NCBI GenBank assembly: GCA_963788655.1
Contig: CAWBHS010000050.1
Location: 1 to 64,000 of the forward strand
Direction of reading: 5' to 3'
From: an uncultured Verrucomicrobiae bacterium
Lineage (GTDB): Bacteria > Verrucomicrobiota > Verrucomicrobiia > Limisphaerales > JAFGQR01
Length of the DNA stretch: 64,000 bases
Position 1 is the stretch's first letter. Each line of letters begins with the position of its first letter. The notes under the pieces were generated by a model, which made no database searches, was not told the origin of the DNA, and worked only from the letters and a program-made list of their open reading frames with translations. The translations under genes were made by a program, and so were the position numbers. Positions 1 to 64,000 of this stretch are shown here, one piece after another.

Positions 1-274
1 CCATACGCAGCATGTTCTTCCGCTTGCCGCCTTGCATGAGTCCGGAGAGGTATTGACACGCTCCCGCCGAAACATCGTGGCGATAGGATTGGAACAGATC
101 GGAAAAGCTTTTCACCAAGCGGATAAAGCGCTGACCAACGCCACGCAGCGCCGACTCGTGGGTTTCATTTTGTCTCCTGGGTTTACTCGGGGTTCCGTTC
201 GTTGGTCATCACGGCGATCAATCTATGCAATAGCCTGACGGGAAGCAAGTTTTATCTTTACGAAGTCAAATTAG
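1..274 (-). mobile_element. IS701-family element, left end and N-terminus of transposase (runs off the window edge)
   Basis: Minus-strand frame reads ...SYRHDVSAGACQYLSGLMQGGKRKNMLRM, matching the IS701 N-terminal Y-x-x-GL...RKN.ERM pattern. Candidate terminus CTAATTTGACTTCG at 274-261. The ATG near 209 needs a frameshift. Confidence 0.6.
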
Positions 275-841
275 ATCAAACCCTGGCCGAGCACTTGCCT
301 CCGCACGGCTCAAGCCTTGAGCTTTCTCCGGCAGGGGCCAAACTGCCTGTTGGGAAACGGAGAACGATCATTGCCACCTTGAAATCCGCCGTCATTATTA
401 GAGCACCAAATTATCTTGGTCTGCCGATTTGGAAAGCGGGCAGGGTTCGTGGCATCGATTCGCGAGGTGGACGGCCAAAATGTACCACCGAAGGCGCTAT
501 TATCTTTCAACAAGCTTACCCCGGGACGTCAGACTGTTTGCGCAAGCGGTACGCCGCCACCGGGGAGTGAAAAACAAACTGCATTGGATGATGATATATA
601 TCTGCATTCGGGAGGATCAAGATTGCCCACGCCATTTATGCGGCGGAGAACTCGACCACGCTCTGTCGGCCTGCCATGAACCTGTTCAAGCGAGGAACCG
701 CTAAACCGCACGGCATCAAACGCAAACAACTCAAGGCTGCCTGAAACCGCGCCTATTGGGTACTAATTTTTTTGTTTTCCTTGCATTACCCCTGGGGAAT
801 CGTTCCATTGTCTAATTCCTAATGGGCATTGAGATGAAATG

Positions 842-1450
842 TTAAGCCATTCGCCCGACAGCCAGCCGCCGTCTACGTAAGAGTGTTTTTCCAACCAAGA
901 GTATGCCAAATAGACTGAGAGCAAGTTTCGTTGGTTCTGGAACGGCACTAACCGCGATTTGATCAAAAACGCCATCGCCAAAAGTGCTGCTGCCGAGAGC
1001 CGCTTTGAAATAGACATCTGAACTTCCATTTAGCTCGGTTCTCGAAGTAAAATCTACACTGTAACTTGTCCAAGTCGAACTGGTTAAAGTCTTGCTAATT
1101 CCTGGTGTAAAATAGTTTATTCCGTCAATGGACGAAGTCCAAAGAACTGAAGTAGGTTGAGACGTGCTTTTTCCGAAGTAATTGAGTGTGAAACTTGAAA
1201 GCTCGGTGCCGCTGATATGGATTACGTAAAAACCGTACCAGGGAACGTCAATGGCATTTCCTGGATTTCCTCCAACTAGGCTCAAGGAATAAGGCGAAGA
1301 AATTGAAGCGGCTCCACTTTGAGTGCCCCCATCCGCATCATACGGCCCTGTTCCCGTCGCACTGTCAAAACTCCACGACGCCACCACTGCCCCCTTACTT
1401 TGCCATGCGACGCCATTAAGCAAGGCTACTGCGATTCCGACTGCAACCAA
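842..1450 (-). CDS. PEP-CTERM sorting domain protein
   Basis: Signal peptide, Ser/Thr-rich body, C-terminal VPEPT + hydrophobic helix + RRRR. Start codon uncertain. Confidence 0.9.
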   Translation of the reverse strand: MVAVGIAVALLNGVAWQSKGAVVASWSFDSATGTGPYDADGGTQSGAASISSPYSLSLVGGNPGNAIDVPWYGFYVIHISGTELSSFTLNYFGKSTSQPTSVLWTSSIDGINYFTPGISKTLTSSTWTSYSVDFTSRTELNGSSDVYFKAALGSSTFGDGVFDQIAVSAVPEPTKLALSLFGILLVGKTLLRRRRLAVGRMA

Positions 1451-2677
1451 GTTTCATAGAGATTCATAAACTTCTATCTCCATTTCTTCTGGAACATCTT
1501 TTTGTCAACTGAGTGTGTTTTTTTATATCATCACCTGCAATTAAAGCAAGCGAAATCCAATTCGGATTAGAGATTTTGGCCAATTCGAAGCAGGGAGAAA
1601 CTTCGCACAAGGGTAATCCTACGCTCTTGTAACTTATCGGAAGCAATTGTGAATTAGCTTGTTCTGACGCAGAATCCGGGATTCTTGAAGAGCGAATCTC
1701 CGTCGCTGGACTATCTAAATTCACCAAGAGCAATGAAATTGAGCGCAACAAAGCTGCCGAAGCCGGAAAGTTTGGAAACGATAAAGATAAAGTGACAGGT
1801 CCAATGTATTTCCACTAAGCTGATCACGATGAGCGATGACGACCATCTGGACCGTGCCGCCAAGCCCATAAAAGACTCCGCTGGCTCGAAAACAACGGTT
1901 TCTTCAACCTGATGGGCAAGCCAGTACGCCTGAGTTGTCGCCCGTCGCCTTTCCCCGCACCAAGCCCTCTTTTAAGGGGGAGACTTCTCTGAAGCGAAAG
2001 TCGCGCGTTATGGCCCTTTGAACCGAAGTGCCACTGTGTCAACGACCAACCGCAGCATGTTGCCACTAAACCGTGACTATGCACCAACGGTAGGGCAGAG
2101 CTGCCGCTCTGCCCGGATTATTGAAAGCATCCAATTTCCTGACGGCACCACCAGCGAGTGACTGTTTAGTGAGCCGGAGCGCGGCCGGTTGGCTTTGTTT
2201 TCCTTCCTGAATATAAGGCGCCGCGGCAGCGCCGCCCTACCAGCAACTGAAATCTTACAGCTAAAGCGCTTTGGAATCGTGCCGGCCGCGGCGACTGGTG
2301 CCGCTCCATCCTGCCCACCGTCGTAATCCGGTGCGTGGAGCGGAAGCACCTTTCGCCGCGTTCGTTGGGCGGCCAAGCCCAAGGGCACAGACGTTTATCG
2401 GAGTAGCATCGGATCTCGAACTTGCTGCGATTTGTCGCTCACGAATAGTCAGGCCCTCCCGGTTATGGATGTGTAAGGTAGAAACTACACATTTGCATCG
2501 CTACACAAGCAAGCTGTCCATCAACAAATTGAGCAACTAAATATGGATTAGTGAACACCGAACTGGAAGGTTTTCATTACGCTCGATTGAAAGTTGCTCC
2601 TGCCTGGCGGTAAATGATAACATCTATTGCTTTGGTGACAAACGACTTGGAATGCAAGCGCCAGCGCCTCCTGCCCA

Positions 2678-2694
2678 TTGGCACCGATATTGCG
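2678..2694 (+). promoter_or_regulatory. sigma-54 (-24/-12) promoter
   Basis: TGGCAC-CGATA-TTGC consensus about 100 nt upstream of the VPDSG-CTERM gene. Confidence 0.7.
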
Positions 2695-2797
2695 CAAATA
2701 CCTACGGTTTAGGCTTTGCCTTCGGCGGCGGAGCAAACGTGCCCTACTCAGAGGGAAGACCAAACAGTAAAAAGCTCAAATTGAAAGAAGAGAAGTT

Positions 2798-3444
2798 ATG
2801 ATGCGGAAATTTTTAGCAATAGCGAGTGTGGCGGGAACGATGGGGATTTTGACGAATGCTCAGGCGGTCGCCACAGTTACCGTTTATGATGGTTTAACCA
2901 CACAGGTTTTTCCGGACACCGACGGTGATGGGTTTCTGACTTTCAGTGGCAGTATCGGTGTTTGGAGTTTCTCTTCAACACTGCTGAATCAAAGGACACA
3001 GTTGGAAGTGCCACAGATCCCAGGATCGGACGTTCTGTTTGATGAGCACCGCCGCGGGAACGCTAACGATAAGGTGGTACGATAGGATTCGGTGACTTCA
3101 CCGGCAGTTTTGTGTCTGAGGTCGGACGTTTACGCTGCAGGATAAGCTTGATTAAACACTTATTACGCGAGCGACAATTCGGTGCCGCCTGGCACGTTGC
3201 TAACGCACAGCGAAATACCAACTGGTGGAGTGTATAATGACACGCAAATTGTAAATCTCGGGTGACTTTGAATAATCCTTTCTCGCTGATGCAGGAATTG
3301 ATAATTGATCATACGGCTGCTGGAGACAGCGGAGGTGACGCCAAACTGCAAAACACCGTTCCAGATGGTGGCAGCACATTATTGCTGTTTGGCAGTGCGG
3401 TTGGGCTTCTGGGTTTTGTTAACTGGCGTTGCAAGAGGCAGTAG
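2798..3444 (+). CDS. VPDSG-CTERM sorting domain protein (frameshifted)
   Basis: Signal peptide MRKFLAIASVAG... in ORF 2798; C-terminal VPDGGSTLLLFGSAVGLLGFVNWRCKRQ in ORF 3262-3444. Confidence 0.8.
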
Positions 3445-3473
3445 GCTGTTACCTTTCAATGATAGCTTTTAAC

Positions 3474-3507
3474 CGAAAGGCCGCTCGATTGAGCGGCCTT
3501 TCGCTTT
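3474..3507 (+). terminator. intrinsic terminator
   Basis: Perfect 13-bp stem CGAAAGGCCGCTC/GAGCGGCCTTTCG, 4-nt loop, short T run. Confidence 0.75.
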
Positions 3508-3681
3508 ATACGAATGCCAGAATCAGATTCCAAAGCCGCTGTTTTTGGAGCTCCGGAGTGTTTAGGGGCGCGGGAGAAATTAAGGAGCCCAAAGGCCGAA
3601 GCGCTACACGAATGCCCGAAGACGTTTATTGATTCCATCGTGCGTACGCAGCGGATCGGCCGTTCTTTGGTGGTTCGGGAC

Positions 3682-3865
3682 GTAAAGGGGTCAGTTCTCA
3701 CAATCGACAACAGACGGAACATCCAAGTCCGTGAGATGAACTGCCCCGGAGTGCGCCCCCGTCCTCGGGCGCGGCAATCGCCGCAGTAAAGGGGTCAGTT
3801 CTCACAATCGATAAAGTGACAGGTTCAAAGCTTTGATAAAGTGACAGGTTCATAGTTATTGACAT
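3682..3865 (+). repeat. direct repeats upstream of RAYT
   Basis: GTAAAGGGGTCAGTTCTCACAATCGA at 3682-3707 and 3786-3811; GATAAAGTGACAGGTTCA at 3810 and 3835. Confidence 0.9.
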
Positions 3866-3898
3866 GCTTTCCTCGGTTTCCGGCACACTGATTCCCCT

Positions 3899-4872
3899 AT
3901 GAGAATGGCACGAATCAAAGTTTACGGGCGAAGTGCGGTGTATCACTGCATGTCGCGAGTGGTGGCTGGACAAGCCTTGCTGGATGACCTCGGCAAGGAG
4001 CAGCTCGTTAAAATCCTCTTCTCGCTGGCCACGTTCTGCGGAATCGAGGTAATCACTTACTGCATGATGTCCAACCACTTCCATATCCTTGTGCGGGTGC
4101 CGGAGCAGCAGAACCCATCCGGACCAGGAACTGGTCGAGCGACTGGAAGCCCTGTACGGCCCAAGAAAGGCGCTTGGGTGCAATTAGCCCGGCAATGGAC
4201 TGGCAAATCATGGCGGCGTGGACCAAGACATCCGGAAGGAATGTTGGAGCGAATGGGTAGACGTATCGGCGTTCATGAAGGAACTCAAACAGCGGTTTAG
4301 CCGCTGGTATAACCGGCAGACCGGACGGTTCGGCACCCTGTGGGCCGAGCGGTTCAAAAGCGTATTGGTGGAGGATCACCCGGCGAACGTCGAAACCCTG
4401 GCGGCCTATATTGACCTGAATCCAGTGCGCGCGGGATTGGTGTGAGGATCCCAAGGATTATCGCTTTTGCGGTTACGCCGAAGCGTTGGCGGGCAACAAG
4501 GTCGCTCAGGCCGGAATGATGAGTTTCCAAAAGCCTAAAGAATGGAAGAAAGCCGCCGCGGAATATCGCAAACGGTTATTTGTGGGCGCCGGCGTTGCGG
4601 GCCGAAGTGACAAAGCGCTATTGGACCGAGCGAAAATCAAACGCGTGCTGGCCCAGGGCGGGGAATTGAGTCCGGCCCAAATCCTGCGATTGCGTCTGCG
4701 ACACATGACCGATGGCGTCGTGCTGGGATCGAAGTCCTTTGTGAACGAGATGTTTGCCTTGCATCGTGAGAAATTCGGTCTCAAGCGGCGAACCGGAGCG
4801 CGTCCAATCCGGGGTGTCCCATTGGCGGGACTGAGTGCCTTGCGCGATCTCCGGGTGAGCACGGTAACGTAA
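3899..4872 (+). mobile_element. REP-associated tyrosine transposase (RAYT / Y1 HUH), frameshifted
   Basis: YHCMSR, YCMMSNHFH (HUH), GTLWAERFKS and AYIDLNPVRAG motifs spread over three ORF pieces. Confidence 0.9.
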
Positions 4873-5264
4873 GACAGTCCATGACTTCAGCATGCTCAGC
4901 GGCTCGAAAATCCGAAGCTCGAATACTGAAATCCAAAAGCAATCCGAAATCCGATTCGCAAAAATAGTTCCAGCACCAGGGGCAAGCGCAGTGTCCAACC
5001 AAAATGCGCATTACCTGAACCGTCGCTTGACCGCGTAGAACAAACGTCTCGGCCATCCCGAATGTCCAGGAGTCTCTCCTCGGTTGATTTAGATTCCGCG
5101 GTAGAGGTAGGCGCCTGTTTTGAGGTTCGGAAACGGCGAGTACGCTGTCCTACCAACGCGGCCCGCGCGCTGCAACGCAGGACGGCCAGCTTGGCTATGG
5201 GCGAAATGGCCGGGCTCTGCACTTTGCTTTTGAAGTCGGTGGCTGGCTGCGGCATGCTCCGGCC

Positions 5265-5478
5265 ATGTCGAATGGCCGCCTTTCGGGTTTGGACATCTTG
5301 ATCGTCGAGGATGAGCTTATGCTGCGCAAACGGCTGTCTGCTCAACTCGAACGCCTCGGCGCCAACGTCACCACCGCGGAAACGTTGCAGGCGGCGCGGA
5401 CGTTCTGCGCCAACATGGGATTTATTTCGTTACTGCTCGACGTGAACCTGCCGGACGGCACCGGCACTGATTTGCTGA
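5265..5478 (+). pseudogene. response regulator receiver domain, truncated by a RAYT-derived repeat
   Basis: ILIVEDE...LLLDVNLPDGTGTDLL, then an abrupt switch to the ATAAAAGTGACAGG repeat. Confidence 0.75.
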
Positions 5479-5723
5479 ATAAAAGTGACAGGTTCAAAGT
5501 TTTGACGCCATTTCCTCCTTGCCGGCGGAGTGATCTCACCGATTTGATTGGCACAAAGCAATGTTTACGGGCGAAGTGCGGCGAATCACGCCCGGTCGCG
5601 AGTGTTAGCTGGACCAGCCTGGTTGGGATGTCTTCACCAAGGAGCAACTCTTAAAAGCACTCTTCACTTGCCCCGTTTTGCTGCCGTCGAAGTCATCACT
5701 TACTGCCTGATGTCCAACCACTT
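5479..5723 (+). repeat. degenerate copy of RAYT 5' end (corresponds to 3836-4080)
   Basis: Colinear similarity from ATAAAGTGACAGG to ...TGATGTCCAACCACTT. Confidence 0.85.
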
Positions 5724-5789
5724 AGCCGTGCCTATTCCATTCAACCACGAATGGCGAATAAACACGAATCCACCCTGCGACTCTGATCG

Positions 5790-6032
5790 ATAAAGTGACA
5801 GGTTCAAAGTTGTTGACACCCTTTCCTCGTTGCCGGTGGAGTGATCTCATCGTTCTGATTGGCACGAATCAATGTTTACGGACGAAGTGCGGTGAATCAC
5901 TGCCAGTCGCAAATGGTGGCTGGACCAGCTTGATTGGACAACCTCGGCAAAGAGCAACTCTAAAAAGCTCTCTTCTTCCGCCCCGTTCTGCCGCGTCGAA
6001 GTCATCACTTACTGCCTGATGTCCAATCACTT
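5790..6032 (+). repeat. degenerate copy of RAYT 5' end
   Basis: Same start and end as the 5479 copy; part of a ~310-bp tandem duplication. Confidence 0.85.
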
Positions 6033-6216
6033 AGCTGTGCCTATTCAATTTTATCACGAATGAACACGAATCCAGCCTGCGACTCTGATCGTGTATTGAA
6101 CGAAAACAGAGGCTCACCGAACGGTGATTCATGAATCAACGGCCAAAAGGCTCATTTGGCCCTGCCATTCGTGTCGATTCGTGTTCATTCGTAGTTTTCT
6201 TTTTGCATAGTTACAG

Positions 6217-6372
6217 CTCCGTCGAGCCCAAATTCCCCCATTCCCAACCGTCCGCAGCGCTGATGGCGGGAACGGTCAGGCGGTTCGAACGTCAAGGACC
6301 TGCCAAGTTTACGCCACAGGTGTCGGGAATACGCGGAGGAGAAATCAGGGCTCGACGGAGTCTCGCCCTACC
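6217..6372. repeat. REPIN-like inverted pair of GTAG REP (GGTAGGGCGAGACTCCGTCGAGCCC family)
   Basis: CTCCGTCGAGCCC...GGGCTCGACGGAGTCTCGCCCTACC; the same unit recurs at 8123-8285 and the right arm at 11391-11415. Confidence 0.8.
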
Positions 6373-6564
6373 GCAGGGGGATGTTCTCCGACGTGGAGAG
6401 ACAACAAACACCCGCCCAAAACCGGTCCGGTGGAGGGAACTTCTAGCGATAAAGTGGCCGATTCAAAGTCTTTTCGCTAAACCGAATCCGTTCCGAAGGG
6501 ACGGGTGAGCCGCGTGGACCTGGATTGCGTTGCAATGGCAAATTCATCTCCGATCCGAACGCCG

Positions 6565-6776
6565 TTATTCTTGAGGCGGCGGGGCGCGTAGAAAACTTAC
6601 GTCCTCCAAGTCTTTCGGACGGGCCACGGCTTTCTTGTTTCGGATGAGCATCGTCAGCCCTAAATAACCGCTTCGCCGCCCACGACCACGTACCGCACCC
6701 GATGTCGATGCAGCGCGGTGATGAAGTCGAGGATGTCCGGTGAAAAGTAGGCCGCGTCTAACGAGTCCGATGGCAT
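6565..6776 (-). pseudogene. nucleotidyltransferase-like gene with internal deletion
   Basis: N-terminus MPSDSLDAAYFSPDILDFITALHRHRVRYVVVGGEAVI joined directly, out of frame, to C-terminal YLGLTMLIRNKKAVARPKDLED. Confidence 0.65.
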
Positions 6777-6928
6777 GCGCGCACATCTTTCGGATGGGGC
6801 CCGTAAACGCGCTCCTTGAGCCGTCGGGCGATGGCCCATCGCTCTTGCGGCGTCATCCGAATCTGCTGTTGCCGATCCCAGGCGGCCGCTTCCTGGAAAC
6901 TCTTTGACCGATGAATCACCCGTTCCAT
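6758..6928 (-). CDS. small hypothetical protein, probable partner of the nucleotidyltransferase
   Basis: MERVIHRSKSFQEAAAWDRQQQIRMTPQERWAIA (MTPxER motif), overlapping the downstream gene start. Confidence 0.55.
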   Translation of the reverse strand: MERVIHRSKSFQEAAAWDRQQQIRMTPQERWAIARRLKERVYGPHPKDVRACHRTR

Positions 6929-7247
6929 GCCGAACATTCTAGCGGATTGTGCCGTCTTGAAAAGGGGAAAGTCTCCAACGCTGCGCAAATCACGGGTTCC
7001 TCCCACACCTCCAAACTCAGACAACCGGAACGTGATGCTGCATGACGGTCAGCCAAGCTTGCCTCCGCGGAGGTTTTTCTCTCTCTTTTCGAGGTTTTAG
7101 CTGTTTCTATGCAGTTGAACAGGAGCTATCCGGCGCTCGCCCTCGAGCGGAGGTTCTTTGGTTGTCCGGGACCGGCGAGACGCGCTGTCCTACCCGGCTT
7201 CAAGAAGCGGGTTGACAAGAAGATTGTCGCCGGAAGATGTTAGCCCC

Positions 7248-7685
7248 ATGGGCAAGGTCATCGTAAAATTGAAATTGACTAATCTGTTTGACTTGGCGTT
7301 GCAAAACCGGGGCGTCACCAAGAAAAAGCCGCGTCAGGTGGAAGTGCAAGCGTTGGTGGACACGGGAGCGACGCGGCTTTATCTGAAGCCCTCGGTCATC
7401 AAGAAACTGGGGTTGCAGCGGGTGGATGCGGTCCGTTCATACACCACCAACGGGGAAACGATCCGCTACAAATACGAGCCGGTGCAGCTTGAGTTGATGG
7501 GCCGCAAAGAGAATTTTGACGTGATCGAAGTGCCCGAGTCGGTCCCTAACTTGCTGGGGCAAGTGCCCCTCGAAGTGCTGGATTTAGTCGTGGACAGCAA
7601 GCGCCAGATACTCATCGCCAATCCCGCGCACGGTGGCGAGCAGATGACGGAGGAGTATGCACTGGGCGAAGCGGTGACCCGTTGA
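7248..7685 (+). CDS. clan AA aspartic protease (retroviral-like, AF_0612 type)
   Basis: ALVDTGAT and LLGQVPLEVLDLVVD motifs. Confidence 0.85.
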   Translation: MGKVIVKLKLTNLFDLALQNRGVTKKKPRQVEVQALVDTGATRLYLKPSVIKKLGLQRVDAVRSYTTNGETIRYKYEPVQLELMGRKENFDVIEVPESVPNLLGQVPLEVLDLVVDSKRQILIANPAHGGEQMTEEYALGEAVTR

Positions 7686-7687
7686 AA

Positions 7688-7930
7688 TTAAAGTGACAGG
7701 TTCAAAGCTTTGACGCTCTTTCCACGTTGCTGGCGGAGTGATCTCACCGATGTGATTGGCACGAATCAAATGTTTACGGGCGAAGGGCGGCGAATCACTG
7801 CTGGTTGCAAAGGTTGGCAGGACAAGCCTTGCCGGATAACTTCGCCAAGGAGCAACTCTTAAAAGCTCTCTTCGCCCGCCACGTTCCGCTACGTCGATGT
7901 CATCACTTACTGCCTGATGTCCAATCACTT
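7688..7930 (+). repeat. degenerate copy of RAYT 5' end
   Basis: TAAAGTGACAGGTTCAAAG...TGATGTCCAATCACTT. Confidence 0.85.
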
Positions 7931-8427
7931 AGCCGTGTCTATGCAGTTGAACCGGAGGAAACGGAGACAACCGAGGCGGGAGAACGGCCTGAAAGGGCGT
8001 TTTGAGGCGTCGGAGCGGAATGACCGAACGCTTCAGCCGGCGTCGTCCTTTCAAGATTCAAAATCACTCTGCGTTTTCTCTGTTATCTCTGTTGTCTCCT
8101 GTTCCCAACTGAATTGTTACGGCTCCGTCGAGCCCAAACTTCCCCTCATCATTCCCAAGCATTCGAGGCGGTGACAGGCGGGAAAGGTCAGGCGGTTCGA
8201 ACGTCAAGGACCAGCCAAGGTTTACGCCATACGTGTCGGGACCGCGCGGAGGAGAGATCAGGGCTCGACCGAGTCTCGCCCTACCGCAAGGGTCTGTTCT
8301 CCCGTGTTCCATCGCGCTCAGTGTTCTCCGTTTCCTCCTGTTCAACGCCGCTATCCAGCGCTCGCCATTGAGCGGGAATTCTTTGGTTGTCCGGACCGGC
8401 GAGACGCCGCTCGGAGCAACGTGTCGT

Positions 8428-8865
8428 TCAGAGTCTTTCCGGAAGCACGCGCAAATTGGCGGCGGCGGCCACCGCCCGGAACTGGGGATGAAACGAGCAA
8501 TAATGGGTCGCGCCACCGGCAACGGCCAACCCAGCATGCAGAAACATCATGGGAGTGAATTTCGGATTCGGGGCCTGCCGATTCATGCCGATGGCCAGCC
8601 GCAAGCCGCTGTCCCAATCCACCGTCACCAACTGGAAGACTCCCTCGGCAAAGTGATGGTCCCAATCCCGCTTGCCTTGTTGGCCGGCAGGCGCCGAAGG
8701 CTCACTGAGCTGGGCTTTGAACAGCAAATGCTCGATTTGGAGGATGTGCAGGGCGTGCAAGAGATAGGGCGCCGGAAACTTCCGAATCAGATGCCAAGCG
8801 CGGGATGAGCCACTGGTCTTCAACACCAACGTGGCCAGAAAACCCGGCTCAAGATACGGACTCAT
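8428..8865 (-). CDS. PIN/VapC-like protein with atypical active-site residues
   Basis: 145 aa, overlaps the upstream antitoxin; PIN-like spacing (YLEPGFL...LHAGLAVAGGATHYCSF). Confidence 0.6.
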   Translation of the reverse strand: MSPYLEPGFLATLVLKTSGSSRAWHLIRKFPAPYLLHALHILQIEHLLFKAQLSEPSAPAGQQGKRDWDHHFAEGVFQLVTVDWDSGLRLAIGMNRQAPNPKFTPMMFLHAGLAVAGGATHYCSFHPQFRAVAAAANLRVLPERL

Positions 8866-9085
8866 AGAGTTGCTCGATCAGTCGGTCGCCTACGGTCGTC
8901 GGGTACGTGTGTCGGGTCACCCGCGTCAGAAAATTGGGTCGTTTTACGGTGGGTTGGGCCAGTTTTTCAAAGCGAGCCACTGGCTTGCCATGTACGGTTA
9001 CCGTGATGGCTTGGCCCGGCTTCAACGCTTCGGTAATCTCCTTCCGACGCCGGTCAAATTCTCGGGCGGAAATGTGCTGTTTCAT
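8849..9085 (-). CDS. Phd/YefM-family antitoxin
   Basis: ISAREF...EALKPGQAITVTVHGKPVARF. Confidence 0.75.
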   Translation of the reverse strand: MKQHISAREFDRRRKEITEALKPGQAITVTVHGKPVARFEKLAQPTVKRPNFLTRVTRHTYPTTVGDRLIEQLYESVS

Positions 9086-10100
9086 TGTCTGACAATTTGT
9101 CAGGCTTTTGAAGGAATGTCAACGGCTCACCAAATGCGGGATCATTTGCCACCCATTGAAGGCCTGAGGGCATGAACCTCTGGGGGCACGAACCTGAAAC
9201 CGGCAGTAGCATTGACCACGGAAGCAGATTTCGCGGATGCAGATCTCTGGCCGCCCGAAGCATCACTCAGGTGGCTCACCATACCAACGACCAATTTGTT
9301 CCAGCTAATTTCTTCTCCATCCGTGCCATCCTGCAATGCGTGGTTCCAACTGCTCCAATTAGGTGATTGGTTACCTCCATGCAATCACACTGGTTGGCGA
9401 GGCGCCAACCCGTGCGCCCGAGGCGGGCGCGCTCCCCCTTTTGCATTTCAAAAATCCGAGAACTGGTAGGGACGCGTTCCACCGTGTCCCCCTTTTCTCC
9501 GCGGAACAAACGTCCACCGCAGTCCGGCCAAAGGGACATTTTTAGCGCGTCGGGATCTCCCTGGTGGCGGTTCCTGCGTTGGCAGTCGCCCGGCGGAGAG
9601 ATCAAGGACGGAGTGAAATCCGTTCTTATTCCTCTTCCCGTTCAAGATGGGACTTAAACCGAAGCGGGGACATTCCTATCCGCTCATGCCGCAGCCCCAT
9701 CCCCGCCGAGCGGACAGGAATGTCCGCGCTTCAATTCAATTCCGCATTAGCCCCAACTTGAATGCAAAATGGAATTACCAAAACCAGGTAGGGATGCCGG
9801 CCGGCGCGTCCACAGATTCAAAAAGTCAGGGACGCAGTGAAATGAGTCCCTACCGTTCCTTAAAACGTATTGGGATCCCGGCTATTGTAGAATAATGACG
9901 GTTGACCAGCTCTGTTCTCACTGAATGTCAACCACTGCGCCCGAGGGCGGGCGCGCTCCCCTTTTCAACGGGCAGTCACGGCACAACCATCGGCACTGAC
10001 ATCGGTAATATGGGGTCAGATATTGCCGCAATGAGTCGCATAACTAATTGACTGCAAACACTTGCCATACCTTGTTACATCGGCAATAATATCGGCAAAA

Positions 10101-11315
10101 ATGACCAAGCGAATTGCCAACAAGGTGCTTTTCGACAACCCCTCGGACATGGAGCCGCTATTGCCCGGAACCGACGGGCTATTATCCGCTTCAGCGTTGG
10201 CAATTATCCGAGGCGCCGAACGTCTCCGCTCATCACTCCATCCCTTCACTGGCAAGCTGGTGGCGGACGTGGTGCGCTCGATGAATAGTTATTATTCGAA
10301 TCTCATCGAAGGCCACCGCACCAGACCAAGGGACATTGACGCGGCCATCCGGAAGGATTTTTCTGCGAATCCCGCGCAGCGGTCGCTGCAAATCCAGCAT
10401 GTGGCTCACATGGAGGTTCAGGCGGAAATGGAAGCGCGTTTGCCCAATCTGGGGGGCGAGGAGGTCTGTTCGGCGGAGTTCCTGTGTTGGCTACACTCGG
10501 AATTCTATCGTCGGCTGCCGGAAGAGTTCCGCCAGGTCGCAGATGAGCAGGGTAAGCGTCATGAAGTTGAACCTGGCAAACTGCGGCACGACGAGGTGAG
10601 TGTGGGCCGGCACCTGGCGCCCGCCTGTCGGAAGCTTAACGTGTTTCTCCAGCGTTTCGCGGATTTCTACGGTCCTTTGGTAACGACCGAACCGGATAGC
10701 CTGGTCGCGGCCGCCGCGGCGCATCATCGCCTCGCTTGGATTCATCCCTTTCTGGATGGCAACGGCCGAGTAACGCGGCTGTTCACCCAGGCGTGGTTGG
10801 TCAAAGCCGCCGCAGACAGCGATGGTCTGTGGACCATCTCCCGCGGTCTGGCGCGGCAGCGATCCGAATATCAAGTGACCTTGGCCAATGCCGACGCAAA
10901 ACGCACCAATGAGTTTGATGGCCGTGGCTATCTCTCGCAACGCTACCTGGGACAATTCTGTCGGTTTTTCCTGGCCACAGCCGTTGATCAAATTCAGTTC
11001 ATGCAGGAGCTCCTGGCTCTGGACGGCATGCTCAACCGTATCATCGGTTACGCCGAACGAAGGGAATCCGCTCAAGAATTGCCCAAAGGATCGGCCTTGG
11101 TGCTTCGGGATATCTTTCTTCGTGGTAAAATCACCCGCGGCGAGGTGGCTCGGGTCATCGGCGCCTCGCCCCGAACCGCTCAAAAAGTCACTGGCGAGTT
11201 GCTCCAACAACGACTGGTCGCCTCCAACTCCCCCAAAGGTCCGCTGCACCTGGGGGTTCCGGGGGCTGCGGCCAGCCATTACTTCCCCAACCTGTATCCC
11301 GCCGGTGCGGATTGA
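10101..11315 (+). CDS. Fic family protein
   Basis: HPFLDGNGRVTR Fic motif; SNLIEG motif near the N-terminus. Confidence 0.92.
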   Translation: MTKRIANKVLFDNPSDMEPLLPGTDGLLSASALAIIRGAERLRSSLHPFTGKLVADVVRSMNSYYSNLIEGHRTRPRDIDAAIRKDFSANPAQRSLQIQHVAHMEVQAEMEARLPNLGGEEVCSAEFLCWLHSEFYRRLPEEFRQVADEQGKRHEVEPGKLRHDEVSVGRHLAPACRKLNVFLQRFADFYGPLVTTEPDSLVAAAAAHHRLAWIHPFLDGNGRVTRLFTQAWLVKAAADSDGLWTISRGLARQRSEYQVTLANADAKRTNEFDGRGYLSQRYLGQFCRFFLATAVDQIQFMQELLALDGMLNRIIGYAERRESAQELPKGSALVLRDIFLRGKITRGEVARVIGASPRTAQKVTGELLQQRLVASNSPKGPLHLGVPGAAASHYFPNLYPAGAD

Positions 11316-11488
11316 TGATCAGGTGGTTCGAACCTCAAGGATCTTTCAGGTTTACGCGATATGTGCAGGGAACGGGCGGTGGAGAAACCAGGGCTCGACG
11401 GAGTCTCGCCCTACCGCAAGGGGATGTTCTCCCTCCGTGGAGACGACTACCAAGGGGACGAACCTCTCATTGGACTGAAGACGGGCAG

Positions 11489-12640
11489 TCAGGGAAAGAG
11501 CCCTTTCATCCCCGAGGGCAGCGCTTTGATCGGAACGACACTGATTCGTTCGTGCAAGGGATAGCGGCGGTTGCCGGGATAAATGACCGCAATCTGGTCC
11601 AGCTTCAAATCCTCCAGCGCGATCCGCATCGACGGCGTCAAGCGCGGGGCATCTGCCCGCTTAAACTCGACCCCGAGCTTTCGTCCCGCTTTCACCATCA
11701 CCAAATCAATCTCTGCTCCGGCGTGAGTGCCCCAAAAATAAGCTTCATCCGGCTCGGTCGCGTGGAGCGTTTCCTCCAGCGCATAGCCTTCCCACGAGGC
11801 ACCGGATTTCGGGTGGGCCAACAAATCCTTGGTGGAACGGATGCCCAGCAGTTGGTGCAGCAAGCCGCTGTCGCGGAAATAAATCTTGGGCGCTTTGATC
11901 TGTCGTTTGCCCAGGTTGGCATGCCAAGGCGGCAACTGGCGCACCATGAACACGCCCGTGAGAATGTCGAGGTAGCGGCGCACGGTCGTTTCGCTGACGC
12001 CCAGGGAGCGCGCCGGTTCGGCGGCGTTCCACGTCTGCCCGTGATAATGGGCCAGCATCGTCCAAAACCGCAGCAGGGCCACCGCCGGCGCGCCGATGCC
12101 CCATTGCGGCAAGTCTCGCTCCAAAAACGTTTGGATGAAATGCCTGCGCCAGGCCAGACTGTCAGCCTCCGTCCGCGCCAGAAACGACAACGGCAATCCG
12201 CCACGCAGCCAATGGCGGGAATGTTTCTCCACGCCCAACTCGTCCAGGTTGAACCCGCCCATTGGAATCGTCTCCATCCGTCCCGCCAGCGACTCTGACG
12301 ATTGGCGCATCAGATCCGGCGATGCGCTCCCCAAGATCAGAAAATGCGTGCGCAGCGGGTTACGGTCCACCAGGACCCGCAACACCGGGAACAATTCCGG
12401 CCGCCGCTGGATTTCGTCAATCACCACCAATCCCGTCAAATCCCGCAACGCGGTCAGCGGTTCATCCAGCCGCGCAAGACTGACCGGGTCTTCCAGGTCA
12501 AAGTAATTGGGCGAATCGGTCGTGAGGAATTGTCGGGCCAGCGTGGTCTTGCCACATTGCCGTGGGCCGATTAATGCCGCCACGCGGCTGCGGCGCAAGG
12601 CCGCCTGCACCTGACTTCGCCATCCGGCACGTTTGATCAT
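11489..12640 (-). CDS. AAA_14 / DUF4143 ATP-binding protein
   Basis: GPRQCGKTT, IDEIQ, LGSAS, KIYFRDSG, EIDL..GVEFK. Confidence 0.9.
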   Translation of the reverse strand: MIKRAGWRSQVQAALRRSRVAALIGPRQCGKTTLARQFLTTDSPNYFDLEDPVSLARLDEPLTALRDLTGLVVIDEIQRRPELFPVLRVLVDRNPLRTHFLILGSASPDLMRQSSESLAGRMETIPMGGFNLDELGVEKHSRHWLRGGLPLSFLARTEADSLAWRRHFIQTFLERDLPQWGIGAPAVALLRFWTMLAHYHGQTWNAAEPARSLGVSETTVRRYLDILTGVFMVRQLPPWHANLGKRQIKAPKIYFRDSGLLHQLLGIRSTKDLLAHPKSGASWEGYALEETLHATEPDEAYFWGTHAGAEIDLVMVKAGRKLGVEFKRADAPRLTPSMRIALEDLKLDQIAVIYPGNRRYPLHERISVVPIKALPSGMKGLFP

Positions 12641-12652
12641 GCCTTAAAGGCT

Positions 12653-12691
12653 ACCTTGAAAATCCAAAGTCGAATAGCGGAATTTCAAGGT
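12653..12691. promoter_or_regulatory. palindromic operator-like site upstream of AAA_14 gene
   Basis: ACCTTGAAAATCC-N13-GGAATTTCAAGGT (one mismatch). Confidence 0.5.
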
Positions 12692-12712
12692 GTGAGTTGG
12701 AGCCGCCTGGTG

Positions 12713-12779
12713 ATAAATAAAGTGACATAAAGTGACCCGTTTAAAGTTTGATACCCTTTCCTCCTTGCCGGCGGAGTGA
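12713..12779 (+). repeat. short stuttered copy of RAYT 5' end
   Basis: ATAAATAAAGTGACATAAAGTGACCCG...TTTCCTCCTTGCCGGCGGAGTGA. Confidence 0.75.
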
Positions 12780-12780
12780 G

Positions 12781-13113
12781 CTGGTGGACACGGGAGCGAC
12801 GCGACTTTATCTGAAGCCCTCGGTCATCAAGAAACTGGGATTGCAGCGGGTGGATGCGGTCCGTTCATACACCACCAACGGAGAAACGATCCGCTACAAA
12901 TACGAGCCGGTGCAGCTTGAATTGATGGGCCGCAATGAAAATTTTGACGTGATCGAAGTGCCAGAATCTGTCCCTAACTTGCTGGGGCAAGTGCCCCTCG
13001 AGGTGCTGGATTTGGTGGTGGACAGCAAGCGCCAGATACTCATCGCCAATCCCGCGCACGGTGACGAGCAGATGACGGAGGAGTATGCACAGGGCGAAGC
13101 GGTGACCCGTTGA
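12781..13113 (+). pseudogene. 5'-truncated near-identical duplicate of the aspartic protease
   Basis: Almost identical to ~7353-7685, beginning at LVDTGAT. Confidence 0.85.
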
Positions 13114-13822
13114 AGGGCCGAAGCTACCAATCCCTGGTAGGGCGCGTTCCACCGTGTCCCACCTTTCTCCGCCGAACAAATCCCCATCGAAGACCGGCTG
13201 CCGATCACGAGCCTTCTTTCACCGCCAAGACACGAAGGAGCGCAAAGAGGGTTCGGGGTCCACCACCTTTGCGTCACTTCGTGTCTTGGCGGTAAAGCAG
13301 ACCCTTTAGCGGGCGATCTCAGGAAAAGTCAGGAATGGAGGGGAATCCGTCCCTACCAACCAGCGACGATTTCTTTATCCGAGCAATCCGGGTAATACCT
13401 GGTTCAATGGCTCTGTTTCGACTGAACCAAGTGCCTGCACCTCTACTTCTACGAGCGCCATCCCCAGTGGGGCTTGCTCCACTTGCGGTGGCAAATCTGG
13501 TTCCCCCATGTGCCTGGCAATGTGGATCTTGCTCGTGTAACTGTAATTCCTCTGCCCGGTGCGGTCGTGATCGGATCACGCCCCTGATCTCGCAGCAACT
13601 CAACCTGACCTTACTCCTGGGGGGGCGGGCCCAATCGGTCCCTGAGAGCGTTAGTCCAAGCCCTCCTGCCAGTCGCCCCAGTGCGCTCTTCCTGACGGCA
13701 GCATGAAGGAAAGCCCGGCCGAGGGTGCGAAAGAATAGAGGACCGGGATCTAAGATTTCAATTCATGCGATGTGCTATCCGTGGCGCGACTTTCTGACTC
13801 CCCCCAAGCGGCTCAGGCTTGG

Positions 13823-15608
13823 TTATGGCCAGCGAATCGAATTCAGCCCTGGCTTAAGATCGGCGAGGGGACCGGCGACGGCCGGCGCAAATTCCTTGCC
13901 GTTGATATCGCGGTCCACCGCGATGGGGCGCCCGAAACGGTCCTCAATGGTCTGACCGACCGTGGGAAAGACGCCGACCAAGCCGGCGTTGACCTGCGGA
14001 CCCTTCGACTGTAGCGCCGCCTTGGGAACGGAAAACGTGATCGTGACCCCATGCGGATCGCCCTTGATCGTCAATCCCGTCACCTCCGGAGTGACCACGC
14101 TATGCTCGTCGCCGAAGACGCTCGGTTTGGCTCCCTCGAGGAAGACGTTGTAGTCCGAGCGGTAACCCGGAGCGTTCTTGACGGGGTCGAGTCCCTGGCG
14201 AACAAAGAGGTTGTTGAACCACCGGTCGTCCTGGGCGGTGCCGGTCTTGCGGCCGACGATCTTCGTGGTGTGGGGCTGGAAATACTGGGACCGGCGTCCG
14301 GTATCGGGACTGTAGTCATACCCGCAATCGACGAACAGATTATGCGCGAAGACATTCCCCTCCGAATTGCTCCGGATGGGCCGTCCGATCAGGACGTTGT
14401 TATCCACGAGCGTGGGACCATGGTCCATTTCGAGGAACACCGTGGCGGCTTCGGTGTTATAAATGATATTGCGCGTGATCCGGGTGCCCTGGTTCCCGAA
14501 GTCCATCCAAATACCGAATGCTCCCTCCTTTTGACGATAGACGCCCCGGATCAGGTTGTTGCTGATGACCGTGTCCACGCTGTTGTGGAACTTGATGGCG
14601 GCGGTCTCCCAGCCACCAAATTCACGGCGGTAGTTGGTATCCTCGATGAGGTTGCCGCTGATGAGCGAGCGGGTGGAGCCTTTCTGGCCGGCAATGCCCG
14701 CCTGGCCGCACCGCCGGATGACGTTGTGGCGAATGATGTGTTCGCCGAAGGCGCCAATGTCCGTGTAGTCAACGCCCGGCGCCTGGCCGAGAATGATGCC
14801 GACGCAACGGGCGTTCTCGATGGTGCAATTCTGGATGATCCAGTATTTGCCCATCCGCGGGCCCACGGCGCCCATTTGCAGCGTCAAACTGGGCGGTGCC
14901 CAGTTCGCCGCCGCGTGCAGGAAATGAAAGCCATCGACAGTGATGTATTTCAAGCCGGTGATCTTGGGCATGAAAATGCTCTCGCGTACGTTGATCTCGG
15001 TGAGTTCCGTATTGGGATTGGCCTGGCCGAAGTTCGCCTGGATCGTTGTGGTCTGCGCATCCACCTGGCAACACCACGACTGCTTGGCACTGGGCACTTC
15101 CGGCGGAGTCTTTTTCTCGTACAGCGCCTCGCCGTTCAGATAGACGTCGCCGCGATGATGCCATTGGCCGTAGTCGAGCCAGCCGCCGGAGAGCGTCAGT
15201 TCATAAGGATTGTAGTCGCCAAAGAATGAGTTCGGCAGCTCGACCTTCCAAACACCTTCCCCTTCCGGTGTCCACGTCGTGACGCGTTCCGAGCCCTTGA
15301 CCTGGACCGTTTCCCCGGGGGCGGCTCGGGTACTGGATGCGGTTGCTCTCGCTCGTGCCGCCACGAACGGGTTGGATCCATTCGCGATACGTCCCGCCGT
15401 GGACGATTACGACATCGCCGGGCCGCGCCACCGCAGCCGCTTTACTGATGGTGAGATAAGGCTGGTCCTCGCTGCCCGGGGCCGAATCACTCCCACTCGG
15501 CCGAACGTGGATTTCCCTGGCCTGAAGACCACCGGCCGCCACGACCACGCCGATCAAGACCGCGAACTGCAACAAGGAGTTGGCAAATTGCGTCTTCGCT
15601 GACCGCAT
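13823..15608 (-). CDS. secreted right-handed beta-helix protein (DUF1565 N-terminus, GH120-like), frameshifted
   Basis: Signal peptide, GSDSAPGS..PYLTISKAA..ARPGDVVIVHGGTYRE, then pectin-lyase-fold repeats; frameshift near 15330. Confidence 0.75.
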
Positions 15609-15857
15609 GGCTTTAACCCGCCGCGGTGGACGAAAACTGGTTTTTGGAGCCGCGCTCATGAGAGCGTCAAGCTGCAAGGGCTGGATGGCCCTGTCAAGGA
15701 GCAGTTGTGCCGGAGCGGCCAGGACGAATCGTGCCATCGTGGTTTTCTCGGTTCCCGACATCACTTCGACGCCGACAGCACGCGCATTTGCGTTTTTTCT
15801 CATCGGTCTCTCTGAGCAGTAGTTTTGCCCGGCGGACTGATAAGCCGTGACTATGCA

Positions 15858-15990
15858 GTAGGACAGGCGTCTCGCCTGTCCCGAACGAGTGCAAACCAAC
15901 AACTTGTAGCACGGCGCCGCGAGTCTTTTTATGTCACCAAACGGTGAGGATGCCTTGGGCTATTCGAGACAGGCGAGACGCCTGTCCTAC
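15858..15990. repeat. GTAG REP inverted pair
   Basis: GTAGGACAGGCGTCTCGCCTGTC ... GACAGGCGAGACGCCTGTCCTAC. Confidence 0.8.
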
Positions 15991-16203
15991 CACGCCGAAC
16001 TGCCTCCTCGCCGCACCAGCCACTGAATTGATACGGATAAGGAGTCGTTGCCGGAGCAGACAGAGTTTCTGCTCGACGACTTCGTGGATCAAGCTCGTCC
16101 TTCCCATTCCTTTGCTGTCAGAGTCCGTCAGTTCGGTTGCGTTGAGCGCCAGCGTCATGCTTTTTCTGATGCAAAACCGTGGTGGCTGCGAAACAATTGC
16201 GCC

Positions 16204-17598
16204 ATGCAACTGAGATTAAACAAAAGCTGTCGGGCGTACTTGGCCAATGTAACCAGCCTTGGCTTCGTTGCCATCCTGGGCGGCGGCGCACCGATCGAAG
16301 CCGTAGCGGACCAACCGGACCTCATTCTGCCGCTCAAAGTCAGTGCGACCGGCCGGTACCTGGTCGATCAACAGAATCGTCCGTTCTTGGTGGTGGGCGA
16401 CACCCCGTGGTCGCTAATCGTGCAACCGCGAGTCCAGGATATCGATCGCTACCTGGACGACCGCCAGCGGCGGGGCTTCAACTCGATTATCGTCAATTTG
16501 ATCGAGCACAAGTTCTGCACGACGCCGCCCAAGACCCACGCCGGATTGTCCCCCTTCGATCGGCCCGGTGATTTCTCGACCCCCAACCGCGCCTACTTTG
16601 ATTTCGCGCACCAAGTCGTGCAGAAAGCCAACGCGCACGGCATCGTCGTCTGGCTGGCGCCGGCCTATCTCGGTTCCAGTGGTGGCGATGAAGGTTTCTT
16701 CCGTGAGATGAAGGCGGGCGGCAAGGAAAAGCTGCGCGCCTACGGGAAGTTCATTGGTCAACGATTCAGCGAACTGCCCAATATTGTGTGGCTCTTGGGC
16801 GGTGATTATACGCCACCAAAGGCTGATCGCTGGACGGTCACAGAACTGGCCGCGGGAATTCAACAAGGCGACTCCACCCACCTGATGACCGTTCACACCG
16901 CCCCGGAACAGTCGGCCGCGGTGGTGTTCGGCAAGGAGGCGTGGCTGACGATTGATACCGTCTATAGTTACGAACGAACGCTGTTTCGTCCCCTCCTGGC
17001 GGAATACTCCATTAAACCCGCGCGGCCATTCGTGCTGATTGAATCGACATACGAAGGGGAGCATAACTCGACTCCGGCGCAGATTCGCCGGCAGGCCTAT
17101 TGGGCGATGCTCGGCGGAGCGTGTGGCCAGTTCCTGGGCAACAATCCGCTGTGGCACTTTGACGGACCGGGACTCTACGCCTCCAAGCTAAGTTGGGTGC
17201 AGGCCATGGACGCTACCGGTTCGCGCGACATGACGCGGCTCGGTGCATTCTTTCGCGCCTTGCCGTGGTACCAACTGCGTCCCGAGCAAAACCATGTCGT
17301 GGTGACCGAAGGGTATGGGAAGGAAATTGCCACCGCGCTGACGGCACGGACGCGCGACGGTAAGTTGTCGGTGACTTACATTCCCTCGACCGGCACCGAG
17401 ACGCGCGAGTTGACGGTTGATACGACGCAATTCTCCGGCCCTGTCGCTGGCCGTTGGTTTAACCCGACCACCGGACAGTTCACCGGAATCGATGGTCCGC
17501 AACTACCAAACCGCGGCCGGCATCGCCTGCGCGCGCCGGGTGATAATGGCACGCAGGCAAATGATTGGGTGCTACTTCTCGAAGTCGTTGCAAAATGA
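16204..17598 (+). CDS. DUF4038 / GH140-like glycoside hydrolase with C-terminal collagen-binding-like domain
   Basis: PFLVVGDTPW, GFNSI, ESTYE, WFNPTTG, DWVLLL. Confidence 0.8.
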   Translation: MQLRLNKSCRAYLANVTSLGFVAILGGGAPIEAVADQPDLILPLKVSATGRYLVDQQNRPFLVVGDTPWSLIVQPRVQDIDRYLDDRQRRGFNSIIVNLIEHKFCTTPPKTHAGLSPFDRPGDFSTPNRAYFDFAHQVVQKANAHGIVVWLAPAYLGSSGGDEGFFREMKAGGKEKLRAYGKFIGQRFSELPNIVWLLGGDYTPPKADRWTVTELAAGIQQGDSTHLMTVHTAPEQSAAVVFGKEAWLTIDTVYSYERTLFRPLLAEYSIKPARPFVLIESTYEGEHNSTPAQIRRQAYWAMLGGACGQFLGNNPLWHFDGPGLYASKLSWVQAMDATGSRDMTRLGAFFRALPWYQLRPEQNHVVVTEGYGKEIATALTARTRDGKLSVTYIPSTGTETRELTVDTTQFSGPVAGRWFNPTTGQFTGIDGPQLPNRGRHRLRAPGDNGTQANDWVLLLEVVAK

Positions 17599-20278
17599 AA
17601 ATTGTGAAGGCACACCATGATATGAAAATCCTAAAACCAGCGTCACCTCAAACCGGATGGCCCAGTTGGTTAATTCCGATGCTCGCCCTACCTCTGTTGC
17701 TGGTCACGGCCTCCGCTGCGCCCGTGCATGTCTGGGAAAAAGTTGAAATCACCCTCCAAGCTTCGAACACCTACGCGAATCCCTACACCGATGCGCAAGT
17801 GTGGGTGGACCTGGCGGGGCCGGGCTGGACATGTCGGTGTTATGGCTTCTGGGATGGTGGAAACATTTTTCGCGTGCGGGTGTTGGCTCCCCGGCCCGGC
17901 ACGTGGACCTGGCACAGTGGATCAGAGCCTGCCGATGCGGGCTTGGCCGGGCGCAGTGGGACGTTCGAGGCGGTGCCGTGGTCGGAGGTCGAGAAAGTGG
18001 CCAACATCTGCCGGCGCGGCAACATTCGCGCCACGGCAAATGGCCACGCCTTCGAACACGCGGACGGCGCGCCGTATTTTCTCTTGGGCGACACGTGGTG
18101 GGCTACGCCGACGTTTCGCTTCCGGTGGTATCCGGACGATGCGCCGCGGGCGATCGGGCCAGAGGCGGGTTTCAAGGACTTCGTGCGTTTCCGCCGCGCG
18201 CAGGGATTCAACTGCATCGCCCTCATTGCCGCACTTCCGAATTGGGCCGATGATGGCCATCCGGCCACGCTCAAGATGGCCGACGGCACCGTCTTGCGCT
18301 CCGCCTGGCGTGAGGCGGGCACTGATCGCGCGAAGAACATGACCAACGAATTCGGCCAGCGCGCCTTCCTTTTTCCCGGAAGGGTGCCCGGCTTCGAAAG
18401 CGTGTTCCCCGACGTGGAACAAATCGATCCGGCCTACTTCCAAACGCTTGACCTGAAGATGGATTACTTGAATGCGCAAGGATTCATCCCGTTCATCGAA
18501 GTGGCCCGACGCGACATCGGCCAGGCTTGGAAGAAGTTTTATCCGTGGCCGCAATCCTATGTGCGCTACATCCAATACGTGTGGAGTCGTTACCAGGCGC
18601 ACATTGCGCTGTTCAGCCCCATTCACTTTGACACGCCGGCGCAAAGCATCCCGGCAGCGGAATGGAATCGCGCGGCCAAACGCGTGCTCGACCAATACGG
18701 CCCACCACCCTTTGGCACGCTGGTTGGCAACAACGCCAATCCCTCTTCCTTGCGCAACTGGGGACATGTGGACCAGGCCCCGTGGCTCGGCTTTCATCAA
18801 ATTGGCAATCGACGCACGCATGATTGTTATTCCTATCTCACCGAGATTTTTTCAACCAATCCACCGTTGCCCGGTCTCAATGGCGAACCGTATTACGATG
18901 GCATGGAAGACGCCGAGCCGGGAAGTGAACGCGCCGCGCTCTACTGTCGTTCGGCCATGTATGGCAGCGTGCTTTCGGGTGGTTTGGGCGGTCACATCTA
19001 CGGGGCGGGCGGTTGGCAAGGCGGCTTGTGGAGCGGCGAGGTGGAAGCGGCTTCGAAATATCCCATCTGGGAAGTCATCCAATGGCGGTCGGCAGACCAG
19101 ATGCAGCATCTCAAAACCTTTGTCCTGTCTGAAGGTAAACGCTACCAGGAGTTCGAACCCGCACTCGATGCCATTTCGCCGAGTCGTTCCGGCAAACCAA
19201 ACGGTCTAACCGGCTGGGCCTACGCCGCACGCACGCCCGAGCGGGATTTATTCCTGCTCTACTTCGAGCGGGATTGTCCAGCGGCAACGCTGGAGGGCAC
19301 CCGGCCGAATGCTGTGTATCAGGCACGATGGTTCAATCCCCGCACCGGGCAGTGGCGCGACACCGCGCCCGACTCGATAACGGCTGACACTGAGGGCCAC
19401 TTGGAGCTGCCGCCGTTTCCCGGAACACCCGACAAATCGGATACGGATTGGGCCATGAAATTGGTGATGCCCAAACGCGCCCGCTCCTCCGCCAAGCCGC
19501 CGACCGTCCGCGTTGCGGGCATCGTGCTCAAATGGTTGCGAGGCGACAAGGCTGCCAATTACCGCCGCGCCGAGCCGATGATCCGCAAGGCCGCCGCACA
19601 CGGGGCGCAATTGTTTGCACGACCGAATGCTTTCTGGACGGGTACGCCATTGCTGACAAGTCCATTCCGTTGGACCAGTATCGGGCGTTGGGCGAGACTA
19701 TCCCGCAGGGAAGATACTTCCGCAAACTGGCCAGCTTGGCCAAGGAATTGAAAATCTTTCTCATCGCGGGGATGATGGAGGCTGACGGGGAGCGTCGCTT
19801 TAACACCGCGGTGCTGATCAACCCGGATGGCGAACTGATCGGCAAGTATCACAAACAGCGGCTGGGACATGAGTCCTTTCGCAATACTGCGGGCAATCAA
19901 TCGTCGGTGTTCAAAACACCTTTCGGCGAGATCGGCATTATGATCTGCGCCGATCGCCGTTACCCTGAAGTGGTGCAGGGCTTCTGCACCCGGGGTGCGA
20001 ATTTCCTGATCTGTCCCTCCGGGGGTATGTTCGGACCAAAGAAGAATGATCCCATTGTCCAAGCGCGCTCGAAGGAAACCGGTAAGTATATTGTCTTTGT
20101 GCATCCGGCGGAGTTTCTCGTCACCGGAACGGACGGAGCCATTTTGGATCGCACCATTCTGGGGGATGATCTCCTGATCACACGGGACCAAGTTGGGACG
20201 GATGCGGATTCCCAGCACGTGTTCTATTTTGATGTGCCTTTAACCAGTCAGCCGCCAGTCGGACTTGGTGAAGAATGA
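17595..20278 (+). CDS. DUF5060-DUF4038 glycoside hydrolase fused to a carbon-nitrogen hydrolase (nitrilase-fold) domain; frameshift ~19610
   Basis: YANPY..GFWDGG, LGDTWW, NGEPYYD, WFNPRTG; then VRVAGIVL..TTECFLDGY..YHKQ..ICADR. Confidence 0.75.
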
Positions 20279-20597
20279 GGTAGGACAAACCTACGTTAAG
20301 CAGACCCGCATTTTTTCGAAGCGTTGGTTGATTTCGTGACGGGCCTGGCCGCTCTGGTGGGTCCGGCAAAGTGCGCCTCAGAGTTGGCTCGGCTCGTTGA
20401 CGTGCCCGATGCCTTGATAGTTGACTGCTATTACCTCCAAAACCTCGTCACCGCGATTGAGTCCTGGGGCCGTGCCAAATGGCAATAATCCGGAGTCACC
20501 CGGTGCCTGCGCATCGTAGCCGGCACGGTGAACAACCTTCGGATCCAGGCGCGCTGGTAATCGTATCCACGCAGCATTCCTGGGACGATAATCGGTT

Positions 20598-20735
20598 TCC
20601 AACCATCGTGACGACCAGCGGCAGGCGGTTGATGGCGTCAGCGGACAACACCAATACGGGTCGGTGGCCGGCCTGCTCCCTTCCTTGAACTGGATTCAGG
20701 TTAACAAAGTAGATTTCGCCGCGTTGGATAGCCAG
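20598..20735 (-). pseudogene. PemK/MazF toxin N-terminal fragment
   Basis: IQRGEIYFVNLNPVQGREQAGHRPVLVLSADAINR, then homology is lost. Confidence 0.8.
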
Positions 20736-20897
20736 CAGTGCCTCTTGAGTCCGTCGGCTTGGACCACGTGCTTTCACCGGCGGTGACAATGACGCCGGTC
20801 TCGGTCTGCGTGCGACTGACCGTGTCGAACCACGTCCGAGCGCAGGTGCCGGCGGCCAGATCCTTCACACCCATAGGTCCCGAATAGTCGTAGGTGT

Positions 20898-23294
20898 TCA
20901 TCGCTCGTTGAACTGCACGTAATCAAGCCGGCCGGCTTCCGCGCCATCGCTCTGGACATCCACTCGAATTTCGTCCCCGCGGCGGATGATGACGTCTCGG
21001 ACTGTGTGGCTCTTCCAACCACGGCCTTCGCCCGGCGATTCCCAGGGCTCCGCCTTGGGCGACGCGGTTGACGAATAACGCGAACCGGGCGCGCGAGCCA
21101 TTTACATCGAGGTAGCGAATATCCACGTCGTAATGGCCAATGTCGCTTGTGAACGGTTCGTCGAATGGCGTTCGAATGCTACCAGTCGCGGCGCTCGACC
21201 AGCTTGACGTTGAGACGTTGCGAAGCGTTCCGGTCGTTGCGGTCCTCCAATGCAAAGCCATCGAAGTGGCGGAAGTTCTCGGCTTCAAGCCGCACCTGTT
21301 TTCGTGCTGCGACCGACGCCGGAGAAGTGCATGCTTCGCGATAAGCCGTTTGAGTTTTGTCGGGTCGCACTCTTCATCGCCCGTGACAAGGAACCAGGTC
21401 ATTCCGGCGTCGGATGGGTCGGGACGGGTCGAAACGAGCATGCGCTCCCAGAGCCAATGAACCTTTGCGTCGTGCGAATTGCGCATCCAGAAATACGGCG
21501 CGAATTCTTTCGGCGTGGACGGCTGACCGTAGCGGCCGAAACTCAACCGTCGGTTCTGGTCCTGAATCTGCACCCAGTGGACATCCTGCTCGATCACGCT
21601 CCGCTTCGTGTAGGAGAATTTGTATTGGGACGCGAACCCGTCGTTCCACCGACTGTGCGAGATGCAATAGACAAACTGACGATTGGCCGGATCGGACTTT
21701 TGGATGCCCAGATACGGAACTTCCATTGGACCGGCGATGATGAAATAGAGTGGATTCGAGCGCCGAGGATTTATTGATAGCCTTGGCGATGTTGGCCACG
21801 GCAGCGTCGAGGTTTTTGCGGCAATCGAAGAATCGTGACTGGTCAAAACCGAAGCGTTCCGCCGCCCCGAGCACGCTCTCGGTGTGTGTCTTTTCCCAGG
21901 TCGGATCTGTCTGCGGCAGAATGGAATTATAGCCGAAGTGGACCAAGTGATCCTTGACGCCGGCTGCGGCGAGAATCGCCAGCGTCATTGGCGAGGCAAT
22001 CCAGTCGTCTCGGTCATTGTGGTTGCCGTCACAACTGTAGGCGATGCGGCCTTGGAAGGTCTGCCCGTCGAAGGGGAACGCCCGCGCCGGCGGCGCCGCG
22101 CGAGACCGGCCCGGCTCGCGCGGCGCTGGGGTCTCGACTACCGCAGCCATCATCCGCTTCCACAACTCGTGATAGTATTCCGGATGCTCGTTAAGCATTC
22201 TGGTCCGGTCCCAATCGCACCACCACCATGTCCTGGCTGGGCACGACGAAGCACGCCTGCTTGCCCCAACCAGACATGTAAAAGGCGTCGCGCGGAGCGG
22301 CGTTACCCAATCCTTGTCCCGTGTGGTTGTTCCACCAGAGACGACCGTAATACTGGTTGGCCTGCGGTTCGAAGGCAAAGTTCGGCTGGCGCCAGGTGCT
22401 CTTTTCCAAGGTCGAATCGCGATGGGTGAACGCGTCAATGCGTTCGGCCTCGATAACCTGGCGGCGTTGGCCGTCCTTTTCCCAAGCGCCATGGTGCAGC
22501 GCCAGGTAACCCACCCGGGCCAGTTCCCGCGCCGGAAATCGCGCGCCACCTTGCGGCCCGCCGGAACCGCCGGCGTGCCCGCTGAACTGGCCCCACTTTA
22601 CCGGCGCCGCGCCGATGGCGGCATTGATTTCCTGGTCGAAGAACTGGTCCAGTTTGCGACCGCTGACGTTCTCCAGAATCAGGCTGAACATGTCCACGGG
22701 AACTGAGGCATAAGCCCAAACGGCTCCTGGCGGCGCCTCGACTTTTTGCGCGAACACCTGGTCAAGGTAGTCGGCCTTGTAGGGACCGTCATACGGCGTC
22801 AGTCCCGAAGTCATCGTGAGCAGGTGCCGAAGGCGAATTTGTTTCCGCGCCGGTTCGGCTTCGGCCCATTGCGCCGGAAGAAACCGCCACGCCTCATCGT
22901 CGAGGCCGATGCGTTTGGGCAGTTGGCCGGTGTCGCTCAGGTCAAACAGCTTCGCCATGGCCAGCGCCGTGAGCGACTTGGTGCAGGACGCGATGCCGCG
23001 CGCGTCGGTAAAGTTTCTCCACTCGCCCGCAATCCAGCCGTGTCGGATGATCAGCAGGGAATTTGGCGTCTTGAAACTCGCCGTGTAGCGCCAGGCTTCG
23101 GCGAGTTTGTCCCAATCCAAACCGGTGCGCTCACGCACGGCCTGCTTTTGTTCTGCGGATGGCATTGCGTTAACCGGCACCAGCGTGCGCCAGCCGCCCT
23201 GGCGCTCTGGTGGCGGGAAATAAGTCTCCACACCACGTGCATAGATCGAGGCAAACAAGCAGGAGGCGCCAACGAAATAGATTAGGGCATTCAT
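20898..23294 (-). CDS. secreted multidomain serine hydrolase (beta-lactamase fold + Asp-rich domain + CBM-like), frameshifted
   Basis: IASCTKS, LLTMTSG, VVVRLG; continues across frameshifts (~22195, ~21770, ~21320, ~21060) into SCDGNHNDRDDW and a beta-sandwich ending RLDYVQF. Confidence 0.65.
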
Positions 23295-23364
23295 AGAGTC
23301 TCAACTCGCGTTGCAGGCAACGTTCATGCCCAGCTTAAGGTCATTTCAATCACGAAATGCTTCT

Positions 23365-25656
23365 TCAGCGGGTCATGACCTTTTGCAGGTTCAGGATTTG
23401 CCGGGCAATCAGCCAGCGATACACGTCAAATTCCGGAGGCGACCAAAGACCATCATATTTGTATTTGGCTTGGACATGGATAGCATTCCAGATCGATTGC
23501 AGTTCCCGCTCAGCGTCGCTCGCGGCCTGTCGCGCCGCCGTTTTGGGACTTCGGCGGGCCTCGGAAATGAGTTGTTCGAGCGTGAACACGTAGCGGTAGT
23601 CATCGTAACCTTCACGATAGGCTTCCCACAGCGCGACCGGCAGGGGCATGCCGTCCGGTTCGTGGCGGTTGAAAAAGTCCATCGCGGACCCATCGAGGTA
23701 ATTGAAGGGATCGCCAATGCTCGCCGAGTAAATCCACGGAATCAGCGTGCGAAAACCCGAACGCCAGAAGCCAAATCCGTAAGTCATCCGCGCGCCGGTG
23801 ACGGGAGTGTGGTCGTTCTCCCCGTTCACGTGATTCGGGTAGCACCAGTATTCGACGTGCCGTGCTTTGGTGTCGGCCAGAACTGTCTCGCGATCGGGCA
23901 GGAAGGGTTGTGTACACCACACGTCCACGTAAGGACGCATGGGAGCGAACTGGTCGTGCGTGGGATCGGCAGTCACGTAGGTGCGCACCCCGGCGGCCTT
24001 GCACGCCTTCAGCACCTTCACCATGAAATTCACCGAGGCCGCGTCCGTGCTCGGCTCATCCACCGGATAGATCAGAAACTCCGGCCAGCCACGCTTTCGA
24101 CGCTCCGCCTCGATGGCCTTCACGAGCGCGGTGATCTCGCGGCTGAATTCCGCAGGCGGATCTTTCACGCCCCGCAGATGACTGCCGTAACGCTCCTTCA
24201 TGTATTTCGAATAGACCGACGCGGTGCTGATGCTCATCACGATCGGGCCTCGAAAATTGAACTTCTTCCAGAGAGCGATCTTCTCGGCGAGCAAATCCCA
24301 GTTGAAGTTGAAGTGGCCTTGAGCATCAGCGGCACCGCTGCCGCAGGACAACACTACATTGCGGGTGCCGTGGGCCACCATGTCAGCGGCTTCCAGTTCG
24401 GCCTTGCGGCGAAAGTAGGCGCGGGAAACATCGTCATCCGCGCGGGCAAGTTGGTCGTACGGATGCCGATAGTAAATGCCGAAAATCTTGTCCGGATCAT
24501 CCCGCAGCTTGAACGGCAGGATGCGCAATGTGACCGGCAACTCCGCCTGGCCACCCGAACATTCGAAGGTAACCTTGCCCGTGTAGATGCCAGGCGGAGC
24601 CTCGTCGGGCACGTGGACGGTGAGCCAGAACCGTGTGTTCTCGCCGGCCTTAAGGTTCAGCGTATCGAAATGCTCCAGAATGTCCGGCACGATTCGATAG
24701 CGGTAACGCGTGGTGTAATTGGGCCGCGCTTTGATGAAGCGGACGTGCCGGATGTCAACTTGGTCCGCCGGCACCGGCCCGATAGCACTGACGGTAACCT
24801 TCGCCCCGGTCAGGTCGCGCAGGGGATAAATAACAAAGTTCATTGGCTCAAATTCGCCCGGTGTGGCGAAGAGTCGCAAAGCTGGATTGAGGTCTTCCTG
24901 GCGCGGCCTCGTATGTGGATAAATGCATTCCAGATAATGTCGCGAGTAAACGACGAAGCCGCGTTGCTGATCGGCCTGGCTTACCGGCGGCATCGAGCCG
25001 GACGCCGGCTCCGGTTCCTCCTTCCATTGGGTCCATTCTTCGGGCGGCAGGCGATAGGTCCACTCTTCGAGCGGAGCAATGATGTCCTTTTCCACAGGGC
25101 CGGCTTCCGGCGCAGTCCAGGCAAGGATGGCATTCACAACCCATTTGCTGCGCGGACTTAATCGCACCGCCAACGGTTCATCAGCAACGCGAGTGTGAAA
25201 CCGAAGCGAATGGAATTGGTATCCGCCTTCGACTTGCACGCGGCGCTGCTCGGTGCCCACCTGCACGGTAAAATCGAAGAACTGACTCCGCATGGCCTCG
25301 CTGGTGCCGCATATCACATAAACGTCGTAGTCCCCGGGCGGCAATTGCATCATGAACGCATTCTCGTGGTCGCTCAGCGTGCAATCTTCGGTGATGGGAT
25401 TGGTCCAAATCGGCGGCGGCTCCTCGCGGCCCCGGCTGCGGTTTTCGATCGGGGTCGTGTAGGCGCAAGCCTGGGCCTTCAAGCCGTCGGTCGATTGCCA
25501 GCCAAAGCCGGATTGGTTCGAGAATAACGCTTGCGGCGTCACGCGCGTAAAGCCATTCCCTACCGCAGAGCGGGCGGTGCCCATGTCAAACAGTCCTGGC
25601 GCCCCCGCGGCGATTTGGGCCAGGGCCAACAACCAGACGAAAACGAATCTCTTCAT
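23365..25656 (-). CDS. secreted glycoside-hydrolase-like protein (GH123/DUF4091-like)
   Basis: Signal peptide, ATPGEFEP, FWLTVHVP..A.PG.Y.G, YPVDEP, WEAYREGYDDYRY. Confidence 0.7.
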   Translation of the reverse strand: MKRFVFVWLLALAQIAAGAPGLFDMGTARSAVGNGFTRVTPQALFSNQSGFGWQSTDGLKAQACAYTTPIENRSRGREEPPPIWTNPITEDCTLSDHENAFMMQLPPGDYDVYVICGTSEAMRSQFFDFTVQVGTEQRRVQVEGGYQFHSLRFHTRVADEPLAVRLSPRSKWVVNAILAWTAPEAGPVEKDIIAPLEEWTYRLPPEEWTQWKEEPEPASGSMPPVSQADQQRGFVVYSRHYLECIYPHTRPRQEDLNPALRLFATPGEFEPMNFVIYPLRDLTGAKVTVSAIGPVPADQVDIRHVRFIKARPNYTTRYRYRIVPDILEHFDTLNLKAGENTRFWLTVHVPDEAPPGIYTGKVTFECSGGQAELPVTLRILPFKLRDDPDKIFGIYYRHPYDQLARADDDVSRAYFRRKAELEAADMVAHGTRNVVLSCGSGAADAQGHFNFNWDLLAEKIALWKKFNFRGPIVMSISTASVYSKYMKERYGSHLRGVKDPPAEFSREITALVKAIEAERRKRGWPEFLIYPVDEPSTDAASVNFMVKVLKACKAAGVRTYVTADPTHDQFAPMRPYVDVWCTQPFLPDRETVLADTKARHVEYWCYPNHVNGENDHTPVTGARMTYGFGFWRSGFRTLIPWIYSASIGDPFNYLDGSAMDFFNRHEPDGMPLPVALWEAYREGYDDYRYVFTLEQLISEARRSPKTAARQAASDAERELQSIWNAIHVQAKYKYDGLWSPPEFDVYRWLIARQILNLQKVMTR

Positions 25657-25670
25657 GCTCAGGGCTCCTT

Positions 25671-26621
25671 TCACTTCCATGGGGACTCGACGAACCGCAC
25701 GGTCGCGCCGGCGGTTTCCGTTCCACCAGCGGCGCGCGCTTCGACTTGATACGTGCCGGGGTCCATTGCGGCCTCGCCTAATTCGAGCGCCACGCGCTGC
25801 GGCCCTCGCGTCGCTATCGCCTTCTTCTCGGTAATAACTCGCGCGCCCAGCTTCAACGCACAGGTCAGTTCCACGCTCTCACCGGGTTTGACACCAGTCA
25901 GGTTGAAATGCACCGGAACCCGTTTTGCATCGGTGAACATCACCACGTTCTCCGCGGCGAAGTTCAGCAACGTGGGCTGCGCATAGCGGAGCAAATTGAT
26001 GTCATCGAAATAGAAATCCAACTCGTCCCGGTCCCGGTATTTGGATTCTGCGATGTGAAACTGCATCAAACGCACGTCGTGATGCCGCGGCACCTGCGAG
26101 AGCGGAATGCGGACTCGTGTCCATGCGTCTTTCTTCAGCTCATCCAATGCCCGGTTGAAGGCGCTCGCTTTGTTCGGCGTGTAGAGCGCCAAGCCCACTG
26201 GTTCACGGGGCAAGGCGTGGCGGGAGGTTTCGGTGTAAACCCAAAACTGCAGGTAGTCCCAACCTGACCAGTCCCGCGATGAAACTTCGCGCAGCGGAAT
26301 GCTGATGCGCGGCCAGCCAATGGGATACTTTGCTTCGCCGCTGGAATAGTCCACGGTGATGTGCCAGTGCAACGCGGGCTGACCGGTCCGTGTGCGGTGC
26401 GCTGAGGCCTCGAGGGTGGATTCAGCCGCCGCCCAGTGGCTGGCCGAATCCGGTCCGAACAAGGTTCGATTCTCCGTCACGGATTCGGTGTCCTTATCCA
26501 ACCCGGCGGGCCGCGTTGGAGTCGAAGGTTCTTGGGCCGGAGCCATTGAAGCAAGAAGGAGAATGCTGGTCGTCAAAAGCGTCGCCCCACTCCATCCACT
26601 GGTCGATATGTGCGTTGTCAT
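25671..26621 (-). CDS. secreted hypothetical protein (CBM-like)
   Basis: 316-aa ORF with signal peptide, RDWSGWDYLQFWVY, YFDDINL. Confidence 0.7.
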   Translation of the reverse strand: MTTHISTSGWSGATLLTTSILLLASMAPAQEPSTPTRPAGLDKDTESVTENRTLFGPDSASHWAAAESTLEASAHRTRTGQPALHWHITVDYSSGEAKYPIGWPRISIPLREVSSRDWSGWDYLQFWVYTETSRHALPREPVGLALYTPNKASAFNRALDELKKDAWTRVRIPLSQVPRHHDVRLMQFHIAESKYRDRDELDFYFDDINLLRYAQPTLLNFAAENVVMFTDAKRVPVHFNLTGVKPGESVELTCALKLGARVITEKKAIATRGPQRVALELGEAAMDPGTYQVEARAAGGTETAGATVRFVESPWK

Positions 26622-26844
26622 TGAGTCTGAGACATCAGACGGCCCGGTTGGTCCGAACCTTCAAGCTTACTGCTTTGCCGCGAAAACCCGCAGGGCGGCG
26701 GGTCTTTTGAACGTGGGCTTCGTTGGCTCGATCCTTACAGCCCACTGCGGGGATGCGCGGACCTCGCCGCCTCGCCCGCGTCCAAAATCCCTCGCCGCAG
26801 GACCTCGCCCAATTTTAAAACAGGCTCTTAGTTATTCGTTCACC

Positions 26845-27876
26845 TCATGGCCGTATCGGCCCGATGTACTCCGTCGCCACCACCACGTTGTCGAACCAGA
26901 CTTTAATCCGGTGACCGGCGGGTTTCTCGGTGTAGAGGTAAAGCCAGACATAGTTCACGTTCAGTTCCGGAACGGTCCGCCAGCGAAACCCTTCGAAGGG
27001 TGCGCCGCCCTCGGGAACTTTAAACCGTTCCGGTCCGCCATTCGCCCCATCCCATCGAACGCCTTCGCCGCCGCGACCGGGCGTGAATTTGTCGTAGGTC
27101 CACAGGCCCTTTGGAAAACCTTTGCCCAGGTGACTGACCAATTGTCCGTCAATCCAGAGTGCCTGTTCGCCATCCGTGTTCTTCGGGATCGTTGAGTTTG
27201 ATCAATTGTTCAATGCAAATCCAGCGGCCTTTGGCCACCTTGAGATTCGGATCGCGAATAAAGCTGTTGCCCCAGGTCTGTCCGCGAGGCGGACTACCGC
27301 GCATCTCGCACCAATACGTGTAATAATCCCAAACCCATCGAGAACCGGAGGGCTCGATGCCCGACCAAAACGACTTCGCTCCGTCGGTGCGCTGGCCGGC
27401 CTTGACCATCGGCCACGGCGTCGGCGGATTGTTGCCGCCGAGGCAGGTCCCGAAGTGATGAATCTCGCCACAGTCAGGATCGAACTTCACATAATACCGG
27501 GCAAAGACACGATCATAGCCCCAACCACCAGTCCGGTTCTTGAGACGACGGTAGAGTTGGGGACCGGAACCCCGCTGGCGGTCCATCCGGAGCGACTGTT
27601 TGCCGGTGCTGCCGGGCGGCACATCCGGGTGAAAGATTGCCCGCTACGGTCACCGACGCTTTCCCACCGCTGCCACAGCGCATCCAGCGACTTTTCTTCG
27701 AAGTCTTCAACGAAGATCACCCGCGGATCGCTCTCGATGCCAACGTCACCAGGATATGAGGTGGCGATCGCTTTGGCGTTTGTCTCGACTGCGCCTTCCG
27801 CTCGGGCATCCAGGTCGGCCAGTTCCAGGAGCCCGATTCCCAAAGTCGCGACCTGAAGGATTTGGATAGCTTTCAT
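26845..27876 (-). CDS. secreted polysaccharide-lyase-like / ConA-fold protein, frameshifted
   Basis: YPGDVGIESDPRVIFVEDFE, FARYYVKF, RWICIE, WFDNVVVATEYIGP across three ORFs. Confidence 0.6.
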
Positions 27877-28615
27877 AGTTTCCTCTCTTACACCCGTTAA
27901 TCATTCCGTTCACGGAGAATTTCTGAACCAAATCCAATATCACCTTTACGGAGGCAATAACTCGCGACCCAACGTTGGGGACTTCGCCTGGGCGCGCGGC
28001 CTGCCCACTGCCCAGACCGAATACATGGGATTGAATCTGAATCGGCTCTACGACGATCTGACGCTGGGCGGCGTGGCGACCTGGGAATACTACGCGCTGA
28101 ACGATATCCTGCCGCTCAACTCCACTCGCACGTGGTTCAGCCATACGCAGACTTTTTGGCAGACGCGGCGGGTGCTGCGTTTTGTCCGGCCCGGCGCGTG
28201 CCGGGATGGGGATAGAGGGTGAAGGTGGCATTGGCCGGCAGGCTCACCGATACCGGAGCGGCATTGTCACCGTGATCAAACCCAGTTCCTGAGCCGCCCC
28301 CGAGCGCAAGCCATCCGCTCGCACACCGAGCGCGCAAAAGAGCGGAGAAAGAACGGGGGTTAAAATTACGAAGTCAGATTAATGAATGTGGTCAAAGAGA
28401 CTGCAAGTCCGCGATACCGCAGATTGGAAATCTGCGCTACGCCTGGCGGAATGCGACAACACTGAAGATACGCTATCAAACCTGGCCCTTGGTCCTTGGG
28501 CCTTCACTGGTCCTTGGGCATTGTTCATTGATCATTCCCCACCATCCGGCATCCGCCCCTTCTCATTTCCTCCTTTCCTCCGGCGCCCGTTGCTCTATCG
28601 TGGGCCAACGCAAAT

Positions 28616-30010
28616 ATGTATTCGAACATTCGTTCCATTCATTTCATCGGAATCGGCGGCACGGCAATGGCGTCCGTGGCGGCCGCGTTGCAGGAGAAGG
28701 GGGTGGCCGTCACGGGCTCAGACCAGAATGTTTATCCCCCCATGTCGAACTTTCTGGAGGAACGAAAAATTGCGTTCACGGTGGGTTACGCCGAGCAAAA
28801 CCTGGCGCACAAGCCCGACCTGATCGTCGTAGGCAACGCCATCTCGCGCGGCAACCCGGAAGTCGAAGCGGTGCTGGACCACAAACTGCACTACTGCTCG
28901 TTGCCGGAGTTGCTCAAAGAATTCTTCCTGCGCGGAAAGCGGTCGCTGGTGGTCACCGGCACCCACGGCAAAACCAGCACCACCGCGTTGCTGGCCTGGG
29001 TGTTCGAGCACAACCGGCTCAAGCCCAGTTTCCTCATCGGCGGCATGCCGCTCAATTTTGGCCAGGGCGCCCGCTTTACCAACAGCGAATGGTTCATCAT
29101 CGAAGGCGACGAATACGACACCGCTTTCTTCGACAAGCGCAGCAAGTTCGTCCACTACCTGCCCGAAGTGGCGATCATCAATAACCTCGAGTTCGATCAC
29201 GCCGACATCTTTGGCAGCCTGGGCGACATCCAGACGTCGTTCAAGCGGTTCATCAACCTGGTGCCGCGCAACGGGCAATTGTTCGCCAATGGCGATGATG
29301 CCAACCTGGCGCCGTTGTTGGACATCACGCATTGCCCCGTCAAACGTTTCGGTCTCGGCGAAGCCAACGCGATCCAAGCCTTCAATCTCAAAGCCGGACC
29401 GACGGCCACCGAATTCGAGATTCCCAGCTTCAAGTTCCACTTGAACACCGTGGGCGAGTGCAACGTGCGCAACGCCTTGGCGGTCATCGCCTGCGCCAAA
29501 CACTGCGGCTTGAAAAACAGCCAGATTCAATCCGCGTTTGATACCTTCAAAGGCGTCAAGCGGCGCATGGAAATCCGGGGTATCAGCAGCGGGGTGACCG
29601 TGGTGGATGACTTTGGTCATCATCCCACGGCCATTCGCGAAACGCTGCGGGCGTTGCGGCAGCGGTTTGGTGGACAAAAAATCTGGGCGCTGTTCGAGCC
29701 GCGCACCAACACCACTCGCCGGAACATCTTTCAAAAGGAACTGGCCAGTGCCTTTGCCGACGCGGATGCCGTCGTAGTGGCGCAGGTGGCGCGCCTGGAA
29801 ATGCTGCCGCCGGAGGAGCGCCTCGATCCCGAACAACTCATCGCCGACCTGCGGCAAGCCGGCAAACAGGCTGATTACTTACCCGATCCCAACACCATCG
29901 TTGAGCACGTGGGCAACCACGCGCAGGTGGGCGAAGTGGTTTGCGTCTTCAGCAACGGTGGCTTCGGCGGCATCCACGGAAAGTTACTGGAACGGCTGAA
30001 ACGGATTTAA
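28616..30010 (+). CDS. mpl: UDP-N-acetylmuramate:L-alanyl-gamma-D-glutamyl-meso-diaminopimelate ligase
   Basis: IHFIGIGGTAM, GSDQNVYPPMS, GTHGKTST, EGDEYDTAFFDKRSKF, DDFGHHPTAI. Confidence 0.93.
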   Translation: MYSNIRSIHFIGIGGTAMASVAAALQEKGVAVTGSDQNVYPPMSNFLEERKIAFTVGYAEQNLAHKPDLIVVGNAISRGNPEVEAVLDHKLHYCSLPELLKEFFLRGKRSLVVTGTHGKTSTTALLAWVFEHNRLKPSFLIGGMPLNFGQGARFTNSEWFIIEGDEYDTAFFDKRSKFVHYLPEVAIINNLEFDHADIFGSLGDIQTSFKRFINLVPRNGQLFANGDDANLAPLLDITHCPVKRFGLGEANAIQAFNLKAGPTATEFEIPSFKFHLNTVGECNVRNALAVIACAKHCGLKNSQIQSAFDTFKGVKRRMEIRGISSGVTVVDDFGHHPTAIRETLRALRQRFGGQKIWALFEPRTNTTRRNIFQKELASAFADADAVVVAQVARLEMLPPEERLDPEQLIADLRQAGKQADYLPDPNTIVEHVGNHAQVGEVVCVFSNGGFGGIHGKLLERLKRI

Positions 30011-30067
30011 CTCAATACGCGGCATTCGACTTAGCCAACCCGATGTGCGGTTTCAATTCGTCAATAC

Positions 30068-30143
30068 GTAGCAGGTCGGATGATGAGTCCGCTCTGATTT
30101 CGCGGAAGAGGGAATAAGTGAGCGGATTACGTCCGCTGCTACA
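30068..30143. repeat. degenerate GTAG REP inverted pair
   Basis: GTAGCAG...GAGTCCGCTC ... GAGCGGATTACGTCCGCTGCTAC; a related arm lies near 60830-60855. Confidence 0.55.
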
Positions 30144-30306
30144 AGGTTCCGTCGGAAAGAGGCGCGACACGGCTTGACTTCGGCCGCTGGTCGGCTAGCG
30201 TGCCCAGTGTTGAGGCGGTCAGGATTTGAGGCGTGGTTACGTTCGAGTTTCCGCCGGGGAAGCGGAACCGCCACGATCCGGTCGCCCATCACAAAATTGA
30301 AATGTT

Positions 30307-31005
30307 ATGAACGAATACCAATCCAGCCTGCGGCAAGCGTCGGTGGCCGAACTTGATGTCAATACCCGAGCCGCCTTCATTTCGCGAACTTACGCCCATT
30401 TGTGCGGCGCGATTTTTGGGTTCACGCTCATCGAAGTGTTCTTGTTCCAGACCGGAATGGCGGAAAAGATTGCGCGGGCCTTGCTGGGCGTTTCCTGGTT
30501 GATTGTCCTCGGCGGATTTGTGTTGGTTTCCTGGCTGGCCAGTCGCGCCGCTCATCTGTCCGAATCCAAACCCACCCAATACGCGGCTTTGGCCGGGTTC
30601 GTGGTGGCCGAAGCGATCATTTTTGTGCCACTGCTCTACATCGCTCAAAACGTGGCGCCCGGAGTGATTCAAAGTGCGGCGGTTATTACCATTGCCGGCT
30701 TTGCGGCGTTGACGGCAATTGTGTTCGTGACGCGCAAGGATTTCTCGTTCCTGCGGGTCATTTTGGCTTGGGCGGGCATCCTGGCATTGGTGGCCATTGT
30801 GGCGGCCGTGCTGTTTGGATTCAACCTGGGCACGTGGTTTTCAGTGGGAATGATCGCGCTGGCCGGCGGAGCGATTCTCTACGACACCTCCAACGTGCTG
30901 CACCACTATCCGGAAGACCGCTACGTGGCGGCGGCCCTGCAATTGTTCGCTTCCGTGGCGCTGATGTTCTGGTACGTGTTGCGGTTGTTCCTTGATCGAC
31001 GGTAG
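30307..31005 (+). CDS. Bax inhibitor-1/YccA family membrane protein
   Basis: FISRTYAHL, TRKDFSFL, ILYDTS, AALQLFASVALMFWYVLR; about 7 TM segments. Confidence 0.9.
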   Translation: MNEYQSSLRQASVAELDVNTRAAFISRTYAHLCGAIFGFTLIEVFLFQTGMAEKIARALLGVSWLIVLGGFVLVSWLASRAAHLSESKPTQYAALAGFVVAEAIIFVPLLYIAQNVAPGVIQSAAVITIAGFAALTAIVFVTRKDFSFLRVILAWAGILALVAIVAAVLFGFNLGTWFSVGMIALAGGAILYDTSNVLHHYPEDRYVAAALQLFASVALMFWYVLRLFLDRR

Positions 31006-31074
31006 GCCGCCCGGTGAACATCGTTGTCCAGCCGCCACGGCCGGCAGATTGCCGGACGATTCACGAATCTTGAT

Positions 31075-32436
31075 ATGCGTACCTTGATCAAACACGCCCT
31101 CACGGCCATCCAACCCAACGAGGCGATCACCATCCAAGGTTGGGTTCGGACGCGCCGGGATGCGAAAGGGTTTTCGTTTCTCGAACTGAATGATGGTTCT
31201 TGCCTGGCATGTCTCCAGGTGATTGCCGACGCGAACATTCCCGGTTACGAGCAGATGCCGGATATGACCACGGGCGCTTCGGTCATCGTCGAAGGCCGGT
31301 TGGTCCCCTCGCAAGGCAGTGGCCAAAAATGGGAAGTGCAGGCCGCGCGCGTGGAATTGGTGGGACCGGCCGATCCGTCGTATCCGCTCCAGAAGAAAGG
31401 GCATTCGCTGGAGTTCCTGCGCACGATTGCGCACTTGCGTCCGCGCTCGAATCTGTTCGGCGCGATCTTCCGCACCCGCAGCCGGCTGGCTTACGCCGTC
31501 CACCAGTTTTTCCAGGAACGCGATTTCGTCTATGTCCACACACCGATCATCACCGCCAGCGATTGCGAAGGCGCGGGGGAGATGTTTCGGGTGACGACGC
31601 TGAAAGGCAACATTGAGGAGAAGCCGGAGGCGGATTTCTTTGGCAAGCCCACCTATTTGACCGTCAGCGGCCAATTGGAAGGCGAGGCGTTTGCGTGCGC
31701 GTTGTCGAACATCTACACGTTTGGCCCCACCTTCCGCGCCGAGAACTCGAACACCGCCCGGCACGCCGCCGAATTCTGGATGATCGAGCCGGAGATGGCA
31801 TTCTGCGATTTGCAGGGCGACATGGATTTGGGCGAAGAGTTCATCAAAGCCATGGCGCGCTTTACCCTGGACCGCTGCGCGGAAGATTTGGGACTGTTTG
31901 GTAAATTCGTGGACAAGGGCCTGCACGACCGCTTGCAGTTTGTGGTCGAGCGTCCCTTTCAACGGGTTTCGTACACCGAGGCGATTGACATCCTGATCCG
32001 GTCCGGCCGGAAGTTCGAGTTCCCGGTCGAATACGGGTTGAACCTCCAATCCGAACACGAGCGGTTTCTCACCGAGGAACACTTCAAATGTCCGGTCTCG
32101 GTCTTCAACTATCCGCGCGAGATCAAACCGTTTTACATGCGGTTGAATGACGATGAAAAAACCGTGACCGCCATGGACGTGCTGGTGCCGGGAATCGGCG
32201 AAGTCATCGGTGGCGCGCAGCGCGAAGAGCGGCTGGACCTCCTCCAGGCGAACTTTCGCCAACACAATCTGCGCGAAGAGGACTACGGTTGGTATGCCGA
32301 CTTGCGCCGCTACGGCACGGTGCCGCACGCCGGTTTTGGCGTGGGCTTCGAACGGTTGCTGATGTTCCTGACCGGCGTGGCGAACATCCGCGATGTCATT
32401 CCGTTTGCCCGCACGCCGGGGAATGCGGAGTTTTAA
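31075..32436 (+). CDS. asnS: asparagine--tRNA ligase
   Basis: [46 protein letters not shown]. Confidence 0.97.
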
Positions 32437-32592
32437 CGGGACAGCCGGGATGGCTATCCTACGCGTCGGCGCGCTTCGGAATTACAACAACGGTATGTTG
32501 TGCTTGCGGCAGGTGACCCGCAGGTTTTCCGGCTTCAGAGTATCATTGCCTTAATTCATGCCGCGCCTAAACTGCGAGCAACACTTGATACG

Positions 32593-33963
32593 ATGAAACA
32601 CTTACTTCGCCAACTCCTGGTCATCCTGCCGCTGGCCGTTTCCGCCTCTGCGGCCGACGCCGTCAAACACCCGAATCTTCTCTGGCTCATCTCCGAGGAC
32701 ATGGGGCCGGAAGCGTTGAGCTGCTCCGGCACGCCGCAGGTCTGGACGCCCATTCTCGACCAACTTGCGCAGGACGGCGTACGCTTCAGTCGCGCCTACA
32801 CGACGGCTCCGGTTTGTTCGCCGTCACGCAGCGCGTTCATGACCGGTATGTACCAGACCACTATCGGCGCGCATAATCACCGGTCGCACCGCAAGGATGG
32901 CTACAAGCTGCCGGAAGGCGTGCGCCTGCTCACGGATCGCTTGCGGGACGCGGGATATTTCACGGCGAACATCCGGCAGTTGCCGGCCAGTTGCGGCTTC
33001 AAAGGCACCGGCAAAACGGATTGGAACTTCACCTACCAGGGCAAGCCGTTTGACTCGGCCAAGTGGGCGGACCTTAAAACACACCAACCGTTTTATGCGC
33101 AAATCAATTTCCACGAAACGCACCGCAAGTTTAACGCGCCGGCCAAGGCCGATCCGGCCAAGGTCGTCATCCCGCCGTATTATCCCGATACGCCGGTGGT
33201 GCGGAAGGACTGGGCACAATACCTCGACACCGCCACGGAACTGGACCGCAAGATCGGCCGGATTCTCAAGCAACTCGAAACCGACGATTTGGCGGACAAC
33301 ACGGTGGTAGTCTTTTTCGGCGACAACGGCCAGGCGCACGCGCGGGGCAAGCAGTTCTGTTACGAAGAAGGATTGCACGTGCCGATGATCATCCGTTGGC
33401 CGAAGGGCCTGCCGGCGCCGCAACAAATCAAGCCTGGCCGGGTGGACGACCAATTCATCGAGGCGATTGATTTTGCTCCGACCATGCTCGCTCTCGCCGG
33501 ATTACCGAAGCCCGCGGGGATGCAAGGACGAATCTTTCTGGGCGATCATGCCGAGGCGCCGCGCCAATACGCCTTTGGCGCCCGCGATCGCTGCGACGAA
33601 ACGGTGATGCGCATCCGCACCGTCCGCGACCCGCGCTACCGTTACATTCGGAACTTCACGCCGGAAACGCCATTCCTTGCCACCAATGCCTACAAGGAAC
33701 GCTCCTATCCCGTCTGGAATTTGCTCAAGGAACTACACGCCCAGGGCAAACTCACACCCGCCCAAGAGTTCCTTTGCCAGCCCCGCATGCCCGACGAGGA
33801 ACTGTATGATCTCCAAACCGATCCCGACGAAATTCACAACCTGGCCACTTCCGACCAACCGGAGCACCAGGCCGAACTCAAGAAATTGCGGGCGGTGTTG
33901 GAGCAGTGGATTCGCGATACCGACGACCAAGGCCGCATTCCTGAGGCCCAGCCTGAGAAATAG
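32593..33963 (+). CDS. sulfatase
   Basis: Signal peptide, PNLLWLISEDMG, CSPSR formylglycine motif, GDNG, ELYDL..DP.E. Confidence 0.93.
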   Translation: MKHLLRQLLVILPLAVSASAADAVKHPNLLWLISEDMGPEALSCSGTPQVWTPILDQLAQDGVRFSRAYTTAPVCSPSRSAFMTGMYQTTIGAHNHRSHRKDGYKLPEGVRLLTDRLRDAGYFTANIRQLPASCGFKGTGKTDWNFTYQGKPFDSAKWADLKTHQPFYAQINFHETHRKFNAPAKADPAKVVIPPYYPDTPVVRKDWAQYLDTATELDRKIGRILKQLETDDLADNTVVVFFGDNGQAHARGKQFCYEEGLHVPMIIRWPKGLPAPQQIKPGRVDDQFIEAIDFAPTMLALAGLPKPAGMQGRIFLGDHAEAPRQYAFGARDRCDETVMRIRTVRDPRYRYIRNFTPETPFLATNAYKERSYPVWNLLKELHAQGKLTPAQEFLCQPRMPDEELYDLQTDPDEIHNLATSDQPEHQAELKKLRAVLEQWIRDTDDQGRIPEAQPEK

Positions 33964-34218
33964 ATTGGCCCTCTGTTCGACTGGACACTGGGAATTACTC
34001 CTGCGCTCTAATCTGTGGCCGCGGATAGGTGGAGCGAGACTCCGCTGAGACCCGACTTCTCCGTGTTGCATCTGCCGCCCCGGCTGCGTCCACGCGGAAA
34101 GCTGAATTCAGCAATTGGCTTTCTTTCGGTTTTCGGCCTTCGGTCTTCGGTTCTTTGGAAACGAAGACCTCGGCTTGGCGCTTGAAAAACCACCGGCCGT
34201 GCCGTTCAATGCCCGGCC

Positions 34219-35829
34219 ATGGAAACACGCGAAAGCCTTGCGGCCTTGGCGACGACGGCCCAGCCCCCGAAGGAAGGCTCCCGACGCCGGCGGCGGTTGC
34301 GGGCGCGGGACATTCAACTCTACCGGCTGTGTGAAGATCTCACCAGCGTGTTGATTTATTTCATGGTGATCTTCAGTCCGTGGGCATTTGGCACCACGCA
34401 AGTCTGGTCGATGTGGGTGATGAATGTCGTCGGTTACGCCACCGGATTCCTCTTGGCGATTAAATTGGTGATCCGCCGTCTCAAAGGCTATCAACCCGCG
34501 CGGTGGGACACGGAGATTCCCGATCGTCGGGCCTTCTTTTTTCAGATCAAGCTGTTGCGTCCCGCCCAGCTCACCGGGTTGCTGGCGGTGCTCACGGTTG
34601 CGGTGCTGGGATATTGTCTGGTCAGCGCCCTGAATGCGCGCTCGACCTATGTGCGCGACCAGTTCAGTTTTGAATACCACCAGTTCATCTCGTGGCTGCC
34701 GCACAGTTTCGATAGTGCCCGGAGCTGGTTCTATTTTTGGAACTATCTCAGCCTGGCGTGCGGGTTCTGGGCCTTGTGCGATTGGTTGCTGGGCAAGTCG
34801 CATCGCGAAGAACGCGCCGAGCACTTGAAGACCCTTCCTCCCGACAAGAAGTCAGCACCATTGCTGCCGGCGCGCATGCGGACGTTGCTCTGGGTGCTGT
34901 GCGTGAACGGTGGTTTGTTGGCGGTGGAAAGCATCGTGCAACGACTGGATAATTCGGGCCGGCTGCTGTGGCTGATCCAACCGAAGGTCAATCCCGGCGC
35001 GGAAGCCCAATTTGGTCCCTTCGCCTATCGGGGCAACGCTTCGCAATATTTTAATCTGCTTTGGCCCGTCTGCCTGGGATTCTGGTGGATGTTGCACCGA
35101 TCCGGGGGCTTCAAACGCAAAGGGCATCACGTTTTGCTGGTGTGCGGGGCGCTGATGGCCGCTTGCCCGTTCATCTCGACGAGCCGCGGCGGCGCACTGG
35201 TGGCGGCGAGCATCATGCTGCTGGCGGGGCCTTTGCTGTTTGCCTCGCAACTCTGGCGGGCCGCGCGTCATCCCGAAGGCCGCCGGACTCCGATGTTGAC
35301 CTCGGTGGTGTTACTGTTCTTTTTTGCCTCGGCCGCCGGCTTGGGCATTTACCTCGGGTGGCAACGCCTTAAGCCGCGGATGGAACAGATTGACGTGGAC
35401 TTTCAGGGGCGTGAGAAAATGTATGAGCTGGCTTGGCCCATGGCCCAGGATTATCCGGTGTACGGCACCGGACCGGGAACGTTCGAGCCGCTGTTCCAAT
35501 TCTATCGGCCAACGCTCGACACCTATTGGCCTGCCCAGTTGCACAATGATTACCTGGAAACGCTCATTACGTTCGGCGCGGTCGGCTGCGCACTGATTGC
35601 GCTGGCGTTGGGAACGGTGCTCGTGCGCTGGTTTACGCCGGGAGGCATCCACGGTGGACGGCGGTTTGTGATTCTTCTTTGGCTCGCGCTGGGCGGGTGT
35701 CTGGTTCATGCGCGATGGGATTTTCCGTTCCAGATCTATTCCATTGTGTTCCTGTTCCTGGCGCTGTGCGCGTTCCTGTTCAATCTCTCGCGCCACCCTG
35801 AGGGACGCAGTCTGGCGCGGACAGCCTAA
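34219..35829 (+). CDS. O-antigen ligase family membrane protein
   Basis: Multi-TM; FGPFAYRG, SRGG, GTGPGTF, LHNDYLE. Confidence 0.85.
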   Translation: METRESLAALATTAQPPKEGSRRRRRLRARDIQLYRLCEDLTSVLIYFMVIFSPWAFGTTQVWSMWVMNVVGYATGFLLAIKLVIRRLKGYQPARWDTEIPDRRAFFFQIKLLRPAQLTGLLAVLTVAVLGYCLVSALNARSTYVRDQFSFEYHQFISWLPHSFDSARSWFYFWNYLSLACGFWALCDWLLGKSHREERAEHLKTLPPDKKSAPLLPARMRTLLWVLCVNGGLLAVESIVQRLDNSGRLLWLIQPKVNPGAEAQFGPFAYRGNASQYFNLLWPVCLGFWWMLHRSGGFKRKGHHVLLVCGALMAACPFISTSRGGALVAASIMLLAGPLLFASQLWRAARHPEGRRTPMLTSVVLLFFFASAAGLGIYLGWQRLKPRMEQIDVDFQGREKMYELAWPMAQDYPVYGTGPGTFEPLFQFYRPTLDTYWPAQLHNDYLETLITFGAVGCALIALALGTVLVRWFTPGGIHGGRRFVILLWLALGGCLVHARWDFPFQIYSIVFLFLALCAFLFNLSRHPEGRSLARTA

Positions 35830-35944
35830 ACGGTCCACGCCCGGGTGGTCATGGTGGGAAACGGCTTTGAAGATGCCCCGAGGCGCGTTAAAGTAGAGAG
35901 GTCCAATCAAACGGCTTCCCATCAAGCCGAGTTTCAATCACGAA

Positions 35945-36847
35945 ATGTCAAATTTGCGGAACATATTCCTGGGCATGTTCGGCGCGATGGCCGCGGTGGT
36001 GGCGGTCGCGGCGGCTCCCGCACCGGACGATGAACCGGTGTTGCAGGGCACCGGATTGTGCCGGTTCGTCTTAGGACCACTATGTCCTGAGTTCCAGAAC
36101 GGAAGCGGCCATCAATGCCGTCGTCAAGCGGGCCCTGGAGCAACATCGGGCGGCGTTCGGGTTTCGCGTCCTTCGAGATTTCCATCCCCGCATCCGCATC
36201 TTTGGACGCTACGAGGATTACGAACGGTTTACCCTGGCGCTGGGGCCGCGAACTCAGTCTGGCGATTGACGCGGGAGAGCGTCACGAACCTGCACGGTTA
36301 CTACTTTCACCCAACCCGGGAGGTGATCACCTGGCGGCAAGACCAGGCGGATTACCTGGGCAACAATATCCTCCACGAAGTCAGCCACGCGATCATGTTT
36401 GCGCATTACGAGCGCGTTCCCACGTGGTTGGCAGAGGGCTGCGCGACCTATTTCTCCTACCCGCGGAACATGCAGGATTCGCACGACGTGGGGTCGCTCA
36501 AATACCGCTGGGCCAGGCTCAATCTCTGGTTGCGCCACGGAAAGCTGCCGGCGCTCAAAACGTTCGTGGACCTCGACGACACCGCCTGGCACAAGCTGGA
36601 TACCGATCTGGCCTACGCGGTGAGCTGGTCGTTCTTTCAATATTTGATGAGCACCGCGCGCAACAAATGGATGCTACGGGACTTTTTTCAGGAATTGCAG
36701 GCCGAACGGGGACCGCAAATGCACTGCGCGGCGCTGCTGGATAAACGATATCCCGGTGGGCTGAAACGCATCGAACAGGAGTGGCACACCTGGATCGCCC
36801 GCGCCGGGCGTCGAAGGTGCTCGGGCCACATTTCGAAGAGATCCTGA
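35945..36847 (+). CDS. secreted zincin-like protein (DUF1570-like), frameshifted
   Basis: Signal peptide; LHEVSH..PTWLAEG.ATYF; YAVSWSF. Confidence 0.65.
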   Translation: MSNLRNIFLGMFGAMAAVVAVAAAPAPDDEPVLQGTGLCRFVLGPLCPEFQNGSGHQCRRQAGPGATSGGVRVSRPSRFPSPHPHLWTLRGLRTVYPGAGAANSVWRLTRESVTNLHGYYFHPTREVITWRQDQADYLGNNILHEVSHAIMFAHYERVPTWLAEGCATYFSYPRNMQDSHDVGSLKYRWARLNLWLRHGKLPALKTFVDLDDTAWHKLDTDLAYAVSWSFFQYLMSTARNKWMLRDFFQELQAERGPQMHCAALLDKRYPGGLKRIEQEWHTWIARAGRRRCSGHISKRS

Positions 36848-36906
36848 AACGAGTTAAGAAGGATACTGATTCATAGAGCGCCTTGTGGCCAGGCCAACCC
36901 AACCCC

Positions 36907-37020
36907 GGTAGGGCGAGACTCCGTCGAGCCCTGAATTCTCCGAAGCACCAGCGGTGATCAAGTGACTGACGAATGGGAAAGCCTGTAGCGTTCGAAGTTC
37001 AGGGCTCGACGGAGTCTCCC
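36907..37020. repeat. GTAG REP inverted pair between convergent genes
   Basis: GGTAGGGCGAGACTCCGTCGAGCCCTGAA ... TTCAGGGCTCGACGGAGTCTC. Confidence 0.85.
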
Positions 37021-37117
37021 CGCGATGCCAGTACCATGTATCCGACAGCATCAGGACAGTCAGGCTGACGATCCGGCATACCGGCATCCGGCATCCGAGC
37101 ATCCTTCCTCCAGCTTC

Positions 37118-38086
37118 CTACGCCATCCACTCACGCTGGCGATTTTGCGTTTCGCGCACGCAGGTCAGTGCGAGCTTCACGTTTTGTTCGACTTGAAAAT
37201 CGAACATCCCCACGCAGATGAAGTCCGCGCCGTTCTCGAACGCGTAACGAAAACCGGACTCGGGTTGGATGGCTCCGGCGGCCAGCACTTTGAAAGCGAT
37301 CCAGGGCTTCTCCACCGTCTGCATGAACCGGATGGTATCCTCGGGTTGCATGGACCAATAGTTGTCCGCCGCGTTATCCACCACGTTGGCGTGCTGATCC
37401 GAGCGGCGCGCAGACCAATACTTGGAGTGGTGGAGCGTCTTCACATAGAACTCGGCGCCATACTTGTTCTTTTCGGACTGCTGGATGACTTCCAGTTGGT
37501 GCGCCCCAATCCCGGCCGGCACGCCCTGCGATTTGATGAACTCGACGCAGTTGCCCAGCAGGTCCAGTTTGCCTTGCTGTAGCCAGCGATCCGAGATGAC
37601 CCCCTGGACGTAAACCGCGGAGGCGCCGAAATCGATGGACTGTTTGATGTTCGTCTTCCAATCGTCCAAGCCTGGATGCCCTTCAGCGATCCACTGGATT
37701 TTGCCGCCGCGCTCCTTCCAGTAACGCTCAAAGATGGTCATCGGCTTCTTGCGCGGATCGGCGAGGATGGTATTGACGCCGTGCTCCTCGAGCAACTGGA
37801 GCGTATCGATCACCTTGTCGTCCGAATTGTAAGCGCGCATGAGTGACGCGACATAATGCAGGTCACGGGAGTGCGACCATCCGCTGATCAAGTTGCCGCC
37901 GGAAATCATCCGACTGACCTTCAGCTTGCCAATCCGGCCCATCGGCAGCGAGGCCTTGGAGGCAAAAGCTACCTTGGGATTGGCGGACGGGGCAGCGGTT
38001 TCAGCCGCCTGCGCAGCGACGCCGGCTCCGGCAGAAGCCAACATGGAGTTCTTGATAAAACGACGACGGTTCAACTTGGAGTTCAT
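37118..38086 (-). CDS. Tat-exported aldo/keto-reductase-like protein
   Basis: NRRRFIK signal; VSRMISGGN, PWIAFKVLAAG. Confidence 0.7.
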   Translation of the reverse strand: MNSKLNRRRFIKNSMLASAGAGVAAQAAETAAPSANPKVAFASKASLPMGRIGKLKVSRMISGGNLISGWSHSRDLHYVASLMRAYNSDDKVIDTLQLLEEHGVNTILADPRKKPMTIFERYWKERGGKIQWIAEGHPGLDDWKTNIKQSIDFGASAVYVQGVISDRWLQQGKLDLLGNCVEFIKSQGVPAGIGAHQLEVIQQSEKNKYGAEFYVKTLHHSKYWSARRSDQHANVVDNAADNYWSMQPEDTIRFMQTVEKPWIAFKVLAAGAIQPESGFRYAFENGADFICVGMFDFQVEQNVKLALTCVRETQNRQREWMA

Positions 38087-38143
38087 GGTCCGCTTTTAAC
38101 GCTGCGCACGGGTTTTGTAAAGTTCATTCATGGAGCCAGCGGC

Positions 38144-39463
38144 TTACTGGCTGGCTTTGCGCAGCTTGAAATGCCGGTCGGCGAAGTTCAGGTATTGCTC
38201 CCAGTCGAAAGCCGTAACGTCATGCTTGCCGCTGCGGATGTGATAGCGGATGAACGTGCCCACCGGTTGGTTCAGCCCGGGCATGTTCTTGACGCCCAAG
38301 CCCGCTTCGCCGAACAAACGATAGACCGGCTCGGCACCCTGCGCGGCCAGGAACTCGCCGTGGGGATCGGACCATTGGTCGCCCTCCGCGCTGGCGATAT
38401 AAACCGGCCGCGGAGCAATCAGCGCAATGAGTTCGTGCTGGTCCACCGGCAGATTGGCTTCCCGGCTGTTGTAGTTTTTGAAATTGCCACAGAACCAGTG
38501 CGGGAACGACGTATTGATCCGTTCCACCGTTTCGCCGAAAGCCCGGCGGCTCAAGGCGGCGCCCCCGCAACCGGATTCATTCGAGATCACCATGGCAAAC
38601 CGTTCGTCCTGCGCTCCCGCCCACAGGGCAGTTTTACCCAGGCGCGAATGGCCGATGAGCGCCATCCGTTTGCTGTCAATGTCACCGTCGCGTTGCAGGT
38701 AATCCATGGCGCGACTCAATCCGTAGGCCCAGGCGCCAATCGCGCCCCAGTCGTCGTTCTTAAACTTGGTGTCTCCTCCCTTGCCCAAAGTCCCGCGCAG
38801 GCCATTCTTCCAACCGGTGGCGTAGTCGGGTTCCAGGTCGCCGTAATACATGGTCACCAAGCCGTAACCGCGGGCGAGCACCGTCTCCAACTGCCAACGG
38901 CTGGCCGCGCTGCCGCGGGAAGCTTCCGTCGCCCGGTTCTTTTCCACGCCCGCGTTGGGTTTGGGCCGCATCCAGCCCTCGGACAACTTGATGCCGGGAT
39001 CGGCGCAGATCGTGTGGTTGCCGCCAAAGTTCATGCCGATAAAAGCCGGCACTGGCCGCGCGGCGCTCTTGGGAAAATAAATGAGCACGTCCATCGTGGG
39101 GCCGCCTAGCTTGTCCGTCAGCGCCACGGTGATTTCCTTGCGCACTGCCTTGCCCCCCAACGCGTCGGCATCTACTGAGGTCACCACGAAGTCCAATTGC
39201 TTCGGTCGTTGGGGACTGCGGCCATAGACGTAAGTCTCGAACAATTCCAGGAGTTCCGGCCGCCGCTTTTTGAGCCACGTTTTCTGATCCTTGACCGGTT
39301 GGCCATTCAATCGCACCAGCGGATCCGGCAGCGTGTAGGCAGGCACTTTGGCTTCGTCGTAATTAGCATTGGCGGCTTGCAGCGATGGCAGCGGACACGT
39401 CGCCAGGAGCGCACCGGAAGCGATGATAATTCCGAGACTTCGGCAGAAAGAGGTCGAGTTCAT
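38144..39463 (-). CDS. CE15 glucuronoyl-esterase-like protein
   Basis: [44 protein letters not shown]. Confidence 0.88.
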
Positions 39464-39571
39464 GGACGCAAGGCTAAGCAGCGCCGTCCGGAAGTGCAAG
39501 CTGTCAAAATCGTGCTGCCGGCATCTTGCCGGCAGTTCGGAACAAAGCGTTCGAACGAAAACCAAATTGGC

Positions 39572-39712
39572 AATGACCATTGACCAATGACCAAATCCCA
39601 GAGAATGACCAAGCCTCAAGTCCCAATGGAATCCGCGGACGAGCCTCCGACGCGGGATGGTGCTTAGGATTTGGGAATTCCCTGGTGCTTGGTCATTGGA
39701 ACTTGGTCATTG
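39572..39712. repeat. inverted clusters of heptamer repeats
   Basis: AATGACC units on the left and GGTCATT units on the right. Confidence 0.6.
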
Positions 39713-39729
39713 AAGTTCCTGCCAGTCAT

Positions 39730-40617
39730 TCACGGCTTCAAACGGATCACCGCTTCCACCGGGTAGTGGTCAGAGGGATAACGTCCGCCGTCATTCGTGT
39801 AATCGATCATGGCGTTCAATGTGGCAAACTCAGGCGTGTGAATGATCCAATCGATCCGGCTGCCCGCGCGCCCACCGGTCCACCCGTGAAAGGACGCTTC
39901 GTTGGGCGAACGCTCCGGATGGATGACCCGAAAGCTGTCCACAAATTCAGGGCCGCCGAAGCCCTTTCCCTTGACCAGCACCTGGTAGGGTTGGCCGTCT
40001 TCCGTCGTATTGAAATCACCGCACAGAATGCCGGGATATTGTCCGGCCAGTTCCGCCGCCTTCCGACGTATCAATTTGGCGGACTCGATCCGCGCCTGCA
40101 CACCGCGATGATCGAAATGCACATTGGCAAACACAAAGGGTTGCCCATCGCCACGCCGGTCGCGCAAGACCACCCAGGACAACATGCGCGTCAGCGCGGT
40201 GTCCCAGCTTTTGCTTCCCGGCACCTCGGGCGTTTCGCTCAACCAAAAGAAGCCCGAATCCACGAGTTCGAAACGATTGGTCTTGAACATGACCGGCACG
40301 AATTCGCCCTGGTTGGAGCCGTCCTCGCGGCCGACGCCGTGAAATGCATAGCCGGGCAACTGGTCGCGCAAAAAGGCCGCCTGAAAATCCAACACCTCCT
40401 GCGTGCCCAGCAAATCCGGATCAAACGTCTTGATGGTTTGCACGACCAGTTCCCGGCGCAGCGGCCAGTTGTTGGTGCCGTCCTTGGCCTGGCCATAACG
40501 GATGTTGAAACTCATGACTTTAATCGGTGGATTCGCCGCGGCTCCGTTCGTCACGCTGGTCAACCAAACTGCGGTTGCCACCAAGCCCGCAAATACTACG
40601 AGAATCGAGTGCTTCAT
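39730..40617 (-). CDS. endonuclease/exonuclease/phosphatase family protein
   Basis: MSFNIRY, LGTQE, CGDFN, RIDWI, PSDHYPV. Confidence 0.9.
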   Translation of the reverse strand: MKHSILVVFAGLVATAVWLTSVTNGAAANPPIKVMSFNIRYGQAKDGTNNWPLRRELVVQTIKTFDPDLLGTQEVLDFQAAFLRDQLPGYAFHGVGREDGSNQGEFVPVMFKTNRFELVDSGFFWLSETPEVPGSKSWDTALTRMLSWVVLRDRRGDGQPFVFANVHFDHRGVQARIESAKLIRRKAAELAGQYPGILCGDFNTTEDGQPYQVLVKGKGFGGPEFVDSFRVIHPERSPNEASFHGWTGGRAGSRIDWIIHTPEFATLNAMIDYTNDGGRYPSDHYPVEAVIRLKP

Positions 40618-41203
40618 GATCATCCAGGCACGATAGAGAATGCCTTGGTCCGACTCAAACAAATCGCGTCCGGCAATCGTCGCGTGGAATCGCGACCGAA
40701 TCGACTCGGTGCGATGGTCTGGTGTCTGTCCCAGACCATTGCGCTTTGTCCAAGAACAAGACACGGCCCGGCCTTGATTTGTTGACACTCCTCCGTCGTG
40801 GCCTTGACCCAGTAAAATGTTTGGCCCGCCCTGTAGAATATTTTCGCGGGAATGCCCCGTATTCAGCACAGTTCGCCGCAGAAAAATCACGTTCTCACAA
40901 GGGTGGCATCGTCGCTGCTAAAAGGTTGATCGTGCGGTAAATGACTAGTGCTTTAAGCGGGTAGAATTTTCGGCTCATTGGACCACGCACCTCACTCTGA
41001 GCCTCCCGGCGCAAATGCTGGACCCCCTTCTACCCGCTTTTTGCTTTTGGGGGAAGGCGCTGGCAGTCCAAGTAACGAAGCAATCCAGAACGCACGCTAA
41101 CACTCTCACGAAACATTCACGCCACTTTAACTCAGGCGCAGCACGTTTGGTGTCACCCCGTAAGCGGTGAAACAAGCAGGCCCACAACTACTGGACTACC
41201 ACG

Positions 41204-43982
41204 TCACTGAAGACAAACCACGCTGCCATTTTCCAGCGCGGCGTAAATGCGTCCGTAGGCCGCGGCCAAACCGTCATACACGGTAGGCGCAGCCAGTTTG
41301 AAACTGTTGTCTCCAGTTTTCAACTCGCCCTTCAAGGTGGCGGTCAGCAGCGTTCCATTGGCTTCCAACACTGCGGCATCCTTGGTGGTGCCCTTGTAAA
41401 TTCTGCCGGCATCAAAAACTGCCGGCGGCTTGGTAATCCACCGCCTTGGTCTGGCGAATGCCGTAGCCCCACAAACCTCGGGGCACGGCGAGACCGGGTG
41501 CGGCGTAATCCAGACTGCCCAAGGCGAGGTGGCAATCGCCATTCAGTGGATTGAATTGCCAACGCGACATGGCGACCAAGGGACCGTCTTTGACCAGCAT
41601 ATCGATACACTCAAAGTCGAGGCCCACCTTTTGTCGCAGAGCGCTGTTGGTCGTGGGCAGCAGCATGCCATACCATCCTTTAAGATCGAGTTGGTTGATG
41701 TTCGTCTGCCAAATCAGCTCACCGCTGCCGGTCTTGAGCGCACCCACGTAGATACCGGTTTCAGACCGCGGGTGCCGGCCCGCGGCAAAGTAGGCAATCC
41801 CGTCCGCGACCAGCACGCTGCCGGGGACCGGCCACGGCGATTCCATCTGGCCATACGCGGGAATTCGTGCCTCGCCGGGCGCCGCTCGAAATTGCCACGC
41901 CAATTCCCCGTTGGCGGCGTTCAGGCAATACACGTTGCCATCGTGCGCGCCAAACAGGCATAAGCCATCGGCAAGGGTTGGCGGAGTGTCAATGCGTCCA
42001 CCCGCCGTGAAGCTCCATAGCGGTTTACCGGATTGGGCGTCCAGGGCCACCACGCGATGCTCGTCCGGCGCGGCCACGATCACGCGGTTGCCGGCCACCA
42101 CCGGCGGTGTCACTGGGCTGCGGACGAAAGGATTGTCGCGCCACTCTCCCTCGAGGGCGTTGGACTTGGTCAACGTCACTTGGGCTGTCCATTTCGGTTG
42201 CCAGGAAGCGCTCGCCAGTTTCATCGACGTGCTGCCGCTCCGGAAGGGGTCATGCCGGTACATCGGCCATTCATCGGCCGGGCCGGGACCGGATTGCCGG
42301 GCGGCGGACTGGCCGAATGCCGGTCCCTTTTTCAACCGCGGACCTTCGGTCACGGTCGGGGTCAACGTCGGACTCAATCCCATGTAACCGCGGAGCATGG
42401 GAAAACATTCACACTGGACGGGGAAGGTGTTGAGCAAGCCGTTCGCGGGGATGAACGGCAGTCGGCAGGCGCTCTTGAACATGCGCGCTTGCTCCTGGAT
42501 GCCGGAGCTCAGGTCGGTGAATTCGCACTCGGGCGCGATGAAGAACCGCTCGGTGGCCACGGGCGTGGCGCAGTGTTTGCCGCGGCTGCCCCATTCCTGC
42601 TGCTGTTGGCCGGTGCGAGGATCCAGTCCGGCGATGGTGTTTTTTCCCATTTGCAGCCAGAGCAGATCCTGCGCGAAAAAGCCGCGCGCTTCCTGGTAAT
42701 GGGTCTGGTCCGTGCGATAATCGCGGTGCCACAGCAACTGGCCATCCTTCCCGGAATAGACCAGCACCCCGCAACCTTCAGGATCATTGCGCCACGTGGA
42801 TTTTTCCAGGACCAGACAGCCCTGGCCGTAGGTGACCGTGGACGCCGGAATGGCCTGCTCGTCGAGAGTGCGCCAGCGTTCCTGGCCGGTTTCCACGTCA
42901 AAGCTGGCCACCACATTGCTCGCCAAACAAAAGAGACTGCCATCGCCGGCGACGATACGTTCGGCGGTGATCGGCACTTCCCATTTGAGACTTTGCGACG
43001 GCAGGTAATAAGCGCGCACGACATCCTGGTCCGAAACCACCAGGGTGTTGCCTTCGACCAACAATTCCCGGGGCTTGGTGACGGCGCCCAATTCGGAGGC
43101 AGTTTGGCCGGTAGCCGCGTCGAGCGCCATCAACTTGCCTTCGGCGGCCACATAGACGCGGTCGCCCACCGCCACGGGCCGGACTTTCGAGGTGCGCGAA
43201 CCGAGCTTGGCTTTGGCTTGCAGAAAGCTCGGCACCGGTACACCGGTTTCCCGAAAGGAGTAGGCCTTGATCTTTCGTTTCCAAAGCAGCGATCCGTTGA
43301 ACGCGTCGCGAGCGGTCATTTCGTTTTCGTAGGTATAGAAGTTCCGTCCGTTCGCGGAAACGAGCACATGATCGTAATACCATTTCTTGCCATAAGGATC
43401 CTGCGCCGGTCCGGCCACCCAGCGTAATCCCTTGGGCACCCCGACGGCCAGGTCGCGCGAAACCATGTTGCCGTCCGCGCCGTGCCGCCAATGGGTCCAT
43501 TCGTCAAACGCCGCCGGCCAGAGTTTGTGGAGTTCGGTCCAGTCGTTACCGTGGCGAATCCAGGCGGTGCCGTTGGGAACCAGCACACGTTTGAGTTCAG
43601 CTTCCGAAATCTTGCCGGGATTCTCCGCTACCAGCACGTTAATCACGTTGTCCGGGTAGGGCAATTGCGCGGCGGTCCATTGCTCGACGGAAACCACGCC
43701 ATAAATCCCACGTTGCTGCAAGGCTTCGCGGGCGACGCTGACGTTGTGCGGATTGCTCTCCAAAGCGTGGACGAGCAATTTGCCGCCTGCGGCCAATCGC
43801 GCCGAGAGTTCCCCCTCGCCGCAACCCAGGTGGACACAGATGCCGCGAGTGCCGTTCACCGCGCGAAGCATGGCACTCAATGAGGCGGTGCCTTGAGCCG
43901 GCACGCTGTCGGCGGAAGCCAGCAGCAGCGCCGCGACCGTCAAAATCAATGAGAACCGAAGACCACGAAACCAGTTATTCAT
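41204..43982 (-). CDS. methyltransferase-like + PQQ-binding beta-propeller protein (frameshift near C-terminus)
   Basis: VHLGCGEG, EWTHWRHG, WPMYRHD..RSG, MESPWPV.GSVL; tail PTVYDGLAAAYGR. Confidence 0.8.
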
Positions 43983-44075
43983 ATACTCAAGTAGCAGGTG
44001 TTTTCAGACGGCCGACCTTAAGCCATTGAGCCGAAGAGTCAACCCAGGGAAAAATGGCTCGCGGCGGGTGAAGGG

Positions 44076-44496
44076 GTGGCATATCACGAAGTGGACGGTC
44101 GTAACCATGGCAGCGGCGAGTTGAACCGAGCCGGGGGCGACCTCGATAAGTTCCGGAAGGATGAGAATGTGGACATCTCTTACACCAACGATGATTGGGA
44201 CAACAGCAGGTTTAATCGGGTGCCCCAGGAACTTGGACGGCTTTACCTGGGTTGGACCGCGCCGGGCGAATGGGTCCGCTACACGGTCAACATCGAACGC
44301 TCCGGCACGTACACGGTGGGCGTGATGTTTACCGCTCGTTATGCCGGTTCAATTCAGTTGGAATGCGATGGTCAGCCGGCGGGTGATCCCATTCGGCTGA
44401 CCTCAACCGCCGATGATCGCGATGAACGGCGCAATTGGCATCATTGGAACTACCATGAAGAGAAGAGCGCCATCAAACTGCCGGCTGGCCGCCATA
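44076..44496 (+). pseudogene. CBM6/35-like fragment
   Basis: YLGWTAPGEWVRYTVNI...GTY; lacks an evident start and is cut by the convergent gene. Confidence 0.55.
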
Positions 44497-46452
44497 TCAC
44501 TTGCTCAACGCTTCCGCGCGGTGGGCCAGTTCTTTCGCCATTCCGCTGAAGATCAACGCATGGATGGGATAGAGCAGATACCAGTAAAGCAGTCCCGCCA
44601 AGCCGCGTGGGGCAAAGAACGCGGTTTGCGAGAGACGCGAAGTGCCCGCGTCCACTGGCTCGACTTCGAATTCCAGCCAGGCGCGTCCGGGCACCTTCAT
44701 TTCGGCGCGCAGACGCAACCGGCGATCCAGTTCAACGGTTTCCACGCGCCAGAAATCCACAGCGTCTCCCGCGCGGAGTGTCTGCGGATCGCGGCGTCCG
44801 CGCCGCAAACCCACGCCTCCCAGTAAGCGATCCATGAAGCCGCGCACGCTCCAGGCCCAGTTCATATACAACCAGCCAGTGTCGCCCCCCAAGCCCGAGA
44901 AAATCCGATAGACTGAGGAAGCCGGAGCGGCCACGACACGCTGGCGCCGTTCGAAGATGATGCCTTCCTGGGTTGCGAGCACCACTGGGGCAACGTCCCC
45001 CTGGCTGCTCGACAAGGCATCGCTCCAGGCCGTTTCCACATGGCCGGTGTCGAGATTGGCAAGCGCCCGGCGCACCGCCGTGGCGTAGTCGAACAGTTTG
45101 ATTTGAGGGAAAAGCTCTTTGGCCAGTTCGTCCCGCACGATCACATCATTGCGCAAGCCTTGAATCAGCGGTCGTACGATTACCGCCGGCACGGGTGTAA
45201 CCAGATGGACCCAGTAGGAGGAGAGGCGCGGGGTGAGCACCGGCACGGGGATGAGCCAACGCTTCAAACCGCGCGCCTTCGCATAGCCGCGCAGCAAATC
45301 ACCGTAGGTCAGGATATCAGCGCCGCCGATTTCAATGATCCGCCCCGTGCTGGCCGGCGTGCGCAAGGTGGCCACCAGATAGTCGAGCACATTGCGGATG
45401 GCGATGGGTTGCACACGCGTGTAGAGCCAGCGCGGACAGATCATGATGGGCAAACGCTCCGTCAGGTAGCGAATGATTTCGAATGAGAGACTCCCGGAGC
45501 CGACAATTACTGGCGCGCGAAACTCGGTTACCGGCACGCCACTTTCGCGCAATGCAACCCCCGTCTCTTGCCGCGAACGCAGATGTTCGGACAACGCAGT
45601 GTCGGAATCGCCCAGGCCGCCCAGGTAAACAATGCGCTGCACGCCGGCCGCCTTGGCCGCCATGGCAAAAGTTCGCGCGGCCAGCACGTCACGTTGCTCA
45701 AAGTCATGACCGCCAGCCATGCTGTGGACCAGGTAGAACGCCACGTCCACACCGGCCATCGCCGGAGGCAGCGTTTCGGCACGCAGGCAATCACCGGTCA
45801 CCACCTGCACTTGCCCGCACCAGGACCTTCCTTGCAACCGCGCCGGATCGCGCGCCAGACAGCGCACGCGGCAACCGGCCTCAAGCAAACGCGGCACCAA
45901 CCGGCCACCGATATAACCGGTCGCGCCAGTGACAAGAACGGATGGCGAGTCAGTCATGAGGTCTGGGTAAACTGGCAACCATTTGACGCAACAGGTTGGG
46001 GGAGCCGGCGAATGAAAGAGTTCACCCAACCGCTGTCGTCGATATTGGAATATGCGTTCGACGTCGCGTCGTACAAACAGCCGATGGATCAGAGTTCCTC
46101 CACGCGGGTGATAACGAACGTGATCGGAGCAAAGCGTACCGCCATCGCTTTCGATAAAACTGTGCGTGTGCTGCCACAAGGCGTAAGGCCCACGCACTTG
46201 GACATCCACGAATTGGTAAGGTGGTGTCCACACCGTGATTTCGGTGCGCCAACGCAGGGGAATTCCATGCACCCGGATGCGGTAGTCGATGAGCGTCCCG
46301 GCCCGCATGGGGATCGGCGCGGGCGTCAACACTTCGAAGCGCAGCCAGGGTGGCGTGAGGACTTCCAGGTTTGTTGCTTCGGCGAAGAAGCTAAACACCT
46401 CGTCCCTTGGGCGCGGCAGCCAAAGCTCCGCTTGCAGCATGAACTCTTTCAT
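44497..46452 (-). CDS. SRPBCC domain + NAD(P)-binding SDR/DUF2867 protein
   Basis: VFSFFAEATNL..LTPP..FVDVQVRGPY; VLVTGATGYIGG; DFWRVE..LRLRAEMKVPG. Confidence 0.8.
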   Translation of the reverse strand: MKEFMLQAELWLPRPRDEVFSFFAEATNLEVLTPPWLRFEVLTPAPIPMRAGTLIDYRIRVHGIPLRWRTEITVWTPPYQFVDVQVRGPYALWQHTHSFIESDGGTLCSDHVRYHPRGGTLIHRLFVRRDVERIFQYRRQRLGELFHSPAPPTCCVKWLPVYPDLMTDSPSVLVTGATGYIGGRLVPRLLEAGCRVRCLARDPARLQGRSWCGQVQVVTGDCLRAETLPPAMAGVDVAFYLVHSMAGGHDFEQRDVLAARTFAMAAKAAGVQRIVYLGGLGDSDTALSEHLRSRQETGVALRESGVPVTEFRAPVIVGSGSLSFEIIRYLTERLPIMICPRWLYTRVQPIAIRNVLDYLVATLRTPASTGRIIEIGGADILTYGDLLRGYAKARGLKRWLIPVPVLTPRLSSYWVHLVTPVPAVIVRPLIQGLRNDVIVRDELAKELFPQIKLFDYATAVRRALANLDTGHVETAWSDALSSSQGDVAPVVLATQEGIIFERRQRVVAAPASSVYRIFSGLGGDTGWLYMNWAWSVRGFMDRLLGGVGLRRGRRDPQTLRAGDAVDFWRVETVELDRRLRLRAEMKVPGRAWLEFEVEPVDAGTSRLSQTAFFAPRGLAGLLYWYLLYPIHALIFSGMAKELAHRAEALSK

Positions 46453-46463
46453 AATCCGTTTTG

Positions 46464-46715
46464 TCACTTGGCCAGTCTCGCCGGCTGACGCAGCCGATCC
46501 AAAGCCGTCCCCAATTGCGCAAGGTCATCAACTAAAACGGCACCGAGCGGGATCAACACCTCACGGTAGGCCGGCATGGCGCGCCCGCCAACAACCAAAG
46601 CGATCTCCGCCGGCAACAAGTCACGCAGCCGGGTCAGTTCGTCCGCCAGTTCCGCATCGTCTTCCGGATAGACCAGGCTCAAGGCCACCGCTCGCGCCTG
46701 CTTTTGCCGCGCGGC
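46464..46715 (-). pseudogene. C-terminal B12-binding part of a MerR/CarH-like regulator
   Basis: AARQKQARAVALSLVYP...LVVGGRA; N-terminus missing. Confidence 0.55.
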
Positions 46716-46831
46716 GCCCGCTCGACCTGGCGAAGGTCACGTCGGTAGGCTTCCTGATTTCCGACAAGCAAGCGGGCGCTTTTGACTTGGAAGTAGCTTG
46801 GATCAAAGTCATCCAAGCCGCCCGCAGATGA
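46716..46831 (+). pseudogene. C-terminal fragment of CIA30-family protein
   Basis: PLDLAKVTSVGFLISDKQAGAFDLEVAWIK. Confidence 0.6.
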
Positions 46832-46863
46832 GATCCTGTTGCGATGGTTTGTATCGTTCCGCC

Positions 46864-48078
46864 TTAAGGAACGTGATTGGTGACATGTTCGGTGCTCACG
46901 ATGCAGTTCCGCTGGTCAAACAGGTTGAAGTAATAGACCTGCGTGCCCTCCGGCAGGGTGGCCGTAACGCGATCTTCAGTCAGGTCCGCCGGGATGGATT
47001 CCCATTTCCGGTCCTGCCAACGCCCGGTATCTTTGGTGAAGTTCAATACAGCTTTCGCCATCGGAAGCTTTGCTGAATAGGTCGTCCAGACTTTGGTTCC
47101 ATCGCTTCCCGAGCCAGTGATGGTCGCCAGCGGAGTTCCACCCTTGAGAATGTTGTCGGCAAAGACGCGAATCTCCTCGGGATTCTCGCCGGCGCCGCCA
47201 TGGCCATGGGGCATGCGCAGCCGGATACACAAGGTGGGTGGACCGGTGGGCAGGCGATACGAACGCTGCAACGCATTCATCGTATAAGCGAAGTCATTGC
47301 TGCCGGTAACCCACAGCAATGGCATTTCGGCGTGTTTCAAGTAAACGGACGGATCCCACCAAGCCATCCACTGGTTGGCGCGTTCTTCACCAAGAGCTGC
47401 CAGTTCCTTTTCGAACACCGTGTCCCGATAGAAACCGCACCCGTACACCGGCACCGCCAGTTTGAACCGCGGATCCACACCCGCGACGATGCACGTCAGG
47501 TAACCGCCCCAGGAAATACCGGTGATGCCGGTGCGCGCCGGGTCCACCGTCGGCAGCGAACGAATCAACGAGTGCGCGAGGACAACGTCCGCCACCGCTT
47601 GATAGGTCCATTGATCCTTCTGCGGCCAATCCATCTGGTTGAATCCACCCCAGCCGGGCGGGCCGCCTTGCGGGTCGTGGACGAACCGGCCATAGTTGCC
47701 AACGGGCACCTGGCCGCAGGTATCCATGGCGATCGCGGCGTAACCACGCCCCACCCACAAACGCACCCACTCCTCGAACGCGGTGCCACCACCGCCGTGA
47801 ACCAACACCATGGCTGGCAACTTTTCTTTCGAATTCGATTCGGGAATTCCCAGCCAGGCAAATACCCGGGTCGGGCGGCCTTGAAACGGCAGCCCGGTGA
47901 AGCTGATCGCCCGCACCTTGTCGGCTTTCGGCCACTGCAAATACTCCCATTGCGGCACGTCGGCCAGTTGGGGCATGTCCCAGGGAGTGGTCGTGTCGGC
48001 CACCGCAGCCGGTGCGACGGTGGGACAGAAAATCAGGACCACCCAAATCAGTGCTGTAAAAAAGATGCGCAAGTTCAT
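46864..48078 (-). CDS. secreted alpha/beta hydrolase (acetylxylan-esterase-like)
   Basis: PAMVLVHGGGG, GITGISWGG. Confidence 0.85.
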   Translation of the reverse strand: MNLRIFFTALIWVVLIFCPTVAPAAVADTTTPWDMPQLADVPQWEYLQWPKADKVRAISFTGLPFQGRPTRVFAWLGIPESNSKEKLPAMVLVHGGGGTAFEEWVRLWVGRGYAAIAMDTCGQVPVGNYGRFVHDPQGGPPGWGGFNQMDWPQKDQWTYQAVADVVLAHSLIRSLPTVDPARTGITGISWGGYLTCIVAGVDPRFKLAVPVYGCGFYRDTVFEKELAALGEERANQWMAWWDPSVYLKHAEMPLLWVTGSNDFAYTMNALQRSYRLPTGPPTLCIRLRMPHGHGGAGENPEEIRVFADNILKGGTPLATITGSGSDGTKVWTTYSAKLPMAKAVLNFTKDTGRWQDRKWESIPADLTEDRVTATLPEGTQVYYFNLFDQRNCIVSTEHVTNHVP

Positions 48079-48113
48079 TCAACGACAACGATGTAGAAAT
48101 AATTGCTGGCACG

Positions 48114-49111
48114 TCAATGGCGTTTGGGGCTTGCCGCTGAAGGCGCGAGGCGGATCGCCGCTCGGATTCCTTTCAATTGCGCCAACTGTTCGGGCGCCAG
48201 GGAACCAATCGGTCCCTGCTCCGGATTCCAATTGGGCCCCATGTCCAGGGTGACAACGCCCTCCTTGGCCACCACCGCCTTGACCCAGTCCGCCCATTGT
48301 TGAGTGGAAAACCGCGTGTCACGGCGCCCCCAACTGGAACCGACGTACGTCAAGGCATGCCATTGCGAGCCACTCAACCAACGCGAGGACGGGCGGACGG
48401 TCAAAGGCTCGTTCAATTCGCCCGCCGTGTAGTCTTCGGCGTCGGTGTAGTGAATGACTCGGACGCCTGGATTGAACGTTACGATGGCCTTTGGGTTGCC
48501 GTGCTTGACGGCCTGGGCATACACCTGAGCGATGGCGTTGTTGAAGTGAATGTGTTGGTAACCGCCGTCAAACCACCACCCGGCCACTTTGTCGCCGTAA
48601 CGGTCCCGGACCATTCCTGGATGACCTCAGCCCATTTCTTCGCGAACTCGAGGCTGAGCGGTTGGTCTTGCGGGCCTTCGCGCAACCCGAAAGCGCGCTG
48701 GGCCCGGGCATCCCGGTTGGGAACCTGGCACGGCAGGTAAAGCATCAGCTTGATTCCCTTGGCGTGAAGCGCGTGGAACAAGTCCAGAGGCAGGTCGCGA
48801 GTGGAGCATCTCTCGCCAGGCTGATAACCGGTGTAACGGTTGTAAGTGGCGTTGGGAGAGTTGAGGTAGCCGGAGTTCTGACCCAGCGTGATGACAAAAT
48901 ACCGCGCGCCGGCTTCGACCAGTTGTTGCGCCAGCACTTCGACGTCGAAGTCCTTGACCTGCGCGAGTTGCCGGTCATTTCCCGGAAGCAAATGCATGAA
49001 GACACCGTAGTGGGCGTCTTTAAACCAGTCCGTGTTTGGATTGTTGGATTCGGCCTGCCCCAGCGAGGACAAGAGAAGCAGTGGCAGGAGGATGGTGGTG
49101 ACGCGGTTCAT
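48114..49111 (-). CDS. alpha-L-fucosidase-like (GH29), frameshifted ~48610
   Basis: WFKDAHYGVFMH, AGARYFVIT, RYGDKVAGWWFDG. Confidence 0.75.
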
Positions 49112-49175
49112 GGTTTTAAAGTGAGGAGTGCATTGGTTAATGTCGGGGCGAAGCCAGACGGAACAGGGAGTTGTT

Positions 49176-50235
49176 TCAGCCTCCTTGCACGTCGGGATTC
49201 ATGTAGCGCTCCAGCAGTATCCTGCTGCAGAGCTTTACCTTCTCCCTGTCTTTAATCCGTCCGATCAAGCGATGATAGCTGTAGAGCACTTTGAACAGGT
49301 GTCCTTCGGCAATCCAATCCCCATTGGGGTTGTCGTTCAGGTTCTGCTTCCGACGCCAGCGGTCCTGGTTCTTTGGATCGTTCCAAAAGTCTTTGCTCAT
49401 GACGGCCTTCAGCGTCGCGCGATTCGGGGACGCGTCGGTCGCCGGATCGAATTCAGGAACCGGAGCCCCAATATGAGTTCGGTGCCCGGCATGGCCGGCT
49501 TTGGCCAGCTCCGGATACCCCATCATATCGAGATTCATCAAAGCCTCGGTGTGGGTTGTCATGTGCGTGAAATTCGGTCGTCGGATTGAAGGTCGGCCCA
49601 GCAACCCCTTGAATCGCGCCAAGCTGTCGAAGGTCGCCTCAATCATGGCCTGCGTATCGGATATAGGCATTGGAATTGACCGGCGGCTGCGGCCGGATTT
49701 TGGCGATCTGATGACTGAGTCCGCATAATCTTTTGACGAGTGCGGGTTGGGCCATGTGGGGCACGTCGCGCAATGCCTTGACGGACAGAGACGTGAAAAT
49801 CACAGCGTGACCATGGGCACGCAAGCCGCCCTGCATGGCCGGCAGCAGTGCCTTGGGGACCTCCTCGATCAGCGCCCGATCCGCCGGTTCCTTCGCGAGG
49901 GGGGCGAATTGCGCCGCCCGCAGTCTGATCACAGTATCCAACTGACTCTTGATGCCAAGCGTCGTTGCTTCGCCGAGGTGGTTGTCCCGGCACAAATAGT
50001 AGCCAGCGAGAACGCCCGCCCCCCAATGGGCATCGAACCAGCCCTCGGCCCGGACCATTCCCGTTAGACCTCTCACCAGATAGGAATCGTCCAAGGCGGC
50101 ACCGTTGCTCGATTCGGTTTCCGCGGCTCGGGCGGAGTCCGCGATTACTCCGGGAATGCCAAGTCCACCGATGATGCCCGCCGAAAGCTCGAGGAATTCT
50201 TTTCGATTCATTGTGCATTTCTCAATTCGCTTCAT
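49176..50235 (-). CDS. Tat-like exported hypothetical protein (frameshifted), last cassette-like gene
   Basis: MNRKEFL signal; His-rich motifs (DAHWGA, AHGHA); starts right after a GTTGGGT core. Confidence 0.6.
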
Positions 50236-50241
50236 TTGTTA

Positions 50242-50310
50242 ACCCAACAATTGGGATGAGTGACCGCCGCCGACAGAACCGGTGGAGCGCACGAGGCACT
50301 CTCGAGTCGC
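50242..50310 (-). repeat. attC right half (degenerate)
   Basis: ...GGCGGCGGTCACTCATCCCAATT-GTTGGGT, similar to the 3' arms of the intact attC sites. Confidence 0.45.
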
Positions 50311-50552
50311 CGTCGGACATCGAGCGGAAGCCCAAGACGGCGCTGCGTCTCCACCAAGCAGATGACGGCATACCGGGATCAAATCATGCACAGGCAATTG
50401 CCAGCGCAAGCTATGTTCTCCGAGAGATTCGCTTCCTCAACCGGCTAATGCAACCGCCAATGGTCAGCATCCCGACGGTTCCGATGACGATACCCGGCAA
50501 AGCCGACATGACTTCGTGTTTTCCATCCAAATGAGTCAGGATCATCACCAAT

Positions 50553-50574
50553 ATCGTCCATCGACTGGTTGGGC
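50553..50574 (-). repeat. attC left remnant
   Basis: GCCCAAC-CAGTCGATGGACG just after the stop codon; complementary to the GTTGGGC at the cassette start. Confidence 0.55.
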
Positions 50575-50583
50575 GGTGTTGCC

Positions 50584-52650
50584 TCAACTGTGGGGAGGTG
50601 TCCAGCGAAACATCATCACGTGGTTCAAACCGGCGTTTTCGAGGAACAGGACATACTCACCGTTCTTGCGGAGGGTGACGTTCAGGGCGTTGTCCGAGTC
50701 AACGCATCCGCCGCTGCCTTTGAAGCCGTTGATGTCCGGCCGGATCGTGCCGACGTATCCGCCGTCCTCCAGCCGATGGACGCGAATAGTCCATAGCCAT
50801 AAGCGACGAAGAGGTATTTGCCGCGGGCCTGCATTGCCACCGGCGCGCCGCCGCCATAGCCGGTGTCGGGAGTGTAAGACTTGTCGTTGAGCGGCAGATT
50901 GATTTTCCAGCGCTTGATCCTCTTGGTCGGATCGGACCAATGATCGTAGCAGACCAGCACGTTGCACGCGTTCTCGTCGGTGCCGGGTGAACCGCCGGCG
51001 ATCATGATGTCGTCACCAGGGACGTAGAATAGCCGTCGAAGTCGGTCGCCGGTGAACTCCGGCGGGTACTGGTAAGAAACCTCGGAGGCCCGGCGATAGA
51101 TGGGATTGCCGCGCGGGTCTATCCCTTCGCAAGGAAGATGGAAGATGGTCCCGTCTCCCGAGCATTGCCAGATGCCGGCAGCGGCATCCAGGTGCATGAA
51201 GCCCCAGCGGGGCTTCCGGTCCACCGAGGCGAACTCCGCAGCGTCTGGCGACACCGTCGCCGTTCGTGTCGGTCCAGATGAAGGTTTCGGCGTCCTCCGG
51301 CCAGCGTTTGCCGTTCCCGGGGCGCCAGGTGCTGGCACCCGCCACATACCCGCACGGGGCCGCCACACAGCCTTGCTCGCCGAACTTGTAGATCTCCAGG
51401 TTGCCGGTGCCCTGGGCGCCGCAGTAGAGGAAGAGCTTGCCGCCGATCCGCCGCACGCCATTGATCAGGCGATGGCTCGGGCCGTGGAGGTCCGTCACGC
51501 GGCTGTCGCTGGGATACTTGAACCGATCAACCGTCAGTCCAGCCAGTGACTGCTCGTGACCAGGCGGCTTGGCTCCAGTCCATGCTGAAGACGTTCTCCT
51601 TGGTGTAAACGAGGTTCTCATTGGCCGGGTCGGTGCAGGCCGTATCCAGCCAGTTGCCCAGGCCGTAAACGTCCCAGAGGCGTTGACCCGAAGGGGAATA
51701 GGCTTCGATCAAGGCGTTATACCAGGAGCCAAAGACACTGGCGACGTAGAGATTGCCGGCCGCGTCGAAGCCGAGGCCGCGAATCCAATGGAACTTCTGG
51801 GGCTGGTATTTTCCCGGCTCGCCCGAAAAGATTCCGCCTTCCGTGCCAAAGGTGCCCACCTTCTTGGGGGTCCCCGAGACATCGTAGATCCAGACCTGGC
51901 TGTGCCGGTTCAACCCGCCCACGAGCAGACGACCCTTCGGATCAAACGTCAGCGCACAGGGGTTCTCGAAGTCGGTGATCTCCGGCCCGGGCTGACCGTC
52001 CTTGGAGAAGGAGATGATCTTCAGGCCGCCGGTAGATCGAACGGCTCCTTGCCGGGCTTGCCTTGAACGACCCAGATCCGACCGTCAGCACCGACAGCGA
52101 TCGGTCCCGGGCTCGGGGCGGCGAAGGAGCGAACCTCCTTCATCGTCGCCGTCTCCAGGACCCGAATTCTGCCTGCCTTGGAATCGCTGAGGTAAAGCTC
52201 GCCGCTGCGCAAGGCCAGGCCGTGAATGCTGCCGCCGGTGCTCGGCGTGCGGTTGTAGGCCTCGTCCCCGAGGCGCGTGCGGAAGAGGCCGACCCCGGTG
52301 CCGATGTAAACGTAGGCGTCGTCCACCGCGACCGCGGACGCGCTGCTGCCAAACCCGCTGTCATAGTCGTACTTGGTGACGAACTTGCCGGCCTTATACG
52401 AGGCGACTCCGCCGTAGCCTTCAGCCACACCCGCGGAGAAAACCGTCCCGTCCGGCGTCACGGCAATGGCGATGGCGGTGACCGGCACCGATTGGTGCCC
52501 CTTCTGAGTGGCGAACGAGTTCGCGAGCCAGGAATGGATGACGGTGCCAGGCAGGTCGCTCCCCGAAGGCGCGTCCCCGGCTTCGACACGACCCAAGTTG
52601 AGCGTGCAGAGGCAGGCCAGCGTTAATTTATGGAAATAGTGTTTTCGCAC
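50584..52650 (-). CDS. secreted NHL/beta-propeller protein (several frameshifts), cassette-borne
   Basis: Signal-like N-terminus; IAVTPDG, LYLSD, IAVGADG, GLGFDAAGNLYV, GCVDS motifs over five ORF pieces; start approximate. Confidence 0.65.
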
Positions 52651-52693
52651 AAAATGTCCGTGTTCACTTTCGGACGGAGGCAGCCCTTCCACC

Positions 52694-52786
52694 GCCCAAC
52701 GTCCCGCATCAGTGACCCCGCGCCACTGATGCTCAGATTGAAACCGCAGCGCCCTCGCGGGGTTCGCTGCATGCGGTTCGTTAGAC
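52694..52786 (-). repeat. attC site
   Basis: R'' GTCTAAC...R' GTTGGGC; imperfect palindrome CCGCATGCAGCGAACCCCGCG/CGCGGGGTCACTGATGCGG. Confidence 0.85.
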
Positions 52787-53110
52787 ACGTTTCTTTTCAT
52801 TTGCAGCTTTCCGAAAGATCACATGCGTTGCGAGGCCAGTGATTATGCCTAGCACAAGCCATTGAAGAACTACCGCGAATGGCAATGCGGTCCAGGCGGC
52901 GATACCTTCGCTCGGCCTCGATATGAACGCCCATGCGTAAACCAAACCAACAGCCGGGACATGGATTGCCTCATAGAAGCGGTAACCCGCCGGGTGCTCC
53001 GTAATCCAAGTTTGGACTGACTCAATCCAACAAGGAGAAGAGAACACTAATCCGAGCAAGACGCCCAACAGGCCCGAAACTTTCAAGCGATTCGATAAGG
53101 ACGGTCGCAT
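52781..53110 (-). CDS. cassette gene, small membrane protein
   Basis: ATG 3 nt after GTTAGAC; stop inside R''; about 3 hydrophobic segments. Confidence 0.7.
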   Translation of the reverse strand: MRPSLSNRLKVSGLLGVLLGLVFSSPCWIESVQTWITEHPAGYRFYEAIHVPAVGLVYAWAFISRPSEGIAAWTALPFAVVLQWLVLGIITGLATHVIFRKAANEKKRV

Positions 53111-53112
53111 AC

Positions 53113-53213
53113 GTCTAACGACAAGACCAGCGACGGGAGCCAGCCGCCCCTGATGTTCGATTTGTGTCTGCGCTGAACGGCTGGCTCCCGTTCGCTGAAC
53201 CGTTTGGTTGAAC
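53113..53213 (-). repeat. attC site
   Basis: R'' GTTCAAC...R' GTTAGAC; arms CAGCGAACGGGAGCCAGCCG/CGGCTGGCTCCCGTCGCTG. Confidence 0.88.
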
Positions 53214-53516
53214 AATCTCTTCATCTTTGGCCGCCGAGCTTATCGCATCATAGGGAAGCAGGAGCGTGTCGATCGCCAAGGAAATCGGCAAATCAACGAT
53301 CCCCACAATACAAGCGCCTGCCTTCTTCCCGGCTGACCCCTGGAAAGAGCTACGGCAAGGTGCCGTGATCAGACCGCCATCGACGCAGGTTGCAGCATAT
53401 ACAGGGGGGAATGGTTCGCTAAGCTCGTGACGCCACGACGTTCTGGTAGCGATGGTCCCACATCCCGTGCAGAGGCAGACAAGGCTGGCCGAGACAATGC
53501 AAAAACAGGCTTTCAC
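53115..53516 (-). CDS. cassette gene, YceK/YidQ-family lipoprotein
   Basis: Lipobox CTGCGTI; VDLPISLAIDTLLLPYD. Confidence 0.75.
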   Translation of the reverse strand: MKACFCIVSASLVCLCTGCGTIATRTSWRHELSEPFPPVYAATCVDGGLITAPCRSSFQGSAGKKAGACIVGIVDLPISLAIDTLLLPYDAISSAAKDEEIVQPNGSANGSQPFSADTNRTSGAAGSRRWSCR

Positions 53517-53524
53517 AAGTATGC

Positions 53525-55744
53525 ACCGGGTAGGTGCAGGCGGTTAGCCCGCCCACACCCCCCTAAGAACCGTGCGTGAAAGTTTCCCTTCACACGGCTC
53601 AAGCCTTTCTAAGGACACGCCCGTGCGGGGTGTCCCGGCAATCTGTTGGATTAACGTCAGCATCCTGAGGCCCCTTATACGCTCGCCAGGACCATTCGAC
53701 CAGTCCTTTCGCACGGCAAGGTCCGCCACGCAAAACAGCGGCGGCGCTCAAAATACTGGGTGTAGTTCCGGGTCGTAGGGAGTTGGCCTCCCCCCGGACC
53801 TTGATATGACGTTCCAACACCGGTGCGGGCAATGGAATACAGTCGCAGCACCTTTGCTTCCCCGGTGCGCGGTCCGCATCGCGGGCGAAGAATCCCCAAG
53901 TGGTCTCCGATGGCTGAAGTATTTGCGCTTCAGCCAACGCGTAGGATTTCTTGGGATGTCGTCCGCCGCGCCCAGCGCAGGAGCTGGTAGCGGACGATTC
54001 GTTCCATGCGCCAAAACGCTTCGGCCGAACAGCACGTGGCGATGATAGTTGGCCCAGCCCCGAAGCATCGGGTTGAGCTTTCGGATCAGCGTTTCCGCGC
54101 GTTTGTCCGACCGCGCGTTTGATGCACTCGCGGATTTTCTGCACCAACGCCTTCACCCCGTCCTTGGCGGGTTTGATGAGCAGTTTGTTCCCGTATTTGC
54201 GCACGTTCTGTCCCAGAAAGTTGAACCCCGTTTCGTATGTGGGTGATCACGGTCTTTTGCTCGGAGAGTTCCAGACCGCGTTCGGCCAGGAAGGCCACCA
54301 CGGCGGGTTTGACGATCTGTTCGAGGGTTTCGCGTTTGCGGGCGGTCACCACGAAGTCATCCGCGTAACGGATGAAGTTGACCTGGTCGCGTCGTATTTT
54401 GATCCGGCTGCGGATCGCCGCTTCCATTCCGTCCAACGTCAGGTTGGCAAGGAGGGGCGAAATAATCCCGCCCTGTGGGGTGCCTTCCAGCGTCGGGAAC
54501 AGACGGCCTTTTTCCCAGTAGCCAGCCTCCAGCCATTGGCGTAGCATCCTCTTGTCCATCGGAATGGACTTGAGAAGCCACGCGTGGCTGATCCGGTCGA
54601 AACAGGCTTTGATGTCGCCTTCGAGCACCCAGACCGGCGCGTAGCTTTTGGCCAGTGCGCAGAAGCACTGGCCGATGGCGTCGGCGCAGGAGCGGCCTTC
54701 CCGGAACCCGTAGGAGTTGCGGTCGCCGAGGGTTTCGGCGATGGGTTTGAGGGCCAGCGCGTGGAGCGCTTGCATGGCGCGGTCCCGCAGGGTGGGGATG
54801 CTCAACGGGCGCAGCTTGCCGTTTTTCTTGGGATGTAGTGCCGGCGCAAGGGTAGCGGCCGGTAACCACGACGTTTCAGGTTCTGTACTGCGGTGAATTT
54901 CTGTCTGTCAGTCCTCCATATCACGTTGTCCACACCGGGGGTTTTGGCCCCCTTGTTTCCCGTCACCCGCTTGACGGCCAAAAGCTTGGCCGAGCGCGAG
55001 TGGGTGAGCAGCCACGACAGGGCTTTGGCCTTGCCGTGTTGTCCTGCTCGGATTGCCTTTGCAATACGCAACTGTAGCCTCCTGACATCACGCCGGACTT
55101 TGGGCCAATCAATGGCTTTCCAGTTCGACGCTTTGTTGGAGGACGCACCAAAGGATCGCTCCTTCGTCATTTGCTTTTCCTCCTCAAGGATGGTTCGACG
55201 GTTTCTCTTGCAAAGAGAGACCTGACCGACGTGGGCATATCCGGTCGCATTACACACCGGCCTTGGCTTGTTCGGTCTTCTCAATGCTGCCTCCGCTTCC
55301 CTGCCTTGCGGTTGGGGCGGCCACGACCGGCGTGGCCCGGAGCGACAGCGTTTCCATGTTCTGCATTCGATACGGGAGAGGTTAGGTCCGCTCTGCTACA
55401 CCGGCAGTGCTTGTGAGTGTGCGCCGGGCCACGTTAGACAACCCGGACTCGACTGCTTGCCATTTTGGCTCGAGCCTTGAACAGCCTCTTATGGCTCGTT
55501 TCTCTTGACGATGCTTAAAAGCGTTTATTGGTTTAACCATACTCTCGGACTCTAGCGCTCCCCCGGCTTGAGGCTGCCAGGTTCGCTACATTACCGGGAA
55601 GGCTTCATACCCCTGACAGTAGATCTCGACGATCGGACAGCCCGCCAGACGCATGCTTCCGTGGAGTACCTGCGGACACACGCAGGGCTTGGTCAGGATT
55701 CATAACTCCCGCCAAGCAGTACCGAATACAACTTCATGTCACAA
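53525..55744 (-). mobile_element. group II intron (probably IIB / chloroplast-like class) inserted in attC R'
   Basis: 5' end TTGTGACATG; domain V GAGCCGTGTGAAGGGAAACTTTCACGCACGGTTC; domain VI ending CCTACCCGGT; removal restores GTTAG|GC. Confidence 0.9.
53675..55170 (-). CDS. ltrA: group II intron reverse transcriptase/maturase (frameshifted, no HNH domain seen)
   Basis: WKAIDW..VRRLQLRIAKA, TPGVD, IPTLRDRAMQ, GTPQGGIISPLLAN, RYADDF, LRGWANY; strong RBS GAGGAGG. Confidence 0.92.
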
Positions 55745-55838
55745 CTAACGGTCAGGTCACCGACGGCGGCCCCTCCGTGACTCCCGAGTTGCCCGGCGGC
55801 CTTACGGGGCCGCCATTCGGTGAACTGGCTGGTTCGGT
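55745..55838 (-). repeat. attC site interrupted by the intron
   Basis: R'' ACCGAAC; arms TCACCGAATGGCGGCCCC/GGGGCCGCCGTCGGTGA; R' GTTAG|GC. Confidence 0.85.
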
Positions 55839-56120
55839 GATGATCCTCAATTTCCAGAAGCGGTAACTAGCTCCGAGGGCAAAACCAACCGTCGCCAACG
55901 CCAGGAAAAACAGGCCGAGGCTCTCAATGGCATTCTCGCGCGTATTCAATCCAAATATCTCCGCAAATCTCTGGACCGTATCGCCAACGAGACAGATCGG
56001 AAAACCAACCAGCATAGCAATGATCGCGATGGTCAAGCCGGACCAGACAGCCGAACCAAGCAACGCACTGGTGTGGGGTGTTGTCATAAGTGACGCATCA
56101 CGCCAAACGATAGAACTCAC
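55752..56120 (-). CDS. cassette gene, small membrane protein
   Basis: GTG start overlapping the upstream core site; 2 TM segments; reads into attC. Confidence 0.6.
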   Translation of the reverse strand: MSSIVWRDASLMTTPHTSALLGSAVWSGLTIAIIAMLVGFPICLVGDTVQRFAEIFGLNTRENAIESLGLFFLALATVGFALGASYRFWKLRIITEPASSPNGGPVRPPGNSGVTEGPPSVT

Positions 56121-56227
56121 CGAATGCCGCCGGGAACAGGCGCTGGCAGCGAGTCCAACATCCGAAGAATTCTGCGCCGCGAAACTGCAGCGCGTGGCCG
56201 CAGTTCAGGGCAGAGATCTGGTTCAGC
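56119..56227 (-). repeat. attC site (degenerate)
   Basis: R'' GCTGAAC 4 nt after the stop codon; R' ATTCGGT matches the complement of the next cassette's R'' ACCGAAC apart from the first base. Confidence 0.6.
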
Positions 56228-56231
56228 GTTT

Positions 56232-56689
56232 TCATGTCTGTGGTGGACGCACAAATAAGCTGCCGAAGGCCAAAGCGACCGACAAGCTGTTGGCGGCACA
56301 AAGCCACCAGAACACTCGCCTACCGATCTTCTGTCGAAATGCGTATCGCAGCACAAGCCACTCCAGAATGCCGTTAATAAAAACTGCAAACAGGCAAGTC
56401 GCTGTCCAAGTGCCGGGATTGAAAGTCCCGATGTCAAAAATCTTATAGAGGATGAGGCCAGGGAAATACTCCCACGCGATGCCGACAACTGGAATGAGGA
56501 TGGCGCCAGCAATGCCGATGCGGCATTCATGCTCAAGTCGGCAACGACACACATGCGCAAACTCAATGTGGTCAACCAGCGCACAAAGAAAAACTCCACG
56601 ACAAGGCCCAACCCGATGGCCCACCAAGAGAATAACCGCTGTTCCAGAAACAGCGCGGGCCAGACGACATCAGCGAAAATGGATGTCAT
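56232..56689 (-). CDS. cassette gene, membrane protein (frameshift ~56505)
   Basis: ADVVWPALFL...MNAASALL / GAILIPVVG...AANSLSV; about 5 TM segments. Confidence 0.65.
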
Positions 56690-56736
56690 GTGTGCAAGCG
56701 GTCAATGCGCCGAATGCTGTTTCGACGTACCAAGGG

Positions 56737-56790
56737 GTTGAACAACAGAATTAGGCAGAAAAAGCGCTGGCCTTATTTCGTTGGGCAGAA
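56737..56790 (-). other. attI-like site at array head
   Basis: CCTAATT-CTGTT-GTTCAAC (L box, 5 nt, GTT core) plus direct repeat TTCTGCCYAA, in AT-rich non-coding DNA. Confidence 0.4.
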
Positions 56791-56895
56791 TTTCCAATTC
56801 CATCACGTATGAATTCAAGATCACGCTCTTAGAAAGTCAATCCCTGTTTCCCACCGCGATCCAGGCATCCAGGCGAAAGTTTCCGCAGGCTTACC

Positions 56896-57240
56896 CTACC
56901 AGTGGTGTCTCTTTACGTTTCCAGTCACGTCATCCACATGGATAAAAAGAGTGCCATCAGGCGTGGGTGGGATCACTTCGAAAACAACCATCCACTCTCG
57001 AGTGGGTAATCCTCGAAATTCGTAAACTGCCTCACACTCCGAGAAACGCTTTAGTTTGTATCCTTTGCTGGTAAGCCAATCCCTCGCAATCTGGCGCACC
57101 TCGGTTTCACTCAGACGCTGCTTCCAGTCCGCCAACACAGGAGACGAACGTGGTGGGGGAGGCTGATAGACAGCACGGTGGCGCAAACAGCCAGCAGCCA
57201 ATACCAAAACCATCAGACTGCTTTTGGCGAAGATCCTCAC
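56896..57240 (-). CDS. small lipoprotein, hypothetical
   Basis: VRIFAKSSLMVLVLAAGC lipobox; start overlaps the upstream stop codon. Confidence 0.6.
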   Translation of the reverse strand: MRIFAKSSLMVLVLAAGCLRHRAVYQPPPPRSSPVLADWKQRLSETEVRQIARDWLTSKGYKLKRFSECEAVYEFRGLPTREWMVVFEVIPPTPDGTLFIHVDDVTGNVKRHHW

Positions 57241-58412
57241 GGAACGATCTTCAGTTGCTGCAACAATTCCATGAGGCAATCGCGCATCGCAGCCTCGTAA
57301 TCCTTGGCGGCGGTAATTCGCAGCAGTTCCAGGTTGGGTTTGGCGGGAGAATGGTTGATGCGCGTCTTGCCCATATCATCGACTGCGACGCCGGCTGGCA
57401 CAAACGTGAACACCGGCGTTGGTTGACAGTCTGCCGGTAGCTTGGCTGCTGAATGCCAGCCATCTTGCCGCCGGTAAATGCTCCGGCCGGCGGCGTGCAG
57501 CAGGCTGGCGGTACACCACATATTGCGGTCCATTTTCCAGACGAGCTGCCGCCAGGGACGCAGGTTCTGTCGCATGGCTTGCAGCGGATTCAGTTCGTCG
57601 GGACGCACGGTTTGCAGCGCATAGATGAAGAAGTTCTGCAAGGCCGGCGGGGCGGTTTCGAGCACGTCGGCCTGATGGAATTTCCAATAGCTGCTGTACA
57701 CGGTATTGGATGCCCCCCGTTGGATGGGAAAGCATGGGCACCAATAGATCGGCAGCCCGGAGCGCATCAGCCCCACATACGCGTGCGGATCAAGCTGCAC
57801 GTTCCATTCCGTGCCGCCGGCATCGGCGTTGCCCATGTTGAGATACATCCGACCTACCCCGCGGCGGAGCAACTCGGGCTCGCGATTGTAGGCCGCGCAA
57901 AGGTCGCGGGCGCTCCCGGTGGCAATGATCGTGACCGGTTCGCGCGAAGTGCGCAGGACGGTCAGCAACAATTCGACCGCCGCCTGGAATTGCGCCGGCC
58001 GGCGGCGTCCGTCGTCTTGCGGGGAAGCGAGTTTCTGGTCCAAGCCGATGGCGTACGGCACCGACCGCCCGGTCAGTTGTTCCATTTGCTGGACGGGCAC
58101 ACGCCCCGGCATTTGCAATTGCTTCTCACCCTGGTCCAGCAGGATGGCTTTCACGTCCAATTCCGGGAGGGCAAAGAGCGTGGCCAGATCGAAATGGTCG
58201 TCCGGATCAACGTGCGGATGAAACAGGTCGGTGGAATAGATAACCGGCACGCGCGGATCGGGCGAACTGGCTGCTTCAGCCGCGCTGGCCGGGAGCAGGG
58301 ACATGACCAGCAGCGGGCAAAACAAAATTTTGAAAGTCCGGGATGAATAGTAACTTACCCAAGGCCAGCGGCCGACCGCGCTCCGCCAGAATCGATGGTT
58401 CAAAATGTGCAT
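57237..58412 (-). CDS. nucleoside hydrolase-like protein
   Basis: VIYSTDLFHPHVDPDDHFDL, EWNVQLDP; start may be downstream. Confidence 0.75.
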   Translation of the reverse strand: MHILNHRFWRSAVGRWPWVSYYSSRTFKILFCPLLVMSLLPASAAEAASSPDPRVPVIYSTDLFHPHVDPDDHFDLATLFALPELDVKAILLDQGEKQLQMPGRVPVQQMEQLTGRSVPYAIGLDQKLASPQDDGRRRPAQFQAAVELLLTVLRTSREPVTIIATGSARDLCAAYNREPELLRRGVGRMYLNMGNADAGGTEWNVQLDPHAYVGLMRSGLPIYWCPCFPIQRGASNTVYSSYWKFHQADVLETAPPALQNFFIYALQTVRPDELNPLQAMRQNLRPWRQLVWKMDRNMWCTASLLHAAGRSIYRRQDGWHSAAKLPADCQPTPVFTFVPAGVAVDDMGKTRINHSPAKPNLELLRITAAKDYEAAMRDCLMELLQQLKIVP

Positions 58413-58491
58413 GATTAAAAAGTGTGATCGGGCCTGATTATTCTATCCAACCACGATTGGTTCCGGCGCGATGAAGCCCCTTCCAGAACCT

Positions 58492-58662
58492 GGTAGGGCG
58501 AGACTCCGTCGAGCCGTGATTTCCCAGAGCGTGTCCGCCCAATCAATTACCGCGCAGAGGAAGATCATTGATATTCGAACACCGAAGGCTTCCCGCGTTG
58601 ACATTGTCGGGCAGGTGGAAACGACGCGGAAAAACTTGGGCTCGACTGAGTCTCGTCCTACC
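58492..58662. repeat. GTAG REP inverted pair
   Basis: GGTAGGGCGAGACTCCGTCGAGCC ... GGGCTCGACTGAGTCTCGTCCTACC. Confidence 0.85.
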
Positions 58663-58736
58663 GCATCGGTCGTTCGAGTGAATTCATGTCCGTTCGTGGT
58701 TTTCAACGGTGTTAACACTAGTTTGGTTTGGCTTGC

Positions 58737-60053
58737 CTAACGAACCATCAGTTCGAACTGGTTCGCCTGGCCGCGTTGCCAATGGACGTCTTGGGAAACG
58801 CGGCGGCCATCGGGCAGTCGGGCTGTGATACGGTGTGTTCCGTAGAACGCGCGCACGGCAACCTCGCCCTTTTCGTTGGTGCGGCTTTCGTGCTGGGTCC
58901 ACCACTTGCCTTTGATCAGTTCCATCAACCGGTCGTAAACCGGCTTGGGTGACATGTCTTTGCGCACCCAGCCGGCGGCGGCTCCTTGCCACGCGCCATT
59001 ATCGGAAAAGTCCCACCAGGTAATCGCCTCGACGCTGGGATGCGCAAAGAGCGTGGTGTAAAATCGGGGAACGTAATCCGCCTGTTTGGCTTCCAACTCC
59101 GGGGTCGTGGGTCCCCAATTCTCGCCGGGACCGGTGCGCGGACCGCTGACGATGGTGGTTTCAGTGAAATGAATCGGCACGCCCAGTTTGCGATAAGTGT
59201 CGCAGACCTCCCATACGCGCCGCAACGGCCAGCCGCCACCATGCATGTGGCTTTGGATGCCGATGGTGTCGAACAACAACTTCCCGCCTTCGCGCAGGCC
59301 GTCGAGGATCTTGTAATACGGTGGATCGGTGCGGTAGTCGTTGACGAGCAACGTGGCTTGCGGATTGGCCGCCCGGGCGATCTTCAAATGCTCCGTTACG
59401 TACGGCACCGCTCCCAGGGACATCGCCCATTCGCCCAGGCGCGTCTTGAAACGGCCCAGGTGCGTGGGCTCGTTCACCACGTCCCACATATCGATCCGGC
59501 TTTGGTACCGCGAGACAATGTCGCGCACGCGAGCATGGGACAGCTCGCTGATTTCAGCAAAGTCCTGCGGCAACCACTTGGGATCGGCGTAATCCCAAAC
59601 CAGCGGGTGACCTTTGCAAGTGATGCCGTGCTGCCGGGACCAGGCGGCCACCGCGTCCGTGTACTCGTAAATGGGCTTGCCGCGCTGCGGTTCGTAATAG
59701 GGCCAGTAAAAACCGAGCGTCGCATAATTGAGCAGCGCCGCGAACCGGTCGCGATAGTCCGTTTCAAGCTGTGGATTTCGGAGTCGTCCAAAGCGAAAAA
59801 AGTTGCAACCAAACAGAAAGTCATGGTGCAACTGCTCCACCTTGACGGTAGCGCCGGGAACTGGTTTGCCATCTGTCTCCAGCACGCGGACAACGCCGTC
59901 GCCCTGGCGGTGTTTCGCAATGCGCTCGGGACAGCGCTCCAATATTTCGTCGTCAGTTGCTTGGGCTGCTTGGGCATTCGCTCGCCAAGCCGGCGGGCAG
60001 GCCAGCAACGCGGTAGTGCCGGCCGTCGTTTTCAGGAAGGATCGTCGATTCAT
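58737..60053 (-). CDS. Tat-exported GH10 endo-1,4-beta-xylanase-like protein
   Basis: MNRRSFLK; KGHPLVW, WDVVNEP, IGIQSH, IHFTE. Confidence 0.9.
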   Translation of the reverse strand: MNRRSFLKTTAGTTALLACPPAWRANAQAAQATDDEILERCPERIAKHRQGDGVVRVLETDGKPVPGATVKVEQLHHDFLFGCNFFRFGRLRNPQLETDYRDRFAALLNYATLGFYWPYYEPQRGKPIYEYTDAVAAWSRQHGITCKGHPLVWDYADPKWLPQDFAEISELSHARVRDIVSRYQSRIDMWDVVNEPTHLGRFKTRLGEWAMSLGAVPYVTEHLKIARAANPQATLLVNDYRTDPPYYKILDGLREGGKLLFDTIGIQSHMHGGGWPLRRVWEVCDTYRKLGVPIHFTETTIVSGPRTGPGENWGPTTPELEAKQADYVPRFYTTLFAHPSVEAITWWDFSDNGAWQGAAAGWVRKDMSPKPVYDRLMELIKGKWWTQHESRTNEKGEVAVRAFYGTHRITARLPDGRRVSQDVHWQRGQANQFELMVR

Positions 60054-60864
60054 AACTTTGCTTGGTTCAACCACTGGATCGCCAGCAGCGTCGCTGCGCG
60101 GCCGGTGTTTTATGAGCCTATTGGCCGCAGCCTACGACGAAAAGAATCAAAATCGTCCACCCCCGGTGAAGTGGCTTCAATGTCGTGACTTGTAAAGTGC
60201 CCTTACTCGGCACATCATAAACAGGCGCTTCCAAATCAATCTTGGTCCCATTTTTCGGATCCTCGATGATTTGTATCAGACCTCGAAATCCCTGCGGAAT
60301 TGTCACGTAGGCATCAGGACCAGTCCGCTCGACGCAGGAAACTGCAAGCATGCCCGCGCGCGTCCGGGAGGCACCCACGAGGGAAGAAACGCGGGCCTTG
60401 CTGGTAAGCGGTACCGGACCTGTATGGGTAAGGTTGCTGCGTGGCGATAGCAACCGCGCGCACGGCGCAGTCCCCCGCATTGGCCTTGGTAGTCGGCGAC
60501 TGGTCTGCCGCCGTCATCGCCCCGATCATCGGCTCCAACCGCTGGCGTCCCATTCGCCCCTTTCGTCCCGGTGATGCCCTTGACGTTCCCCTTTCCATGA
60601 TGGCTGCCACACACCTGCTCATGAAGACGTTGGTCCTGGGTGCCCTCCAATAGGCTCAAACCAGCGGGCGTTCCATCCAGAAGATCATCGAAGACCTTTG
60701 CGCTGCCCGCTTCCAAGCCGAGTTCAGCGAAGGCGTTACCGTCATCTCCACCTCCGAGACCGGCGGCGGCGTCACGTTTAACGTCCCCGCCAACGGAATC
60801 GCCAAAGCGGCGGATCAGGAGTGGAAATCAGAGCCGACTCACATCGGCCGCTACAATCGCCCGG

Positions 60865-62283
60865 TCACGTTCGCAGTTGGAGGGCGCGGGCGCGGAAGAG
60901 GAAATCAACGATGTTGCCTTCGTGCGGTTGGAGCCAATCCAGTTTGGTGGTGGGAATGGCGCCCAAATTCAGCCGGTCAATGTTGGTGGCATCCACCAAT
61001 TGCCGTTGCCAGGCCAGGTCATGCGTGATGGCGCTGGCGATCAGGGTCGGCCCGATTTGGCTGAGCATTTCCTTTTGCGGACACTGCACCACGGTGACGA
61101 AGGGAAACATGTATTCCACGTTGGCAAGGGCTGAATTCGGCGAATCGCAATGGATCACCCAGGGCCGGAGCCAGGCGCAGCGTTCCCGCTCGACCAGGCG
61201 GGGACCAAATTTCGCCGTCATGTCTGCCACGCCGCCTTCCTTTAGTTTTTCCTGGATGGACGCATGAATCGCTTGCGCCTGGCCGGGCACCGTAAACGCC
61301 GCGAGCCCAGCCTTCGGATCCTCGGGCGGTTTGACGTCCACCGGACCGAGACGTTCGGCCAACGCCTGGGCGATTTCCTGCGTGTGCCGCGGCGCCCAGA
61401 TGCTCGAGCAGTTGATGCAACTGCGGCCCCCGTTCAAGAACACGCTGTCCACCATCAGATCGAGGTATTCTTCCCATTGGTCCACCACGTCGTCGCCCAG
61501 GAGGATTTTGCTGAAGCCCGGCCCGTGGACCTGCACGCGCGTATCGTCCGCGTATCGTTGAACGGTATCGGCGCCACCAAAAACCATGGACCGCCCGCAG
61601 CGATTGACCACTTCCGCCCCAACGTCGTGGGCGCCGGGGTAAAGGCCAATGGCTTCCCGCGGAACACCCGCTTGCAGGAACGCCGTGGCGAGGCGGTAGG
61701 GAGTCCAAAACTCCTGGGAACCGGGTTTCATCACGAGGCCGATCTGCATCGGAATGGCGGGAAGCCAAAGCGTGTGGACGCCTGGCGAATTGGACGGCAG
61801 CACCAATCCCAGGACCGGCGATTGCGCCTGGTAACTCACGATGACGCCGCGCGACTCGATCCCGTATCCCCGCGTGAGAATATCGAGGTCCAATCCGCGC
61901 GTTAGACAATCGATGATGCGGTCCATCTGCGACAGCACGAAATGGTTCTTGGCCATGTTGGCCCGGCACAGATGCTCCGGCAGTCCCGTGGAGCCGGATT
62001 GCTGCCGCACGAAATCTTCGGGCGACTGTTCGCCATCGCCCATCGGCAGCGTGGATTTCTGATAAAGGTCAGCGGCCTTTTGAGCCATCGTCACCAGTTC
62101 GCGCGCGGGAATTTCCCGCAACACGTCGCGGGCGCGCTGGGCATGGCGCAGATCTTTGGCCACCAATCCGGCGTTAGCCTGGCTGACCTTGGCCAGCGAT
62201 TCGCCAGACAGGAAGTGCGTCACCTCGGCAACGTCCAGGCTTTCGTACGGTTGGCCCCAGCGTAAGACAGGAATGTGTATCAT
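60865..62283 (-). CDS. aldehyde dehydrogenase family protein
   Basis: LPSNSPG, MKPG, HGPGFSK, NGGRSCINCS, EYMFPF. Confidence 0.85.
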   Translation of the reverse strand: MIHIPVLRWGQPYESLDVAEVTHFLSGESLAKVSQANAGLVAKDLRHAQRARDVLREIPARELVTMAQKAADLYQKSTLPMGDGEQSPEDFVRQQSGSTGLPEHLCRANMAKNHFVLSQMDRIIDCLTRGLDLDILTRGYGIESRGVIVSYQAQSPVLGLVLPSNSPGVHTLWLPAIPMQIGLVMKPGSQEFWTPYRLATAFLQAGVPREAIGLYPGAHDVGAEVVNRCGRSMVFGGADTVQRYADDTRVQVHGPGFSKILLGDDVVDQWEEYLDLMVDSVFLNGGRSCINCSSIWAPRHTQEIAQALAERLGPVDVKPPEDPKAGLAAFTVPGQAQAIHASIQEKLKEGGVADMTAKFGPRLVERERCAWLRPWVIHCDSPNSALANVEYMFPFVTVVQCPQKEMLSQIGPTLIASAITHDLAWQRQLVDATNIDRLNLGAIPTTKLDWLQPHEGNIVDFLFRARALQLRT

Positions 62284-62289
62284 GGTTCG

Positions 62290-63654
62290 TCAGGCGGTGC
62301 GCAATCCCGGCAATGACCACGGCTGGCGATATTCCACCGTCACCAACCGGTCTGATTTTTCGTCGCCAATGATGTGCTCGTTCTGGGCGTCCCAGGTGAT
62401 CTTGCTGCCGGTGCGATAGGCAATGTTGCCGAGGTGGGCCACGGTGGAAACGAAATGGGCGAACTCGAGGTTCTCCGCCGGTTGCTGGCGAGACTTCACG
62501 CAATCCAGAAAGTTGCGCACGTGCGCCGGACGCGGATCGCCGCTGCCGGGAAACTTTTTTGGTTCCAACGCGGCCTTGCGGCGTTCGCCGACAATTTCCC
62601 AGCCGCTGTCGGTAAGGAACAGCGTTCCCAACGTGCCGGTAAAGGAAATGCCCCAAGGCCGGCCGTTCAGCCCGATGCCGATGCCGTTCTTGTGTTCCCA
62701 AATCAGTTCGTAAGTCGGGAATTCATAAACGGTGGTTTGCGAATCGGGAGTTTGCCAGGCGTTCTCGGGATCGTAATTGCCGCCACTCGAAAACACCGTC
62801 CGCGGCGGGGTGGGCCCCATCGCCCACAGCATGATGTTGATCAAATGGACGCCCCAATCGGTCATCAGGCCGCCGGCATAATCCCAGAACCAGCGAAAGT
62901 TGAAATGGAAGCGGTTCGGATTGAACGGCCGTTTTGGGGCCGGGCCGAGCCACATATCGTAATCTACGCCCGCGGGCGGGTCGGTGTCTTCGGCTTTGGG
63001 CATTGGCGTGATCCAATCGTGAAAGGCCCAACCGCGCACCAAGCTCACTTGGCCCAGCTTGCCGGATTGCACGAACTCGACGGCGCCCTTCCAATGCTGG
63101 CCACTGCGCCATTGGGTGCCCATTTGGACGATGCGATTATGTTGCTTGGCGGCTTCGAGCATGGCGCGGCCCTCGGCAATGCTGGTCGCCAGCGGTTTCT
63201 CGACATACACGTCCTTGTGCGCCTGGCAGGCGAAGACGGTCGGCATGGCATGCCAGTGGTCGGGCGTGGCGACGAGCACCACGTCCACGTCTTTGCGTTC
63301 GATGACGCGTCGAAAATCTTTGACCGTGTCCGGCTGGTGGCCGCGTTGTTTCTCGACCAACTCCGCGACCTGCGCCAGATGCGCGTCGTCCACGTCGCAA
63401 ATCACCGGGCAATCCACTTCATCATTCAAGAAGAACGTGGCCAGGTCGCCGCGTCCCATGCCACCACAGCCAATGAGACCCAGACGGACTTTGGTATTGG
63501 GCCGGACGGCGGCGCGGGCAGTGCCTTGAGACGTTAAAATCAGACCGCCGAACGCCGGCACCGCCGCGGTGGCCAGCGTGGAGGTTTGGAGAAATTGCCG
63601 GCGCGAAACCGGCGGCGGTTTCGACGTTCGCACTCTGGATGAATTGGCGATCAT
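62290..63654 (-). CDS. Tat-exported Gfo/Idh/MocA oxidoreductase
   Basis: SRRQFL; LIGCGGMG, ATPDHWH, YVEKP, DWGVH. Confidence 0.92.
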   Translation of the reverse strand: MIANSSRVRTSKPPPVSRRQFLQTSTLATAAVPAFGGLILTSQGTARAAVRPNTKVRLGLIGCGGMGRGDLATFFLNDEVDCPVICDVDDAHLAQVAELVEKQRGHQPDTVKDFRRVIERKDVDVVLVATPDHWHAMPTVFACQAHKDVYVEKPLATSIAEGRAMLEAAKQHNRIVQMGTQWRSGQHWKGAVEFVQSGKLGQVSLVRGWAFHDWITPMPKAEDTDPPAGVDYDMWLGPAPKRPFNPNRFHFNFRWFWDYAGGLMTDWGVHLINIMLWAMGPTPPRTVFSSGGNYDPENAWQTPDSQTTVYEFPTYELIWEHKNGIGIGLNGRPWGISFTGTLGTLFLTDSGWEIVGERRKAALEPKKFPGSGDPRPAHVRNFLDCVKSRQQPAENLEFAHFVSTVAHLGNIAYRTGSKITWDAQNEHIIGDEKSDRLVTVEYRQPWSLPGLRTA

Positions 63655-63794
63655 GCGAGCGTAATGCAGCAAGGCCCGGCAGCGTCAAGGGCAAAGAACC
63701 ACGGTGAAGGGGGGTGAAGATTTTGAAAGGTGTAGCGGAGTTTCGGTAGAGCGCCGCCATCGCCTGGCGCTGAACGGGAGCAGCGTCATGAAGT

Positions 63795-63862
63795 GCGGCA
63801 GTCCTCTGCCGCTTTCGGAAGGCAAGAGCACGTTCGACAGCGGCAAAGGACTGCCGCCGTCC
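63795..63862. repeat. palindromic intergenic repeat pair
   Basis: GCGGCAGTCCTCTGCCGCT ... AGCGGCAAAGGACTGCCGC. Confidence 0.65.
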
Positions 63863-64000
63863 AAAACCTGGCGGACGATCACTCCCCCGTCATTTGTATC
63901 GTTGACTTCGCCGACACTGGGCGGCTAACAAAACAGCGATGCACTTACGTTCTCTTTGGCTCGTGTTGATGCTCCTGGCAACTTCTTCGCTGACGGCGGC

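Follow-up and report, generated by a model that had tools for sequence, protein, structure and literature searches.

A decayed, sense-oriented IIB1-like group II intron in the R' box of a Verrucomicrobiae attC site, and its attC-associated relatives

To our knowledge, attC sites were known until 2021 as targets only of class C group II introns, which insert antisense to the cassettes and read the attC hairpin. As set out in the parts of two reports available to us (PMC7923331, PMC4424553), these group IIC-attC introns (S.ma.I2 and others) resemble the intron described below in being endonuclease (En)-less and attC-specialised, but they have a class C reverse transcriptase (RT) and RNA, lie antisense to the cassettes in the bottom strand at R'' (TTGT/T), and combine an EBS1 of 3-4 bp and no EBS2 with the attC hairpin as recognition element. 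An intron in an Enterobacter cloacae integron (cited in PMC7923331) occupies the attC top strand in sense orientation like ours, but is of class C. The first-pass annotation of the present locus had left open that same-orientation IIB introns in attC sites might be undescribed; one is in print, UHB.I2, an IIB1/CL1 intron whose ends are 5'-UUGCG..GU-3' (Sonbol and Siam, 2021, Mob DNA 12:8; PMC7923331). UHB.I2 has an IIB1 RNA and a CL1 RT, as our intron appears to have, and shares with it the sense orientation relative to the cassettes; its source was a metagenome contig from a hypersaline soda lake. Its predicted attC at c(7295..7364) overlaps the intron at c(5096..7296) by 2 nt, as the match of our covariance model R1 does here; the two introns measure 2,201 and 2,220 nt, the intron-encoded protein (IEP) has 500 aa in UHB.I2 and 494 aa in the intact relatives of our intron, and the RTs are colinear when compared by eye only. 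The part of that report available to us places UHB.I2 'immediately after' an attC, notes that its exons are poorly conserved and its EBS3 bulge missing, and makes no claim of lineage-wide targeting or of pairing between EBS1 and the R' core. EcI5 and Th.e.I3/T.el4h, as far as the available part of their description goes, have a CL1 RT and IIB1 RNA, share the domain order (RVT_N, RT, X) of our intron and recognise their targets through EBS1 and EBS2, as our lineage probably does; in contrast, they use ordinary sequence targets, not attC, and have canonical GUGYG..AY ends (PMC8643678).

The window, a 64,000-nt stretch of contig CAWBHS010000050.1 from an uncultured Verrucomicrobiae bacterium, contains an IIB1-like group II intron of 2,220 nt on the minus strand, running from 55744 to 53525. 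It splits the R' box of an attC site as GTTAG|GC, and every feature that the first-pass annotation had listed for it was found where it had been placed, including the start TTGTG instead of GTGYG. The intron ends are 5'-UUGUG ... CCUACCCGGU-3'. UUGUG is a variant of the 5' consensus GUGYG; position 1 covaries with the penultimate base among relatives (U or C with G; G with A), and the ends are UUGCG..GU in the related intron of locus L002 vs UUGUG..GU in the window intron. The boundaries were set at 55744 and 53525 because similarity to the relatives starts and stops there (alignments A1 and A2): the alignment with L001, L002 and L004 starts at CGTTAG|TTGTGAC and, at the other end, stops exactly after CCTACCCGGT in six of six sequences. 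DNA identity was 86.7% to the L001 intron and 85.1% to the L002 intron. In addition, two Rfam families matched on the minus strand, RF02012 to a domain I segment (group-II-D1D4-7) at 55555-55687 (60.6 bits, cut-off 34) and RF00029 to domains V-VI at 53525-53602 (62 bits, cut-off 40). Folding gave a domain V of 34 nt with an AGC triad and a GAAA loop (53567..53600, minus strand) and a domain VI in which the only bulged A, at 53531, is the seventh base from the 3' end (53528..53563, minus strand; fold entry MFE -47.7 kcal/mol, z -5.72).

The intron encodes an RT/maturase in domain IV, on the minus strand (53675..55170), which was delimited using ORF pieces, Pfam and NCBIfam scans and tblastn with P0001. 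It retains RVT_N, RVT_1 and a GIIM remnant, with a partial match to TIGR04416. The N-terminus matched RVT_N with an E-value of 1e-30 and the profile scan found no HNH domain in any fragment, in agreement with what had been noted by eye. The nearest solved structure was 6ME0_C, the RT of T.el4h (= Th.e.I3; E 2.5e-72), vs an E-value of 1.3e-21 for the IIC enzyme GsI-IIC, and in the PDB ranking the CL1 RT of T.el4h outranked ML (LtrA) and class C by a wide margin. According to the available part of the source, Th.e.I3 is an IIB1 intron with a CL1 RT (PMC8643678). By nearest solved structure, the window RT is closest to CL1/IIB1 enzymes, which supports the suggestion of an IIB/chloroplast-like lineage rather than IIC. 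A plasmid collection gave 1,808 matching records at E-values of 1e-30 or below but no close relative, the best RT-core identity being 63.5%. The reading frame has at least four breaks (its ORF pieces lie in frames 0, 1, 0, 2, 1), and about 12 indels relative to L001 and L002 lie between 54829 and 53769. The first-pass annotation had not mentioned the broken frame. Judged from its sequence, the window copy is a relic in which domain V, domain VI and EBS1 are conserved and the RT gene has about a dozen indels; the indels may instead be assembly errors in a repeated element. Such a copy would splice or move only with RT provided by another copy.

The 5' part of the interrupted attC (R'' ACCGAAC, the L''/L' hairpin and R' up to GTTAG) lies at 55745..55838 on the minus strand, as seen by model R1, fold and alignment A3, and overlaps the 3' end of the ORF at 55752-56120. 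The last two bases of the split R' box (GC, 53523..53524, minus strand) are the first bases of the 3' exon. When the intron was removed in silico, 55838..55745 joined to 53524..53523 formed a 96-nt imperfect hairpin, ACCGAAC ... GTTAG|GC, of -23.8 kcal/mol. The joined site aligned with eight other attC-like repeats, with compensatory changes at 11 of the 14 pairs of the L''-L' helix, and the proposal that intron removal restores an attC core was upheld. R1 scored 67 bits over 55743-55838, a site that belongs to its training set. Two further attC sites on the same strand bring the window to three, a second at 53113..53213 (R' GTTAGAC; R1 100.1 bits, in the training set) and a third at 52694..52786 (R' GTTGGGC; R1 54 bits, in the training set, and also found by a rule-based scan). 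Both are unoccupied, even though each contains CGTTAG or CGTTGG and belongs to the same array. The minus strand carries the intron, the top strand of the attC and the cassette ORFs alike, and the insertion is in R', so that the orientation relative to the cassettes is as first reported. The downstream cassette ORF (53115..53516, minus strand; identified by ORF and profile scans) starts 9 nt past the intron and encodes a 133-aa lipoprotein-like product with a weak YceK/DUF1375 match.

No integron integrase was found among the ORFs of 130 aa or more within the window, so the cluster is of the integrase-less type. A generic repeat search of the window returned no attC family. The 7-mer GTTAGGC occurs once in the window vs 4.06 times expected by chance and is uninformative alone, and the rule-based attC scan was too noisy, with 34 and 42 matches per strand vs 10-20 in five shuffles. 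A reading in which no integron is present had rested on the missing intI, the below-chance GTTAGGC count and the lack of a repeat family; it was overturned by the array downstream of the L002 intron. The L002 locus has eight attC sites and, divergent from them, an integron integrase gene (TIGR02249, 476.9 bits, cut-off 265). With UUGYG..GU ends, sense orientation, a 2-nt R' overlap and an En-less IEP of about 500 aa, and with neither a class C RT nor an antisense insertion in the bottom strand at R'', the window copy represents a new and decayed example of the UHB.I2 kind, an arrangement that, in the parts of the literature available to us, has itself been reported once before.

The first-pass annotation had proposed that the intron is programmed by base-pairing to the attC core. 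A domain I hairpin at 55424..55446 on the minus strand, read from 55446 as CCGGGTT-GTCTAACGT-GGCCCGG, displays CUAACG (CTAACG at 55437-55432), the exact complement of the final six exon bases, CGTTAG (IBS1, 5' exon -6..-1; 55745..55750, minus strand). Folded alone, the hairpin was nothing special (z -0.28), and its role is established because comparison with the relatives shows the pairing. Across 30 related junctions, 91.7% of cells in the EBS1 column are paired with exon -1..-6, vs 0.61 for the runner-up among windows of columns, and compensatory EBS1/IBS1 pairs occur in L032 (CGAACG/CGTTCG), L077 (CCTAAC/GTTAGG), L054 (GCGAAC/GTTCGC) and L006 (CTGAC/GGTCAG). By sequence comparison the CTAACG loop is EBS1, and an exact complement that covaries across relatives argues for the proposed programming. 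The EBS2 position, CAAGAG (55502..55507, minus strand; assigned by homology to relatives), does not pair with its own exon in the window, L001, L002 or L004 copies; by eye, four of five bases are complementary to the GCTTG spacer of relatives' attCs. The same position pairs over 6-8 bp in L015, L016, L017, L018, L019, L062 and L064, and in the Geobacter-like sub-lineage (L019, L062) EBS2 CAUGAG(C) pairs with the attC spacer CTTATG. A fixed-column EBS2 scan gave no signal, and for EBS3 no column paired with +1 of the 3' exon above 0.61 over 18 junctions.

Roughly 7,800 metagenomic RT relatives were matched, and the comparison of contexts covered 79 loci. A GTT box, giving the attC label, ended 21 of the 51 judged junctions. 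In the RT tree, all 19 attC-labelled rows fell within one clade of 23 rows (UFBoot/SH-aLRT 99/99), and none of the 28 rows outside it carried the label; the four clade rows not in attC are L034, L037, L022 and L051_3358, the last inside another intron. The labels are uneven: 11 came from model R1 (one of them a training member), one from within-locus repeats (L013), five from R''/R' boxes and a hairpin fold (L019, L021, L025, L038, L062) and four mainly from a ...CGTTA/GTTAT end motif (L004, L042, L027, L063). A simple R'' search was unconvincing in L013, L027 and L063, and also in L004 and L042, and a blastn-short search with 14 5' exons recovered repeated attCs in L013, L040/L041 and L019/L062 only. 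R1, trained only on other attCs, placed sites on the same strand that end at the intron 5' end at 10 junctions (L001, L002, L032, L040, L041, L045, L051 twice, L054 and L077), and it found further array members in L001, L002, L004, L036 and L054. Across the clade, insertion follows base 4, 5 or 6 of the R' box and shifts together with EBS1, whose variants include CUAACG, UAACGG, CGAACG, GCGAAC, CCUAAC and UAUAAC. Furthermore, HNH is absent from 15 of 15 clade RTs tested and present in six of seven outside, many members have an unusual U1...G(penultimate) boundary pair, and the host MAGs carry labels of at least seven phyla (Verrucomicrobiota, Thermodesulfobacteriota, Pseudomonadota, Bacteroidota, Rokuibacteriota, Moduliflexota and Acidobacteriota). 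The R1 matches and the 30-junction pairing agree with the prediction that homologs have attC sites as 5' exons and a covarying EBS1. The RT does not fall in IIC, the loop is not off the EBS1 position and the homologs do not sit mostly in non-attC targets, the three points on which the first-pass annotation had staked its reading.

We think it unlikely that these introns recognise attC chiefly through its folded hairpin, in the manner of IIC-attC introns, with EBS1 only setting the cut. The attC target is kept in the clade while EBS1 varies and EBS2 is unmatched in the window lineage, both of which suit such a mechanism, and the same idea is raised for UHB.I2 in the available part of its description (PMC7923331). 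However, the cut shifts with EBS1, EBS1 pairing is near-complete in every case, and in L019 and L062 the attC spacer is paired as well, by EBS2. A single old insertion, inherited vertically at an orthologous locus by the window, L001, L002 and L003, is very improbable. By eye, a lipoprotein-type signal peptide starts the downstream gene in all four, but tblastn of eight flanking window ORFs against the 79 loci found no orthologous flanks, only attC-repeat matches of 27-32 aa and one match of 30% over 102 aa, and outside the 3' end of the attC the 5' exons are dissimilar. That an ordinary IIB intron landed in attC by chance, with no specialisation, is hardly credible: IBS1 is merely 6 nt and GTTAGGC is not above chance, but the 21 GTT-box junctions, the confinement of labelled tree rows to one clade and the independent R1 matches ending exactly at junctions stand against it. 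A class C (IIC-attC) intron would fit the attC location and the absent endonuclease domain but can practically be dismissed, given an E-value 50 orders of magnitude worse for the IIC RT than for the CL1 RT, the sense orientation, a target in the top strand at R' instead of the bottom strand at R'', the 34 nt of domain V and the EBS2 loop of relatives.

We consider it probable that the window element is a retrohomed, En-less intron with a CL1-type RT and IIB1-type RNA, in sense orientation in the attC top strand of a three-attC cluster, on what looks like a verrucomicrobial chromosome. The ribonucleoprotein would reverse-splice into the attC top strand while this is single-stranded, and priming may come from a replication fork, which we propose because the RT has no HNH nuclease. 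Such priming is established for other En-less introns. RmInt1 belongs to class D, is En-less and targets an insertion sequence, not attC; it is like the window intron in lacking an endonuclease and unlike it in RT class and target, and mobility of the RmInt1 type is expected to need single-stranded DNA at replication forks because there is no endonuclease. GC skew in the window is flat (-0.006), with no replication-strand signal. In sense orientation, the promoterless intron would be transcribed with the cassettes and spliced from their mRNA. Integron integrases cut at G|TT. Because the insertion is 3' of this cut, the intron would form the 5' end of the downstream cassette and move with it, provided that the site is still able to recombine.

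Whether the clade as a whole is a monophyletic En-less CL1/IIB1 'IIB-attC' lineage, specialised on the attC top strand, with sub-branches that retune EBS1 to the R' core of their hosts and a sense insertion that couples integron and intron mobility, we judge to be evenly balanced. On that reading, UHB.I2 would be the sole member of the clade type in print, and the available part of its description does not assign it to a lineage; attC specialisation across the whole lineage seems not to have been recognised so far. A second, unrelated intron lineage appears to use attC, in the opposite orientation and by reading the conserved R' core through base pairing. In practice the finding is of modest use: annotation pipelines should allow for IIB introns within attC sites; there, such introns conceal the R' box from attC-finding programs. 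To students of group II introns, the clade offers a natural En-less IIB lineage bound to a DNA site whose very design makes it single-stranded, and the covariation between the first and penultimate bases supplies clean natural data on a known tertiary contact. Integron biology gains an insertion that is sense-oriented and spliceable, that divides the recombination core and that may fuse cassettes or travel with them. If the reading is true, the cassette promoter would drive expression of the intron, the intron would be carried in the downstream cassette, and integron and intron mobility would be coupled because the sense insertion lies just 3' of the integrase crossover.

A minus-strand group II intron of 2,220 nt (55744 to 53525) was delimited by Rfam matches to a domain I segment (55555-55687; RF02012, 60.6 bits, cut-off 34) and to domains V-VI (53525-53602; RF00029, 62 bits, cut-off 40), and by comparison with related introns at other genomic loci. 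Both boundaries were fixed by the comparison because similarity begins and ends there: the closest genomic relatives, L001, L002 and L004, become similar to the window at CGTTAG|TTGTGAC, and similarity ends after CCTACCCGGT in 6/6 sequences. The intron DNA is 86.7% and 85.1% identical to the introns of L001 and L002, respectively, which are Limisphaerales and Verrucomicrobiae MAGs. In the fold of the last 81 nt (-47.7 kcal/mol, z -5.72), domain V spans 34 nt and is capped by a GAAA loop, and a single A at 53531 (position 7 counted from the 3' end) bulges out of domain VI. Across L001-L077, the first and penultimate intron bases (55744 and 53526 in the window) covary: the penultimate base is G when the intron starts with U or C, and A when it starts with G. 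GGU is the 3' terminus of all 14 introns that start with U and have a known 3' end, and of three that start with C; a penultimate A is present in 11 of the 12 G-starting introns. This covariation fits the known contact between the two positions.

The window was at first read as containing no integron, because its ORFs of 130 aa or more include no integrase, GTTAGGC alone is rarer than expected by chance and generic repeat searches found no attC family. This reading was overturned by the L002 array, in which, 3' of the intron, short ORFs lie between ~100-nt repeats (RYYYAAC, a hairpin, then GTTRRRY); a divergently oriented integron integrase (TIGR02249, 476.9 bits, cut-off 265) lies ahead of the array. 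This uncultured Verrucomicrobiae MAG carries a complete integron, with the integrase at 1580-2608 (minus strand) and eight attC sites at 2700-8545, the second of which is occupied by the intron. Three elements of the same type were present on the minus strand of the window: one split by the intron (55838-55745, continued by GC at 53524-53523) and two without an intron, at 53213-53113 (carrying CGTTAG) and 52786-52694 (carrying CGTTGG). Both of these motifs can pair with EBS1, the first exon-binding site of the intron, yet the sites are empty. In an alignment of nine attC sites, the L''-L' helix showed compensatory changes at 11/14 pairs. R1, the covariance model built from these nine sites, found no further attC over 44-64 kb of the window even with filters off, and a tblastn search with the L002 integrase was negative (E 0.15 over 26 aa at best); the window thus holds a three-attC cluster without an integrase. 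The first-pass annotation had proposed, from the sequence alone, that the intron splits the R' box as GTTAG|GC and lies in the same orientation as the cassettes, and both points held, the cassette ORFs also being on the minus strand.

The gene directly 3' of the intron (53115-53516) starts with a lipoprotein-type signal peptide in 4/4 loci (the window, L001, L002 and L003), and tblastn detected no mutual similarity among the four proteins. In L038, the 3' exon (5592-5603) opens with GCCCAAC, an R''-like box right behind the split R' box, pointing to two attC sites back to back or to an empty cassette. Elsewhere in the window, a repeat cluster (1788-13081) contains a 25-nt unit (TAAAGTGACAGGTTCAAAG..) eight times, repeat families of 57-180 nt, two 300-nt copies at 7354-7653 and 12782-13081 (96%), and fragments that match an IS200-like Y1 transposase. 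The motif GGGCGAGACTCCGTCGAGCC, unrelated to the attC family, occurs in both orientations at 58492-58662, 36904-37021 and 34025-34064 and includes two inverted 24-nt copies separated by 123 nt. For a 367-aa ORF (22191-23294, minus strand), the Pfam match is Beta-lactamase, a family with a serine hydrolase fold; the ORF lies among genes for glycoside hydrolases and sulfatases, 30 kb away from the attC cluster, and does not represent a cassette.

In a domain I hairpin (55446-55424, minus strand), the loop CTAACG (55437-55432) is complementary to exon positions -6 to -1 (CGTTAG). Folded alone, it was no better than shuffles (z -0.28), so the loop was tested by comparison. When 30 5' junctions were placed with a profile and domain I was aligned, the six loop columns paired with exon positions -1 to -6 in 91.7% of cells, compared to a maximum of 0.61 for any other window or offset. 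Compensatory changes occurred in attC and non-attC targets alike, including CGAACG/CGTTCG (L032), GCGAAC/GTTCGC (L054), CCTAAC/GTTAGG (L077), GTATAG/CTATAC (L034) and GAACAT/ATGTTC (L016). The earlier identification of this loop as EBS1 was thus confirmed. EBS2 lies directly behind a conserved CGT and pairs over 6-8 bp in L015, L016, L017, L018, L019, L062 and L064, but the window EBS2 (CAAGAG, 55507-55502) is unpaired with its own exon; those of L001, L002 and L004 likewise do not match each copy's own exon. By eye, 4/5 positions of the window CAAGA would pair with the GCTTG spacer common in the attCs of relatives (TGAGCTTGGTCGTTAG). No EBS3 column was found in a column scan of the aligned junctions.

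Adding 24 junctions (profile start 2 or less) gave 54, of which three have an exon of 3 nt or less, leaving 51 to be judged. An attC was assigned to 21/51. At ten of these (L001, L002, L032, L040, L041, L045, L051 twice, L054 and L077), R1, which was not trained on them, gave a same-strand match ending where the intron begins in a search of 31 sources; the window attC was itself a training member of R1. The exon end of L013 recurs in three more copies within its locus, L019, L021, L025, L038 and L062 show R''/R' and a hairpin on folding, and for L004, L042, L027 and L063 the end motif is the main basis of the label. Within the GTT box, the position of the cut (after base 4, 5 or 6) tracks EBS1. 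A maximum-likelihood tree was computed from 51 RTs, omitting the broken RT of the window and L051_8736, whose ORF is truncated at the end of the locus. In this tree, 19/19 attC-labelled rows fell in one clade of 23 (UFBoot/SH-aLRT 99/99), with no attC insertion among the 28 rows outside. The four other clade rows are L034, L037, L022 and L051_3358, the last inside another intron. HNH was missing in 15/15 clade RTs tested and present in 6/7 outside. In L051, introns lie head to tail (3357/3358, 5582/5583), the second beginning right after the last base of the first and the third after the second.

Domain IV carries the RT ORF, which begins at 55170 (minus strand) and matches RVT_N (E 1e-30), RVT_1 (E 1.3e-36) and a maturase-domain remnant; domain scans of the ORF pieces found no HNH domain, as anticipated. 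The ORF is broken into pieces in frames 0, 1, 0, 2 and 1, with 12 indels relative to L001 and L002 between 54829 and 53769, 11 of them in the last third. Eleven of the 12 are single- or double-base insertions, many beside CG dinucleotides, and the other long ORFs of the window are unbroken. The indels could reflect genuine decay of the gene, or consensus errors at an element present in several copies. Unless they arose in the assembly of a repeated element, the window copy is probably immobile by itself. Metagenomes are rich in intact relatives: 7,840/7,999 scored proteins matched at E 1e-30 or better, and the best 120 of the 7,840 were 78-92% identical, mostly 494 aa long, with precomputed RVT_N, RVT_1 and GIIM domains and without HNH; among these 120 matches listed, one was named as verrucomicrobial. 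The nearest solved structure was 6ME0 chain C, the RT of T.el4h (E 2.5e-72), ahead of LtrA (E 2.6e-26) and GsI-IIC (E 1.3e-21). Because this RT ranks first and its intron is called IIB1 with a chloroplast-like 1 (CL1) RT (PMC8643678), class C is excluded and CL1/IIB1 is the best assignment, as judged from nearest-structure ranking, in agreement with the lineage first suggested.

The first-pass annotation could not confirm that same-orientation attC introns of this class are undescribed, and one is in fact in print. UHB.I2, with a IIB1 RNA, a CL1 RT and ends 5'-UUGCG..GU-3', lies in cassette orientation 'immediately after' an attC that, in the published table, overlaps it by 2 nt, exactly as in the window copy (Sonbol and Siam, 2021; PMC7923331). 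This makes the window intron a new example of a known, thinly documented type. In their account of UHB.I2, the authors note poorly conserved exons and propose neither a lineage nor R'-core pairing, and in the literature searched UHB.I2 appears in PMC7923331 alone and introns of this type in no further publication. For attC targeting, class C only is named by Zimmerly and Semper (2015; PMC4424553). Within the literature searched, specialisation on attC at the level of a clade seems unpublished.

Anatomy, insertion point, EBS1 pairing and the clade-wide target are the established steps of the mechanism that we propose. As for introns without an HNH endonuclease domain (PMC4424553), the intron may reverse splice into the single-stranded attC top strand, with the replication fork supplying the primer. 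Its sense orientation would allow transcription from the cassette promoter, and splicing would remove it. Integron crossover occurs at G|TT. The insertion lies 3' of this crossover; therefore, the intron would form part of the downstream cassette.
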